Assembly: GCA_963921275.4 (NCBI GenBank)
Contig: OZ001293.3
Coordinates: 1,216,001-1,280,000 of the forward strand
Direction: 5' to 3'
DNA: 64,000 bases
Origin: an uncultured Hormoscilla sp.
GTDB taxonomy: Bacteria; Cyanobacteriota; Cyanobacteriia; Cyanobacteriales; Desertifilaceae
Shown: piece by piece, positions 1 to 64,000 of the stretch
Numbering within the stretch: position 1 is the first letter of the stretch
How the letters are laid out: each line of letters begins with the position of its first letter
Notes under the pieces: model-generated
The model's database searches: none
Told to the model about the DNA's origin: nothing
Seen by the model: only the letters and a program-made list of their open reading frames with translations
Program-made: the position numbers and the translations under genes

Positions 1-685
1 GTACTCGCCGAAATCCGGGGAAAGTATCTCGACTCAGAAAGCGGCCCGTGGCCGGATCCATGTACCGAGCGCGCAAGTAGTCGATTCCTGTCACCGCATC
101 CCGTTGCTCTCCAGCAAAGAGATAATTGTTTTCGGTGTCCCCCGCCCGAGCGATAATCTGACCAAAGGCGTCATAACTGTACCGATCGCTTGCTAGGCCG
201 TTCTCGTCAGTTAGGACTCGCGTGCTGCCAAGTCCATCCACATGGTAGAAGGACTGCTCCCCGTCGCGCTCTTGGAAAATCAGGTCGTTCCCGTAAACGT
301 AGAATACTTCAGCAGCAACTCCTGGAGCGTACTCCTCTAAAACTTGAGCAAACGGCTGATTGGTGTCAATCAGGAATCGCATTTCTTGACCGCTGACGCT
401 CTGAGCGACCCGGATGCCGTCAGCATCATATTGATATTCGACGTTAGCTGTACCGTCTCCATCCGTGTCAGCACCAATCAGTCGATTCTCGAAATCCCAA
501 TTGTAGAAAACCTGCCCATCGGCATTGGTTTTGGAGAGGGTGTTGCCATTATTGTCATAAGTATAGGTCGTAACGACCGGATCTTTGACTTCCGAGAGCA
601 ACCGATCGTTGTCATCGTAACTGTAAACGGTTAGACCTTCTTGGGAATCATTGCGCTGCAAGCGGTTTCCGACTTCATCGTAGAT
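1..685 (-). pseudogene. RHS/YD-repeat protein, 3' part with RHS core; runs off the window start
   Basis: Manual minus-strand translation: IYDEVGNRLQ...YHVDGLGSTRVLTD...YSYDAFG...NNYLFAGEQRDAVTGIDYLRARYMDPATGRFLSRD (RHS core signature). Separated from the 5' part by an intron insertion. Confidence 0.9.
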
Positions 686-1602
686 GTGCGATTCGTTCAG
701 GCGTAAACTGGCGACGGTGAAGTCTGGTCTGGTTTCATTTGCCGGATAACTCTGGTTATCATGGGGGTTAAATTCCCTCTCCCCAGGTGTGGGGGGTCGA
801 GGGTACTACCGGTCCTTAGTGCTGCGGAGTCACATCGCCGTGGTGCTCCGCTAGGACTTAAATGTAGGATAGCTAGCAGCCTAAGCTAGTGACACCGCGC
901 TTGTTAGATGCTCATGGTTAGAACAGGCGAACCTGTGAAAGCCTCGTTAATAAGAACCAGCGGAATAAGGCTTATACGCTGGCCCAAAAGGGAAATGGCA
1001 GTTAGTGTTGGTAGTATTTGCTTACCAGCATCGCACTCGAAGAACTCCCGGGGTATAGCAGGAACCTAAAAGCATCGAGAAATGATACCAGGGAACGAAG
1101 TAACCTCACGTGAGCTGTCCCCATTTGGACCAGTTAGATGTAAAGCGCAAGCCGCGAAGAGGAAGGATGTTCTAAGAAGCCAACGCCTGGGGTAATGCCT
1201 GGGATATGCAGACGTAGGACGGATATGGTAAGAAGCCTTTGGTGAAAGTAGCCCTAACACGTCGCAAAACTTAGGAGAAATCCAAAAGTATGAATATGGA
1301 CTAGAGTCTCAGCCGGGTAAAGTTCAGAGCCCCGATAAATTGCCAGAATGGGGAAATGTTAGAGAAGAGCGGCTAGAATGGTTTGCTGAACTACCCTCCG
1401 CGCACGCTGCGCGATCGCGCAGCGCATCATTAACGGTCCAATAGGATTGACCATAAGGGGTAAAATTACAGAGGGTAAGGGGAATACGGGGTGACCTAAT
1501 TATTAATGATGATATGCCTAAGGACAAGCCCCAGCGGTGAAAGTCGCAAGTCCGGTTCCGCTCTTGGAGGGTTGGGGAGTGATTCCCAGCTCGACCCCGA
1601 CC
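686..1602 (+). mobile_element. ORF-less group II intron (IIB-like), antisense inside the RHS gene
   Basis: 5' GTGCGATTCGTT at 686. Domain V-like AGCCCCAGCGGTGAAAGTCGCAAGTCCGGTTC (~1527-1558). Domain VI GGAGGGTTGGGGAG...CCCAGCTCGACCCCGACC. Removing 686-1602 restores the RHS frame (ISY|IYDEVGNR). No RT ORF inside. Confidence 0.9.
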
Positions 1603-2707
1603 ATAGGAGATGCTTCGACTCGGACTGGTTGCGCCCGGAGCAAAAATATCTTCGCGAATCAGTCGCCCCAGTCCATCGTAGGCGTATTCAACTCGACGTC
1701 CGTCCCCTTCATCTACAGCAATTCGATTGCCAGCTTCGTCAAAAGTGTAATGGAAGCTGGCGATCGCGCCGTCAGTACCTGTAATCTCCACCGACAGAAC
1801 TTGGTTCAAATCGTCGTAGTCGCGAGTTTCAACAGTTCCGTTGGGTAATTCCGTCCGAACTAGGTTGCCAACTGCATCGTAGCTGTATGTTGTTACCCCA
1901 CCGTTGGGATCCGTCACCGTTTTCAATCGATTTAGTGCATCGTAACTGTAACTTGTCGTGCCAGAAGCAGTCGTCACCTCCTGTAGGTTTCCAGCAAAGT
2001 CATAGTTGTAGGATACGGTCCGCCCGTCGGGGTCGGTGCGTTCTAAGAGTCGATCGCGAGCATCGTATTTATAGGTTGTTGTTCCTAGGGGAGTTGTCGC
2101 CGTTTCGCGCTGACCGACAAGGGTATATGTAAACTCAGCGGAGGTGCCGTCTGGAAGCTCCTTAGTGACTAGACGATTTAAGGCATCGTATTCAAAATTT
2201 ATGGTGTTGCCGTTAAAATCAGTAACGCTCGCTACGTTACCTACAGCGTCATAAGTTGTACTCGATTCCTGTCCCAATGGGAGCTTCGTGCCAATGCGAT
2301 GTCCGAGATCGCTATATTCAAATTGCGTAGTGTTTCCGTTAGCGTCAAGTTGAGCAATCAAGTGGCTGCGCGAATTGTACTCGTATTCTGTGCGTCCGCC
2401 GAGACTGTCGATAGCTGCTGTCAGGCGACCGATGGCATCGTACTCAAAACGGGTCGATCTTCCACCTCGATCGGTTTCTGAAATAATTAATCCTCGATCG
2501 TCGAAGGTCGTGGATGTGGAGGTGCCATCGGCAAATCGGCGTCCAATCACGCGACCTATTGGATCGTATAGGATTTCGGTAGTTCGTCCGAGTGCGTCTG
2601 TTTGAGTAATCTGGCGACCTGCTTTGTCGTAGTTAAAAAGCGTTTCGTTGCCCAGAGCATCTCGAATAACTTTTTGGTTTCCGGCTGCATCATACTGGAA
2701 CCCTCTT
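1603..2707 (-). pseudogene. RHS/YD-repeat protein, middle part, 5'-truncated
   Basis: Many YD repeats (YDAIGRL, YDAVGN, YDALNRL). The frame stays open upstream of 2550 (FQYDAAGNQKVIRDALGNET...) until it abuts the ParB fragment. Confidence 0.9.
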
Positions 2708-2972
2708 CATCAGTCAATTCTTTAATCTTCACCGGAACTTCCGTCAAACCCGCCTCTTGTGCCGCCCGATAGCGTCTTTCGCCCACAACTAATTCATATT
2801 CGCTCTCGTTAAGGGGGCGAACCAAAAGATTTTCTAAAATCCCATTGTGCTTTACTGACTCTGTTAGCTGTGCTAATTTCTCTGGGTCAAAATATCGTCT
2901 TGGCTGTTGTGCGGCTAGTTTAATCGCATTAATCGGTAAGGTAATGGCTCTTTTTCCTCTGCTATCAGTCAT
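2703..2972 (-). pseudogene. parB: ParB/Spo0J N-terminal domain fragment
   Basis: QPRRYFD...GILENLLVRP...GERRYRAA motifs. HTH and C-terminal parts are missing, replaced by out-of-frame RHS sequence. Confidence 0.85.
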
Positions 2973-3219
2973 AAGCCTATTGATTTCAATTTCCTTAATT
3001 TATACATTTTCCTATTTACATGTCTTTAAATCAATTTCTAGCTAACTGGACTCGGCGTTTTTCTTTGGATAACTGCTTGTCATCAGCGGATTTGGACCCG
3101 ATCTACCGACCATGGGCAATTCTCGGAATCCTACGGGCTGTAAGCCACTCTAAACAATGGTTTCAGCTTTTCAGCTAGGTCGTTTTTCACGAGTTATTCG
3201 CACTCTCCGGTGGCTAATC

Positions 3220-3247
3220 AGTTTACCCATAACGTTATGGGTAAACT
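3220..3247. repeat. Perfect 28-bp palindrome AGTTTACCCATAACGTTATGGGTAAACT
   Basis: Directly visible; no loop and no T-tail. Confidence 0.85.
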
Positions 3248-3369
3248 ACACCCTCGGTTTCTGTCTGGATTATAACTGAAGATCGGCATTCGTGACAAAT
3301 GATAGGTGTGCATCTCAGTATTTGCCAAAACACAATGGCTTTCCTTGCGGCTTTCCTGACGAGCCCGTC

Positions 3370-3672
3370 CTGGAGGCATGGGCCACACGGATTGATGGCA
3401 TTAGCTTTGTGGCTACCGAGCGTGCGATCGCGGCGGCCCAAAAGCAAGCACTCCGCCTTGCTACCCAGGACGCCCAGGAACAAGCCGATGCCGTTTTAGC
3501 CGCCTTAAATCTCACCCGCCGGGAAATTATCAGCATCCAAATCAATGGAGCCAGGGCACCCGTATTTGAGCGTAAGGCTCGGGGAAGATCGCAAATGGCT
3601 GACATTGCTACACCCGTAGTGAGAGGTGAGCAGCAAGTGACAGCCTCCGTCACCTTAGTTGTGCGTTACTGA
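3370..3672 (+). pseudogene. SIMPL (DUF541) protein, C-terminal remnant
   Basis: RIDGISF...AQKQALRLATQDAQEQADAVL...TPVVRGEQQVTASVTL; N-terminal half absent. Confidence 0.75.
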
Positions 3673-3687
3673 GGCCATCTCCAGGGG

Positions 3688-4056
3688 CTAAAACTCTTCG
3701 CTGCTGCCATATTCAGCGGCCATCGCTTCCGTATCCCGCTTAGAACCCAATAAATCCAGCCGGTCTACATTAATAATTGGTGTCGATCGCATCGCTCCTG
3801 TATTGTAGTCTTGCCATTGGTTAAACCTTAAGGAACCTGTAACACCAATCAAGCTGCCCTTGCGGACATAGTTACTAGCTACCTCTGCAATCTTGCCCCA
3901 CAAGTCTAAGTTAAACCAGTCCGGTTGATCTGTTTTACGGCTGTGGCGATTGACTGCTAGGGTTAGCCTACACTTTACCGCTCCTGACTCATAATACTTA
4001 ACTTCAGGATCTCCTCCTACGCGCCCTACCAGATGAACAATATTAAGATTCATCAT
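3688..4056 (-). CDS. ssb: Single-stranded DNA-binding protein
   Basis: NIVHLVGRVGGDPE...DWFNLDLWGK...KGSLIGVTG OB-fold; short cyanobacterial form. Confidence 0.95.
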   Translation of the reverse strand: MMNLNIVHLVGRVGGDPEVKYYESGAVKCRLTLAVNRHSRKTDQPDWFNLDLWGKIAEVASNYVRKGSLIGVTGSLRFNQWQDYNTGAMRSTPIINVDRLDLLGSKRDTEAMAAEYGSSEEF

Positions 4057-4659
4057 ATTTTCTGTACCTCTGCATCTTTGGTAACTTTTTAGTCAAAGCG
4101 GCAACTTTTGGCGAGCGACACTAGCACTTTCCTGTCGGCTCTGCTGTCAGAGTTGCGCCGCACAGCTATATAATACGCTATACTCCCACTTCCACTCCAC
4201 AACTCGAGCAGTCGAATTGTTTGGCTCTGCCTGTACCGGAAAACTGATGAGAGATGCCTAGACTATAAATCGTGGACTGTACAAAATTTCATCAAAATTC
4301 CCAGTTTGACCGATCTGGTATAAAAATGGGTACGTCTTGTCCTCTCTTCTCTGGCCAGAGGTGGCGAGCGAGCGCAATTTTAGTCAGCGAGATAATATAT
4401 TATACCTCTTGCAAAAGTTGATTTTGACTACGCAATAGCAATACTTTCAGCACCCATTTTGGCATTTATGCAAGAGATACATTATAGCACTACCAATCTG
4501 GGTTTGTGGCAATGAGTGCCCAGATCGGATAGGAGTGATGTGACCAATTCTCGATTGGTGGCTGACTAGACTCGGTCGAAAAAAAATCATAAAATCGGGC
4601 TCGGTTAGATTACAGATCAGTAGCAAAGGATAAAATAGCATTTAGGGGCGTAGAAACTG

Positions 4660-5694
4660 GTGGGTATTTTCAGTCGTTTTTCACAGGACATGGGTATCGA
4701 CCTCGGTACCGCTAACACATTGGTTTATGTATCCGGTAAAGGCATTGTGCTGCAAGAGCCGTCTGTGGTAGCCCTAGACCGGGAGACGAAAGCGGCCTTG
4801 GCTGTAGGGGAAGACGCCAAAAAAATGTTGGGACGTACTCCAGGAAATGTGGAAACTTTCCGGCCACTGCGGGATGGCGTGATTGCTGACTTCGACACCG
4901 CAGAACTGATGATCAAGCATTTTATCGAGCGAGTGCATGAAGGCAGAACCGGCTTAATCGCACCCCGAATTGTGATTGGCATTCCCAGCGGCGTCACCGG
5001 GGTAGAAAGGCGGGCTGTCATGGAAGCAGCTGCTCAGGCAGGGGCGAGAGATGTATATCTGATTGAAGAACCGGTAGCAGCGGCCATCGGGGCTGGGCTA
5101 CCGGTAGCCGAACCCACTGGTAATATGATTATTGATATTGGCGGTGGCACGACGGAAGTAGCAGTTCTGAGTTTGCAAGGGACGGTAATCAGCGAGTCAG
5201 TGCGGATTGCTGGGGATGAGTTAACTGATTCTATCATCATGTACATGAAAAAAATCTATAACCTGACGGTGGGAGAGCGAACTGCTGAAGAAATCAAGAT
5301 TCAGATTGGTTCGGCTTACCCAACGATGAATATTGATGAGGGGTCAATGGAGGTGCGGGGTCTACACTTGCTCTCTGGTTTGCCGAGAACTGTGAGCATC
5401 AAAGCCCCAGAAATCCGCGAAAGCATGTTGGAACCCTTGTCGATGATTATCGAAGCTGTAAAGCGGACTCTAGAACGGACGCCGCCGGAACTGGCAGCAG
5501 ATATTATTGACCGTGGCATTATGTTGGCTGGAGGCGGTGCCTTATTGAAGGGGCTAGATACCCTGATCGCTCACGAAACGGGAATTGTCACCCATGTGGC
5601 AGCCGACCCCCTCAGCTGTGTGGTTTTGGGGACAGGTCGGGTGTTGGAAAACTTTAAGCAACTCAAACGGGTGGTTAGCCCCCGTCGTAGGTAG
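4660..5694 (+). CDS. mreB: Rod shape-determining protein MreB
   Basis: DMGIDLGTANT, DIGGGTT, LAGGGALL actin-like motifs. Confidence 0.98.
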   Translation: MGIFSRFSQDMGIDLGTANTLVYVSGKGIVLQEPSVVALDRETKAALAVGEDAKKMLGRTPGNVETFRPLRDGVIADFDTAELMIKHFIERVHEGRTGLIAPRIVIGIPSGVTGVERRAVMEAAAQAGARDVYLIEEPVAAAIGAGLPVAEPTGNMIIDIGGGTTEVAVLSLQGTVISESVRIAGDELTDSIIMYMKKIYNLTVGERTAEEIKIQIGSAYPTMNIDEGSMEVRGLHLLSGLPRTVSIKAPEIRESMLEPLSMIIEAVKRTLERTPPELAADIIDRGIMLAGGGALLKGLDTLIAHETGIVTHVAADPLSCVVLGTGRVLENFKQLKRVVSPRRR

Positions 5695-5705
5695 TGGTCA
5701 TTCCG

Positions 5706-5857
5706 GTAGTGATTTGACTACGGTCCTGTGTCCCCCCTCGTTCCCACGGCTCTGCCTGGGAACGTGCGAATAGCGCAGGCGCTGCGCGCACCGACAGGCT
5801 ACCGCGAGATCCCGGGGGACACAGCCCGCCCTGGGTTTCAGGCGCTAAAATCACTAC
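5706..5857. repeat. Composite nested palindromic repeat (REP/MITE-like)
   Basis: Outer IR GTAGTGATTT/AAATCACTAC; inner IR CTGTGTCCCCC/GGGGGACACAG (also at ~26790-26832); internal CTCGTTCCC..GGGAACG motif (similar at ~25300). Confidence 0.7.
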
Positions 5858-5899
5858 TTGTGACCCACTACCCCGTCGTACTCTATAGAAAGAAGTTGA

Positions 5900-6679
5900 A
5901 TGTATACAGTGAGTCGCTGGTGGGACCGGAATTGGTTGATTATTGTCCTGATAAGTATGGCCCTGGGTTCGGCTTTGTATCTGCGCCAGACTCAGGGGAG
6001 ATTAATTTTGGAAATGTACCAGTTGGTCGTTGGTCCTTTACCATCTCCGCCAACTCTCGAAGAAAGGTTGATAAATGCCAAAATTCTGGAGTTGCAAGCT
6101 TCGTTGGAGGAACTAGATAGCCAAAATCAAGAGTTAAGAGCGCTCTTGGACTATCAAAATCCCACCGGCAAGCGGCAAATTATAGCTCCGATCGTCGGAC
6201 GGAGTGCAGACCATTGGTGGAAACAGATTATCCTGGGTCGAGGGAGTAATGATGGAATCAAAAAGGGCTTTGTGGTTACTGGTACTGGTGGATTGGTGGG
6301 TCGGGTAATCGATGTGACGTCCCATACTAGCCGCATCCTGTTGATCAGCGATCCTACCAGTAGGGTGGGTGTCAATATCAAAGTCGGAAGTCGCCGCTAT
6401 ATGGGTTTTATCCGCGGACTTGGCAATGATAAAGCTGTGATGGAATTCTTTGATAAGATGCCTAATATTCGTCCTGGTTATAAGGCTTATACTTCGGTTG
6501 TTTCTCAGCTGTTTCCACCGGGTCTGCTGGTGGGAGTCGTGGAGTCGGTGGATCTGAACAAAAGTCCAGCACCGGAGGCGGTACTCCGGCTTTCTGCGCC
6601 TATTAGTCATTTACAATGGGCGATCGTATTGGAAAGTCAGCCGCGACTTGACCTATATCTTGGATATCCAGACCTTTGA
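5900..6679 (+). CDS. mreC: Rod shape-determining protein MreC
   Basis: N-terminal TM helix, coiled coil, GLVGRV and FPPGLLVG motifs; synteny with mreB. Confidence 0.95.
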   Translation: MYTVSRWWDRNWLIIVLISMALGSALYLRQTQGRLILEMYQLVVGPLPSPPTLEERLINAKILELQASLEELDSQNQELRALLDYQNPTGKRQIIAPIVGRSADHWWKQIILGRGSNDGIKKGFVVTGTGGLVGRVIDVTSHTSRILLISDPTSRVGVNIKVGSRRYMGFIRGLGNDKAVMEFFDKMPNIRPGYKAYTSVVSQLFPPGLLVGVVESVDLNKSPAPEAVLRLSAPISHLQWAIVLESQPRLDLYLGYPDL

Positions 6680-7263
6680 AGAAGTTGTCGTTTCTTTTCC
6701 ATCCCCGAGTCCGTCCCTTTGCCAACGTGATGGTAACGGTTGGCTCTGTTATTGTTTGTTTAATGCTATCCCTAACTCGCCTGCCTGGTATGGAATTATT
6801 GGGCATTGGCCCCAATTGGCTGCTGATTTGGGTGGTGGCTTGGAGTGTTAAGCGTACAGCTTGGCAGGGCGCGATCGCGGCTATTGTTTTGGGTTTGATT
6901 CAAGATGGCTTGACTGCACCTAACCCTTTGATTCATAATGGGTTGACTTCTGTGCATCCCTCTCACTCCCTCAGTCTTGTCTTAGTGGGAATTTTCACGG
7001 CTCGTCTTCAGAAACAGCGCTATCTGAGAGAAGATTTTATTTCTGTAGCTCTGATTGTTTTTGCCATGGTCCTGCTGGCGGAAACGGAGATCGCGCTGCA
7101 GTTCCTTTTCCTGGGCGATCAGGACGTCTCTGTTATTTGGACGGAACACCAACGCATTGCTCTTTGTTCTGCTATCCTCAGTAGTCTCTGGGCTCCCGTT
7201 GTTTATTTTCCTCTCAATAATTGGTGGCAGCATATCCAGCATTTAAACAAATCTCAAACGTGA
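6676..7263 (+). CDS. mreD: Rod shape-determining protein MreD
   Basis: Hydrophobic protein with PNWLLIWVVAWS and GLIQDGLT; overlaps the mreC stop. Confidence 0.93.
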   Translation: MKKLSFLFHPRVRPFANVMVTVGSVIVCLMLSLTRLPGMELLGIGPNWLLIWVVAWSVKRTAWQGAIAAIVLGLIQDGLTAPNPLIHNGLTSVHPSHSLSLVLVGIFTARLQKQRYLREDFISVALIVFAMVLLAETEIALQFLFLGDQDVSVIWTEHQRIALCSAILSSLWAPVVYFPLNNWWQHIQHLNKSQT

Positions 7264-7267
7264 ATTG

Positions 7268-7729
7268 TTAATTGCTAGTTGCTTCCCGTTCTAATATTAG
7301 GGTTACGGGACCGTCGTTTTCGATCAAGACTTGCATCATTGCACCAAATTCTCCCGTTTCTACTTTTAATCCACTCTGCCGCAATAAGTCAACAAATTGT
7401 TCGTAAAGGATTTTTGCTGCTGCTGGGGCCGCTGATTTATCAAAGGAAGGACGCCGTCCTTTCCGACAGTCTCCGTAGAGGGTGAACTGACTAATTACCA
7501 GCAGTTCACCCTCTATTTCTTGGACTGATTTATGCCAACGATTATCGGGTCTTTCTGAGTCCGGAAATATCCTTAACTCTAGGCATTTTCGCGCCATCCA
7601 GTCTAGTTCTGCTTCTGTATCCGTGCTAGCAATTCCTACTAGCAGGTTTAACCCGCGCCCAATTTTGCCGATGATTTTACCATCGACTTCTACTTGGGAA
7701 GATTTGACTCGCTGGAGCACTACTCGCAT
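7268..7729 (-). CDS. dtd: D-aminoacyl-tRNA deacylase
   Basis: [20 protein letters not shown] motifs. Confidence 0.97.
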
Positions 7730-7784
7730 ATGTATTAGAGATAGTACGTTTCGCCCCGGGCAGACGAAACGCCCGCCCTACGTT

Positions 7785-8861
7785 TTAACGATTGGTGGAA
7801 GGCAGACAGAGACATTTTTCCAGTTGTGAGAGCAACTTTTCATGCTCTAAATCTTGACCAATTAATACTAGCTGGTTTTTGGGCTTACCCTTCCATTCCT
7901 CATCGTCGATGGAAAAGCGTTTGCCGCTGAGGTGGAAAATGTGACGCTTGGGACTTTCCTCAAACCAGAGAATTCCTTTCGCCCGGAAGATGTTAGACGG
8001 CAGTTGGTAGTCTAAGAAATCCTGAAATTTCTTAATCAAAAACGGGCGATCGCTCTGGAATGAGACTGAGGTAAACCCATCCTTCTCTAGGTGGTGCGAG
8101 TGATGGTCGTGGTCATGATGGTCATGATGGTGATGGTCGTGGTCATGGTCGTGGTCGTGATGATCATGGTCGTGGTCGTGACTGTGCTCTGATTCAGAGT
8201 GGAAATACTTATCTGACTCAAAGAGACCGACACTGAGAATTAAGGGCAGTTGTACTTTCGCCTGCTGGGTGCGCAGAATTCTCGCGTCGTTCTTGATATC
8301 GCGAATCCTCACTTCTAACCTATCTACATCTGCTTCGTCCACCAAGTCAGTCTTATTGAGCAAGATAATATCACCGTAGACAATTTGACTGTAGGCCGCT
8401 TCGCTGTCGAACAAATCTAGGCTGAAGTTCTCTGAGTCTACCACCGTGACGATCGAATCCAAACGGGTCATGTCTCGCAGTTCTGTTCCCAGGAAGGTGA
8501 GTGCTACTGGTAAGGGGTCTGCTAATCCCGTTGTCTCGACTACCAGGTAGTCTATCGCCTCTTGGCGTTCCAGAACTTTGTAGACTGCATCTATGAAGTC
8601 ATCGTTGATGGTGCAGCAAATACAGCCATTACTCAGCTCCACCATGTCATCATCTGTGGTAACGATCAGCTCATTGTCGATACCGAGTTCACCAAACTCA
8701 TTCACCAGCACCGCTGTCTTTAGTCCCTGCTGATTGCTGAGGATGTGGTTGAGCAGTGTTGTCTTGCCGCTACCGAGAAAACCCGTAATGATTGTAACTG
8801 GCAAGCCGTGTTTCGGGGCTGACATAGTCTGGGTAGGTTCTGAAATAACTGCTGATGTCAT
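7785..8861 (-). CDS. COG0523/CobW-family G3E metal-chaperone GTPase with His-rich tract
   Basis: ITGFLGSGKTT, NEFG, GCICC, ETTG, NKTD motifs and an (HD)n tract. Start placed at MTSAVISE. Confidence 0.93.
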   Translation of the reverse strand: MTSAVISEPTQTMSAPKHGLPVTIITGFLGSGKTTLLNHILSNQQGLKTAVLVNEFGELGIDNELIVTTDDDMVELSNGCICCTINDDFIDAVYKVLERQEAIDYLVVETTGLADPLPVALTFLGTELRDMTRLDSIVTVVDSENFSLDLFDSEAAYSQIVYGDIILLNKTDLVDEADVDRLEVRIRDIKNDARILRTQQAKVQLPLILSVGLFESDKYFHSESEHSHDHDHDHHDHDHDHDHHHHDHHDHDHHSHHLEKDGFTSVSFQSDRPFLIKKFQDFLDYQLPSNIFRAKGILWFEESPKRHIFHLSGKRFSIDDEEWKGKPKNQLVLIGQDLEHEKLLSQLEKCLCLPSTNR

Positions 8862-9195
8862 AGGAGGACTGTCAAAAACGTCATAAAATGGCCATTTACG
8901 GTTGCAGGGTCTCAATACCTGCTAATTTACCTATTATTACTCGGATCTGAGATATTGCACTATTAGATCTGCAGACAATGTTATTCGATCGCCCATCAAT
9001 CCCGTTTGGCGGTGCATCCAGGATCGTTCTAGGAGAGCAAGTAAAGGATGGGTAGGTCTTGTCAGCTGGGGACTCGGACTTATTCACAGCCGGTTATCGG
9101 ACCCCAGAAGCGCTGACTCTAGCGCTGGTGGCGATCGGGAAGCTGATTTGACTTATGACAAGATCGTAGGATATAACAACTGACTGTGCGATCTA

Positions 9196-11094
9196 ATGAA
9201 TAGCTCTCAAGCGGATGCACCACAAGGGAAAATTTTGCTCGTTGATGATACGCTCGATAACTTGCACCTTTTATCGGCGGTGCTGACCGAGCAAGGCTAT
9301 ATAGTTGATAGCGCCATGACCGGTTCTATGGCGTTGATGACGGCGAGGGCTACTGCGCCCAGTCTAATTTTGCTCGACATCAAAATGCCAGATATGAATG
9401 GCTATCAGGTCTGTCAAGCACTGAAGGCCGATCCGCAAACTCGCGATATCCCAGTAATTTTTCTGAGTGCTCTTGATGATGCGATCGATAAGGTAAAGGC
9501 TTTTGCTGTCGGTGGAGCCGATTATATCATTAAGCCATTTCAGTTTGAAGAGGTTTTGGCTCGCGTCCAGCATCAACTGACTATTCGCTACCTGCAAAAG
9601 CGACTGTTGGAACAAAATCTGCTCCTCCAGCAGGAAGTTCGCGATCGCATTGCTGCTGAGGCGGAGGTGCGCCAGTTTAACGCCCAACTGGAAGTTCTAG
9701 TCGGACAGCGCACTGCTCAGTTGGAAGCGACTAATCAAGAATTGAAAAAGGAAATCATCGAGCGCAAGCGGGCCCAACAGGAATTGCTGCGCTTGGCCAA
9801 GCATGACGATCTTACTGGTCTTCCTAATCGTAAGTTGTTCATGGAGCGACTGTCCGAAGCTCTGGGCCGCACTAAAGAGCAGCCGGATTATTTGTTTGCC
9901 GTGCTGTTTCTAGACTGTGATCGCTTTAAGGTCATCAATGATTCTCTCGGTCATATGGTGGGAGACGAGGTGCTAATTGAAGTTGCTCGTCGATTGGAAT
10001 CATGCGTGCGCTTGGTGGATACTCTAGCTCGTTTGGGAGGAGATGAGTTTGCGATTATTTTAGAGGAAATCCCAAATATCAGTGATGCTATGGATATGGC
10101 GGAGCAGATTCAGCAGGAATTAAGCTTTCCTGTTATAGTCGATCGAAGGGAGATCTTCATTAATGCCAGTATTGGTATTGTGCTGGGAAATCTGGGCTAC
10201 GATCTACCCGAACATCTGCTGCGGGATGCGGATACGGCCATGTTTCGTGCTAAAGCCCTGGGTAAAGCCAGCTATCACGTGTTCGATGCCAATCTGCACG
10301 CCCATGTTTTAGCTCGCTTGCAGTTGGAAACTGACCTGCGACGGGCTATTGAACGGGAAGATTTCGTGCTTTACTATCAACCGATTATCTCCTTGATTAC
10401 TGGGGAGATTACTGGCTTTGAGGCTCTCGTTCGCTGGCATCATCCCGATCTGGGTTTGGTCTCTCCTCTGAAGTTTATCCCAGCTGCTGAAGAAACGGGG
10501 TTGATTGTGCCGATCGGCACCTGGGTATTGCAGGAAGCTTGTCGCCAGCTGCGCCTGTGGTTGCGAGCGGGTTTTCTGCAATTTCCGTTAAAGATGATTG
10601 TTAATCTTTCGGTGAAGCAGTTTTCCCAACCTAATCTGATTTCCCAGATTGACCATATTCTCTCTCTGACTGAACTGGATGGTTCTAGCTTAAATCTGGA
10701 GATTACGGAAAGCGCGATTATGGACAATGCTAAATCGGCTACATCTCTACTCAAAGAGATCCGTTCTCGTCGCATTCAACTGAGTATTGATGATTTCGGC
10801 ACTGGTTATTCCTCTTTGAGCTATCTGCACCGCTTTCCTATTAATACTTTGAAGATCGACCGCTCTTTTGTCAATCGCATTGGTGTCAATGGTGAAAATA
10901 TCGGAATTGTTCAGGCGAGCGTCACTCTGGCTGATAATCTGGGTATGGATGTGGTGGCGGAGGGCGTGGAAACAGCCCATCAATTAGCACAACTGAGGGC
11001 TTTGGGATGTGAGTCAGGTCAGAGATACTTTTTCTCTCAGCCTTTGGATAGTGAATCTGCAAGTGAAATTATCGCGGCACACCCTCATTGGTAA
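9196..11094 (+). CDS. Response regulator with GGDEF and EAL domains
   Basis: REC domain (LLVDD..LLDIKMP..KP), [23 protein letters not shown]. The late EAL motif reads GQRY instead of the usual GQGY. Confidence 0.95.
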
Positions 11095-11181
11095 TCTGGT
11101 TTGAGAATTGTCAATTCTCAATTGTGACTCGACAATCTAATAATTCATCCGTACCTCCTTTTTCCATTCACAATTTTCCAT

Positions 11182-11871
11182 TCACAATTTTCCATATTTC
11201 TGCTTGATTCGCTGTACCTGTTCTTGGAACTGGGCTCCTTTTTCGGGATTTACCATGGCCACAAAGTTCGCAAAACCATGAATGGCCGCGATCGCATTTC
11301 CCCCTTTTCCCCAATGTTTGCCTTCCGGACCGTCTTTCTCAATCTGATATAAGGTGGCTCGGAATTTTTTGAGGGTCTTTTTGGCGATGGTGGGGCGATC
11401 GTTTACGACAATACCTGTGACTTCTAGTTGACTGGATTTTCCACGCATTATCCGGGTCTTCTTTTGATTGATGGTAAACCCTTCGTGGGTAACGATCGCT
11501 TCTGTGCGCCTGAGCATGTTGCAGATCCCTTGCAGGCGATCGCCTGATGCAGAAAATGTCAGGTCGTCTGCGTAGCGGGTGTAGGTAAAGCCCAATTCTT
11601 CCGCCATCTGAGTCAGTCGTCTGTCTAGGCGACGACATAATATGTTAGTAATGGCGGGAATCGCTGGGGATCCTTGGGGGAGGTGCCGTTCTGTGAGGGC
11701 TACGTAGTATGTTTTTCCGTCTATTTCGACTTCTTCTACTTCGGGTTCGGTACAGAGTAAGCCGAAAATTGTCGCTGCTGCTTCTGAATAGCCGAAGGAC
11801 CGGAAAAGCCCTTTTACTCTTTTATAGGCGATGGAGGGGAAGAAGTCTTTCAGGTCTAAATTGATGATTAC
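11182..11871 (-). pseudogene. Retron-type reverse transcriptase, 5'-truncated
   Basis: Frame open upstream of ORF 11607: VIINLDLKDFFPSI...HLPQGSPAIPAITN...YTRYADDLTFS...LEVTGIVV. Has YADD plus the retron-type VTG motif. N-terminal domains cut off at ~11871. Confidence 0.9.
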
Positions 11872-12484
11872 CTCTCCTGCTTTTTCACTGGGGGATATTT
11901 TATATCAAGGTCGATTTTTCTATCCCCCCATTCGATTTTTCGCGCAGCGATCATACTACATCTGCAATTGCCTTTAGCAGGCGATCGACCTGTTTTTTCC
12001 AGGTCAAGTCTTGCATGAATGCTACTGCTGCTTGACCCCGTTTTTTTGCTGCTTCCCGATCATTATATACTTTTTCCAGATTTTCCACCACTTCTTCAAC
12101 GTCAGACTCTCCCCAACCTTCTACTCCCGGGAATATAGCTGTGGGTTGCACTGCATCCTGCTTTCTGAGAGGATAACAATGGGAGTCGCCTATCATATCT
12201 ATATGACCGGTGTTTGCCGAGATGATTGTCGGTATGCCACAGGCCAGACATTCCATTGCTGCCAGATTTGTTCCTCCTTCACACCTGTTGGTAAATACGG
12301 CCACATCTGCTTCCCGGATCATCTGCCCTACCAGATGATTGGGAATGGGTCCCATATCTATTACCGCCTCACCGGGAATGCCATTTACTACTAACCATTC
12401 GGTAATTCGCAAGCGCTTATCCTGGGTTACCGGGGGCAATCCTACCACATTTCCCGTCTGTTCTAGTCCGGCCATAAATTGGGG
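11868..12484. repeat. ~615-bp direct repeat, copy 1 (glycosyltransferase 3' end plus intergenic)
   Basis: Near-identical to 14087-14701; offset 2218 bp; a few SNPs/indels. Confidence 0.95.
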
Positions 12485-14080
12485 CCAAAAGTTGTGCCAC
12501 TCTGTGAGTAGCAATGCCTCGGGATGCCTCTGTTGGAACGCCTTGAAGGCCGCGATCGCGATATCCTGACCTTTGCGATATTCTAGCTTGCCCCCCGAGA
12601 ATACCACAAATCGATCGGCAAATAGGTTTGATTTGGGGGCGGGATAAAATATGGTCGGGTCTATGCCTTGGAATATCGCTGCTACATGGTTGAGTCCATA
12701 GCTTTTCAGCACTTCCGCGTTCCAGGTCGAACCTGCTACTATCATATCGTAGCTTTTCGCCCTGGCGATCGCATCTGGGGTTAACTGGGTATTCTCAAAT
12801 AATATCATCCCCACCGTGGGTTTCCCTACCAGATTCATTTTCCCCGCCCCGAATTTATTTCCCAGGGACTGCAATACTGGGACATCGAAACAAATTTGCT
12901 TGCCTGGGTTTTGGTCAATCAATGCCTGAATCTGCTGCTGCTTGGCCATTATAGGACGCAATAGCACGTGATGCAGGGTATTTACCAAGTTAGACATTTC
13001 TGGGGTACTTAACAATAGTAGCTCAAATTCTGGTTTTTGTTGTAATTGCAGGGCTAAGTTCAAACCATACACCCCCCAACCGGTGGGAATCCCCACCGGC
13101 AAGTCAATTGCTAGTCCTTTGATTTCATCTGTCCCTCTTATCGGCGGGTGCAGAAATAATACTTCTCGATCTTGCACCGTGAATCTCGTTTTATCTGCCT
13201 TGGGAAAATAAAGTTTTCTTTCCCCGACTGGCCCTCGATTATATTTATTGATTAAATAGGCCATCCTTGTATCTTCTATTTGAGCTTGAGCCGCTAAAAC
13301 ATGCCTTCCTGGCTTAAATTCACCATTCAATATTCTGTCTAAATAGCTTCCCGGATATCTTATGTATTCCGCTGTCTCTATGTCAATTCTCTGTCTCTTA
13401 AAGAATTTCAATAACCACTTCTGATATGCCCAATCTTCACCACCTTCTTCCCTATATACTAAATCCTCCGGAAATCCCTCAATGAATTCATGGCATTCCC
13501 TTCTTAGGCATAGGTTGATTGTTAACGCATTCTCAAGCGCCAGTTTCCATCTCTGAACCTCAGGGTTTTTCATGTTGACTCGAGGATCATTAATTCTTGT
13601 TTTCGTCTTGATCAAATCTAGTCTCCCATCTAGTCTGGTTTTTGACAATTGAATTGTTCGATCTCCTAGGGCGAACATTCCGTAGTGATTTGACGAATAT
13701 GGGTCATAATTTAAACCCATAAAGCACACATAGATATGTTCTGGCAAATAGAGATCGTCGTCATCACAGAAACAGAAAAATAATATTTCTCCCTGAGAAT
13801 TTTTCACTCCTGTATTTCTGGTCGCTGATAGACCTCTATTTTGGGAATGATTTATTATCTTAAATGGATATTTTTTCCCGACAAACTGACTCAGGATATC
13901 TAACGTATTATCCGTCGAACAGTCATTCACGGCAATGATTTCTGATTTTACTTCCTCTGGGCGATCCCAGTTAGCATAAAAGAAATCTATGCTCTCTATT
14001 ATACTCTCGATCGTCCTGTTGATTACGCCTCTTCTTTCGCAATTATATGTCGGTATTATCACTGAAAATGAACTTACCAT
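11951..14080 (-). CDS. Bifunctional glycosyltransferase (GT2 N-terminal, GT4 C-terminal)
   Basis: SVIIPTYN, NDCSTD, DDDD (GT-A); KLEYRKGQD and EGGTNLAAME (GT-B). Confidence 0.9.
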   Translation of the reverse strand: MVSSFSVIIPTYNCERRGVINRTIESIIESIDFFYANWDRPEEVKSEIIAVNDCSTDNTLDILSQFVGKKYPFKIINHSQNRGLSATRNTGVKNSQGEILFFCFCDDDDLYLPEHIYVCFMGLNYDPYSSNHYGMFALGDRTIQLSKTRLDGRLDLIKTKTRINDPRVNMKNPEVQRWKLALENALTINLCLRRECHEFIEGFPEDLVYREEGGEDWAYQKWLLKFFKRQRIDIETAEYIRYPGSYLDRILNGEFKPGRHVLAAQAQIEDTRMAYLINKYNRGPVGERKLYFPKADKTRFTVQDREVLFLHPPIRGTDEIKGLAIDLPVGIPTGWGVYGLNLALQLQQKPEFELLLLSTPEMSNLVNTLHHVLLRPIMAKQQQIQALIDQNPGKQICFDVPVLQSLGNKFGAGKMNLVGKPTVGMILFENTQLTPDAIARAKSYDMIVAGSTWNAEVLKSYGLNHVAAIFQGIDPTIFYPAPKSNLFADRFVVFSGGKLEYRKGQDIAIAAFKAFQQRHPEALLLTEWHNFWPQFMAGLEQTGNVVGLPPVTQDKRLRITEWLVVNGIPGEAVIDMGPIPNHLVGQMIREADVAVFTNRCEGGTNLAAMECLACGIPTIISANTGHIDMIGDSHCYPLRKQDAVQPTAIFPGVEGWGESDVEEVVENLEKVYNDREAAKKRGQAAVAFMQDLTWKKQVDRLLKAIADVV

Positions 14081-14168
14081 TGTTTTTTACCTCTCCTGCT
14101 TTTTCACTGGGGGATATTTTATATCCAGGTCGATTTTTCTATCCCCCCATTCGATTTTTGCGCAGCGA

Positions 14169-14701
14169 TCATACTACATCTGCAATTGCCTTTAGCAGGC
14201 GATCGACCTGTTTTTTCCAGGTCAAGTCTTGCATGAATGCTACTGCTGCTTGACCCCGTTTTTTTGCTGCTTCCCGATCATTATATACTTTTTCCAGATT
14301 TTCCACCACTTCTTCAACGTCAGACTCTCCCCAACCTTCTACTCCCGGGAATATAGCTGTGGGTTGCACTGCATCCTGCTTTCTGAGAGGATAACAATGG
14401 GAGTCGCCTATCATATCTATATGACCGGTGTTTGCCGAGATGATTGTCGGTATGCCACAGGCCAGACATTCCATTGCTGCCAGATTTGTTCCTCCTTCAC
14501 ACCTGTTGGTAAATACGGCCACATCTGCTTCCCGGATCATCTGCCCTACCAGATGATTGGGAATGGGTCCCATATCTATTACCGCCTCACCGGGAATGCC
14601 ATTTACTACTAACCATTCGGTAATTCGCAAGCGCTTATCCTGGGTTACCGGGGCAATCCTACCACATTTCCCGTCTGTTCTAGTCCGGCCATAAATTGGG
14701 G
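14169..14701 (-). pseudogene. Duplicated 3' fragment of the glycosyltransferase (repeat copy 2)
   Basis: Identical C-terminal protein sequence; 1-nt deletion in the G run at ~14650; no 5' part. Confidence 0.9.
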
Positions 14702-14714
14702 GTGATTTACCCTA

Positions 14715-14830
14715 TTATACGATTATCTGGATCGATCGTCAAGGATGGATGCCAAACTTTTTCTTTTTCCCCCACAGTCCCTTCCAGCACCAGTACCCCC
14801 GCCCGATCGCTGGTGACTGTCTGGCTTTTC
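14715..14830 (-). pseudogene. Diverged partial duplicate of the SWIM gene 3' region
   Basis: Matches ~15285-15385 (TCGATCGTCAAGGATGGAT...GTCCCTTCCAGCACCAG...CCCGATCGCTGGT) joined to GACTGTCTGGCTTTTC from ~15600. Confidence 0.75.
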
Positions 14831-14891
14831 GGTCATCAGCCCATCCATCAAAAAAAATCACAGCAGTCCGTTGGTTTCCCCTTCGTAAACT

Positions 14892-15105
14892 CCGTTACAT
14901 AAGACTTACCCAAAAGTACCCACGCTGTCCCATCACTGGACCGCTCTGGAACTTACTTCCTGCTTCGCTCTGGTAGTGTCGGCACTGACCAGTCCACAGG
15001 CTAACACCGCCTAACTAGCGGCTATTTCCAAATTAATGGAGGCATTCAGATCGAGATCTATCTCTAGACCACAGTTGTCACACCGGAAGACTCTTTCTGA
15101 TAACT
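14892..15105 (-). mobile_element. tnpB: tnpB 3' remnant plus right end (IS607/IS605-like, omegaRNA region)
   Basis: Minus strand LSERVFRCDNCGLEIDLDLNASINLEIAAS* (Zn ribbon plus RuvC-III-like motif), then GCCTGTGGA...GAAGCAGGAA and a terminal ...GTAACGG. Confidence 0.75.
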
Positions 15106-15176
15106 GAACACATGGACGGCGATCGCACCGCCCGTCTTGCAAGGTTAAGTTCGCCAACTGAACTGCTGGAAGTGAG

Positions 15177-16823
15177 TTACCGACACTGGCGAGCGTGCTG
15201 TATGCGTAGTGCCAGGATATGTTCGCAAGGGCCTTTGTACAGCTTGTTTTGCTGGTGCCAGTTGCAGGTACATCCTGCTTCTATGATACGCTCATCTGGG
15301 TCGATCGTCAAGGATGGATTTAAATTTTTTCCTTTGTCCTGCACTGTCCCTTCCAGCACCAGGACTCCCGCCCGATCGCTGGTAGCTGATGTCACCTCTA
15401 CGGCATTTTGACTTAGAAAGCCAGTTGCCTTTTCTTCTCGCTCATTGGCAAAGCGCAACCGTTCCATGGGCAAGGGTTCCCGGCTGAGTTCGGGAACTCG
15501 GTACAGTTGTTTGTTCAAGTCATATTGCCAGACCTGCCTGAGTATATGCACTTAAAGCTCCCAATACGGCGGTACGACTTAAATTCAGCCGTTGTGCCAG
15601 ACTGTCTGGCTTTTCTAACCAGTTCTGCTTCAGTTCCTCAAACACTCGCTGCTGGGTGTAACTGTCTACGTCGGCCCGGGTGCCATTAAATCAAAACTAC
15701 CCGCTTGGGACCAGTCGTTGGCTGTCCATCCTGATAATCCTAGGGTGAAGGACATGTCCCCTAAGTCCGCTACGTAGAAGGATGGCATTCCCGTTCCCAG
15801 CAGATGTACCGTGAATTTGCGGGCGATCGGGATTAGTCTTTCTAAGATGTGCAGCCGACGCCGCCCCCATACTCTAATTTCTTGCTCTGATGGGCCATTA
15901 TAGTGCGATCGGGGGCAGACTACTTCTATATCCCAGGGTTGAAATACCACGCGCACCGGTTCCCCTGGTTTCAGAAGATATCGCATTCCCCGTGGTCCTG
16001 TTTTTTCCTTGTGGCGACGCAGCACAAAGCACATGTTGTGGATATCCATCGGATGCAAGTCAAATCTTGTCGCTGGTAAGGACATGGCGGAACTGACTTG
16101 CAAAAAGCCTCTTACTCAACTGTCTGGTAAATCGATTTTCACTTCTTTGAAGGCTTCTTTGTTGGTGGTTTGGACTTCAAACCCTGATGGATCTACCTGA
16201 AATTGGGTACTCTTGTATGTGCGGATTTTCTGAAATTCGTCGTACAGGGCGGCTGAGTAATCTATGTTTGTCGTTCCGCAGGCAAACTCATTGATGTTTT
16301 TGAACACTTCGTAGCTGGCACCCAGACGTCCGTAACTCGATTCATCCTGACTGAAACATTCAAAAAATATTTCATCTGGATGCACTGTAATCACTGGATC
16401 TAGGACAAACCAGGCATCGTAGTCTTTCTTATAAAGATAGTTGTAAAATTACTGTCTGGCTTGATAGTAGGGCTTGCGGCGTTCATAACTGTTCTGATTT
16501 AGCTGGGCGTAGTCTGCTTGCAATTGCTTGATTTTTTCTACAACTGCTTGACGCTCAACTGCTATCATTTGCCAGTCTATTTCGATATCGTCCTGCTTGG
16601 CCCGCCATTCTTTGTAGGCAGTTTTGTCCTTTGGTTTGAACCGCAGATCGGACACTACTACGTCGTGTAAGGCGCTGATGGCTTCCCGAAAGGCGACGTT
16701 CTGATGCAGTTCGCCGATGAAGTAGGTGGGGGGACGCTTGGTGTCTGGTGAAAATGATAGCTGGGTGCTCGATCCCCGATCGCTTACTGCTGTGCTTCCT
16801 TTGTAGGCGTAGTTGAATTCCAT
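15177..16823 (-). pseudogene. SWIM zinc-finger protein of the retron-associated type, fragmented
   Basis: Four collinear ORF pieces; in-frame TAA (16449) and TGA (16116); deletion/frameshift near 15560-15670; C-terminal CTC..GPCEHILA SWIM motif. Confidence 0.85.
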
Positions 16824-16932
16824 AGTTTTGGTGAGGATTTGCTCTCGATTTTTGGATATTCTCTCTATAGTAACATAAAGAGGATCCTCGCGGGATCCTC
16901 CAAAGCTATGTGGGTATCCTCATATCCCCTTT

Positions 16933-18174
16933 TTAAGTGGTGTACTCGGCGTTAATCTTCACGTAGTCGTAACTCAGATCGCAGCCCCAGGCAATCCCTG
17001 TCCCGGCACCATTGCCGATACTCACTGAGATTAATACTGTATCTTTTTTTAAGTAAGCCCCTGCTGCTGCTTTCTTGATATATTCACTCGCCGCTGCCCG
17101 ATCGAACGCCAGGGGTTGACCATTTTCCATCAGCAATAAATCCCCCAGTTGGATGCGGAGATTTTCTTGATCGAACGGCACTCCAGCGCGTCCAGCGGCG
17201 GCAGCTATTCGCCCCCAGTTGGGGTCCCGCCCGAAGATGGCTGATTTGACTAAGGATGAACCGACGATCGTCTTGGCAACCTGACGGGCCGCTGCTTCAT
17301 TATCGGCACCGGAAACTTGCACTTCCACTAAGCAGGTGGCACCTTCCCCGTCCCGGGCGATCGCCTTTGCTAAATGCTGACATACTGCTGTTAACATCCC
17401 TTCCAGTTTTTCTGCCTCTGGACCCATTTGGGTGATGGCACTGGTCCGGGATTGACCGTTGGCCAGGGCGATCAGGGTGTCATTGGTACTGGTATCCCCA
17501 TCTACGGTAATTTGGTTAAAGCTGCGATCGGCTGCCCGATGGAGCATTTCTTGCCAGAGGGGGGGAGATACGGCAGCGTCGCAGGTAACGAAGGCTAGCA
17601 TGGTTGCCATATTGGGGTGGATCATCCCCGAACCCTTGCATATGCCACCCACCCGCACCAGGCGATCGCCCATCATGGTCTCCAGCGCTATTGACTTGGG
17701 GACCAAATCTGTCGTACAAATAGCCTTAGCTGCGGCATCGGATCCATCTACTGCCAGTACTTGGGCCAACTGGGGAATGGCGCTGCGTAGTTTATCCATT
17801 TTAATCCGTTGCCCGATCACCCCGGTAGAGGCTAGCAAAATTGATTCTGGGGTAATCTGCAATGCATCGGCCAGCAGTTGGGCGCTTTCCATGGCATCTT
17901 GTTCGCCTTGGGTACCGGTAGCGGCATTCGCCTGGCCAGCATTGCACAAAATTGCTCTGGCGCTGGCTTTCTTCTGGAGACGCTGACGACAGTAGTCTAC
18001 ACAGGCCGCCCTCACTTGCACTGTCGTGAATACGCCAGCCGCGATCGCCTCCACCTCAGACCAGATCAAGGCCAAGTCCGGTTGTCCTGATGGCTTCAGA
18101 CCTGCTGTAATGCCAGCTGCTTGATATCCCTTGGGGGCCGTTACTCCACCACTTATCTCTTGCCAGTCAGACAT
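16933..18174 (-). CDS. argJ: Bifunctional ornithine acetyltransferase / N-acetylglutamate synthase
   Basis: KGSGMIHPNMATML, DGDTSTND, DPNWGRI motifs. Confidence 0.98.
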   Translation of the reverse strand: MSDWQEISGGVTAPKGYQAAGITAGLKPSGQPDLALIWSEVEAIAAGVFTTVQVRAACVDYCRQRLQKKASARAILCNAGQANAATGTQGEQDAMESAQLLADALQITPESILLASTGVIGQRIKMDKLRSAIPQLAQVLAVDGSDAAAKAICTTDLVPKSIALETMMGDRLVRVGGICKGSGMIHPNMATMLAFVTCDAAVSPPLWQEMLHRAADRSFNQITVDGDTSTNDTLIALANGQSRTSAITQMGPEAEKLEGMLTAVCQHLAKAIARDGEGATCLVEVQVSGADNEAAARQVAKTIVGSSLVKSAIFGRDPNWGRIAAAAGRAGVPFDQENLRIQLGDLLLMENGQPLAFDRAAASEYIKKAAAGAYLKKDTVLISVSIGNGAGTGIAWGCDLSYDYVKINAEYTT

Positions 18175-18246
18175 ATTGCTTTCCCCTCTGCTTCAGTTTG
18201 AGAGCAGATTATATCAATCACTGGTTCCAGACCGCGAGCCACAGAC

Positions 18247-18275
18247 AAAAAAGGAGAGCCCGATCGCTCTCCTCT
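18247..18275 (-). terminator. Rho-independent terminator upstream of argJ (end of a candidate short transcript)
   Basis: Minus strand AGGAGAGC-GATCGG-GCTCTCCT followed by a T run. Confidence 0.7.
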
Positions 18276-18567
18276 ATCATCAGGATGCATCTATATAACA
18301 GATTATTACACGATTGGGGTGTGGGGCGTAACCCCTTTTTATGATTTTTTGATGAAGATTTGCTTCCAGATATATGTTACAGGGGCGATCGCTGAGTATA
18401 ATTACGGAAAACACAAAGGGCGATCGCCCCTCTGAGGGCAGCCTACTGCCGGTTTAGGGGGAGATATCTTGGAAGCGATGGAGATGGAGGGAAATACCGC
18501 TGGTGCAGCGGATCGCGCAGCGCGGCGTAGCCGTGCGCTATCTTGGGGGCGATCGACACAGCCTCTC

Positions 18568-19497
18568 TTATCCCCCCTTTTTAATACAGAATACATCTAC
18601 AGGGTATGATACGATAATTTCTCCGTCAGGTTTTTTTGAGGATATTTTCCTGAGATATTCTAGCAGGAGTTGCAATTGTAATGATGAAAAATATTCTACC
18701 TTGACACTAACTATAAAATTCAACACTTTTCTTCCTAGATCCGAGTCGGGGTTGAAACATTCTGTAATATTCAAGCTAGCGCCGATCCTTTCTCGCTCAA
18801 ATGAGAGGTAGCATTGATTGAGAACGAGCTGAATATCCTCGCTATACCAGTAGTCAATTACCCCCAGTTGTTTCAGAATGCATGAGGATGGTGCTTGAAA
18901 TTCTTCCAGAGGATTATTCATGATTATCAATTTCCCACCCTCATCCAGGAGTTCGTATGCTTTCCAAATTGGGTATTCAAGCTCTGGAAAATAATAACAG
19001 ACATGGACTAACAAAATAATATTAAACATTTGAAAAGATTCAAAATTTACAAAATCCCTGGGATTAATCTGCCAATCAAATTTATGCTTGGGGGAACATT
19101 CAGCAGCAATTGCATGACATTTTTTCTCAATGATAACGCATTCGGCTTCATTTCGATCGACTCGGACAAAATGGAGCTTTTTTGTTTTCAAACTCAGTTG
19201 CTTTAAAAAGGGTTCGTCAAAAAGTCCGTATCCGCAACCAACGCTGAGAACGCTACATTCTGCTTTTGAACCCACAACTTCATCTGCATATTTAAGTCCA
19301 GCTTCGATCATCATTGCTAGTTGGTTGGTACGGCTGAAAAATGCCTTATGGGCTTGGTAATATTCTTCATTACTTAATTTTTTGAGCGGCATCTTGGTAA
19401 CTTCTTGTTCAAAGAGATCTATCCCAGGGAATTTTTGGCTGACTAGCATGACATTGTCTGAGGAAGATGAAGTGCTTAACTTGCGATCGCTTACCAT
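18568..19497 (-). CDS. Class I SAM-dependent methyltransferase (histamine N-methyltransferase-like)
   Basis: VLSVGCGYG motif I; ILLVHVCYY; LLDEGGKLII. Confidence 0.8.
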   Translation of the reverse strand: MVSDRKLSTSSSSDNVMLVSQKFPGIDLFEQEVTKMPLKKLSNEEYYQAHKAFFSRTNQLAMMIEAGLKYADEVVGSKAECSVLSVGCGYGLFDEPFLKQLSLKTKKLHFVRVDRNEAECVIIEKKCHAIAAECSPKHKFDWQINPRDFVNFESFQMFNIILLVHVCYYFPELEYPIWKAYELLDEGGKLIIMNNPLEEFQAPSSCILKQLGVIDYWYSEDIQLVLNQCYLSFERERIGASLNITECFNPDSDLGRKVLNFIVSVKVEYFSSLQLQLLLEYLRKISSKKPDGEIIVSYPVDVFCIKKGG

Positions 19498-19550
19498 AAT
19501 CGGGAATTGCTAAGTGATTAATCTATTCTATGATACTATAGATTTATCGC

Positions 19551-19762
19551 AATACTTCTCGGTTAACAACCTGTCCGGAGCGAGGGGGGGGGAACCCAAA
19601 CCGATAATTTACTCGCTGCCGAGATCCCCTCCCGAAGCAATCTCATGCGGGGTGGGGATTGCTTCGGGGGGGGGTTAACTCAGTTGAGCATAAGTTAATC
19701 GCTGCGTACCCCCCCCTCGCAATGACAAATGTACCTGCCGCCATGCTTAACCGAGAAGTATT
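19551..19762. mobile_element. MITE with 16-bp terminal inverted repeats
   Basis: AATACTTCTCGGTTAA ... TTAACCGAGAAGTATT; partial second copy at 42061. Confidence 0.8.
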
Positions 19763-19789
19763 AAGATTTATCGGATCTCAAGTGAAAGC

Positions 19790-20703
19790 TATTGTTGAGA
19801 ACTAGCTTTTTTTGACACCCAATAAATCTACGTGGGGCGATCGTTTTTTCTGGAGATTTGTTTGACGATATGCTGCTGAAAAATTCCCGCAGCAGTTGTA
19901 ATTGTGATGATGAAAAGTATTCTACGTTGACGCCAACCATAAAACTCAGCGCTTTTTTCTCTTGTTCTGAATCTGGGTTCAAACATTCTGTCAGATTCAA
20001 TGTCGATCGATTCTCGATAGCTGGCATTGATTGAGAACTAACTGAATATCTTCGCTATAAGATGGATATGTTCCCCAGAGTCGTTTCATAATACATGCAT
20101 GTGGTGCTAGCCATCCTAACAGAGGATCGTTTATTATTATCAACATACCACCCTCATTCAGGCGATCGTATGTTTTCCGGATCGCCGATTCAATTTCGCC
20201 TTTGCTAAAGTAATAAAATACTTGCAAGAAAAAGATGATATCAAACCTTGAGTGCAATTCTAAATTAGCGAAATATGTGGGATAAATTTGCCAATAAAAT
20301 TTATGTTCTGGGCAACAGTCAACAGCAATAGCATGACATTTTTCTTCAAGGCTGACGCATTCGGCTACATTTGGATCGACTCCGACAAAATGTAGCTGTT
20401 TTTTTTGCCAACTCAGTTTCCTTAAAAAAGGTTCGTCAAAAAGTTCTTCTCCGCAACCAACGCTGAGAACTCGACATTCTGGTTGTGAACCACCTCCGCA
20501 TATTCAATCGCAGCTTCAACTATCAGATCCTATTCGTTTGTACAGTTTTAAAATTCTCTCAGACCTTGCATAAAATTTTCACCAATAAATTCTACAAGTT
20601 GCAGGTTGGCAACTTCTCGCTCAAAGGGAACAATGGCAAGAAATTTTTGGCTGATAACTGTGGTCTCTGATGATAGAGTTTGGATATTTTGCTCTCTTAC
20701 CAT
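19790..20703 (-). pseudogene. Degenerate tandem paralog of the methyltransferase
   Basis: Collinear similarity to 18568-19497 (CRVLSVGCG, LNEGGMLIIIN, YSEDIQLVLNQC) with several frameshifts. Confidence 0.8.
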
Positions 20704-20732
20704 ATCGTTGCTAAGTGGTCAATCTCTTCTAT

Positions 20733-20846
20733 TATAACGAGCCTAAATCATTTGTGTAAATATCCCGAGACGCGGCTCAAACACTTGCAGGGTAAAGGGT
20801 TTGAGCGCAAAATCGTTTATTGCACAACTCATTTAGGCTTACTATA
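20733..20846. mobile_element. Short MITE-like element
   Basis: Imperfect TIRs TATAACGAGCCTAAATCATTTGTG / CACAACTCATTTAGGCTTACTATA; internal GCTCAAAC..GTTTGAGC palindrome. Confidence 0.65.
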
Positions 20847-21104
20847 TACTGAGATTGGAGATTATGTCAAGGGGTGGCTAGCATAACTTTGTCATGCAGT
20901 TTATGCCGGTCGAAACCGCAACTGCATTTCTTCGCAGTCGGCCCAAAAGTCTCCCGATCGCGCTCCTGCGTCCCACAAAAGGGAAGACATCGTACTCGCA
21001 CAAAAGGGGAGACAGGGGGGTTCAAACCCCCGGCGGGCGATCGGGAGGAATGAGGTTTAATTAACAACGAGTTTTGTGCAAAGACTAAGGGCGATCGCAC
21101 CAAC

Positions 21105-21728
21105 CTACGGTGTTGCTTGGATGTTTGTTAAAAACTCGTTCATCGCTTCTACTTTGGACGGCATTAACACGCAATGAACTAACATTTCTAAGTCCAAGTC
21201 GGGCAATAATTCACTTTGATTTTTGAGTTCGTACCCGATCTTATCTTCGTTTTCTGCATTTCCCAATACATAAACTGAAATTTTATCTTGTTTCCAGAAC
21301 CAAACTTCTCGAACCTGCAATCGTTTATATTTTTCGAGTTTGTTTACATTACCACTGGTAATAATGACCTCTATCGCCAGATATGGATGTTCTTTTTGCT
21401 TGCCAATATAATAAGATTCATCGGGGGCAAAAGAAACCTCTTTTTCTTCACTTTCGCAGGTTGCATTCCCCACGGGAATAAACTCGATTTTATTCTGCCA
21501 GAAATAGAGTCCCAGCAACAGGGAAATTAAACGGCTGATAGTTTCGTGTTTTTCTCCTGTCGTCATGAGTTCTATTTTGCCATCCAAATAAGATATTTTA
21601 ACATTACTATTCTCTCGAAGGGAAGTTGTCAGTGTTTTAAATTGTTGCCAAGTGTAACATCCGGGCCAAACAAAATATTGTTCTCTCTTGGTGCTATTTT
21701 TTTCAACTGCGCTCGCATGTGCTGTCAT
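21105..21728 (-). CDS. Uma2-family (DUF820) endonuclease-fold protein
   Basis: YLDGKIELM..HE, APDESY, LAIEV, KLEKYKRLQVREVWFW. Confidence 0.9.
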   Translation of the reverse strand: MTAHASAVEKNSTKREQYFVWPGCYTWQQFKTLTTSLRENSNVKISYLDGKIELMTTGEKHETISRLISLLLGLYFWQNKIEFIPVGNATCESEEKEVSFAPDESYYIGKQKEHPYLAIEVIITSGNVNKLEKYKRLQVREVWFWKQDKISVYVLGNAENEDKIGYELKNQSELLPDLDLEMLVHCVLMPSKVEAMNEFLTNIQATP

Positions 21729-21867
21729 GGCTTTTCAATGAACAATGGGGAAGCAAGGGTATTATTCTTAATTTTAGTACAAAATGTTTGTAATAACCTC
21801 AAATTCAGCGAGATAACCTATTACGAACAAAAATTTTAAATGTTCGTATTTGTCAAGACAGCTCATT

Positions 21868-22008
21868 AAAAAAAGTGAAATACACTCCTTGCTGAGCCTC
21901 TAAATTACGTTCCCTGCCAGAGTCAGGGAACGATGGAACAAGAAAAAAAGTGAAATACACTCCTTGCTGAGCCTCTAAATTACGTTCCCTGCTAGAGTCA
22001 GGAAACGA
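21868..22008. repeat. Two ~65-bp direct repeats
   Basis: AAAAAAAGTGAAATACACTCCTTGCTGAGCCTCTAAATTACGTTCCCTGC.AGAGTCAGG.AACGA occurs twice. Confidence 0.85.
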
Positions 22009-22176
22009 GGTATGGGAGCATTTTATATTGGCAAAAAGCTCAAACAATGCTACAATTTTTTGAGCTTTATCGCGCTTAGTCGGTTTTAACCGACTTAAGC
22101 CTCGTTACTGGCTCCCGCCTGGTAACGCGGGGGTTTTAACCCCCTGCGAGCTGACAGCGAAAGGAATGCCGGAGAT

Positions 22177-25100
22177 TTAATTAACAACGAGTTTGGTACG
22201 GGGACTAAGGGCGATCGCATCCGGTTTATACATTTGATAAACGCGGATGGGGTTCACCTGCACCTCACCGGGAAACTCACCATGGAACCGGGCCTTGATT
22301 TCTACCGCTGCGTCCAAGTTGGAGGCAAACAGGGCCACTTTGTTCTGGTTAACCTCCACATGATCGAACTGCTTCGGTACTGCCATCAAGTCTCGGGCCA
22401 GATCGAAAGTTATTCCTGCGGGAATGGGAATTTCCATCAGCAGCGCTTCCAACTGTTGACTGAGTGCGAACTGCAAACTCAAGTCTGTATGTTCCCCCAG
22501 GGAGAACTCCTGCTGAGACCATTGTACCTGGAGATTTCCTAATTGATTCGTCCGCGCCTCTGGTTGGGAAGCTTAACGGTAGACATGGAGTTCGATCAAA
22601 ACATGGGCGTTAAATCCTTTGGCGGCCTTCAAGGAGATTTTGTTCGGGCCCGGTTGGAATTGCTCGATATAAATGCGGCGGGCCTGATAGACTAAATCTA
22701 GCTGTTCTGTGCCTCGTGCTTGGGAGAAGTCAAAGGTCTTGTGAAAATTCTTAGCTTGGTTTGCAGCTTCCAGGCCGGCAATTTTTCGCAAACTCGACAA
22801 CAGGTCCTGTTGGGTTTCGTTCGCAGTAATGTTGACTGTACCCTTCACGTCCGATACTGTCCAAGCTAAGTGGCCTACTTCCCCGATCGCCCAGGAAGCA
22901 TAGAGGGTATCGCGAGTCGAATACCAACCTGTGGAACGTCGGTTTGCCAAGAGATAATCCAATCCCCGTTTGATGGCCTTTCTCACCTGAGTATCGGAGG
23001 GGAAGGCGTGACCCAGTGCCATCATACAATAGGCAGTAGTTTCAATGTCCCCCGTGAGACTGCTTTTGCCAGTCCAGTTACCATTTGGCTTTTGCTGGTT
23101 GAGGATGATGTCCCGGAGTTGCTTCATCAAGGTTCCTTCTGCTTGGCGATAGTCCTCAAGGCGCGTCAAGGTGTCTAATAGCAAGGCCAAGCATGTTTCG
23201 TCATCTTGGTAAGCATTCAGGTTTTGCTTCAACCACTTTAAAGTCTCGGCCAGGGGATGTTTTCTAAGGCGGCACTGTGAAAGATGAATGCGGTGTTACC
23301 CGCTTCCGAAAGAGTGGAAGGAAAGGGAGTTTCCAGGCTTTCGGCCGGTGCCCAACTGTCCGCAGCCGTGCGATAATCGAGCAAGTATTTCATGGCACCA
23401 TCCAAGATTTGCTGTTCCACATCAATAACTTGCTTCATCAGTGCCAAGATGCTGAAGGCCAAGGCCGTGTGAAACACGGATGTTTCCTTGCCATCCCACA
23501 AACCAAACCCCTCCGTATCCGGATTTCGGAATACGGTCAGGTAGCGATTGCGTCCTGCCAGCATATTCTTTTTCAGATTATCGGCATACTTTGGGGTCAG
23601 TTTATCCTGGCGTTCCGGGTACTTGTAGAGAATGAAATTAGGCAAGGTGGTAGCATAGGTCTGTTCGCAACATCCATAGGGATAGCTGGCCAGAGATTTT
23701 ACCTCTTCAATCACCACCCCTTGGGCATTGGGCATCAGGGAGATAATTCCCAAGGTAAATATTTCCTCTCCCGACAAGTCAAAGGTCCATTCTACAGGAT
23801 TTTTCTCCGACAAAGTCGCAGTATAGCGCTGAATTTCTGGTTCTCCGGGGGGTTGCACTCGGTGTCCAGTTGGGATATTTCCCGAAAACCTTTCGTTTCT
23901 AAGGATAGCAATACTTTGGCATTCCCCACTTCCACTGCCTCAACTTGCCAGTTGACTGCGACGCTTTCCTGGGGTGCCAGGGCAGTAATTGCCTGTTGCT
24001 TCAGTCCGGTACGAATTTTTTCCGTCTGGAGTTTGAGGATAATTTCGTCAAACTCTTGACTGGAGATATTTTGGACAATAGTACGCAGGGTGCTTTTGTC
24101 TCCCCAAATCATTTCCGGCGGATTTTTGATCGTGGTAAACAGGGGGTTGCGGACAATTACGCGATGGGATGCGGTGCCGAAGTTGTCTGGACCAATGATG
24201 AAGACTACTACATCGTACTCGGTGATGGCATCGCTGCCAGCAAACTCAACTGTTGCGGAATTCGCACCCTTTTTGATGTCAATGGGTTCGAGACATGCCA
24301 CCTCAATAAAATCTTCCCGGACCACAAGGGTCGCAGTTGATGGTGACTCTAATTCCAGGGCAGCTTCTTCGGAATATAACTCATCATCAGCATCAAAAAA
24401 ATACCCCCCTTTTGTCATTGGTGCCGCCGCCATCATCACCATTCGGCCACCACCTCGCCAACCGCCACCGCGCGGCATAGCACCACGAAACATTTCTAAT
24501 TCATACATCACGGACGCTGGCACCTGAACTAGCTTCGGTAGCTGGGATTTTAATTCCTTTTCAATGTTTGATGGTTCGGCGTTTTGGGTAGCTTAAAGGT
24601 GACGCCTCCCGTACCATCAGATAGCTGGAAATCCAGCGATCGCGCCACCCGATCGCCGATCAATTCTGCCGAACCCATTTTCAGAGATTGGATGAGGTTT
24701 TGTCGTCCCTTAACCCGGACATCCACCTTAACTGCTTCTCCCGGTTGGTAAGCGGACTTATCCAGAGAAACATCCAACCAGGACTCCTGAGACATCCAAG
24801 GAATGACGCGGATCTGTGCTTCTGCGGTCGATCGCCCTGCGTTCCGTGCCGCTGGGGTCCAGCAGGGTCAGGGTTAAGGCTTGCTGGGAAAGGGCGATCG
24901 TGCTATATGACGTGAGGTCGCGATGGACGACAAATCCTTGGACATCCGCACCCGGGCGCACCTTAGCAGTTGGCAACCAAATGATACCTTTAGTTTGCAC
25001 TTCCAGGTCTTGAATGGGAATCAGACATTGTTCTAAAGTACCATTATCTGAAGTCCAAAAGCGCAGGAAAGAAGGTAAACTTTCCCGGATGTAAAGCAGT

Positions 25101-25243
25101 TCGCGGGTATCGTTGACCGCCCAGCGTTCTGGCAACTGCGAGGGGTCTTCCACCTGCAAAGTTTCTTTTGACTCGACCCAGACGCGATAGTAGGAACCTT
25201 GTGACTGTGGGATATTTGACAATCCCCAAACTTCAAATTTCAT
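22177..25243 (-). pseudogene. Alpha-2-macroglobulin / thioester-containing protein, fragmented
   Basis: Six collinear ORF pieces: [10 protein letters not shown] (MG domain), [15 protein letters not shown] thioester motif, [32 protein letters not shown]. Confidence 0.85.
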
Positions 25244-25297
25244 CTTTTTTACCCTATCATCTTACTCTTTGTGTGAGGAGTTCAACATTTCGTACAT

Positions 25298-25410
25298 CTC
25301 GTTCCCAGGTTCTACCTGGGAATGATGCTTTTGAGGCTCTGCCTCCCGTGGCACCAACCAACAGGAGGCTCTGCCTCCACAGACGGTTCCCAGGCAGAGC
25401 CTAGGAACCA
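25298..25410. repeat. REP-like palindromic repeat (TTCCCAGG..CCTGGGAA family)
   Basis: Related copy at ~38475-38530. Confidence 0.75.
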
Positions 25411-25436
25411 GGGTAACTAGATCCCCGATCGCCATT

Positions 25437-25615
25437 CTAACCCTTAAGCTTTTTACCCAACAACTGGTTAGTCAGCTTGGGATCTGCGCGATCGCTAGTT
25501 TTCTTCATCACCTGTCCGACAAAGAAACCTTGCAGCTTAGTTTGACCCAAGGGATACTGTTCGGTGTTCCTTGTATGGGAGCGGAGATCGCTTCATCTAT
25601 TATAGCTTCTAGAGC
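25437..25615 (-). pseudogene. Degenerate duplicate of the gatB 3' end (island boundary)
   Basis: Aligns by eye with 39490-39666, including the stop codon (CTAACCCTTAAG...CACCTGTCCGACAAAGAAACCTTGCAGCTTAGTTT...ATAGCTTC.AGAGC). Confidence 0.92.
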
Positions 25616-25776
25616 GGAGCGTAATTCAAATTGGGGAAAAGCGGAAAAGGGAAAGGACCCCTATGTGGTTCTCTTGAAAGATATGATAGCAATTTAACTT
25701 GCATTGTGATAGACAGGCATTGGCATCTGAGAGCCGGTACTATTATTCAAAAGTGCAGCGTATTGAGAGATACAAT

Positions 25777-26019
25777 CTAATCACTTCTGGAGCGTAGAGC
25801 TTCCTCTAACTTAATTGCCGGCAGAAATATTTTGTATTCCCATCCTTGACCAGGTAGCTGATCTTTTTTAGCGATGTAATCTCGACGTGGTCCACCCTTG
25901 CCTTCAGGGTAGTGTTCTACTGCGTGAAAAACATTAATACGAGCTATACCATATCCGACAATATAGGCTCCAAAAACTCCAATTATAGTCAAAAAGATTT
26001 GATTAGTCTTGAACAACAT
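25777..26019 (-). CDS. Hypothetical 80-aa protein with N-terminal TM helix
   Basis: AGGAG RBS upstream; hydrophobic N-terminus. Confidence 0.6.
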   Translation of the reverse strand: MLFKTNQIFLTIIGVFGAYIVGYGIARINVFHAVEHYPEGKGGPRRDYIAKKDQLPGQGWEYKIFLPAIKLEEALRSRSD

Positions 26020-26032
26020 TAATTCTCCTGTA

Positions 26033-26880
26033 GTAATTCAACGTCAGATTTGCTAAATAAGCTCCACATTTTCAGATATTATCCGTCACGATAACACCTT
26101 TATTTACAAAACTTATACGTTCATATCTGCCCTATAACTCCAGGACTAAGGGGTGTTATGCAGCGTATTTGAATGTTAAGCATGATAAATAGGGTGCTTA
26201 TCCGTCATATCTGCTGGATAACCCCCTTATTGGGGTAGTTATCACTGCTGCGATCGCCGAATCGAATCAGACTGGCTACAAACCACACTACAACTATACA
26301 TGGGTGCATCTCAATTTTTCAATGAGTAATTATACTTAAACACAATAGTATTATTCAAAGCTGAGTATCCAGGGAAGCCAGGACGGTGATCGCACCTGGA
26401 GAGCTTGTGCATGAACAGTATGTTGTTAATGTGGTCCAAATCCCTCTGGCTTTTTTGCCAATCTACATAAACACCCCTTATGTCATGTTATACGGAATTT
26501 TTCCATCTAGCATCCTGATTCTGGAGCTTATACAGATTTCATCATCTAGGATAACACGCTCGTGTGCCTTGGTAGCCTCAATGGATGTTAACTTTTGTTA
26601 ATTTTCCTGAAAGCACCTCCCTCCAAATAGATTCAGCTATTTTACATTTCTTAACATAGGCTGGGCATGTTTGTGCCTACCTACTTATCTTTTACCGATC
26701 GCCCCTCCCCCTTTCTGTTCGGAAATATCGATATCCAGTAGTTATCGGTGTGGAGGCGCAAAAGATGACAACCCGTACAGAAGCGATCTCTGTGTCCCCC
26801 GGGAGCGCTATTCGCACAAAAGGGGGGACACAGCCGCGAGGTACGGGAACCCTCGGTCTGCATGAATAATATGCTGGATC
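26033..26880. repeat. Long inter-cargo repeat, full copy A
   Basis: Collinear with 32147-33064; contains the core shared by 8-9 copies. Confidence 0.9.
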
Positions 26881-26955
26881 ATAACAATTGATGGGATGAA
26901 TATCGATGTAAGGCGATCGCGTTATCCCGAAATTTTGCAGTCGCAAAAGATGAAT

Positions 26956-27044
26956 GTCTAACGGCGATCGCTCCAGCGGCGGCAGATAACCTTGGCATCA
27001 TCACCAAGATATCCCAACCGTCCGCGAAGAGCGCGTTGTTATGC
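26956..27044 (-). other. attC-like integron cassette site
   Basis: Minus strand GCATAAC...imperfect hairpin...GTTAGAC (R' fits GTTRRRY), 89 bp, directly after the PIN gene stop. Confidence 0.7.
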
Positions 27045-27054
27045 TGCGACTGGT

Positions 27055-27458
27055 TTAGGGACTAAAAGGATTGACAATTTTTAGCCTATCAATGTCTGAG
27101 TACCCAAAGTCTTCCGTATAAAGAGTTTCAACATTTGCTTCTAAGCAAGCAGCAACCACCATCGAATCCCAGTGGGACGACTAAAACGGCTCATCAAGTC
27201 ATCAGCACAGTCAATAACAGCCTATGTTGGCAAAGCTGTATACCAAATTTGTTGCAAGTCTCGAATGTACTGATATGCTTGTGCTCTGTCATATCCCAAT
27301 AGCTCAAGTTTGCGGCTTGCCGCCAAATATTCGCAGGCAACCTGCCAAATTGAAACCCCATCTGTCAGACCAGCTACTAAAGAAGCTGCAATTGCCTGCT
27401 TGCCAGGATCGCGCGAATCATTAACGTAAATTAAAATGTTCGTGTCAACGGCGTTCAT
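27055..27458 (-). pseudogene. PIN-domain (VapC-like) toxin
   Basis: MNAVDTNILIY...HWDSMVVAAC...LYTEDF...IVNPF; in-frame TAG at 27222 plus a frameshift. Confidence 0.85.
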
Positions 27459-27687
27459 GTAACATATCTCGTGTAAACCGAGGAGCATTTGAGGGAATAG
27501 GGTTTTGTTGCATTCGTTCAACAAGTCGCCTTAAAAAATCCTGTCTAGCACCAAGATCGGCGATCTTGGGGGGAATGACTTGAGGTGATTTTACAAAAAG
27601 TTCAACTTGAATGCCTTCAGGCAAATCGCCAGCTGTCTGAAGGATGAATGTACCACTATGGTAAATCGCTTTTAAGGCTTGGGGCAT
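27445..27687 (-). CDS. DUF104/AF2212-like antitoxin
   Basis: LKAIYHSGTF...LPEGIQVEL...FTRDMLHER; overlaps the PIN start. Confidence 0.75.
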   Translation of the reverse strand: MPQALKAIYHSGTFILQTAGDLPEGIQVELFVKSPQVIPPKIADLGARQDFLRRLVERMQQNPIPSNAPRFTRDMLHERR

Positions 27688-27892
27688 GGGGAACGCTCCA
27701 TTTTCAGAGTTAAGGGTGAGCCAGTTAGCTGATTACAGTCTAGACCATACAGGGTCAACTCTGTGACAACGATACACGCTCCGATTGAGATAGCGTCTAA
27801 ACGGTCACTAATTCTTTTGGTGGTTGCGATTATTTGGAATTTTTCTGCATAAACACCCTCAATATTATTCTCTACGTAATTTTGACCTTAAG

Positions 27893-28170
27893 CATCCCGA
27901 TCTGGATCTTATACAGATTTCCGGAGCCTAGTATAACTCGCTCGTCTGCCTTGGTAGCCTATCAGGCAAGTTAACAAAAGTTAACTTGCCTGAAAGCCCC
28001 TCCCATAAAGAGATTCAGCTCTTTGACATTTCGCACTGCAGAATGCTCTTTGTGCCTACCTACCTATCTTTTACCGATCGCCCCGACCCCTTTCTGTTCT
28101 CATATATCGATATCCAGTCGGTATCGGTGTGGTGGCGCCAGGGATGGCAACCCGTATAGAAGCGATCGCC
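27893..28170. repeat. Repeat core copy
   Basis: TTATACAGATTT..CTAGTATAAC..TGCCTTGGTAGCC..CCTGAAAGCC..GATTCAGCT..CCTACCTA..CGATCGCCCC..TATCGATATCC. Confidence 0.9.
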
Positions 28171-28371
28171 CTGAAGTCACGGGAAACCTTAGAAGGTATT
28201 CAGCATGTTGGCATCTTTACATTTTCATTTATTTTTTGTCTTCAATATACAGATATAAATCCGACCATAATCTTTCATTACGCTTTTTCACTTTCTCTAT
28301 GAGTTCGCGTTTTGGGCTGTATTTTTTCCCTGGATAACAAACTAATAAATCGTTTTCCTTTATTGCCTAAC
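28170..28371 (-). pseudogene. Duplicated 3' end of the methyltransferase at 36462-37337
   Basis: Matches 36416-36620 (LGNKGKRFI...). Confidence 0.85.
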
Positions 28372-28435
28372 GGCATCATAACAACGGCTAAAGCGTAATT
28401 CAAATTGGGGAAAATCGGAAAGCGGAACTCTTTTG

Positions 28436-28576
28436 GGAGTAGAGACACCGGGGCTAATGATGGGACTGGCAGGTATCGGCTACGGACTGTTGCGACTGGC
28501 GAGTCCCGATCGGGTGCCATCGGTGCTGCTGCTAGCTCCGCCAAAGGAGGAAAACTGCGCTCCATCAGGATTGTAA
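28436..28576 (+). pseudogene. C-terminal fragment of a LanM/LanC-like lanthipeptide synthetase
   Basis: Manual translation GVETPGLMMGLAGIGYGLLRLASPDRVPSVLLLAPP...*. Confidence 0.75.
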
Positions 28577-28732
28577 AGGAAGTTGGATCTTCGGGCGCAA
28601 CCGGAAAATTATCAAAAAAATTTCGCTTTCTCACTTGACAGGAGGTAGTCCAATAGGTTATACTAGAACAACAGTAAGTAATTAGCCCGCATCTGCAGGT
28701 TAAAAGTTATTTATACCAATATAAGAGAGAAA

Positions 28733-29698
28733 GTGACCCAGACTAAATCGCCAAGCAGAAATAGAACACTGAATTGCTCCATGCAAGAGATTTCAGATCT
28801 CAGTATAGAACTTGTGTATCTGATGTCAGATACATCGCTCAAAACAATTAAAAATAAAATTATTCACCAAGATATTTTCGATGCGGCACCCCATTTGCCG
28901 ATCGGGTTTGCGGAGTTGCTAGTGTTGGACCCTCCATACAATCTTTCAAAAAACTACAATGGTTACCTGTTCAAAGAAAAGGAGAAGTCGGAATATCAGG
29001 AGTGGTTTGCGGGAGTGGTTAGGCTTGTCAAACCAATGCTAAAGCCCACAGCAACAGTCTACGTCTGCTCTGATTGGAGAACATCTGTATTGATTGCTCC
29101 GATACTTGAAAAGGAGTTCCGCATCCAAAATCGCATCACCTGGGAAAGAGAAAAAGGGAGAGGCGCAAAATATAACTGGAAAAATAACACTGAAGACATC
29201 TGGTTTTGTACGGTCTCGGAGCAATACCGCTTTAACCTTGATGCGGTCAAGCTCAAGCGAAAGGTTATTGCTCCCTATCGTACAGAAGATGGGCGTCCTA
29301 AAGATTGGCAAGAAGAAGCCGGAGGTAATTTCCGCGTCACCCATCCATCAAATATCTGGACAGATATAACAATTCCCTTTTGGTCAATGCCGGAGAATAC
29401 TAAGCATCCCACCCAAAAACCAGAAAAACTGATTGCTAAGTTAGTGCTGGCAAGTTCTAATCCCGGGGAGATGGTGTTAGATCCATTCTTAGGTAGTGGA
29501 ACTACTGCGGTAGTTGCTAAAAAACTTGGCAGGCGCTTTGTGGGCGTGGAAATTAATCAAGAATACTGCTGCTGGGCTTTGAAGCGCCTTGCAATTGCGG
29601 AAGAGTATCCGTCTATCCAAGGATATGCTGACGGCGTGTTTTGGGAGCGAAACACCCTCAGCGCTCAACCAAAAGACAAGAAGCCGAGTGTAGTGTAG
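28733..29698 (+). CDS. Site-specific amino-DNA methyltransferase, beta class
   Basis: DPPY motif precedes HPTQKP and DPFLGSGTT. Confidence 0.93.
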   Translation: MTQTKSPSRNRTLNCSMQEISDLSIELVYLMSDTSLKTIKNKIIHQDIFDAAPHLPIGFAELLVLDPPYNLSKNYNGYLFKEKEKSEYQEWFAGVVRLVKPMLKPTATVYVCSDWRTSVLIAPILEKEFRIQNRITWEREKGRGAKYNWKNNTEDIWFCTVSEQYRFNLDAVKLKRKVIAPYRTEDGRPKDWQEEAGGNFRVTHPSNIWTDITIPFWSMPENTKHPTQKPEKLIAKLVLASSNPGEMVLDPFLGSGTTAVVAKKLGRRFVGVEINQEYCCWALKRLAIAEEYPSIQGYADGVFWERNTLSAQPKDKKPSVV

Positions 29699-29712
29699 AT
29701 GGAACTGTTTTT

Positions 29713-30297
29713 ATGAAATCCAACTTTTTCTATGGAGGGCACTATCAGGCGGTTGCTGCATCGATCGGAGATTACATTAACTCGGTGCCCGAATTTCTGT
29801 CTGCGCAGACTGTTCGTAGCACAAGGGCCGCAGGTGATGCAATTGAAGGACTCATAGCTGATAAGTTCGATACGTTCCTAGGAGATTGGTGCCAAGAGTA
29901 TTCAGCCAACTTTGCGCGTCGGGCAATGGCAGATGTTGCATTCAAGGATAAGGAAGATTTCTACTGCGTTGTCGATGTCAAGACCCACCGCGAAGATACA
30001 AAGTTTAATATGCCGAATCTTACATCTGTAGAACGGATATCTAGATTCTATGAGGACGATAAGAACATATTCGCGTTGATAATGGTCAAGTACGTGCTGG
30101 AAGGAAATCGAGTTACGGCAACAGAGGTCAGTTTCTGCCCAATTGAGTTTCTCGACTGGGATTGCCTCACGGTAGGTGCGCTTGGATGGGGACAGATTCA
30201 AATTGCGAATTCCAATCGCATCTTGGTGAATCAGGGGTACTCCAGAAAGCAGCGGCTGCGCCTAGTTTTCACACAGATGTGTCAGGCAGTCAGCTAA
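29713..30297 (+). CDS. Putative type II restriction endonuclease (PD-(D/E)XK), probably 3'-truncated
   Basis: GDAIE...MADVAF...VDVKT; directly follows the MTase; C-terminus after GYSRK looks non-native. Confidence 0.65.
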   Translation: MKSNFFYGGHYQAVAASIGDYINSVPEFLSAQTVRSTRAAGDAIEGLIADKFDTFLGDWCQEYSANFARRAMADVAFKDKEDFYCVVDVKTHREDTKFNMPNLTSVERISRFYEDDKNIFALIMVKYVLEGNRVTATEVSFCPIEFLDWDCLTVGALGWGQIQIANSNRILVNQGYSRKQRLRLVFTQMCQAVS

Positions 30298-30382
30298 AGC
30301 TGTTTGGGAATGTCCTAATATACAGACATTTGAAGTCGCTTATCAGCATACATTTGATGGTACTTGGTTATTTCCGCCATGT

Positions 30383-32098
30383 CTATGCTTGTCTCCTATG
30401 AACATAATTACGTATTTTTTGTGTAAAATCCCTGCTTCTAACTGCATCTCTATTCGAGATTGGATTTGCTTTCAAGACTTTTTTAATTATGTTGCAAGAC
30501 TCGATCGCAATAGGTCTCAACTCATCTTTCTTACTTGCAGTGACAATCATTTTCTGAAGATCATAATCCTTAGATTCCTTTGCTATAAGCATACGATAAG
30601 TTAAATATGCCACATGATATTTAAATGGCCTGCATTTAGAAAATATTTCTTGCGCTCTAAATAAGCTTTCTAACCTGTTAATAATCAGTGCCGATAAATA
30701 GTATTTGCGTAATTCATCCGTTGATTTAAATAATCGAGCTTTGTTACTTTCCAATAACTCACCAAAGTACCTATGTGTACTTTGAGGTTGTTCTAAAACT
30801 GTTGATACGTATGCTTTAATTTGGGCAGCTAATGTAATTACCTGCCATGACCGTACCTTTGGATTTCCTAGATATTCTTTAGAACGCCTTTCATAATAAA
30901 TTGGTGGAATAACGCTTCCAGACATTGCCTTGTAAAACTCTTCAAGATTTCTATGAAAAGGCTTTAGAGACTCAAACGCTTCATCTTTTACTTCTGTTTG
31001 ACGATTTGTTGCTCTAATAATCTTATTAGTAACTTCTTGATCGACAGTATCTATAACTTTTAAAACAATATGGGTATCATCTTTGAGGATCTTCCTATTC
31101 TCAAATAACACATGACTTGACTGACAACCGTTGACAATCTGAAAATCAGTCAATTTTAGTTTTGAACCGATTTTCTCAATCTTTTTGGCGATTATTGTTA
31201 TTCCATTATTCAATAATGCCAAAAGTGCCCGGTTTGTAGGAGACCTCAGAGTTTCTTTAATCTCTTTATTAACCTTGTTTGGTCCTTGATAGTCTCTAAC
31301 GTTGTCATAAAAAAGTCCCTTCGCCATTTCCCCATCATTGTTAGTGATTAAATCCAGATATAACTTGACCGGGATACTTCCAATAAAAGACTGTCTCACA
31401 TTCAGCTCATCAGGCATATCTGGCAATGCCACATGATTTTGGAACAGAACCTCCTTAACGGTCTTCCTACTAATTTCACAAAACGTATACTTTAATTTTT
31501 CTGCATCATAGAAATTTACTTTAGGCTCATTTCTGAACAAGCGCTTCTGATTTAATTCCTGCAACTCACGCCTAACTCTCCCAACTATCTGTTTAGGTTC
31601 CTCCCATTTACCCGTTGTTACAAAGAAAAGCTGGAGTTCAGGGATTTGTCCTCCAAAATCAATAGAGTGTTGATAGACTTTTTCTTTGATACCTCTTAAA
31701 TGTTTAATACTCTCATTTTCTGGAATTGATGAACTTTCATCAAAAAAGCTTTTGACTCCAAAAATGAAATTACCTACCTGATCTCCTTTAAACTTTGCTG
31801 ATGATTTTGACTGAATTAACGCAAAAGTTACATCAAGAGTCCCATTCCTTTCTATTAAGAAGTCTATCTCTTCTTCATTTTTAATAATATTGCCATTGAC
31901 AATAATTGCAATGCCATCTAAAGCTAAATCGTCTCTACCACCTGTGGATAAATATTCTAAGTCAATTTCCCTAGGATATAGTTTAGAGACAATGGTAAAG
32001 TTGACAAACCTTTCAAAAACTTTATCTTCATCCATTTGCTCCAATCCATGCTGACTAACAAATGTAGATAAAAAACTCTTTAATATTTCATCTTTCAT
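30383..32098 (-). CDS. AIPR-family (abortive infection phage resistance) protein
   Basis: DLALDG, QSKSS, LFYDNVRDY, LNNGITI, QIVNGCQS, ATNRQT, YYERR; AT-rich. Confidence 0.92.
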   Translation of the reverse strand: MKDEILKSFLSTFVSQHGLEQMDEDKVFERFVNFTIVSKLYPREIDLEYLSTGGRDDLALDGIAIIVNGNIIKNEEEIDFLIERNGTLDVTFALIQSKSSAKFKGDQVGNFIFGVKSFFDESSSIPENESIKHLRGIKEKVYQHSIDFGGQIPELQLFFVTTGKWEEPKQIVGRVRRELQELNQKRLFRNEPKVNFYDAEKLKYTFCEISRKTVKEVLFQNHVALPDMPDELNVRQSFIGSIPVKLYLDLITNNDGEMAKGLFYDNVRDYQGPNKVNKEIKETLRSPTNRALLALLNNGITIIAKKIEKIGSKLKLTDFQIVNGCQSSHVLFENRKILKDDTHIVLKVIDTVDQEVTNKIIRATNRQTEVKDEAFESLKPFHRNLEEFYKAMSGSVIPPIYYERRSKEYLGNPKVRSWQVITLAAQIKAYVSTVLEQPQSTHRYFGELLESNKARLFKSTDELRKYYLSALIINRLESLFRAQEIFSKCRPFKYHVAYLTYRMLIAKESKDYDLQKMIVTASKKDELRPIAIESCNIIKKVLKANPISNRDAVRSRDFTQKIRNYVHRRQA

Positions 32099-32146
32099 AA
32101 CAATATCTTCTTATCCTCTGATGGCATCTCTTCTGATTTATAACTG

Positions 32147-33064
32147 GTAATTCAACGTCAAATTTGCTATATAAGCTCCACATTTTCGGATCTTATCAGT
32201 CACTTTTGCCCGATCGCACCCTTATTTACAAAACTTATACGTTCATATTTGCCATATAACTCCAGGACTAAGGGGTGTTATGCAGCGTATTTGAATGTTA
32301 AGCATGATACATATAGGGTGCTTATCCGTCAGAACTGCTGGATAACCCCCTTATTTGGGTAGTTATCACTACTGCGATCGCCGAATCAAATCCGACTGAC
32401 CACGACTTTTCCTACTGTACAGGGTGCATCTCAATTTTGCCAAGAGTAATTCTACCTAATTCCGAAAATTTTGACCGAGAAAATTTCCTTTTGCTGTCAA
32501 GCAACTGATCGCCGAATCAAATCCGACTGGCTACAAACCACACTACAACTATACATGGGTGCATCTCTATTGTCAATGAGTCATTCTACTTAAACACAAG
32601 AGTATTATTCAAAGCTGAGTATCCCGGGAAGCCAGGACGGCGATTGCACCTGGATAGCTTGTGCATAAACAGTATGCCGCTGAGGTGGGATAAATCCCTC
32701 TGGCTTTTTTGCCAATCTACATAAACACCCTCAATGTCATGTTATACAGAATTTTTCCATCTAGCATCCTGATTCGGGAGCTTATACAGATTTCATCACC
32801 TAGTCTAACACGCTCCTGTGCCTGGGTAACAGAAATTATGTTAAATTTTATTAATTTGCCTGAAAGCCTCTCCCAGAAATAGATTCAGCTATTAGACATT
32901 TTTTAACATCGGCTGGGCCTCTTTGTGCCTACCTACCTATCTTTTACCGATCGCCCCTCCCCCTTTCTGTTCTAATATATCGATATCCCGTGGTGGCGCA
33001 AGGGATGCAACCCGTACAGATATGTACGGGAACCACCGGTCTGCACGAATAATATGCTGGGATC
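32147..33064. repeat. Long inter-cargo repeat, full copy B
   Basis: Collinear with 26033-26880, with an internal partial duplication (~32375-32570). Confidence 0.9.
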
Positions 33065-33107
33065 GTGGGGGCGATCGCCCTTAAATTTTTACAGAGTTAA
33101 TTCGGCA

Positions 33108-33197
33108 TCATAACAACGGCTAAATTGAGAGGCGGATATTATTCGGGAGCATCTCCACCAATATCTCGCGCCCGTCCGCTCCAACCTCTTGTTATAC
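33108..33197 (-). other. attC-like site
   Basis: Minus strand GTATAACAAGAGGTTGGAGCGGAC...CCGCCTCTCAATTTAGCCGTTGTTATGA, overlapping the end of the small partner gene. Confidence 0.6.
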
Positions 33198-33348
33198 CGG
33201 GCTTTCGAGATAAATTCACAACTTCCTTGCCGCTTGCCGCTTGCTGCTTTTGTAAATCAGCAAATATGGCTTTCAAATCGTGATTGAATGAACGAGAGTA
33301 CTCTTCACGGATTCTGTGAATTTCTTCGACAATCTCATCCCGATACAT
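33139..33348 (-). CDS. Small partner protein of the PIN gene (antitoxin-like)
   Basis: MYRDEIVEEIHRIREEY...DLKAIFADL. Confidence 0.7.
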   Translation of the reverse strand: MYRDEIVEEIHRIREEYSRSFNHDLKAIFADLQKQQAASGKEVVNLSRKPGITRGWSGRARDIGGDAPE

Positions 33349-33350
33349 AA

Positions 33351-33824
33351 TCAACCTCCAAGCATTTCGTATGGGGTACAAAGAATAGGCAACTCATATC
33401 CAAAATCAAGACTAATTTCTGCTAATTTTCTCTGAATTTGAGCATTTGCAATATGCTTGCAGTTCCAGGTCAGCAGGTAATCCATGCCATGAACAGTTGC
33501 GGCTGCGATATGAATAGCATCAACATCAGCTTTGGCAGGCAGATTACTGCGTCCCAGCAACTGCTCTGCTAGATCGATCGCAGATTGGTTCAAATCGAGT
33601 AACGCCAGATCGCGAATGATTGCGAGTCGTTGAGATGCTATTTGAGCATCTCCTTGTGACGTTTCTTTGACGACGGCTTGCGAAGAGTAAAGTTGGAAGT
33701 AACCACGGCGCGTATCCCACCACTCCCTCGTAATCTCTATATTGGCAGCCACGACAATATCTCTGCTGGATCGAGCAGTAAGATAGCCTAAGATACTCGT
33801 TTCAATGTAGACAGTTTCACGCAT
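33351..33824 (-). CDS. PIN-domain (VapC-like) protein
   Basis: VYIETSILGYL, DAIHIAAA, YLLTWNCKHIAN. Confidence 0.88.
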   Translation of the reverse strand: MRETVYIETSILGYLTARSSRDIVVAANIEITREWWDTRRGYFQLYSSQAVVKETSQGDAQIASQRLAIIRDLALLDLNQSAIDLAEQLLGRSNLPAKADVDAIHIAAATVHGMDYLLTWNCKHIANAQIQRKLAEISLDFGYELPILCTPYEMLGG

Positions 33825-33988
33825 GCAGGAAATGGGCAGTAACTTTTTCTATTTTAATCCACACCCCCGCTCGCTGCTCGTCCGTTTCAGAGGCTATGCC
33901 TAGTATAACACGCGAGCGTGCAAAAGAAGCTGCAATTTCCTGCTTGCCAGGATCTCGCGAATCATTAACGTCAATTAAAATGTTCGTG

Positions 33989-34231
33989 TCAACTGCGTTC
34001 ATGCAACATATCTCGCGTAAACAGAGGAGCATTTGAGGGAATAGGGTTTTGTTGCATTCGTTCGACAAGTCGCCTTAAAAAATCCTGTCTAGCACCAAGA
34101 TCGGCGATCTTGGGGGGAATGACTTGAGGTGATTTTACAAAAAGTTCAACTTGAATGCCTTCAGGCAAATCGCCAGCTGTCTGAAGGATGAATGTACCAC
34201 TATGGTAAATCGCTTTTAAGGCTTGGGGCAT
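33989..34231 (-). CDS. DUF104-like antitoxin, second copy; its PIN partner (33925-34002) is truncated
   Basis: Near-identical to 27445-27687. Confidence 0.75.
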   Translation of the reverse strand: MPQALKAIYHSGTFILQTAGDLPEGIQVELFVKSPQVIPPKIADLGARQDFLRRLVERMQQNPIPSNAPLFTRDMLHERS

Positions 34232-34367
34232 GGGGAACGCTCCATTTTCAGAGTTAAGGACTGATGGTTGCACCGCCTTCTCGGCGAAGAATTATCGGCA
34301 CCCGTGGCAGGCGATCGAACTCATTCACCAGAAGGATCGCAGGTAGAATAGTGAAAACGCACGATCG

Positions 34368-34577
34368 TCAAGTCTGTTTTGCTTCCGAAGCCGCCTGCAT
34401 CAACACGGCACCAGCACCAAAGCAGTTGTCAGGAGTCGGCAAGTCATAGGTTTTAAATGGTTCTAGGGGTGAAATATCCTCTGCTGCTTCTAGATCCTCT
34501 GCCAGAATCCGAATCAGCTTCAATTTTTCTATAATAGAGAGTTTGCGGATAGTTGGAAGAACCTCAGTCAAAGTCAT
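34368..34577 (-). CDS. Small antitoxin-like hypothetical protein
   Basis: MTLTEVLPTIRKLSIIEKLKLIRILAEDL; GGAG RBS. Confidence 0.6.
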   Translation of the reverse strand: MTLTEVLPTIRKLSIIEKLKLIRILAEDLEAAEDISPLEPFKTYDLPTPDNCFGAGAVLMQAASEAKQT

Positions 34578-34641
34578 AGTTACGTCTCCCAGGAATATCT
34601 TCATGCATTAATTTTAATCGCCAGACGTAATTTTTCCATAA

Positions 34642-34860
34642 TGCATCCCGATAACTTGGGCTCTTATACAGATTTCATCACCTAGGATAACACGCTCATG
34701 TGCCTTGGTAGCCTATAAGGCAAGTAAACTTTTTTTAAGTTTCCCTGAAAGCCTCTCCCTCCAAAGAGATTCAGCTATTTTACATTGCTTAACATCTGAA
34801 GAATGCTCTTTGTGCCTACGTACCTATTTTGTACCTATCGCCCTGACCCCTTTTCGTTTC
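34642..34860. repeat. Repeat core copy
   Basis: Same core motifs as 27893-28170. Confidence 0.88.
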
Positions 34861-35217
34861 TTACACTGCATAGCCAGAGTATTTGCGGATAAAAGGGGGT
34901 TGAAAACCGATGACAATATCGCTTTTCTGCACTCCCATTTCTACTAAATATTGACCGATATCTAGTTCTGTATTGTTGGCTTGAATCCAGACTTTTTCAT
35001 CTTTTATATCTAAATGAATTGAGCAACCATATATCCGCTCTTGCTTGTCCCAACCTACGGCAACTACTTGATAATGATCCTGTTCGTTATCAAAGATTGT
35101 TTGCACCTCAATGTCACCGTGAGAAGGTTTGTAGGCACCGTATTCTGCGAGCATTTTTCTGACTATAGCACGATATAGTTCGCTTTTTGTTTCTGTTTTT
35201 TGTTCTAGATAATCCAT
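34861..35217 (-). CDS. xisI: XisI-family protein
   Basis: FDNEQDHYQV..GW..RIYGCSIHLDIKDEKVWIQ..TE..DIVIGFQPP. Confidence 0.92.
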   Translation of the reverse strand: MDYLEQKTETKSELYRAIVRKMLAEYGAYKPSHGDIEVQTIFDNEQDHYQVVAVGWDKQERIYGCSIHLDIKDEKVWIQANNTELDIGQYLVEMGVQKSDIVIGFQPPFIRKYSGYAV

Positions 35218-35613
35218 TTTACGATCGCCTCATTTTCTGTATCGTAGATTAGCAATTTAATTTGATATTCATCAATAATTAACCGAGGAAACTCTTTTTG
35301 CAGAAAGGTATTATAGCTAATAGCTGGGACAGCAATAAATAGCTTTCGCTCCGGTTCTTTTAATTTTAATGCAGTTCGATAGTTGATAAATTGCCCGATT
35401 GCTAGATGAAAATCAGCAACGCTAGACGGGTTGAGAAAGCTTTTAATTTCGACAGCAATCTTTTCCCCATCGCGTTCGGCAGCAAGTAATTTTTCTGCGC
35501 TCGATAAAAAAATCAACTCCACCCACTTTAAGAAAAAGCGGATCCTCGGTGATTTTCCAACCTTTGGCAATCAGGGCTGTTTTAAAAACATCATGAAACA
35601 AGTCTTTTGCCAA
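35205..35613 (-). pseudogene. xisH: XisH-family protein, frameshifted
   Basis: AKDLFHD..GWKITEDP and AEKLLAAE..IAVEIKSF..GQFINY lie in different frames. Confidence 0.88.
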
Positions 35614-35625
35614 TATATCCACCAC

Positions 35626-35722
35626 TATACAGATTTCATCCCCTAGCATAACACGCTCCTGTGCCTTGGTAGCCGAAATTATGTTAAGTTTTGTTAAATT
35701 TATGAAACCCTCTCCCAGAAAT
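35626..35722. repeat. Repeat core, partial copy
   Basis: TATACAGATTTCATC..CTAGCATAACACGCTC..TGCCTTGGTAGCC. Confidence 0.85.
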
Positions 35723-35750
35723 CGATAACTACGAAACTCTTGCTTAAAGA

Positions 35751-35972
35751 TTAGACAGATCCTGTTCTAGAAGAGATTGAAGCAAGCTGGATTTCCAGCC
35801 AGTCGGGCGGGCTGAAAATACAGTTTCTCACTATTGTTGGGGCTTCTGATGCCCCCAGTTCATCGCACACTGCTTGGGGAACAAACACGCGATCGAATAA
35901 TTGTGGTAATAGTTCAAATTGGTCAATCAGTATCAAATAACGCAAAGGTGACGTATTGGAGATAACAGTCAT
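35751..35972 (-). pseudogene. DUF3368 PIN-like toxin, truncated
   Basis: VISNTSPLRYL..LLPQLF..VPQAVCDEL; only 73 aa. Confidence 0.8.
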
Positions 35973-36232
35973 TTTCCCCTCACTTTGCGAATATTCTGGA
36001 CATCTTGCTCTAGATCTGCTAGGGTGTAGTTTAGATAAGCGCCTTCTTTCTTGAGAAACCCATCAACTTCATAGCGGCCCAAGCCAAGTATCCGCCCCAC
36101 CTCAGCATGAGTAATTGCCTCATCTCGATAGGCTTCGGCAGCGGTAATTTCCAACACCCGCTGTTTCAGATTACCCCATTTCTCTTCCATATAATTGGCG
36201 ATTTTGTCAGGTATTTCAATCGCGATTTTCAT
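35969..36232 (-). CDS. UPF0175-family antitoxin
   Basis: AEAYR..IT..EVGRILGL.RYEVDGFLK..Y..DLEQD; coupled to the DUF3368 gene. Confidence 0.82.
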   Translation of the reverse strand: MKIAIEIPDKIANYMEEKWGNLKQRVLEITAAEAYRDEAITHAEVGRILGLGRYEVDGFLKKEGAYLNYTLADLEQDVQNIRKVRGK

Positions 36233-36297
36233 GGCATAACCTCCTAAACGCTCTGCTTGAGTATAGCAAATCTTGACCAGATTTTTCCTCGTCAGTT

Positions 36298-36416
36298 ACC
36301 TACCTACCTATCTTGTACCGATCGCCCCGACCCCTTGGGTGTTCTCATATATCGATATCCAGTCTGTATCGGTGTGGTGGCGCCAGGGATGGCAACCGGT
36401 ACAGAAGCGATCGCCC
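36298..36416. repeat. Repeat core, right half
   Basis: CCTACCTACCTATCTT..CGATCGCCCCGACC..TATCGATATCCAG..GGTGGCGCCAGGGATGGCAAC. Confidence 0.85.
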
Positions 36417-36461
36417 TGAAGTCACAAGAAACCTGAGAAGGTATTCAGCATGTTGGCATCT

Positions 36462-37337
36462 TTACATTTTCATTGACTTTTTGTCTTCAATATACAGATC
36501 GAAATCGGACCATAACCTTTCATTACGCTTTTTCACCTTCTCTATGAGTTCGCCTTTTGGGCTGTATTTTTTCCCTGGATAACAAGCGAAACCAATAAAT
36601 CGTTTTCCTTTATTGCCTAAGCCATTAACACCCCATTCCGCGAGCATCTGCTCGTGACTCATATCCAGTTGACTGAGATGCTCAATAAGTCGATCGATAT
36701 CATATCGGTAAGTTGTAAACTGAACCTCAAATTGGATTTCTTCTGAATTCTCATACCTCCATTGCAGAATGTCTATGTTCCCTTCTATAGATTTCTTCCA
36801 TTGGTAACCGTCAAGAACACTTGGATCCGGCAACCAGTCCGCTACCAGTGAGTTTTTGGCATCAATCCAATCCGTGGGTCTCGAAGCATACAAAAAAGCT
36901 GTATGGTCAATGACAATCAATCCGTCTTCATTTAAATGCTCTTTGGCATTTTTCAAAGCTGCAAATCTATCTTTATCCGTACTTAAATGTTTTAATACGG
37001 ACAATGCAAACACAATTAAATCATATTTTTGATTGAGTTTAAATGAACACATATCTGTATTCACAAATTCAACAATTGCGTTCTCTACCTTATGTTCCGC
37101 ATAATTTTTTCTTCCTTGAGATATCATTTCATCACTTAAATCAATTCCAGTTATCTCCTTTGCTTCTTTCATAAATATCCAGAACAATCGACCCATTCCG
37201 CAACCCAGCTCTAATACAGATTTTGGCTTCAATATTTCAACCAAATCCTCATAGAGAGAAAAATCCATTTTGAATTCATTCATAATCTCATCATAGAAAT
37301 CCCTCGATTTGTTATACTCCGATTTGCTTAATTTCAT
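36462..37337 (-). CDS. Class I SAM-dependent methyltransferase
   Basis: VLELGCGMGR, GIDLSDEM, YDLIV, HLNEDGLIVID. Confidence 0.88.
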   Translation of the reverse strand: MKLSKSEYNKSRDFYDEIMNEFKMDFSLYEDLVEILKPKSVLELGCGMGRLFWIFMKEAKEITGIDLSDEMISQGRKNYAEHKVENAIVEFVNTDMCSFKLNQKYDLIVFALSVLKHLSTDKDRFAALKNAKEHLNEDGLIVIDHTAFLYASRPTDWIDAKNSLVADWLPDPSVLDGYQWKKSIEGNIDILQWRYENSEEIQFEVQFTTYRYDIDRLIEHLSQLDMSHEQMLAEWGVNGLGNKGKRFIGFACYPGKKYSPKGELIEKVKKRNERLWSDFDLYIEDKKSMKM

Positions 37338-37479
37338 TTTCTTCTCTGATTTGCCTAATTTCATTTGTTGTCAATAACGACCTTGATGCTAGCGGTGCCG
37401 TGCTGGGACGATCGAACCCGTGCTTTATACCCCACATCCGCCTCCACTGAATGGTTCGGCACAGCAAATAGCTGCCCAA

Positions 37480-38115
37480 GGGCCACCAAGCGTCACAAGC
37501 CGAAAATACTGCCCTGGCCTCTTTGCCTCAAATGCCGCACCAGCCTATTGCCGGTGGAGATTTGTTGCATGAACAGTATGCCGCCGAGGTGGTCCAAATC
37601 GCTCTGGACATATTTCCGGCTCCTAGCATAACACGCTCGCGTGCCAAGGTAGCCTATAAAGCAAGTTAATTTTTGTTAACTTGCCTGAAAGCCTCTCCCA
37701 TAAAGAGATTCAGCTCTTTGAAATTTCGCACGGCTGTGCCTCTTTGTGCCTACCTGCTTATCTTGTACCGATCGCCCCGACCCCTTTCTATTCTCATATA
37801 TCGATATCCAGTCTGTCTCGGTGTGGTGGATATCGCTCTGCCCGCCAGTCGTTCTCCTCATGGCTACCCAAGAGCCACCAAGCGTCAAAAGCCGAAATTG
37901 CCGTATTGGTGGAGTTGCCTCAAATGCCGCACCTGCCTATTGCCGGTGGATATCTTGTGCATGAACCCGATCTGGATCTTATACAGATTTTATTGCCTAG
38001 TATAACACGCTCGTGTGCCAATGTAGCCTATAAGGCAAGTTAACTTTTGTTAAGTTTCCCTGAAAGCCTCTCCCTCCAAAGAGATTCAGCTATTTTACAT
38101 TGCTTAACATCTGAG
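37480..38115. repeat. Two tandem repeat copies, each preceded by a degenerate gene 3' end
   Basis: Cores at ~37612-37830 and ~37966-38115; upstream ...LPQMPH.PIAGG.L.HE... peptide appears twice. Confidence 0.85.
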
Positions 38116-38196
38116 GAACCTGGTCAGGGATCTCGTCCTCCCTACCCTGGGAGAAGTGGTCAAAACCAGTCGATCGTTCTATGGGCCCTCTCAGTC

Positions 38197-38365
38197 GCCA
38201 GCAATAGCTTATTGTAAGCCAGCAATAGCTTATTGTAAGCCAGCAATAGCTTATTGTAAGCCAATCAATAGCTTATTGTAAGCCAGCAATAGCTTATTGT
38301 AAGCCAGCAATAGCTTATTGTAAGCCAGCAATAGCTTATTGTAAGCCAGCAATAGCTTATTGTAA
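38197..38365. repeat. Tandem repeat, 8 x 21 bp (GCCAGCAATAGCTTATTGTAA)
   Basis: Counted directly; unit 4 is a 22-bp variant; internal IR CAATA-gct-TATTG; no spacers. Confidence 0.95.
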
Positions 38366-38571
38366 AGCTGCCTGTTGAAATAGCTAATGACAAGAAAAAC
38401 CCCGTTCCTCCGTCACTGGGAAAAGTTCCCTGGCGGGGCCACCCCGAAGCGATACCGTCGGAGGGTTCTCCCTAACCAACAGGAGGCTCTGCCTCTGTTG
38501 ACGGTTCCCAGGCTGAGCCTAGGAACCAGGAAAATTTCTAGCCCGCGCAGGCGGGCTTTGTTTGTGTAGCC

Positions 38572-39442
38572 GGATGGGGTCGAGCCGGGAATCGCTTCCC
38601 GACCCTCCCTTGAGGAACCGGACTTGCGATTTTCACCGCATCCGGCTACTGGGTACTAGGCCCTTTTCATAGGTAGACTTAATAGGAATTACTTCCGTTA
38701 GCCCTTGCCGCCTGTCTTTTCTTCCCTTTCCTGGTTTAGCGAGTGGTTGTTCTGATAACCGTTAGTATCACCATTTTCAAGTCAGTTTTACCAGTTATCC
38801 ATACCTTATCCTCCACTTGCGTTTCGGATTAGTTCCGTGGCTTTTTAGGATTACTCATTCCAGCAGCTTCCTAGTATCACCGACCCACGTCAGCGCTGGC
38901 TACCCAGCATCATCTACATTACTGTAGATGTTATCCCAGGAATTACCCCGGGCATTCGCTTCTTGGGCCATCCCTCCCCCCGTGGCTTGCGCTTAACATC
39001 TAACTTGTCCTGATGGACAGCACACGAGAGGTTACTTCGTTCCCTAACAACATTTCGCGATACCTTTAGGTCCACACTATACCCCGGGAGCTATTTGAGT
39101 ACTATATTAGCCAGAGTCTAAAACTAATACTAGCTACCATTTCCTTTTTAGGCCAGCGCATATAGCCTTATTTCGCTGGTTCCTTATAACGAGGCTTGCA
39201 CATGTTTGCCTGCTCTAACCTTGGATATCTTTCCTAGCGGCGTCACCGGCTTAGGCTGCCAGTTATCCTACATTTGAGTCCTCGCTTAGCACCACGATGA
39301 TGTCGCTTCGTAGCACCGAGGACCGGTGTCACCCCCGTACCTGGGGGGAGGGGAATTTAACCCCCATGCGGTCAGAGTTCCCGGCTAATGAAACCGGGCT
39401 AGCGTTCCGTGTTTGACCACGTTAGGCTAGAACGAATCGCAC
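38572..39442 (-). mobile_element. Second ORF-less group II intron, inserted in a REP-like repeat
   Basis: Minus strand starts GTGCGATTCGTTC; domain V AGCCGGATGCGGTGAAAATCGCAAGTCCGGTTC; domain VI ...CTCGACCCCATCC. Flanks rejoin to the repeat seen intact at 62590-62845. Confidence 0.9.
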
Positions 39443-39489
39443 CGACCCTTTAGGGTTGGGGATCTTTAGGGTTGTGCAGTGTGCGGTAG

Positions 39490-40974
39490 CTAACCCTTAA
39501 GTTTTTTACCCAACAACTGATTAGTCAGCTTGGGATCGGCACGACCGCTAGTTTTCTTCATCACCTGTCCGACAAAGAAACCTTGCAGCTTAGTTTTACC
39601 CTGGCGATACTGTTCCAGTTCCTTGGGATGAGCGGCAATCACTTCATCTATAATAGCTTCCAGAGCACTCTGGTCGGAAATTTGGATTAAACCCTTACTT
39701 TCCACCAGCTCCTTCGGCGACCCCCCTTTTGATAAGATGTCGGGCAAGATGTCTTTGGCAATTTTGCTGCTGATAGTTTTATCTTCAATCAGCTTTATCA
39801 TCTCCGCTAGGGCCTCGGGGGTAATGGCAATGTCGGTAATGCCGAGTTTGTTAGCATTCAAATAGGCCGCAATGTCGCCCATCACCCAGTTCGCTGCTTG
39901 CTTGGGATTAGCATTGGCGGCGACGGCGGCTTCAAAATATTCCGCCACCGCCCGATCGTCCGTCAGCACCCGGGCGTCGTAAGCAGAAAGTTCCAGTTGA
40001 CTTTCATAGCGATCGCGTTTTTGGGCGGGCAGTTCCGGCAATTGGGATTTCCATGCTGCCAGTTGTTCTTTCGATACTTCAATGGGGGGCAAATCCGGTT
40101 CCGGGAAGTAGCGATAGTCGCTAGATCCTTCCTTGCTGCGCATGCTAATAGTGCGCCCCGAACCTTCTTCCCAGAGGCGAGTCTCTTGGACGATTTTCTC
40201 CCCTGCTTCTATCGCTACAATTTGCCGCTCAATTTCATAGTCGATCGCCCGTCCGATGGCATTAAAGGAGTTCATATTTTTAATTTCCACCTTCGTGCCG
40301 AATTCCTCTTGACCCACAGGACGAACGGAGATATTCACATCGCAGCGGAGGGAACCTTCCTGCATATTACCATCGCTAACCCCCAGGTAACGCATAATCC
40401 GACGCAGTTCTTGGGCGTACTCAGCAGCTTCCTGTCCCGATCGCATATCCGGTTCCGAGACTATTTCTATGAGGGCCACTCCAGCGCGGTTATAGTCTAC
40501 CAGAGAATAGGTCGAACCCGAAAGGCGATCGCTCCCGCCATGAACCAACTTCCCCGCATCTTCTTCCATATGCAGGCGAGTAATGCCAATCTTTTTGCGA
40601 ACTGGGTTGCCATCAGCATCCGTCAGTTCAATTTCCAGCCAACCATGTTCCGCGATCGGCAGATCGTACTGAGAAATCTGGTAATTTTTCGGCAGATCTG
40701 GATAGAAATATTGCTTGCGATCGAACTTGCTGTATTTAGCAATCTCGCAATTGAGCGCCAAACCCGCCTTCACCCCATATTCCAGAACCTTTTCGTTCAG
40801 TACGGGAAGGACTCCGGGCATTCCCATACAGATAGGGTCAATATTGGTGTTAGGAGTAGCCCCAAATTCCGTCGAAGAATTGGAAAAAATCTTGGTTTTG
40901 GTACTCAGTTGACAGTGAGTTTCCAAACCAATAATCCCTTCGTACTGAGTTTTAACCGGTGCAGCAGTAGTCAT
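39490..40974 (-). CDS. gatB: Asp-tRNA(Asn)/Glu-tRNA(Gln) amidotransferase subunit B
   Basis: [40 protein letters not shown]. Confidence 0.98.
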
Positions 40975-41395
40975 AAAGTCAATGATTGCAACTGAGCAGT
41001 GCTTCCTATTATAACATTTTGGCCGATGGGTCGGATTTATGCAGTTTCATGGGGCGTGATCCGGTACTACCGGTCAATCACCTGCCATTCCAGACCCCTG
41101 ATCGCATTATATCCCAAAATCCTGGTTACCGAGGATCTATTATAAGATGCTTGCGGTCTGGGATGGAACAGAAACAGTTAATAAATTGTCACACTGAGGG
41201 ATACTTCTACCACTGAAATAGACTAGGTTTGCCAATAGAACAGTTATCAGTCAGGACGACAGCGGTTATGAGTGTTACATTTAATAAAAAGCAACTAATT
41301 ATCACTAGCTTGGTTGGTTTTGCTACGGATTTACTGTCGTCTATGCTGTCGGACAATCCCGCGATCCCGTAACCACCAACTCCGGATCTAACCTC

Positions 41396-41992
41396 GTGCC
41401 AACAGCCACATCCTCGGAGAACCCTGTAGCATCCGATACTGAGAACCTGCTGCCAGCAACGACCATAGGAATTGTAGAGACTTGCATCACCAAGATTGCC
41501 CGTGTCGCTGATACCAACCCACCCCTTAACGTCCGTTCTAGCCCCACTATAATACCAGATAATATTATCGATCGACTAGAAAATGGGATATGGCTTTCCG
41601 TTGTCGCTACTAAAGATGGCTGGTTTCAAATTAGCGATCCTCTCAAAGGCTGGGTGGCAAAGGATTTGACAGAAAGTAGCTGTAGCCAAAAAATTGAACG
41701 AGTGAGATTTGCTCCCGGTAGCAATGGCGGCACAATTTCCGATCGCTTTATTGGGACTGGCAACCACCAATATTTAATCAAAGCCAATCGAGGTCAAACC
41801 CTGACCGTCACTAAGATTGATGGAATCTTTCCCATGATTATAACACCTAAGGGAGAACTGCTCGCAGGGAACCCCTATCAAGATGATAGACAGTCCTGGA
41901 CGAGCAAGATCCCCGAAGCAGGCGACTACCGCCTAGAATTGATTTCCAATTTCCGGGGTTACGACTACTCCTTCTCCGTGCAAGTCAAGTAA
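41396..41992 (+). CDS. Bacterial SH3-domain protein with C-terminal PPC-like domain; signal region possibly frameshifted (ATG at 41268)
   Basis: PLNVRSSP..GWFQI..GWV; FAPG..GDYRL. Confidence 0.7.
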   Translation: MPTATSSENPVASDTENLLPATTIGIVETCITKIARVADTNPPLNVRSSPTIIPDNIIDRLENGIWLSVVATKDGWFQISDPLKGWVAKDLTESSCSQKIERVRFAPGSNGGTISDRFIGTGNHQYLIKANRGQTLTVTKIDGIFPMIITPKGELLAGNPYQDDRQSWTSKIPEAGDYRLELISNFRGYDYSFSVQVK

Positions 41993-42060
41993 TTTCCTTA
42001 AATAGAGGCGATCGCCTAAAATAGGACTTACGCTCTAGTGTAATACCAAACCCATGACCC

Positions 42061-42160
42061 AATACTTCTCGGTTAACATCTTATTTGTCATTGCTAGGGA
42101 GGCTCCCAAATTAACATTGTTCCGATCTCCGCTTAGATCCCCCCCGAAGCAATCTCATGC
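42061..42160. mobile_element. Partial copy of the 19551 MITE
   Basis: AATACTTCTCGGTTAAC end and CCCGAAGCAATCTCATGC internal motif. Confidence 0.7.
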
Positions 42161-42619
42161 GTCGTTGGAGTAGTGCCTTCGGAACTTCAGTTAGATAAAT
42201 TCAAGGATATGGTAACCTGTCCCAGCTATAATCTTAATGGCGATCGCGAATCGGCTCTAGCAGCTCTCAAGTATGCCGGCATTACTTCCAGGTACTTCGT
42301 GTCCAAGAATGTCTGCCATAGAGTATACTACGATCGGGAAATGCACAAACGATTGGAAGCAGTCAAGGACAAAAGTAAAGCCATTAGCTATATCTGGAGA
42401 GGAATGGATGCTTATCTTCGGAAGAAGCCTAGGGGCAAAAAGTTTCACGACCCCTTAGCTGCTTGCTGTGCCATTGATAATTCTATTGTAACTTGGGCTG
42501 AGGTAGAGCTTTACTACGAAAAAGGCAAGTGGGGAGCGCGGTTATCCCCAGGAAGCAAAACATGGATTATCATAAATTACAATTATGAGAAGTTTATACA
42601 AGTTATAACTGCTTATTAA
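42161..42619 (+). pseudogene. Nucleoside hydrolase-like protein, C-terminal remnant
   Basis: YNLNGD, KNVCH, FHDPLAACCAID; 5' end replaced by the MITE. Confidence 0.65.
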
Positions 42620-42785
42620 AAAAATCACAATTTAAAATTGCGAATTGCGAATTGCAAATGGAAAATGGATAATATACATAAATAATCAGCAAGTCTCCAT
42701 TTTGAATTTTCAATTCTCAATTATAGCAAAACGTTGCGCTTTAGCGTCCTCATGTTGGCGCTGAAGCGCAACTACAAACCTAATG

Positions 42786-44081
42786 CTAAATGCTCAAGCG
42801 CTGATAAATTTCATCCAAATGCCGCAAATGTTGTTGCGGGTCGAAACACCGATCGATTTCCGTTTGTGACAACATCTGTGTCACGGTAGGATCTTGACTA
42901 ATCAACTGCTGAAAATTACCATCAGGTACATTCCAAGCTGTATGGGCACAAGATTGCACAATTTTGTAGGCTGCTTCGCGATTCATGCCTTTTTCTACCA
43001 GTACCAGTAATACCCGCTGACTGAAGACAACCCCGCCATAGAGATTCATATTCCGCTTCATGTTCTCTGGGTAAACTAGGAGATTTTTCACCAAGTCAAC
43101 GCTCTCACAAAGCATGAAATGAGTTAAAATGCAAGAGTCGGGCAGAATTACCCGTTCTACGGAACTGTGGGAAATATCCCGTTCGTGCCAGAGGGCAACA
43201 TTTTCTAAGGCAGCAACGGTATGTCCCCGAATAATTCTCGCCATTCCCGTGATTCTTTCCGAACGAATAGGGTTACGCTTGTGGGGCATGGCCGAGGAAC
43301 CTTTTTGTCCTTTGGCAAAATATTCTTCCACTTCTAACACATCCGTGCGTTGCAGGTTTCTAATTTCCACCGCAAAGCGTTCCATAGAAGCAGCTACCAG
43401 TGCTAGGGTTTGCACGAATTCCGCGTGCCGATCGCGCGAGATCACCTGAGTCGAAGCGCAGTCGGGTTGGAGTCCCAGGTTCTGGCAGACGATCGCCTCA
43501 ATTTTGGGGTCAATATTAGCATAGGTTCCCACCGCACCAGAGATTTTGCCCACCGCAATTTGAGTTTGCAGGCGACAGAGGCGATCGCGCTGTCGCAGAA
43601 CTTCTGCCAACCAACCCGCCAGCTTAAACCCAAAAGAGATCGGTTCCGCGTGAATGCCGTGCGATCGACCAATCATCACCGTATAGCGATGTTGTTGAGC
43701 CTGATAGCGAATAGCTTGAATTAACTTTTCCAACTGTCCGAGCAAAACATCAAGACTCGCAACCAATTGGAGAGCCAGGGCCGTATCCAGCACATCCGAA
43801 CTGGTTAACCCCAAATGAATATAACGTCCCGCATCGCCCACATACTCATTCACATTTGTCAAGAAAGCGATGACATCGTGGCGGACTTCCGCCTCAATTT
43901 CCAGGACCCGCTGGGGGTCAAAGTTAGCCTTTGCCTTAATTTCTGCCAAGGCGTCAGTTGGGATATAACCCAACTCCGCTTGGGCCTCACAGACAGCAAT
44001 TTCCACTTGCAGCCAGGTTTTCAGCTTATAAGCATCTGTCCACAGTTCGCCCATTTCGGGCTTAGTATAGCGTTCGATCAC
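42786..44081 (-). CDS. purB: Adenylosuccinate lyase
   Basis: IERY, HDV, TSSD, GRSHG, GSSAMPHKRNP. Confidence 0.98.
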   Translation of the reverse strand: MIERYTKPEMGELWTDAYKLKTWLQVEIAVCEAQAELGYIPTDALAEIKAKANFDPQRVLEIEAEVRHDVIAFLTNVNEYVGDAGRYIHLGLTSSDVLDTALALQLVASLDVLLGQLEKLIQAIRYQAQQHRYTVMIGRSHGIHAEPISFGFKLAGWLAEVLRQRDRLCRLQTQIAVGKISGAVGTYANIDPKIEAIVCQNLGLQPDCASTQVISRDRHAEFVQTLALVAASMERFAVEIRNLQRTDVLEVEEYFAKGQKGSSAMPHKRNPIRSERITGMARIIRGHTVAALENVALWHERDISHSSVERVILPDSCILTHFMLCESVDLVKNLLVYPENMKRNMNLYGGVVFSQRVLLVLVEKGMNREAAYKIVQSCAHTAWNVPDGNFQQLISQDPTVTQMLSQTEIDRCFDPQQHLRHLDEIYQRLSI

Positions 44082-44191
44082 AGTCAATGTCGCAGAATAC
44101 AACCTTCATATTGTAGCGCCTCCCTGGTCGATTGGCGCGATCGCGATGGTGGTATAATAAAGAAAGTCAACTCAAGCATGTCAAGATGGCC

Positions 44192-44767
44192 ATGAACACC
44201 GCAGAACTATTGCAGCAGGTTAAATATATCCTGGATGACCGGGGAAATCAGACTGCCGTACAGATGGATATCGAACTTTGGCAAAAACTACAGCCCCTTT
44301 TGAAAAGCTTATCAGCTCATGAGGAAATTCAGCCACTACGGAAAAATCTCGATGAAATTATCCCTTGGGAAGAGTTTCAGCAGGAGTTAGCAGCTCTAGG
44401 TTTTCCCACCACCTATAACTGTCTGGAAGATTTCATCAGCGCTATCAAAGAATCTTTTGCCCGTGGGGGTTTGCATATAGCAAGGCGGTTGGCTTACCGA
44501 GGAGTTGAACTCTACCCTGACCACGAAATCCTCAAGAAATACGCTCACATTCTCGCACCGCCAGTGGTGAAAGTCGTTCCCAGTTCTCCAGAAGAACGTC
44601 AAAGTCTTCGAGCCGATCGGGAGTGGTACGATAAAAATCGGCTGAAATATATGGGTCGATGGGTAGCACTGCGTAGTGGCGAGTTACTAGCTGATGCCGC
44701 TTCTTTTGATGAATTAATTGCTCAGGTCGGCGATCCGAAGGGTCTTTATCTTACAAAGGTTTACTAA
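44192..44767 (+). CDS. Protein with C-terminal DUF5678-like domain, copy 1
   Basis: KYMGRWVALRSGELLADAASFDEL; N-terminal YILDDRGNQTAVQMD antitoxin-like motif. Confidence 0.7.
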   Translation: MNTAELLQQVKYILDDRGNQTAVQMDIELWQKLQPLLKSLSAHEEIQPLRKNLDEIIPWEEFQQELAALGFPTTYNCLEDFISAIKESFARGGLHIARRLAYRGVELYPDHEILKKYAHILAPPVVKVVPSSPEERQSLRADREWYDKNRLKYMGRWVALRSGELLADAASFDELIAQVGDPKGLYLTKVY

Positions 44768-45234
44768 TGTTACTCTTTTTTAAGAATGGTGATGATTTTG
44801 CAACAGGTGCTGCACGTTACAAGTATCGCCCAGCAACTGAAGGTGATAAAACAAATCGCATGATTTTGCGAGTGGAAGTTGTTGGTACTAGGATAGATGC
44901 TGTGGTTGACACCGGTGCGCCTTATGCGATCTTGCCACCACAAACTGCCCGACTTGCGGGGTTTAGTCCGGAATTTGCTCTCAGGAGGGAAAGAATGCTG
45001 ATTAGAGGGATGCGCTTAGATGGGAGTATAACTCGGTTCAATATGAAGCTGTTGGCAGATGTTGGCGAACACTTGGAGTTACAGGCGACAGTTTTTGTGC
45101 CGGATGTTGAGGAGTTTTGGGGAAATTTTCCTGCTTTCATCGGGTTGACTGGTTTCTTAGAAAGAATCCGTTTTGCGATCGATCCATTGAACAATACTTT
45201 TTACTTCGGTTCGATGGCCTTAACGGAGCTTTAG
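44767..45234 (+). CDS. Clan AA (retropepsin-like) aspartic protease, copy 1
   Basis: AVVDTGA catalytic motif; FIGLTGFL; stop/start coupled (TAATG). Confidence 0.8.
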   Translation: MLLFFKNGDDFATGAARYKYRPATEGDKTNRMILRVEVVGTRIDAVVDTGAPYAILPPQTARLAGFSPEFALRRERMLIRGMRLDGSITRFNMKLLADVGEHLELQATVFVPDVEEFWGNFPAFIGLTGFLERIRFAIDPLNNTFYFGSMALTEL

Positions 45235-45364
45235 TTCTTCCCAAGTAAGAATAGGTGGGCACCGCTGCCCACCATTCTGGGCCATTGAAGATTGGCGATC
45301 GCCATTGCCTGGTACCGATCGTGCTATAATAACAGAAATTCAACTCAAGCATGTCAAGATAACT

Positions 45365-45950
45365 ATGAACACCAAAGAGCTATTGCAGCAGGTTAAATAT
45401 ATCCTGGATGACCGGGGAAATCAGACTGCCGTACAAATGGATCTGGAACTTTGGCAAAAACTACAGCCCCTTTTGAAAAGCTTATCAGCTCATGAGGAAA
45501 TTCAGCCACTGCGGAAAAACGCGGAAAAACTTCGATGAAATTATCCCTTGGGAAGAGTTTCAGCAGGAGTTAGCAGCAAGAGGTTTCCCCACCACCTACA
45601 ACTGTCCGGAAGATTTCATCAGCGCTATCAAAGAATCTTTGGCCCGTGGGGGTTTGCATATAGGGCGGCGGTTGGCATTCCGAGGAGTTGAACTCTACCC
45701 CGACCACGAAATCCTCAACAAGTATGCTCGCATTCTAGCACCGCCAGTGGTAAAAGTCAGTCCCAGTTCTCCAGAACGTCGTCAAAATTTCTTAGCAAAT
45801 CACGAGTGGCTGAAAAAAAATCGGCTGAAATATCGGGGTCGATGGATAGCACTTCGCAATGGTAAGTTACTAGTAAATGCGGCTGACGTTGATGAATTGG
45901 TAGCTCAGGTTGGGGACTTGAAGGGTATATTTTTTACGAGAGTTGTTTGA
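45365..45950 (+). pseudogene. DUF5678-like protein, copy 2, frameshifted
   Basis: 10-bp duplication GCGGAAAAAC at ~45511-45530 splits the frame. Confidence 0.8.
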
Positions 45951-46414
45951 TGGTACTGTTTTTTGATGATGGTAAGACTTTTGCTACGGGTGCTTGTCCT
46001 TACGAGTACATTCGGGCTACCGAAGGTGACACCAATCGAATTTTTCTGGCAGTGGAAGTTGCTGGTTATCCCATAGAAGCCATTGTTGATACGGGTGATC
46101 CCTATGTAATCTTAGCACCGCGAGTTGCCAGGGCTATAGGTTTCCAGCCCGCTGATGCTCTGGAAAGACTGACTATGTTGATTAGAGGGATGCGCTTAGA
46201 TGGGAGTATAACTCGGTTCAATATGACGCTGATAGCTAAAAGGGGTGAGAACTTGGATTTACAGGCTACAGTCTTTGTGCCGGATGCTGAAGAATTATGG
46301 GGCGATTTTCCTTCTTTCATCGGATTGAGTGGTTTCTTAGAAAGAATCCGTTTTGCGATCGATCCATTGACTGATACCTTTTACTTCGGTTCGATGGCCT
46401 TAACGGAGCTTTAG
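45950..46414 (+). CDS. Retropepsin-like aspartic protease, copy 2
   Basis: AIVDTGD motif; C-terminus near-identical to copy 1. Confidence 0.78.
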   Translation: MVLFFDDGKTFATGACPYEYIRATEGDTNRIFLAVEVAGYPIEAIVDTGDPYVILAPRVARAIGFQPADALERLTMLIRGMRLDGSITRFNMTLIAKRGENLDLQATVFVPDAEELWGDFPSFIGLSGFLERIRFAIDPLTDTFYFGSMALTEL

Positions 46415-46542
46415 TTCTCCCCAAGTAAGAATAGGTAGGCACACCGCCCACCATACTGGGCTATTGATTTTTGGCGATCGCATTGCCTGGTGCTGATCAT
46501 GGTATAATAACAGAAAGTCAACTCAAGCATGTCAAGATGGCC

Positions 46543-46602
46543 ATGAACACCAAAGAGCTATTGCAGCAGGTTCAATATATCGTGGATGCCGAGGGAAATC
46601 AG
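46543..46602 (+). pseudogene. Start of a third DUF5678 unit, truncated
   Basis: MNTKELLQQVQYIVDAEGNQ with the same upstream promoter-like block. Confidence 0.75.
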
Positions 46603-46802
46603 GTAATGGTTCCCACTGTGATATTGCGGGTCTGACTGGCTTCCGTTGCTAGCCAGACTCGCTCAAGATTTGGATCTGAAATGGTATTGCCATTCTCCAG
46701 ATCGAAGAAGGTCATTGCTGCGGCCTCTGGAGCCAGTCCTACTGTGCCCAAAACTACAGAACCTAAAACCAATGCGCCGGTGATTACTTGTGTTGCTTTC
46801 AT
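46599..46802 (-). pseudogene. N-terminal fragment of a secreted protein (PEP-CTERM-like signal)
   Basis: MKATQVITGALVLG...APEAAA signal peptide; cut at the junction with unit 3. Confidence 0.5.
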
Positions 46803-47103
46803 TTGTTTTCTCCGTAGAGCTGTTGTTTTCCTTGCTTAATTTGATTCTAGGCAGGCAATATCTGCATTGGTTTAAAGCTAGTGTAAAGTTATGCTCTTGG
46901 TATATAAAGTTTCTGTAAAGTACAGGGAATCGCAACAGCCCGATGGGTATTCCATAAGCTGTAATCCTATTATCATCACAAGGATTATAGCTCTATATTC
47001 GCAAAATTATTTAGTTATTGTTTGAGTATTTAAATTACTGCATCCTGTCAATTGTACGGTACTGAATCGCTTCGGCTACTTACTTAATATTTAAGTATTT
47101 AAC

Positions 47104-48639
47104 TTATTGCATCCTGTCAATTGTACGGTACTGAATCGCTTCGGCTACATGCTGGGCTTGCAACTGCTGTTCGCCAGCAAGGTCGGCGATGGTACGGGCT
47201 ACTTTGAGAATGCGATCGGTGGCCCGGGCGGAGAGGCCCAGTCTTCTAATCGCCGTTTCTAACAAATTGCGGATAGAGTCATCCAGGGGGCACCATTCTC
47301 GCAGGTGATGACTCTGCATGTCCGCGTTGCAACGCACGGACAGGTCCTGACGGAAGCGTTGTTGAGCCCGTTCCCTGGCTGCTTGCACCCGGACGCGCAC
47401 CGGTGCCGACTCTTCTCCAGTTGCTTGTCTGGTAATCTCTTCTGGTTTCAGACGATTTACTGCTACCTGCAAGTCAATTCGGTCCATCAAGGGTCCCGAA
47501 AGCTTGGCCCAGTATTGCTCTCGCTATCTACCAGAACAAGTGCAAGGTTGAATATTATCGCCATAGTAGCCGCAAGGACAAGGATTAGTGCTGGCAACCA
47601 GGGTAAACTTAGCTGGAAAGCTGACAGTTTGGCGGGCGCGGGAAATGGTGACCGTACCATCTTCCAAAGGTTGACGCAGGAACTCCAGCACGTCACGCTT
47701 AAATTCTGTTAACTCATCCAGGAACAACACGCCACAGTGGGCCAGAGAGATCTCTCCGGGACGTGGATAGCTGCCACCTCCCACCAGGGAAGCGCCAGAA
47801 GCAGAGTGATGGGGACTGCGAAAGGGGCGCGAGGTCACTAGAGATCCTTTATTATGCTTGAGTAACCCCGCCACCGAGTGGATCTGAGTTACCTCCAAAG
47901 CTTCTGCAAAGGCCAATGGCGGTAGAATTCCTGGTAGGCGTCGCGCTAACATGGTTTTACCGCTACCAGGCGGTCCGACAAAGATGAGATTATGTCCTCC
48001 AGCAGCCGCTATTTCCAGGGCCCGACGGGCATGAGCTTGTCCTTTCACATCTCTAAGATCGGCTACATTTAAGTCAGAACTGCCCAATTCTTCCATGCCA
48101 TCCAGTTCTAGGGGCTGATAAAGTTGGGGACGATCCAGAAAATCAGCCACCTCTGACAGATGGCTTCGGCCATAGACCTTTAAGCCTCGTACCACAGCCG
48201 CTTCCCGAGCATTATCCGCTGGCACAACCATCCCCACAATACCCAGCTTTTCCGCTGCCGCCGCAATGGGAAGTACGCCAGCTACAGGACGCAGACTCCC
48301 ATCCAAGGAGACTTCCCCTAAAAAGAGATAATCTTCCAGTAGGTGAGGGCTCACTTGCTCAGAACCGGCCAGAATGCCAATACTAATGGGTAAATCAAAA
48401 CTGGGACCTTCCTTGCGCAAGTCAGCAGGAGTCAAGTTAATCACGATCTTGCCCGTCGGAAAAGCATAACCAGCATTTTTCAGCGTTGCCTTTACCCGTT
48501 CCTTGGACTCTTGCACCGCTGCATCTGGCAAACCTACCATCACTGTTCCGGGCAAACCACCCGATACATTTACTTCTACTCCGACCTTCACGGCGTCGAT
48601 GCCCACGATCGATGCACTCCAAACTCGCACCAGCATCAC
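47104..48639 (-). pseudogene. comM: YifB/ComM Mg-chelatase-like AAA+ ATPase with internal stop
   Basis: [26 protein letters not shown]; in-frame TAG at 47524 then REQYWAKLSGPLMDRID. Confidence 0.9.
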
Positions 48640-49330
48640 GTTTGCTCCTTATGTTGATGGTTCTTTGCTAGCAATGCTCATACTTACCAATATACTGGTG
48701 ACTGGTGACTGACAACCGTGCCGCGTTTTTAGGGTGGAATGGCCATCAGGTTGGTGGGCGGTGCCTACGAGGCCCCCCTGGCGCATTTGCAGGGCGATCG
48801 CACTTCCTGTTAAAATCAACTCCCGTTCCCAAAAAGGCGCCAAAGCGAATGTCCGAGAATTCAGACTCTGGCGATCGCATCTGGTGCATCTGCCACTCTA
48901 CGGAACAGAACTATCAATCCCCCTATGGGGACCTGCTGGGTTAAAATAAAAAGGTGACTCCCGACTGCTATGGGGAGTATGGGCGATCGCATTACATCGC
49001 TCCGGCGCGATCGCCCGCTAGCACCTATGAGATACATTGCAAAATATACTCACCTTTTGAGCATTCTTAATAAAACTATAAAAATTTCTATTTTAGTCTT
49101 ATATTGACTATATATGTACTTATATGTGATATTGCAGGGGATTTGGGTGGGATTTAGGTGGGATATAGGTGGGGGCAGTATTTGAGATGTTTCGTTTTTG
49201 TTTTTCTACTGTTGTGAAGACAATCGCTGTATATGAAGCAAAAATATTTATTTACAAACTTGACATGCTCCCGATCGGAGTTGGGTGCAAGTGATGATAC
49301 GATCTTGTAGAAGCTGCCTGCACGAACAAC

Positions 49331-49681
49331 ATGAGCGAAACCAACGATACCATCTTTGGTAAGATTATCCGCCGGGATCTCCCAGCCGATATTGTTTATG
49401 AAGATGACCTGGCTCTGGCCTTCAAAGATATTAATCCCCAAGCGCCGGTTCATATTCTGGTGATTCCTAAAGAACCCATACCCAAGCTTGCTGATGCCGA
49501 AGACCAACATCAGGCCCTGATGGGACATCTATTGTTAACAGTGAAGCGGGTGGCAGAACAAGCGGGCTTAACTAATGGTTATCGGGTGGCGATCAATAAT
49601 GGTGCCGACGGCGGTCAGACCGTATACCACCTACACTTACATATTCTGGGCGGGCGAGAGATGGAATGGCCTCCGGGCTGA
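49331..49681 (+). CDS. Histidine triad nucleotide-binding protein
   Basis: DINPQAPVH, GQTVYHLHLH. Confidence 0.95.
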   Translation: MSETNDTIFGKIIRRDLPADIVYEDDLALAFKDINPQAPVHILVIPKEPIPKLADAEDQHQALMGHLLLTVKRVAEQAGLTNGYRVAINNGADGGQTVYHLHLHILGGREMEWPPG

Positions 49682-49825
49682 GAGATAACCTCAGGTTTGA
49701 TGAGGTATAAGCAGAAATAAACCAAGAGGGGTTTACAAAACGCAATAAAGTTAGTTATGCTGTATTTGGGTAGGGAAAACAACCTGCCAAACGTACCTCG
49801 AAAAACAAATAGCAATCATCTAAAC

Positions 49826-50908
49826 ATGACTACGACCTTACAACAGCGTGAAAACGCTAACGTTTGGGAACGGTTCTGCAACTGGGTGACCAGCACTGAC
49901 AACCGCCTGTATGTGGGCTGGTTCGGCGTCCTGATGATCCCCACCCTGCTGACCGCCACCACCTGCTACATTATCGCTTTCATCGCTGCTCCTCCGGTGG
50001 ACATTGATGGTATCCGGGAACCGGTCGCAGGTTCTCTGCTGTACGGTAACAACATCATCTCTGGTGCGGTTGTGCCCAGCTCCAATGCGATCGGGCTGCA
50101 CTTCTATCCCATCTGGGAAGCAGCATCCTTGGATGAGTGGCTGTACAACGGTGGTCCTTACCAGCTGATCGTCTTCCACTTCTTCATTGGCATCTGCTGC
50201 TACATGGGTCGTCAGTGGGAACTCTCCTACCGCTTAGGAATGCGTCCTTGGATCTGTGTTGCATATAGCGCCCCAGTGAGTGCCGCTACCGCCGTGTTCC
50301 TGATCTACCCGATCGGACAAGGTTCCTTCTCTGATGGTATGCCTTTAGGGATCTCTGGTACATTCAACTTCATGTTTGTGTTCCAAGCTGAGCACAACAT
50401 CCTCATGCACCCCTTCCATATGCTGGGTGTAGCTGGCGTGTTCGGCGGAGCGCTGTTCTCCGCCATGCATGGTTCTCTGGTGACTTCTTCTCTGGTGCGT
50501 GAAACCACAGAAGTAGAATCTCAAAACTACGGTTACAAGTTCGGTCAAGAAGAAGAAACCTACAACATCGTAGCAGCTCACGGCTACTTCGGTCGTTTGA
50601 TCTTCCAATACGCTTCTTTCAACAACAGCCGTTCCTTGCACTTCTTCTTGGGTGCCTGGCCGGTGATCGGTATCTGGTTCACAGCCCTGGGCGTGAGCAC
50701 GATGGCCTTCAACCTGAACGGTTTCAACTTCAACCAGTCCATCATCGACTCACAAGGTCGCGTGATCGGCACCTGGGCAGATGTTCTGAACCGTGCTAAC
50801 CTGGGGATGGAAGTAATGCACGAGCGGAATGCTCATAACTTCCCCTTAGACTTGGCATCCGGTGAAGCTACTCCTGTTGCTTTGACCGCTCCCGCTATCA
50901 ATGGCTAA
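49826..50908 (+). CDS. psbA: Photosystem II D1 protein (360 aa, Q130 form)
   Basis: MTTTLQQRE...[20 protein letters not shown]. Confidence 0.99.
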
Positions 50909-50925
50909 TTATTAGCTAAAAAAAC

Positions 50926-50965
50926 AAAAAGCGCTCTCCTTTGGTGGGGGGCGCTTTTTGTTTTT
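50926..50965 (+). terminator. psbA terminator
   Basis: AAAAAGCGCTCTCC..GGGGGCGCTTTTT hairpin with T-tail. Confidence 0.85.
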
Positions 50966-51065
50966 ATTACTTTTGAGAAACCGGGTTTCTGGGTGTTCCG
51001 TCCCTTTATGCCTATCTACTTACAGATGTTATCTAGGTGACAGTAAGGATAAGACATCGCTGTAG

Positions 51066-51181
51066 TGAAAGACTAAAGTCTTTACTACGAACTTTGAAAG
51101 ACTAAAGTCTTTACTACGAACGGTGAAAGACTAAAGTCTTTACTACGAACTTTGAAAGACTAAGGTCTTTACTACGAACGG
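51066..51181. repeat. Tandem repeat, 4 x 29 bp, with AAAGAC-TAAA-GTCTTT hairpin
   Basis: TGAAAGACTAAAGTCTTTACTACGAAC(TT/GG) starting at 51066, 51095, 51124 and 51153. Confidence 0.92.
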
Positions 51182-51215
51182 TATGTCTACCTACTTACTC
51201 CCTTTCTCCCTCATT

Positions 51216-51704
51216 TTACGTTGATATCGCCCTCTCTGCCAGCAATTGAGTTAGGTCTATGCCTTTCCAATCTTCGATCAGTTCACAAATAACTTCTGGG
51301 GTAGTAAAGTTACCTGTAAAGTTCTCAAATTTTCGATTATCAATATTCAGGAAAAAACCCAATATGCTACAATGGTCTTTGACCCCGAAACCAAGTTGGC
51401 AATCTACTCTCCAATTGTCCGCAGTGGTTGCGTATTCATAAACTGCCTGATATGCTGCTGCGGTTGGCGCAGCATAGTGTTCGGTAAAACGCCGTAACTC
51501 TGTAGGAGATAGTTCGCAAAAAAGCTCGATCGCCTGAAAGGGAAGATTAGTGGGTTGATACTTGTAGTCAACCAGAGATTTGCAAATGTCTAAGAGGATG
51601 TTTTTAAAGTAGCTACTTTCCAAACATCCTCTTAGATGTGACCATCTTATACTGGCAGATGGATCCTTGGGCTGAGTTTGGTTGGGTTCTGAGTTGTAAG
51701 ACAA
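51216..51704 (-). CDS. Hypothetical protein
   Basis: 162-aa ORF; start uncertain. Confidence 0.55.
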   Translation of the reverse strand: MSYNSEPNQTQPKDPSASIRWSHLRGCLESSYFKNILLDICKSLVDYKYQPTNLPFQAIELFCELSPTELRRFTEHYAAPTAAAYQAVYEYATTADNWRVDCQLGFGVKDHCSILGFFLNIDNRKFENFTGNFTTPEVICELIEDWKGIDLTQLLAERAIST

Positions 51705-52104
51705 ACTGGTTGGTTATGCTAATTCTTGCTGTGACGCGATAATTTTAAACCAAAGTCCTGGAGCTTATTTAAATCTTGTCCAGTCAGGAGTAGGTTATTT
51801 GTAGCTTCCAGGCTTTGCTTAGGAAAAAAACACTCCCGCAGGCTTTGCCAATTGAAATTGCATATTCGGTAATTAAGCACGTTACAAGGCTCCCGCCTTG
51901 TAACGAGGGTGAAACCCTCTGGCACTCTGCATGACTTGGACTTGAAAAATCACTACGAATCACGAACCGCGTAGCGTTGCGAGGTACTGTAGCAGCATAT
52001 TGCTTCGTGCCTCGCAACAAGCTCCGGAGCGCTAGCAATCTCGAACTACGAACTACTGCTCTTGCAAAACTATGGTATCAATACTACCATTAATTACTAC
52101 TTCT

Positions 52105-52728
52105 TCATCTTAATTGACTGAGGCGTTTAAGAATGCTCAGAACCCGATACAAATCATTCCCGGGGTTGCGCAGGTAAAATTCAGCAGATGTGGCGTATCG
52201 TGGGGCTTCGCCTTTGACTAATTTGATGAAAATAAAGGTGCCACCAGTGGTTATCATGCCAAAGCACGGTTTCTCTCGATCGGGGTTGGCCAGCATATAA
52301 GCTAGAATTTGTGGGAGTCCAGCTTCTATGGAGAAGCTAGCCCGTTTAGATTCGATTACCATTACCCACAATTGCTCTTGCAAAACAAGGGTATCAATTC
52401 TACCCTTGATCACTACTTCTTCATCTAACTCGGAAATCTCTACAGCATTTTCCGCTTTGAAGTGAAAAGGTGAAAGATAAAATTCTCCGATAAAAAGCAG
52501 GGGTGATCCGATCGTCATATTTACTGGCTTTTCTAGCAAGGGAGGGGAATAGAGTAAATTAAAATAACCAGACTTTACTCGATCTAACATTTGCTTTTGC
52601 AAGTCTGTAATTTCTGGCAAGTTGTATTGCCACTCGCCAAAAAAATTTTCATATTCAACAAGCTGTAGATGAAATCTATTATCTAAATATGCTAGAGTAA
52701 TGTCTTTAGCTGGGAGATTTGCTACCAT
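52105..52728 (-). CDS. Restriction endonuclease-like (HsdR N-terminal type) PD-(D/E)XK protein
   Basis: GRIDTLVL..VIESK..QILAYM..GMITTG. Confidence 0.78.
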   Translation of the reverse strand: MVANLPAKDITLAYLDNRFHLQLVEYENFFGEWQYNLPEITDLQKQMLDRVKSGYFNLLYSPPLLEKPVNMTIGSPLLFIGEFYLSPFHFKAENAVEISELDEEVVIKGRIDTLVLQEQLWVMVIESKRASFSIEAGLPQILAYMLANPDREKPCFGMITTGGTFIFIKLVKGEAPRYATSAEFYLRNPGNDLYRVLSILKRLSQLR

Positions 52729-52952
52729 TTGTGAATTGTCAGATGCTATCAATCAGTAGTACGATGGTACAATCAGATTCCCCGATCGGGAAGGGTGCAT
52801 CGAAAAGTTAGCTGCGGCCATATTCACTCTTTTGCCCAGAAACCAGGTAATTCCGGCAAAACCTGGTTTCTTAATTCCAAATTGAGATGCTCCCGAAGGG
52901 ACCATCCGCAGTTTAAGATCGGGATGGAACTCTACCCTGGAGGACTACAACC

Positions 52953-53549
52953 GTTTACACTCAACCTTTAGCTCGCCTGATCGAGCAATTACAGCGCTTA
53001 CCTGGAGTTGGGCCTAAAACAGCTCAACGACTGGCTTTACATATCCTGAAGCGACCCGAAGCCGAGGTGCAAGCCTTAGCCCAAGCCTTAGTCGAGGCCA
53101 AAAAACAAGTCGGTCTTTGTCAGGTATGCTTTCACCTCTCCGCCGAACCCACCTGCGAAATTTGCCGCAACCAGAACCGCGACAAAAATACCATTTGCGT
53201 GGTGGCGGACTCCCGGGACGTGATCGCCCTAGAAAAAACGCGGGAATATCGCGGTCAGTATCACGTGTTGGGCGGGATGATTTCTCCGATGGATGGCATT
53301 GGTCCAGAACAGCTGACCATTCAAGCCTTAGTGCGGCGGGCCAGTCAGCCACATATTCAAGAAGTGATTTTGGCTATCAACCCCAGCGTTGAAGGTGAAA
53401 CTACTACCCTCTATATCGGTCAACTGATCAAGCCGTTTACGAAAGTCACCCGCATCGCCTTTGGTTTACCGATGGGGGGCGATTTAGAGTACGCTGATGA
53501 AGTTACTTTAGCACGAGCTTTGGCAGGACGCCGCGCACTGGATGATTAA
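52953..53549 (+). CDS. recR: Recombination mediator RecR
   Basis: [28 protein letters not shown]4 Zn finger, TOPRIM region ([13 protein letters not shown]). Frame begins at GTT 52953. Confidence 0.95.
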
Positions 53550-53741
53550 GCTGACTCTCGGGAAGTTTCCCCTGTACAGAAGATATCTCAAATGGGAGCA
53601 TCTCAATGCATGCATTGAGATGCTCCCGTTTAATATCGCGTGAGTTCGATGGTATCGAGCACTAAAACCCTTTTGGAACTTCATGATTTAAACCGTGACA
53701 AAGTTCACCTACACTAATTTTATATTACCTGTGTGGGTACT

Positions 53742-54343
53742 ACTTCAACTTCTGTTTGACAAAGTTAAAAATCTTGACCACTTGTTGTTTCAAAGGTTCT
53801 ATCTGGGCTACTTGTTTTTTCAAAGGTTCTATCTGGGCTACTTGTTTTTTCAATTCATTAATCTCAGCCTGCATTTGGACAATCTTCTGATTGAGTGCTT
53901 CAATCTCGGTAGTATACTCTTGGTCTTGTTCTTCTTTTGACGGCTGCGGATCGCGAGATCGCCTTTTTCATGGCAGATATGATCCCATCAACTAGCTCTT
54001 TTTTTTCAAAGGGCTTTTCAATAAATTCAAAATACTTAAATGGTTCTGAGATTTTCTCCGTTACCTCTTCTTTGCGACCAGACATCAGTACCAGAGGAAT
54101 AGGAGGAATAGACTGAAGTTTCTGATTACTTTGAATATGCTGAAATACATCTCAGCCGCTGATTTTTGGCAACAGGAAATCCAGCATAATTAGGTTGAGG
54201 GATTCCTGGCGGAGCAAATTCAGTCCTTCTTGGCCGTCTTTGGCTTCCAGGACTTCAAAGTTACCCAAGGGTAACATATCTCGCACTCGCATCCGGATAA
54301 CTTTACTGTCATCGATAACTAATATCTTTTGTTTTTGTGCCAC
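53742..54343 (-). pseudogene. Response regulator, degenerate tandem paralog
   Basis: Collinear with 54541-55149; TGA replaces Trp at 54152; later frameshifts. Confidence 0.85.
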
Positions 54344-54540
54344 GACTGACTCCTAGGAATGGTCAGGTATAAGAATGAGATTAGGCGTTCACAGTTTTTA
54401 GTATCGACTTTTGTCAAGCTTGCTAAAACAATTTATATGTAGAAACTTATGGGATTATTCAACTTACAACTTACAACTGTTTCCCCTGCACAGACTTTAT
54501 ATGTGACCTCTATACAGGGGAGATAGTTGCTGCGGGTGTA

Positions 54541-55149
54541 CTACTTCACCTTCTGTTTGACGAATTTAAAAATCTTGACCACTTGCTGTTTCAAGGGCTC
54601 AATCTGGGCCACCTGTTTTTTCAAGGCTTCAATTTTAGCCTGCATTTTGGCCATCTGCTGTTTGAGCTGTTCGATCTCAGCCGAGCCAGCACTGGCTGTG
54701 GCGGCGGCCTCGGACGGTGCAGTTGTAATCGCTGGGGCGGGTGCTTTCTGTTCTAGTGGAGGTTGCGGCTTGGTCGCCTTTTTCATGGCTGATTTGATCG
54801 CACCGATCAGCTGTTTTTGTTCAAAAGGCTTTTCGATGAACTCCCAAAACTCGAAGGGTTCGGGGATTTTCTCGGTCACCTCTTCCTTGCGACCAGACAT
54901 CAGCACTAGCGGAATCTTCCGAAACTGAGCATGTCCGCGAATATGCTGAAATACATCCCACCCGCTGACTTTAGGCAAGAGGAAATCTAGCATGATCAGG
55001 TTTAGGTGTTGCTGGCGGATAAAATTCAGTCCTTCTTCGCCATATTTGGCTTCCAGGACTTCAAAGTTACCTTCTGGCAACATATTCCGCACCCGCATCC
55101 GGATAACTCTACTGTCATCGATAACTAATATCTTGTGTTTTTGTGCCAT
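54541..55149 (-). CDS. Response regulator receiver with C-terminal coiled coil
   Basis: ILVIDDS, MLDFLLP, EKPF. Confidence 0.9.
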   Translation of the reverse strand: MAQKHKILVIDDSRVIRMRVRNMLPEGNFEVLEAKYGEEGLNFIRQQHLNLIMLDFLLPKVSGWDVFQHIRGHAQFRKIPLVLMSGRKEEVTEKIPEPFEFWEFIEKPFEQKQLIGAIKSAMKKATKPQPPLEQKAPAPAITTAPSEAAATASAGSAEIEQLKQQMAKMQAKIEALKKQVAQIEPLKQQVVKIFKFVKQKVK

Positions 55150-55404
55150 GACTGACTCCTGGTGATGGTGAGTGTAAAGATGATATTATGAGTTCACAGG
55201 TTGAAGATATTGATGCCCCTTGCGAAATCGACATGGCAAGACAAACCCTGATGTAGATTCGTTAGCTGCTGTTATAGCTACTGTCAAAATATCAGCATGA
55301 CCGACAGGTGGATTACACTGCTTCAACTAGAATACCCTCTGGCTAAGGGAAATTAATCAATTTATTTCAACATATTAACGTACAGAGTTGGCCGAATATG
55401 CTAT

Positions 55405-56304
55405 ATGTCAATGACAAAATCTGACCAAACTCAGTCCGCTGCCTGGCAGCGCCGTGCCTCAGAAGATCGTCTCCCACCGTGGTTGCGACGCCCCGTTGGT
55501 AACGCTAGTGATATTTCTACAGTACAGCGAATTATCAAGCAACGTCAAATTCACACGATCTGCGAGGAGGGACGCTGTCCCAACCGGGGAGAGTGCTATG
55601 CTAATCTGACGGCGACTTTTCTGCTGATGGGGCCTACTTGTACTCGCTCTTGTGCTTTTTGTCAAGTGGATAAGGGTCACGCACCTATGCCTCTAGATCC
55701 CCAGGAACCGCAAAAGGTGGCAGAGTCGGTGCAGTTGCTGGGGTTGCGCTATGTGGTGCTGACTGCGGTGGCCCGAGATGATTTGCCCGATCGGGGGGCG
55801 GGTTGGTTTGCGGCCACAATGGCTGCGGTGCGCCAGATGAACCCAGAAACGGAAATTGAGGTGCTGACACCGGATTTTTGGGGACAAAAGGAATTAGTGG
55901 CTAAGGTGGTGCAAGCTAAACCCGCTTGTTATAATCATAATCTGGAGACGGTGCGACGCTTGCAAGGACCGGTTCGTCGCGGGGCCAAGTACGATCGCTC
56001 CCTAGATGTATTACGTTTTGTCAAAGAGTTGGATCCGACCATACCCACGAAGTCGGGGTTAATGCTGGGACTTGGGGAAACGGAAGCAGAAACGATCGAA
56101 GCTATGGCTGATTTGCGGGCCGTCCAGTGCGATCGCCTCACCATCGGTCAATATATGCGGCCTTCTCTCGCACACCTGCCGGTGCATAAATACTGGACCC
56201 CAGAGGAGTTTGATAAATTGGGCGCGATCGCCCGCGAGATGGGTTTCTCTCATGTCCGTTCCGGTCCACTAGTTCGCAGTTCCTATCACGCCGGAGAAAC
56301 CTAA
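55405..56304 (+). CDS. lipA: Lipoyl synthase
   Basis: [25 protein letters not shown]. Confidence 0.97.
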
Positions 56305-56660
56305 TAGTTATCAGCCGATTTTTAGATTGACAATTGTTTCTCGATCGCCAGTAGAAACAATTGTTTATTCACCTATTTACATGCGATCGCAGGTAATATT
56401 TTCAGCATTTTATCTTGTTTTTCACGATTCGGGATTACCAGAGTTCGGCATTTCCTGAATTTCTGCTTTTATCTTTTTGATTTCTTCAATTCATTTATTT
56501 CTGTAATTTTGGCTTCCAGTTGGTCTTGGAGAATGCCATCATCATCAAAATTGCCTCCATCGTATAATTACATACATTTTCTCATCTCCTCTAGACTGAG
56601 TTTAATAGTTTGAAAAAATTTGATAAAAGCCAATTGTTATCCTTGCTATCCATGAGATGC

Positions 56661-57026
56661 TTATCCTGAAATCTGCACGACGATCGAGCGAAGTTTGAGA
56701 TAGGGAATTCGCAGGAGACCCGACATGCTTTGTGGATCGATAACTGCCCAAAAATTAATCAGCAGACAAACACATCCTAGAAAGAACAGGATGTAGGTAG
56801 GTGCCATGACTACTCCAATGATGAACCAACTCAGCACGTGCAGAAACATGGCGCTCGCCGGTAGTGACGCAAATCCTGCCGCCCACCAGACTTGAACCCG
56901 AGGGCGACCGACGGTCACCAGAATCATAGTCTGCAAAGTTGCTAGCAGGTTAGCTGGCACCAGAAAGGCACAAATGGCGATGCAGTGGTTCCTTGAGAAT
57001 TCCCAGAGAATGTTAATGTCAATCAT
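56661..57026 (-). CDS. Hypothetical membrane protein
   Basis: Hydrophobic 121-aa ORF (FLVPANLLATLQT, HVLSWFIIGVVM). Confidence 0.7.
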   Translation of the reverse strand: MIDINILWEFSRNHCIAICAFLVPANLLATLQTMILVTVGRPRVQVWWAAGFASLPASAMFLHVLSWFIIGVVMAPTYILFFLGCVCLLINFWAVIDPQSMSGLLRIPYLKLRSIVVQISG

Positions 57027-57062
57027 AGGTAAGATTATAGCATAGCATCTGAGTTTTCAGTT

Positions 57063-58211
57063 ATGAACGCATTTACACAAATTACCATTGAGGGCTACCG
57101 GCGGTTGTTTGACCTGAATCTGGATCTGCGACCCCTGACTGTGATGATTGGTGCTAATGGTGTGGGGAAAACTTCTTTCTTGGAAATCTTTTCTCTGCTG
57201 GCAGCTTCAGCAAAAAGTCAGTTGCAGTCCCAAATTTCCGAATTGAGCGGTCTGAGTCAAATAGTGACGCGAGACAAGACTGATGCTATAGGAATTTCCT
57301 TGTCCGTGCCCGTACCGGATGGGCAACCGCTGCATTACTACCTTAAACTCGTTCTCAAAGGTCAGTTCTATGAAATTGCTAGAGAAACTTTGACCCAACA
57401 GGGTGCTGATGCAGTCTCCATGCAGTACATCGACTCTCGTGGCTGGGATATCAAGTATTATAGTACCGAAGATGGGCAGCTATTGCGCCCTAACTGGGAA
57501 CATAATCCTTTAGAAACGTCCCTATCTCAGGTTCCCAAGATGTATCAGCAGCCAGAAAATATCAGAACTCGATTGGCTAACTGTGCTTTTTATTCTGCTG
57601 GGAACTTAAATGTTTTCCCTAGAAGCCCAGCGCGTCTCCCCCAACAGATGCGTCCGGCTAAATTACCAGGAGCAAATGGAGAGACTTTGGTTTCTTGTCT
57701 TTACTATCTGCGAGAAACAAATCCCGATCGCTTTGAGATAGTACAAGATACCTTAGCGGCGGCCTTTCCCGATTTTGAGCGAGTGGGGTTTCCGCCAGTA
57801 GCAGCAGGAACCTTAGCATTGACTTGGAAGGATAAAAACTTTTCTGAACCCTTTTATATGGAGCAGCTATCGGAAGGAACATTGCGGTTTCTCTGGCTAG
57901 TGACTCTCTTACAAAGTCAGGAATTATCTGCTGTCACTATGATTGACGAGCCAGAAGTTTGCTTGCATCCAGAGTTGTTGCGACTGCTGGCGGATGTCAT
58001 GCGAGAAGCTGCTCAACGCACTCAGTTGATTGTAGCAACCCATTCAGATAGGTTAATTAGATTTCTCGATCCGAGAGAAGTCCTGGTCTGTGATGCTGTC
58101 TCTGGGCTGACAACTATGACTTGGGCTGACTCTCTAGATTTAGATAAATGGCTGATAGACTATAGTTTAGACGAGATTTGGGCCATGAACTTGATAGGAG
58201 GCAGACCGTGA
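57063..58211 (+). CDS. AAA_21/ABC-type ATPase
   Basis: GANGVGKT Walker A, LSEGT signature, IDEPE Walker B, ATHS. Confidence 0.9.
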   Translation: MNAFTQITIEGYRRLFDLNLDLRPLTVMIGANGVGKTSFLEIFSLLAASAKSQLQSQISELSGLSQIVTRDKTDAIGISLSVPVPDGQPLHYYLKLVLKGQFYEIARETLTQQGADAVSMQYIDSRGWDIKYYSTEDGQLLRPNWEHNPLETSLSQVPKMYQQPENIRTRLANCAFYSAGNLNVFPRSPARLPQQMRPAKLPGANGETLVSCLYYLRETNPDRFEIVQDTLAAAFPDFERVGFPPVAAGTLALTWKDKNFSEPFYMEQLSEGTLRFLWLVTLLQSQELSAVTMIDEPEVCLHPELLRLLADVMREAAQRTQLIVATHSDRLIRFLDPREVLVCDAVSGLTTMTWADSLDLDKWLIDYSLDEIWAMNLIGGRP

Positions 58212-58300
58212 AAATTGCTATTCTGGTTGAAGGCGCAACGGAAAGGGCATTTAAACCTGTATTGCTAGATTTACTCAAGTTGCGCCTTCAACAGAAGACT
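58208..58300 (+). pseudogene. DUF4276/TOPRIM-like partner, truncated after ~30 codons
   Basis: GTGA overlap; VKIAILVEGATERAF; then collides with a convergent gene. Confidence 0.7.
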
Positions 58301-58309
58301 ACGCTGATG

Positions 58310-58927
58310 TCACGGAAGACTGTTGAGTTTTTCGTTAATCGCGTTAATCACATCTTCAGCATTTGGACTGGTACCAGGGGTGTTGATGTCAATAAAGTTC
58401 ATACCCAGACCAGCCTTTATCTCCACGTAACCCTGTGCATCTCCCATGTTACCCTTGACATAGATGAAGATATTTCTCGCACGTTCGAGTACCTTCCGAT
58501 CAGTCTGTACTTTTACCCAGTCCATCAATGGTTTGATCTTGCCTGGCTTCTGTACCTGGAAAAACGTGCCGTTCACTCCATGCGACCGAAAGCCCCACAT
58601 GTTTCTTTCTTGATAAAGCACCTCCTTGACTTCATATTTGGGCACAGGTACTCCTCTATTATTCTCAACTGTTTTCCATTGCGCCTCAACATTCTCGGCT
58701 TGCTCTTTTGTGTTGAATACTTTGTAGTACCAATCATTCAATCTGATCGTAGGTGGAGGACCAGGTTTCACTATCTCTGCCGGAGGCACATTAAGCTCGA
58801 TCACCGCCACAGGCCCTACGAACATGAAGTTATGGGCGGGAAATGCTAATGCGGTTCCCTGACCTAGAGACAGACTCAAACAGAGGGCGAGTAACAAAGC
58901 AGTAATCATTCTGCTCATGAGCAACAT
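58310..58927 (-). CDS. Secreted hypothetical protein
   Basis: AGGAG RBS; signal peptide ending ALA. Confidence 0.65.
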   Translation of the reverse strand: MLLMSRMITALLLALCLSLSLGQGTALAFPAHNFMFVGPVAVIELNVPPAEIVKPGPPPTIRLNDWYYKVFNTKEQAENVEAQWKTVENNRGVPVPKYEVKEVLYQERNMWGFRSHGVNGTFFQVQKPGKIKPLMDWVKVQTDRKVLERARNIFIYVKGNMGDAQGYVEIKAGLGMNFIDINTPGTSPNAEDVINAINEKLNSLP

Positions 58928-59608
58928 TCTCCTTTTAACAATACTCCGGACACTTTTGGGAACGTAGCTGTGCTGTAAGGTTGGGTTCATAATGCAAGCA
59001 ACACAATGTCTTTCACTTCAATTTCAATATATCACAGAATCATGTATCCCGATCCCTTAATCGTAAAAATAAATAATAGTTACTATATAATTAAATATAT
59101 AATAAGTACAGATGCAAAGGTGAGATTCCCCCGCTGTAAGCCTTACAGCGTAAGCCTTTGGGAGAGCGGGCTATTGTTTGCAAGTCAGCTCTGGGGCAGA
59201 CCTTGAAACAAATCATGCCAGTATGCCGTAACCCTTGCTCTGTGGTGGTTCTGGAGTCTAAAAACTGTCCGGAGTATTGTTTTAACAAAAGTTAACTTGA
59301 CTGACTTTCGAGCCATCGAAACCATTATTGTGCTTTGATTTAAGCATTCCGTTTGCACCAGTGCATGGCTAAAAGCCCCGGGAATTGAGTATTTTTACAA
59401 AGCACGGTTATATAATAGCATAATTCAAGTTGCGATCTATACAACCTGGTTCTTCCGTACCTGTGGCGGCTAAATTCGCTCTTGAAAGCCTCCAAACACT
59501 TACACAGTAATGGGTTTGCCTGTATACCCCGATAACTCTGCTAGCTTCTCCAACCCTTGCATTCCTGGGGAAAACTGACCCTCGCGCGATTTTTCCATGT
59601 ATCGCCGC

Positions 59609-59896
59609 TTATTTTTGGGTAAGCTGTCGTGCTTGTTTTACCATTGCAATTAGGGTATGATGGGCGTCTTCAGCATCGGCCAGAGTATGGTCGAATTTTA
59701 TCCGTACAGGAACTTCCGAACCGTTGATTTGGGCTGTGAGATCCATTCCTTCGGGGTCTATGGAGTTCATGTAAGCTGATGTCGTCTCGGGACTATTGCC
59801 AAAGGTTTGGGCGTAAAGGGCGATCGCCTCAGCGTGGTCTTCGTTCATGTGTTTGCAGATGAGATCGCTAATTTGGGGCGTAATTTGTTCTGACAT
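59609..59896 (-). CDS. DUF2470 (HugZ/GluTR-binding-like) protein
   Basis: ICKHMNEDH, IDPEGMDL. Confidence 0.88.
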   Translation of the reverse strand: MSEQITPQISDLICKHMNEDHAEAIALYAQTFGNSPETTSAYMNSIDPEGMDLTAQINGSEVPVRIKFDHTLADAEDAHHTLIAMVKQARQLTQK

Positions 59897-60028
59897 GGCA
59901 GTATTTATCGGTCCTAACTTATCTTCAAGTTTACCTTAATTCTTTCCGGAACATGTCACTATGGGAGCCGCTAGCATATCTGCTGACATTAGCAGTTAGA
60001 CATGCTCCCAATTCTTTATCGCTACGCG

Positions 60029-60922
60029 CTAAAAGTTGCGATAGCCTGTATATCCCGATAACTCTGCCAGCTGCTCCAACCCTTGCACCCTTGGGTACAA
60101 CTGACCCTTCACTTCCCAAGTCGGATAGCTTTGGATCCCCGCTGTTCTGCATAAAGCAGGCTGCGGATTTTTCCCGTTCGGGTCACACTCAATGTAGTTT
60201 AATTCAGCAACTGCTTCTTTTCCAAATAATTTCTTTTGATCTTGGCAGTGACTGCACCAAAATGCTCCATACATTTTAACTCCCGCTGCTTTGAGATGCT
60301 TGGCTAGGGCAATTTTGGCCGGATTTGAAGTAGTCGTAATCGCATAGCCGCCTCCTTCGGCGCGGGGATTATTAATTGGAGCATAAACTGCTAAAGTTCC
60401 CACCAGAGTAATCATTCCCACGATCGCTCCGATGAAAAACAGTTGCCCGATATCTTTCCAATCACGACCGATGAATGCTAGTATACATAAACTCAGAGAG
60501 CAAACAGCGGAAAAAATACAGTACAGACAAAGGGACTTAATTTCAAATGCCATCACGTACATCAGATAACCGCTGAATAGCGCCATTGATGTCCCGCCTG
60601 CGAACATTAACAACCACGTCCAGTTTTCTAGCTTTGAACGCAATTCCTTCTGGGAATCAGGATTGAGCAACCAGGGGGACACTGCCATCCCGGCCATACT
60701 AGCATAGGCTAAAAAACCGAACAATGCCAGAGGTAAGCCAAAAACAGTCGCATAGGGACTAGAAAGTACCTTATCGCAACCCTCCGTGGGACAGGCAGCT
60801 GTTCCTCCTGCTAACTTAACCGCTGCCAGATAGCCGGTTATCACCGCACCTAAAGTGGCGACGATCGCAATTATAAAACGCGACTTACGATGAATCCAGG
60901 GAGAAGAACGTTTACGGCGCAT
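60029..60922 (-). CDS. VKOR-thioredoxin fusion (disulfide bond formation)
   Basis: CPTEGCDKVLSS, CLYC, CSHC, YPTW. Confidence 0.93.
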   Translation of the reverse strand: MRRKRSSPWIHRKSRFIIAIVATLGAVITGYLAAVKLAGGTAACPTEGCDKVLSSPYATVFGLPLALFGFLAYASMAGMAVSPWLLNPDSQKELRSKLENWTWLLMFAGGTSMALFSGYLMYVMAFEIKSLCLYCIFSAVCSLSLCILAFIGRDWKDIGQLFFIGAIVGMITLVGTLAVYAPINNPRAEGGGYAITTTSNPAKIALAKHLKAAGVKMYGAFWCSHCQDQKKLFGKEAVAELNYIECDPNGKNPQPALCRTAGIQSYPTWEVKGQLYPRVQGLEQLAELSGYTGYRNF

Positions 60923-61133
60923 AAATGTCTCCTTTTTTTGTAGGCTATTTCTGTAGAAACCGGATTTATGTCCTGTCAGATGAGGGACGGTTAAAACAGA
61001 GGCCAAGAGCAAAAGTACACAAAGCGTGGGCGATCATCTGGGTGCTCATCTGACAATGCTTTGAGTGTGTTAAAACCCACTTCAGCTCTTAGCCGTGGGT
61101 TAAAACCCACGGCGGGCCATGAGGCCAATCTGA

Positions 61134-62510
61134 TTATGTGGCTAATAGCTTGGCCGGAAGGGGAAGTTGTGCTTCGGGTTCCTCCTGGCCATCTAGTAAC
61201 CACATCCCCGCTGCAATCTTAGGTTGAGTTGCATGCAAACTTAACCCCTGCTGCAATCCTCTGACTAGCAACTCTAAGCTTTCTACCAGTTTGGGGTCAA
61301 ATTTGGCTCCCGCTTGGGCCTGACAATCTGCTAATGCCCTAGTCAAGGGATTAGGCGTGGACCGATCGTCTTTATATATTGTAACTCGCTGCTGAAATGA
61401 AGCCACTAGCCCTAATATCCTTGATTCTAAGGGAATTCCGTCATAGGCTAAACCATCTGGTTGCCCGGTACCATCCCAGCTTTCTGTCTGATGGGCCACG
61501 ATCTGGGCGATCGCCTTCAACCGGGGCATAATCCGCAAAATTGATGCTTTCGGCATTTGATCACTCTGCTGCATCACCTTTTGCTGGGCAACTGATTTAC
61601 TTGTAGAGATTGTCTCCTCCACTCCTTGTAATGGTGCCATACGATGCAGTAACCCCGCCAGACGCAGACGCTTCACTTGCCATGCTGGCAGATCCAATAA
61701 CTGCCCCATTGCTTCTGATAGCGTCGCTACCTCCGCTGCTGCCATGGGATTTCTGGCATCCGCCCGATCGATCAACTGTGCCATCCGTAAGAATGCCTGC
61801 ATTTTATTAGACACCAGATTTTCATCTAGCACTTGGCGATCGCTAGCATCCGGTAAATCTTGCTGACTCGTTTGCAGATATTTCACCACCCGCGACACCA
61901 CTTTCCCCAGATCTTCCCCTGACATTTGGCCGCCAGTCATTTCCTGTAATGAGGCTGTTAACTTCTGTTCCAACTCCCGATCGTAGCCCCCAATATGCGC
62001 GATCGCCAGTTCCACCGTTTCCCGGACTAAATCTGGTTCAAAAGTCCAGAAACCATAGAATTTCCTTTCTTTATCTTCACTTGGTTGTCCTTTTGCCCCA
62101 TAATCAGCAGCCGACAACTCTTGACAAAGTACCATTGCCGTGTATTGGGGCGACAGAATCATCAAATGCCACTCTTGCGCCACTGGATCCGTTGGTTCTA
62201 AGCCCACCAAGGTCACATTTGCCAACTGACTGGTAGGATGTTCGGTAAACCCAGTCCCCGATGCCGCCATAATTACAATATCAGAGGCCACCTGGGCAAT
62301 TTCTCCGTAGCGATCGCCCTCTTGGAGGTACCATTTCCCCAGTTGAAATGCCGTAATCATCACCGGGTTTCCCTCTGACTCCAGAATAAAATCTTCCAGA
62401 GCATGACACAGAGCCACCAGGGTATTTTTATAGTACACCCCAAAGTTTAATGGTCTTTTACTGCCCCGATGCGCGCGATCGAGCTTTTCTAAAATGGAAT
62501 TTTTTAACAT
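61134..62510 (-). CDS. DICT sensory domain plus HD-GYP-like protein
   Basis: KNTLVALCHALED, EWHL, WTFEP; WDGTGQPDGL..IPLESRIL. Confidence 0.85.
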   Translation of the reverse strand: MLKNSILEKLDRAHRGSKRPLNFGVYYKNTLVALCHALEDFILESEGNPVMITAFQLGKWYLQEGDRYGEIAQVASDIVIMAASGTGFTEHPTSQLANVTLVGLEPTDPVAQEWHLMILSPQYTAMVLCQELSAADYGAKGQPSEDKERKFYGFWTFEPDLVRETVELAIAHIGGYDRELEQKLTASLQEMTGGQMSGEDLGKVVSRVVKYLQTSQQDLPDASDRQVLDENLVSNKMQAFLRMAQLIDRADARNPMAAAEVATLSEAMGQLLDLPAWQVKRLRLAGLLHRMAPLQGVEETISTSKSVAQQKVMQQSDQMPKASILRIMPRLKAIAQIVAHQTESWDGTGQPDGLAYDGIPLESRILGLVASFQQRVTIYKDDRSTPNPLTRALADCQAQAGAKFDPKLVESLELLVRGLQQGLSLHATQPKIAAGMWLLDGQEEPEAQLPLPAKLLAT

Positions 62511-62589
62511 GGTTTTTCTTTGAGATAATCCGTCGGGTGGGCACTGCCCACCTTACCACTGTTAAAACGTCTGCTAATATACCTGACCA

Positions 62590-62845
62590 CAGCCCGCGCA
62601 GGCGGGCTGTGTCTCTGTAGCCCTACTCTTTAGGGTGGGGATAAAGGTTGGGTTTCGTGCGGAAACCCAACCTACATTAATACTACATAACAGCAGCCCG
62701 GGCAGGCGGGCTTTGTCTCTGTAGCCCTACCCTTTAGGGGATAAAGGTTGGGTTTCGTGCGGAGACCCAACCTACATCTAATACTACATGACCGCAGCCC
62801 GGGCAGGCGGGCTTTGTCTCTGTAACCCTACCCTTTAGGGTGGGG
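62590..62845. repeat. Cluster of three REP-like repeats alternating with GGTTGGGTTTC..CCCAACC hairpins
   Basis: AGCCCG.GCAGGCGGGCT.TGTCTCTGTA.CCCTAC.CTTTAGGG x3. Confidence 0.88.
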
Positions 62846-62856
62846 ATAAGGGAGAC

Positions 62857-64000
62857 TTACTTAGAGGATACAGCAACCATTTTCTTTGGCTGAGTCTGCT
62901 GAACTTTAACTGGCGCACTTCTGAGAGCTTCTGCTAAGGGAGCACAACCTAATCTTTCCTCCAGGATCTGCATCACTTCGCGCCCAAAATCATTCGGGTT
63001 GCGCCGCCACGCTTCCAGACAAACCTCTCCGAAGAAGGAACCCAATGGTTCGGGATTCCAGAGTAACTTCCTCGCTGTCCAGGGCATCATACTCATCGGA
63101 TTATAACCCGGTTTGAGGATATTATTTTTGAAAGCGTACTGTTCTAAATGGGTGTGGGGTTGCAGGCCGATGAAGAAGATGGCGGGTTCCACTTTATCCG
63201 CGCCAAAAATCCGCTCTAGCTCCCGATGATAGGCGATCGTCTGGCGAATGGTCTCATAGGTTTCATCAATCACATTAAATGAATAGTTGACCGAAACCAA
63301 GTCATTAAACCCAGCTGCTTTCAAATCCCGGCAGTTTTCCAGCACCACCCGCAGGTTATAACCCATGCGCATTTTGCGCACCAGTTCCTGGGAACCGCTA
63401 GTAATGCCGATTTCAAAGTAATTCATCCCCGTTTTCACCATCAGGTCGCACAACTCGGGTGTCAAATTATCCGCCCTGATGTATGCTGCCCAATGGATAT
63501 CCTCCATCCCCGCATCCAGGATTTTCTGCAACAGTTCCACCGCGTCTGGTATGAACTTCCGGGCTGGGATAAACTGAGCATCAGTGAACCAGAAGTTCCG
63601 AATCCCCCGCGAGTACAGTTGGGCCATCTCCGAGACCACCTCATCCCCTGGGTTGATCCGCACTTGCTTGCCCTCCACTACTGTATAGATGCAGTAGCAA
63701 CAGTTATGGGGACAACCCCGCTTGGTTTGCACCCCCAGGTAGAAATCTTGGTCTTGCAGGTAATAGCTCATATCTGGCCAGATGCTAGCAATATAGTCAT
63801 AATTGCAGGCAGTTTTCTCCATCGGGGCCAGTTGTTCGTGGATCATCCGCTGACGGGGTTGGGTAACCCCCACCACATAACAGCGTTCGTCGCTGAAATC
63901 TTCACCCCGCAGCATCTTCTCTAACAATGCTTCTCCTTCTCCCACAGAGACGATCGCCCCTTTTGGCAGCATGGCCCCCAACTGTTCGTAGAACACGCTC
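62857..64000 (-). CDS. Photosystem II high-light acclimation radical SAM protein (partial; 5' end outside window)
   Basis: RGCPHNCCYC, WFTDAQF, YIRADN. Confidence 0.85.
   Translation of the reverse strand, partial: SVFYEQLGAMLPKGAIVSVGEGEALLEKMLRGEDFSDERCYVVGVTQPRQRMIHEQLAPMEKTACNYDYIASIWPDMSYYLQDQDFYLGVQTKRGCPHNCCYCIYTVVEGKQVRINPGDEVVSEMAQLYSRGIRNFWFTDAQFIPARKFIPDAVELLQKILDAGMEDIHWAAYIRADNLTPELCDLMVKTGMNYFEIGITSGSQELVRKMRMGYNLRVVLENCRDLKAAGFNDLVSVNYSFNVIDETYETIRQTIAYHRELERIFGADKVEPAIFFIGLQPHTHLEQYAFKNNILKPGYNPMSMMPWTARKLLWNPEPLGSFFGEVCLEAWRRNPNDFGREVMQILEERLGCAPLAEALRSAPVKVQQTQPKKMVAVSSK

Follow-up and report, generated by a model that had tools for sequence, protein, structure and literature searches.

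How does an array of defence and addiction genes arise, and how is it reshuffled, if a non-coding unit recurs between its genes and no integrase lies nearby? This question is raised by a 64,000-nt stretch of DNA from an uncultured Hormoscilla (the whole of it is called the window here), in which eight copies and a ~30-nt stub of such a unit are interleaved with cargo at 26033-38124. A first-pass annotation had suggested an integron-like or otherwise undescribed gene-capture array. The borders of the array are formed by the following elements.

39490..40974, minus strand: intact gatB (Pfam GatB_N and GatB_Yqey)
38566..39442, minus strand: ORF-less group II intron directly after the gatB stop codon (Rfam RF00029 at 38574-38650)
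38197..38365, no strand: tandem repeat of 21 bp in 8 copies (TRF), separating the gatB flank from the first repeat unit
25437..25615, minus strand: orphan gatB tail (last 180 bp), left boundary of the island (self-blastn)

The last ~180 bp of gatB (39490-39666) are the right-hand copy of a direct repeat bounding the island and show 88% identity to 25437-25615 in a self-blastn of the whole window. Since the array is flanked by intact gatB and an orphan 180-bp tail, it is an old, presumably integrated island. In the identity matrix of three genomes the orphan tails are 94-98% alike and the intact tails 95-100%, compared to 86-89% between the groups; orphan and intact tails group separately in all three. 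The duplication of the gatB tail predates the split of these genomes. The gatB flank repeat is interrupted by a gap because the group II intron, whose 5' GTGCG is read at ~39442, inserted there. It is missing from the equivalent site in the related loci L001 and L004 and is outside the array mechanism. Moreover, in L001 the flank is joined straight to a unit core without the 21-bp tandem repeat. No recombinase, integrase, transposase or serine recombinase is found among the 73 window ORFs (26 + 47) scanned against Pfam, in agreement with the first-pass annotation, and neither a founding integrase nor a fragment of one is seen if the 40 ORFs of the comparison loci are included. The only mobile-element gene among the latter encodes an IS66 transposase inside dcm.

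The repeat copies were located by self-blastn of the whole window and with nhmmer, using a profile of 17 copies.

26033..26960, minus strand: repeat unit c1, long copy (blastn; nhmmer part 26398-26758), ending 14 bp before ORF80
27843-28137, minus strand: repeat unit c2 (self-blastn/nhmmer)
32147..33103, minus strand: repeat unit c3, long copy (blastn; nhmmer part 32651-32997)
33890..33920, minus strand: core stub of ~30 nt, fused to a truncated PIN-like gene (exact GCGTGTTATACTAG at 33900-33913)
34620..34878, minus strand: repeat unit c4 (nhmmer E=1.1e-69), starting at the xisI stop codon and ending 6 bp short of the following ORF
35626..35726, minus strand: repeat unit c5, truncated at either end (nhmmer E=7.8e-31)
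36297 to about 36382-36412, minus strand: repeat unit c6, 5' part only (nhmmer E=2.1e-21; blastn)
37471..37829, minus strand: repeat unit c7, internally deleted (nhmmer E=2.2e-83)
37861..38124, minus strand: repeat unit c8, 5'-truncated and with an internal deletion (nhmmer E=1.3e-61)

The eight copies, the stub and the two long versions read by the first-pass annotation are recovered, all in the same orientation. A unit consists of a ~100 nt 5' extension and a ~360 nt core, followed by one of two 3' extensions, either a short one running into the next unit or one of ~360 nt with consensus-like promoters facing the cargo. In c3 the promoter module of the latter is duplicated. Unit length ranges from 280 to 930 nt, and the ends are ragged, often cutting into cargo genes. 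The unit has neither coding capacity nor structure. No reading frame stays open across copies, codon periodicity is absent (p=0.35), and searches among 1.84 billion representatives return spurious-ORF hits only. Likewise there is no Rfam match and no covariation, and the consensus of 16 copies holds 8 pairs, none of them compensatory. Terminal inverted repeats are lacking as well, and the unit is no known IS, MITE or RNA family; no match to an IS end or MITE, which the first-pass annotation had named as the finding that would speak against it, was obtained. Outside the arrays no copy is detected by the profile in the 64 kb and ~62 kb of loci, and the strict core pattern occurs at two loci only in the long-read GM7CHS1pb assembly.

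Along the unit, conservation falls into blocks. The promoter-like module is retained as well: TTGAAT-18-TATAAT and TTGAAA-18-TATAGT are kept in c1, c3 and L003a and point at the cargo, in line with the promoters presumed earlier. Judged from these motifs the long extension may act as a promoter; consensus matches in the region are not far above shuffles (38 vs 29.6, sd 5.1). The core motif GCGTGTTAT.CTAG holds up with 8 matches at ≤ 2 mismatches vs 1.04 expected, as does TTATCC-N12-GGATAA, present in both long copies. The proposed core feature TTATAC-N15-16-GTATAA is not conserved, being found in 2/8 copies only. Both long copies indeed end in GTTGAATTAC, but its fit to GTTRRRY is uninformative, as this motif occurs at chance level (117 found vs 118.03 expected).

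For most copies the nearest neighbour switches between segments, and L003b and L004b, although at different loci, reach a similarity of 0.99. The copies are thus mosaics. Such a pattern suggests that units recombine with or convert one another, and it fits the shuffling by homologous recombination that had been raised as a caveat. Unit c5 matches copies in L003 and L001 at 97-98% identity, and c7, which is orthologous to unit d of L004, has this unit as nearest neighbour in 3/5 segments tested (111-330).

The cargo comprises toxin-antitoxin (TA), restriction-modification (R-M), AbiU/AIPR, XisHI and methyltransferase modules.

36462..37364, minus strand: SAM-dependent methyltransferase (Pfam Methyltransf_25 E=2.1e-16)
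35969-36232, minus strand: UPF0175 antitoxin-like gene (Pfam UPF0175 E=2.7e-16)
35751-35972, minus strand: N-terminal fragment of a DUF3368/PDC-S70 toxin-like gene (PADLOC PDC-S70 positions 1-65 of 161 only)
35205-35570, minus strand: xisH, N-terminal third absent (Pfam XisH profile 41-134 of 134)
34861-35217, minus strand: xisI (Pfam XisI E=2.4e-43)
34368-34604, minus strand: hypothetical ORF, 78 aa
33989-34273, minus strand: AF2212/DUF104-like ORF (weak match)
within 33817..34604, minus strand: PIN-like fragment cut at ~33923 (PIN-like N-terminus by eye)
33139..33824, minus strand: 157-aa PIN-like ORF (Pfam PIN E=0.0035, under the curated cut-off) and 80-aa partner ORF
30383..32098, minus strand: AIPR/AbiU abortive-infection protein (Pfam AIPR E=1.5e-40; PADLOC AbiU E=1.9e-136)
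28733-29698, plus strand: type II N6/N4 DNA methyltransferase
in 28733..30297, plus strand: 218-aa unassigned partner ORF of this methyltransferase, putative endonuclease
27843..28383, minus strand: 3'-end remnant of a methyltransferase (~28218-28383), then c2 (blastn)
27445-27687, minus strand: AF2212/DUF104-like ORF (Pfam AF2212-like E=0.0021, under the curated cut-off)
27222-27524, minus strand: 100-aa PIN-like fragment (PIN-like N-terminus by eye)
25777..26019, minus strand: ORF80, 80-aa hypothetical protein, hydrophobic N-terminus by eye

All cargo except the R-M pair lies on the minus strand, as noted before. Regarding the identities assigned in the first pass, AIPR/AbiU, the type II methyltransferase, XisI, UPF0175 and the SAM methyltransferase are firm, XisH and DUF3368 are broken genes, and the DUF104 and PIN assignments are weak. 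The two DUF104-like ORFs match AF2212-like at E=0.002-0.003, under the curated cut-off, and their PIN-like partners have no Pfam match. ORF80 has no family match. Parts of the cargo are duplicated: the AF2212/DUF104-like ORF and PIN-like fragment within 33817..34604 are a 97.6% copy of 27379-27715, and 28055-28383, including the methyltransferase remnant, corresponds to 36299-36630 (91.6%, blastn).

At the gatB locus of two other Hormoscilla genomes both cargo and order differ, so that the array, cassette-like as the first-pass annotation had proposed, varies in content while its position on the chromosome is fixed. L001 and L004 share both flanks with the window at 93-96% and the R-M pair at 96-98%, carry Z1 and Dcm in place of AIPR and lack 2.77 kb present in the window. 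L001 has DUF433-DUF5615; L004 holds xisI at another position and a methyltransferase segment 93.7% identical to that of the window. One of these two genomes has a second array behind carB, with a 445 bp carB duplicate (94%); there, a biosynthetic cluster too is preceded by the repeat. The comparison covers three genomes of one genus, in which many shared unit boundaries are orthologous and do not count as independent events. Cargo genes cut at unit junctions are xisH (at its 5' end), two PIN genes and DUF3368 (at their 3' ends) and a methyltransferase, now a remnant; one truncation used a 4-nt microhomology. The break-point of the replacement between AIPR and ORF131 lies within the restriction-partner gene.

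Most of the reshuffling looks like ordinary recombination between repeats. We therefore favour, with a probability of roughly 55%, an integrase-less hypervariable accessory island at the gatB 3' tail, shuffled mainly by homologous and illegitimate recombination between promoter-bearing units. The founding integration would have left a second copy of the final ~180 bp of gatB. Each module is preceded, on the same strand, by the lineage-specific non-coding unit, a putative portable promoter or leader that may at the same time serve as homology patch, such that unit-flanked modules could be recombined in, moved or lost via the general recombination machinery of the host. Turnover, as seen in the comparison, comprises recombination or gene conversion between units, including exchange between the gatB and carB loci of one genome, imprecise deletions cutting units and cargo genes alike, and one gain or loss of the 2.77-kb multi-gene segment exactly between two 23-36-bp sites. 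Internal partial gatB copies, the expected trace of simple serial integration at this gene, are not found between the modules by self-blastn of the whole window. General recombination moreover accounts neither for the duplication of the 23-36-bp site around the 2.77-kb segment nor for TTGAATTAC being shared between the long-repeat ends and this unrelated 36-bp site. The sites in question are listed below.

32147-32187, minus strand: L-site, end of c3, ending in ...GACGTTGAATTAC
26033-26073, minus strand: L-site, end of c1, ending in ...GACGTTGAATTAC
28392..28427, minus strand: cargo-end site R2, TTCC..TTTCCG.TTTTCCCCAAT-TTGAATTAC-GCT
25618..25653, minus strand: cargo-end site R1, with the orphan gatB tail starting ~5 nt away

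They give a single hint that insertion may use a specific site. The strongest competitor, which we nevertheless regard as unlikely, is a cassette-capture system of an undescribed type that is still active and depends on a recombinase encoded elsewhere. Here the long-repeat 3' end (...GACG-TTGAATTAC) would be the docking site and ...TTTTCCCCAAT-TTGAATTAC-GCT its cassette-borne partner, and strand exchange in the shared 9-mer would insert or excise single- or multi-gene segments. The 9-mer, part of the decamer at the long-repeat ends, has four exact copies in 64 kb (0.68 expected), always on the cargo strand and inside the array, and the homology of the two long repeats halts exactly at it. Two segments lie between direct copies, namely ORF80 (26041->25621), exactly between one L-site and one R-site, and AIPR plus R-M (32155->28395). 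R2 and R1 match at 33/36 positions; their exact 23-mer (2 in the window vs 0 expected) is identical in 4/4 occurrences in three genomes, in four different flank combinations as for a portable site. Both copies bracket the 2.77-kb segment, and L001 and L004 represent the exact recombinant of the R2 left and the R1 right flank. However, only this one inter-strain difference maps to the site, and 23-36 bp of identity could also allow a rare homologous crossover. L-sites are absent from L001-L004 and R-sites from L003, and window and loci encode no linked recombinase. The methyltransferase remnant begins ~10-25 nt beyond the R-site, a junction that is not base-precise, and most other junctions are ragged. 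In addition, the R-sites lack dyad symmetry by eye, and their single strands form no hairpin, folding no better than shuffles (both sites, both strands, z -0.02 to 1.40).

Somewhat less probable still is a selfish or neutral repeat, either long-period and satellite-like or derived from decayed, accreted transposon ends (e.g. Tn7-like), that merely traps genes without any role for the cargo. Truncation of many copies would suit it, as would tandem units without cargo: c8 has none behind it and leads via its 3' extension directly into c7, and one and the same ~80-nt string links the units of this pair, of its counterparts in L001, L003 and L004 and of a run of three in L002 (5 places). A repeat of this kind is difficult to reconcile with units always co-directional with the cargo, restricted to the arrays within the 64 kb and ~62 kb of loci, lacking terminal inverted repeats and retaining a promoter-like module in block-wise conservation; there is no transposase besides the unrelated IS66, and a 180-bp duplication of gatB is not expected from transposon insertion. 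A sedentary chromosomal integron or CALIN (attC cluster without integrase) with the repeats as attC, suggested by the TA-rich, co-oriented array without integrase and by GTTGAAT at both long-repeat ends, is contradicted by GTTRRRY at chance level, R-sites reading TTTGAAT, no attC-like hairpin or consensus structure, units far longer than attC sites (55-141 nt), and multi-gene, truncated cassettes with ragged junctions and promoter-like sequence in front, and is thus highly improbable.

The nearest known systems resemble the array in part. Integrons and CALINs share the long, strain-variable TA-rich array with an interleaved repeated element; in contrast, the repeats described here exceed attC sites several-fold in length, are placed 5' of the cargo and come without intI. 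In pdif (Xer) modules of Acinetobacter plasmids, cargo, often TA or resistance genes, lies between short sites served by a host recombinase encoded elsewhere, a logic matching the cassette-capture reading of the TTGAATTAC sites. The pdif sites are 28 bp long, have a 6-bp spacer separating two arms and alternate in orientation, whereas the R-site shows by eye only a 4-bp self-complementary AATT either side of TG, and its copies are direct. As in defence islands and integration hot-spots, R-M, Abi (AbiU/AIPR; Z1 and Dcm in relatives) and TA genes cluster between conserved genes; unlike in their usual description, a dedicated repeat family is interleaved in uniform orientation and also fronts the carB biosynthetic cluster. 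Genomic islands can also start at the 3' end of a conserved gene and grow through repeated integration, as in tandem accretion of integrative elements and in the tycheposon-seeded islands of Prochlorococcus. In the latter, older elements are displaced towards the interior by successive integrations, and partial tRNAs and integrase fragments stay behind (10.1101/2020.12.28.424599). The accessory island favoured here likewise sits behind a housekeeping gene bounded by its partial copy, varies among close relatives between fixed flanks, contains decayed remnants and has a second island behind another housekeeping gene. It differs in lacking integrases and their fragments among the ORFs scanned, in being seeded by the tail of a protein gene instead of a tRNA and in being separated by an unrelated ~460-bp non-coding unit before each module instead of partial seed copies. 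If this reading is true, the DNA behind an essential gene would be a safe place at which the island maintains defence and addiction genes in a changing assortment.

In the first-pass annotation this region was described as a cassette-like array of defence and toxin-antitoxin cargo alternating with a long non-coding repeat. Self-comparison of the 64-kb window and a profile search from 17 aligned copies confirm this array and extend it. A single repeat family is present at 26033-38124 only, located between the intact gatB gene and an orphan copy of its last 180 bp.

Borders, repeat copies (self-comparison and profile) and cargo-end sites of the window array
25437-25615: orphan copy of the gatB tail (gatB')
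25618-25653: cargo-end site R1
26398-26758, minus strand: repeat copy c1 (long copy, 26033-26960, minus strand)
27843-28137, minus strand: repeat copy c2
28392-28427: cargo-end site R2
32651-32997, minus strand: repeat copy c3 (long copy, 32147-33103, minus strand)
about 33890-33920: stub of the repeat, ~30 nt
34620-34878, minus strand: repeat copy c4
35626-35726, minus strand: repeat copy c5
36297-36382, minus strand: repeat copy c6
37471-37829, minus strand: repeat copy c7
37861-38124, minus strand: repeat copy c8
39490-40974, minus strand: intact gatB

The two gatB 3' ends form a border direct repeat (25437-25615 versus 39490-39666, 88%), likewise found in two other Hormoscilla genomes (loci L001 and L004), and the island is present in 3/3 Hormoscilla genomes compared. 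Orphan tails are 94-98% alike and intact tails 95-100%, with 86-89% between the groups. As orphans and intact tails group separately, the duplication predates the split of the three genomes. At its borders the island carries an 80-aa hypothetical ORF and repeat units; a search for an integrase domain there was negative, and self-blastn revealed one orphan fragment only, with no internal gatB copies between the modules.

The immediate surroundings contain several further elements. On the intact-gatB side the extra ~900 bp are due to an ORF-less group II intron (38566-39442, minus strand; Rfam RF00029 at 38574-38650), which directly follows the gatB stop codon and is absent at the equivalent site in L001 and L004. 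A second copy of it, 75-85% identical, lies in opposite orientation at 686-1598 (plus strand). A 21-bp unit (GCCAGCAATAGCTTATTGTAA) in eight tandem copies (38197-38365) separates the gatB flank from the first repeat unit; it is missing from L001. An Rfam CRISPR-DR28 match at 38539-38562 was discarded, being a single terminator-like GC hairpin (AGCCCGCGCAGGCGGGCT) and no CRISPR array. Downstream of the orphan and intact gatB tails (25356-25412 and 38474-38530) we found a 57-bp palindrome-rich element (CCTGGTTCCTAGGCTC.GCCTGGGAACC...), probably a small dispersed repeat; short elements resembling it recur in L001 and L004. L001 alone shows a ~160-bp palindromic insertion downstream of gatB (about 12440-12640), which looks like a MITE. 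Left of the orphan tail, family-less ORFs stand in a row (22573-25243, minus strand; one weak SQHop_cyclase_C hit) that looks like the fragments of a single, disrupted large gene. The 78 bp at 24829-24906 are 98.7% identical to positions 1051-1128 of L003, the carB-locus array.

The repeat copies range from 280 to 930 nt. At five places in four genomes the 3' extension of one tandem unit runs seamlessly into the next core via the same ~80-nt string, which sets the basic unit at about 460 bp. Alignments show block-wise conservation with three short palindromes (ATATCGATAT, AAGTTAAC-N4-GTTAACTT and ACACG-N2-CGTGT). The long extension carries TTGAAT-18-TATAAT and TTGAAA-18-TATAGT, both pointing to the cargo and conserved in c1, c3 and the long carB-locus unit (L003a); the module is present twice in c3 and L003a. 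These consensus matches represent predicted promoters.

Cargo of the window array
AIPR/AbiU gene, between repeat copies
type II methyltransferase and a partner ORF without assigned family (R-M), plus strand, the sole plus-strand cargo
SAM methyltransferase (MT)
UPF0175 gene and the first 40% of a DUF3368/PDC-S70 gene
xisI and an xisH without its N-terminal third
two AF2212/DUF104-like ORFs, 97.6% identical, with weak family support (E about 0.002, below the curated cut-off), each paired with a PIN-like fragment without Pfam hit
157-aa PIN ORF (weak score) and its 80-aa partner
two small hypothetical ORFs

Elsewhere, the window consists of ordinary cyanobacterial chromosome (psbA, mreBCD, argJ, purB, recR). 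A large glycosyltransferase gene has its 3' end duplicated there as a 625-bp, 99% direct repeat (11860-12484 and 14079-14701), near an RT-domain fragment at 11182-11607. A methyltransferase-like gene (18568-19497) is followed by a fragmented, 72% identical paralogue (19761-20736). Moreover, a two-gene module (211-aa ORF and 155-aa aspartyl-protease-like ORF) is duplicated in tandem at 82% (44144-45424 and 45316-46602), the first gene being split in the second copy.

Relatives were retrieved by scanning the genome collection with the positions invariant in 7/7 window copies. This strict core pattern occurs at four loci in three genomes, all Hormoscilla MAGs. L001 and L004 represent the chromosomal locus of the window, with both flanks, orphan tail and gatB at 93-96%. 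Cargo content and order differ between them and the window at this same locus, as the earlier gene-capture proposal would have it.

Module order from gatB, minus strand (MT', remnant of MT)
Window: c8, c7, MT, c6, UPF0175-DUF3368', c5, xisH'-xisI, c4, hyp78, DUF104-PIN', stub, PIN157-80aa, c3-long, AIPR, R-M, R-site, MT'-c2, DUF104-PIN', c1-long, ORF80, R-site, gatB'
L004: xisI, xisI, unit d, MT, unit c, UPF0175-DUF3368 (frameshifted), units b and a, dcm with IS66 transposase inside, Z1, stub, ORF131, R-M, R-site, gatB'
L001: DUF433-DUF5615, xisI, units b and a, dcm, Z1, stub, ORF131, R-M, R-site, gatB'

Modules common to the loci are 92.7-98.2% identical. Since this is about the divergence of the flanks, the shared modules look inherited and not newly imported, with an altered arrangement. 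Genes of the xisH/xisI type recur in 3/3 gatB arrays. The dcm gene of L004 is broken by the IS66-family transposase at 7767-8951. L002 is a 1.7-kb contig with three units in a row. L003, the second locus of the L004 genome, has two units (one long) directly behind carB and a 445-bp, 94% carB duplicate 11.6 kb away, at 49-493; carB itself is split into two ORFs there. A short ORF (read by eye) follows the long unit, and after it comes a cluster that includes two radical-SAM/SPASM genes; hence the cargo is not limited to defence genes. Within L003 1-11200 this cluster comprises an asparagine-synthase-like gene, the two radical-SAM/SPASM genes, a seryl-tRNA-synthetase paralogue, TauD/PhyH dioxygenases and an aldo-keto reductase; it may be of the RiPP type.

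Most of the evidence speaks for turnover of the array by general and imprecise recombination. The units are mosaics, the nearest neighbour switching between segments for most copies. For example, c4 and c8 are 0.99 alike in one 80-nt segment while the best match of c4 elsewhere is 0.72-0.87, and carB-locus and gatB-locus units of one genome are 0.99 alike. In the window, L001 and locus comparisons, junctions often fall inside genes or units: they cut the 5' end of xisH, the 3' end of DUF3368, two PIN-like 3' ends and the stub, and a remnant of the MT 3' end lies upstream of c2. The truncated unit b of L001 has a GCTA microhomology at its junction. The difference between AIPR and ORF131 has its break-points in the restriction-partner gene and in the 5' extension of the unit. 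A cut of MT at a pseudo-core (GATATGAGTCACG versus AATTTGAATTACG, 9/13) was rejected, as the next 20-30 nt are non-homologous. Mosaic units and ragged junctions fit the caveat, made at first pass, of shuffling by homologous recombination, but the placement of the 9-mer TTGAATTAC is the sole feature that general recombination leaves unexplained.

The window contains four exact copies of TTGAATTAC against an expectation of 0.68, and all four lie in the array on the cargo strand. Two of them form the last bases of the long repeats (L-sites) and mark the exact point where homology between the long repeats stops. The remaining two belong to a 36-bp sequence placed after cargo (R-sites; 33/36 identical, exact 23-mer), which apart from the 9-mer is unrelated to the long repeat. 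Direct copies of TTGAATTAC flank two segments, ORF80 by itself and AIPR with R-M. In L001 and in L004 the 23-mer is present once, and the sequence reads like the left side of R2 fused to the right side of R1; hence, between its two site copies, the window has 2.77 kb (ORF80, c1, DUF104-PIN', c2, MT') that both relatives lack. The difference is a single event, of the kind expected from site-specific exchange or else from a rare crossover over 23-36 bp. The loci of the relatives gave no L-sites, and L003 also lacks the R-site. Origin of the R-site as a diverged gatB piece was rejected (by eye, 9/24 matches in the 24 nt upstream of the orphan).

On the site-specific side, Hormoscilla could harbour an undescribed gene-capture platform, to which we assign a probability of roughly one in five. 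Arrays would be seeded behind essential genes (gatB, carB) and built of the ~460-bp promoter-bearing unit, the long form of which would terminate in a docking site. Cassettes would bring a 23-36-bp partner site that has only the 9-bp core TTGAATTAC in common with the docking site. An unlinked recombinase would insert or excise single- or multi-gene cassettes at TTGAATTAC; a candidate is an XisF-type enzyme aided by the xisH/xisI of the three gatB arrays. A truly new cassette system acting in trans is accordingly graded as unlikely, and we class the array as a hypervariable island at the tail of a gene, lacking an integrase and interleaved with a private repeat that carries predicted promoters.

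Among known systems, integrase-type genomic islands in gene 3' ends share the border direct repeat (gatB here, the carB duplicate in L003), but they have an integrase at one border and none is found here. Tandem accretion at one att site predicts internal seed copies; the window array has none inside. The pdif modules offer a further comparison. Xer/dif-type sites comprise 28 bp with two recombinase-binding arms and a central spacer; judged by eye, the R-site has no dyad symmetry beyond AATT-TG-AATT.

None of the 73 window ORFs scanned is an integrase, transposase or serine recombinase, in line with the initial impression of an array lacking an integrase, and no recombinase family was found in 40 scanned ORFs of L001 (8), L004 (15) and L003 (17); integrons, in contrast, carry intI beside the array (optional for CALIN). 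Integron attC sites, roughly 55-141 nt in length, are imperfect palindromes whose single strands fold. Such folding is absent here: with either strand of the R-sites folded as ssDNA, z ranges from -0.02 to 1.40, and the best L-site values of the two copies are -1.80 and -0.69. GTTRRRY, found at every cassette boundary of integrons, is present at the two L-sites, whereas the two R-sites read TTTGAAT, and its total in the window is at chance (117 found, 118.03 expected). Because of this, of junction sites folding no better than shuffles and of the unit length, the units are not attC. From the original proposal of a gene-capture array, a repeat-organised, variable locus without linked recombinase is supported and the integron-like specifics are not. 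The comparison with known systems draws on the tycheposon preprint (10.1101/2020.12.28.424599) and, for xisH/xisI, on PMC4874684.

A known IS end or MITE, an alternative named at first pass, is rejected for the unit: it has no terminal inverted repeats of MITE type, the profile search found no copies beyond the arrays in the window or the retrieved loci, and the strict pattern is confined to the few loci described. Moreover, searching plasmids and phages with the long repeat (blastn) gave no match. The Hormoscilla genome/mobile-DNA and cyanobacterial integron/cassette literature contains no such repeat or array among the matches listed. A known structured RNA family is rejected, since no unit matched Rfam at gathering score or E<=1 (the sole scoring elements being the group II intron and the lone hairpin), RNAalifold gave no covariation on 5 or on 16 copies (unfavourable terms of +0.96 and +0.03), and the 16 copies share no consensus structure. 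Finally, the unit is not coding, as six-frame stop analysis shows no frame open throughout, substitutions lack 3-base periodicity (codon-periodicity permutation, p=0.35) and the six phmmer hits of its plus-strand reading against 1.84 billion representatives are four short ORFs translated from other repeat copies and two unrelated low-complexity proteins.

If the TTGAATTAC sites are real recombination sites used in trans, they would define a system of cassette exchange that is new and separate from the integron family, an integron-like function from unrelated parts in a phylum with poorly known mobile-element biology, and a possible tool for site-directed insertion in cyanobacteria. If the conservative reading of an integrase-less island holds, the locus is a clear, well-bounded case of a symbiotic cyanobacterium keeping its fast-changing defence and addiction stock in one fixed place behind an essential gene, with a private repeat that would be promoter and recombination handle at once. 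This would aid the annotation of such regions and our understanding of integrase-free island turnover.
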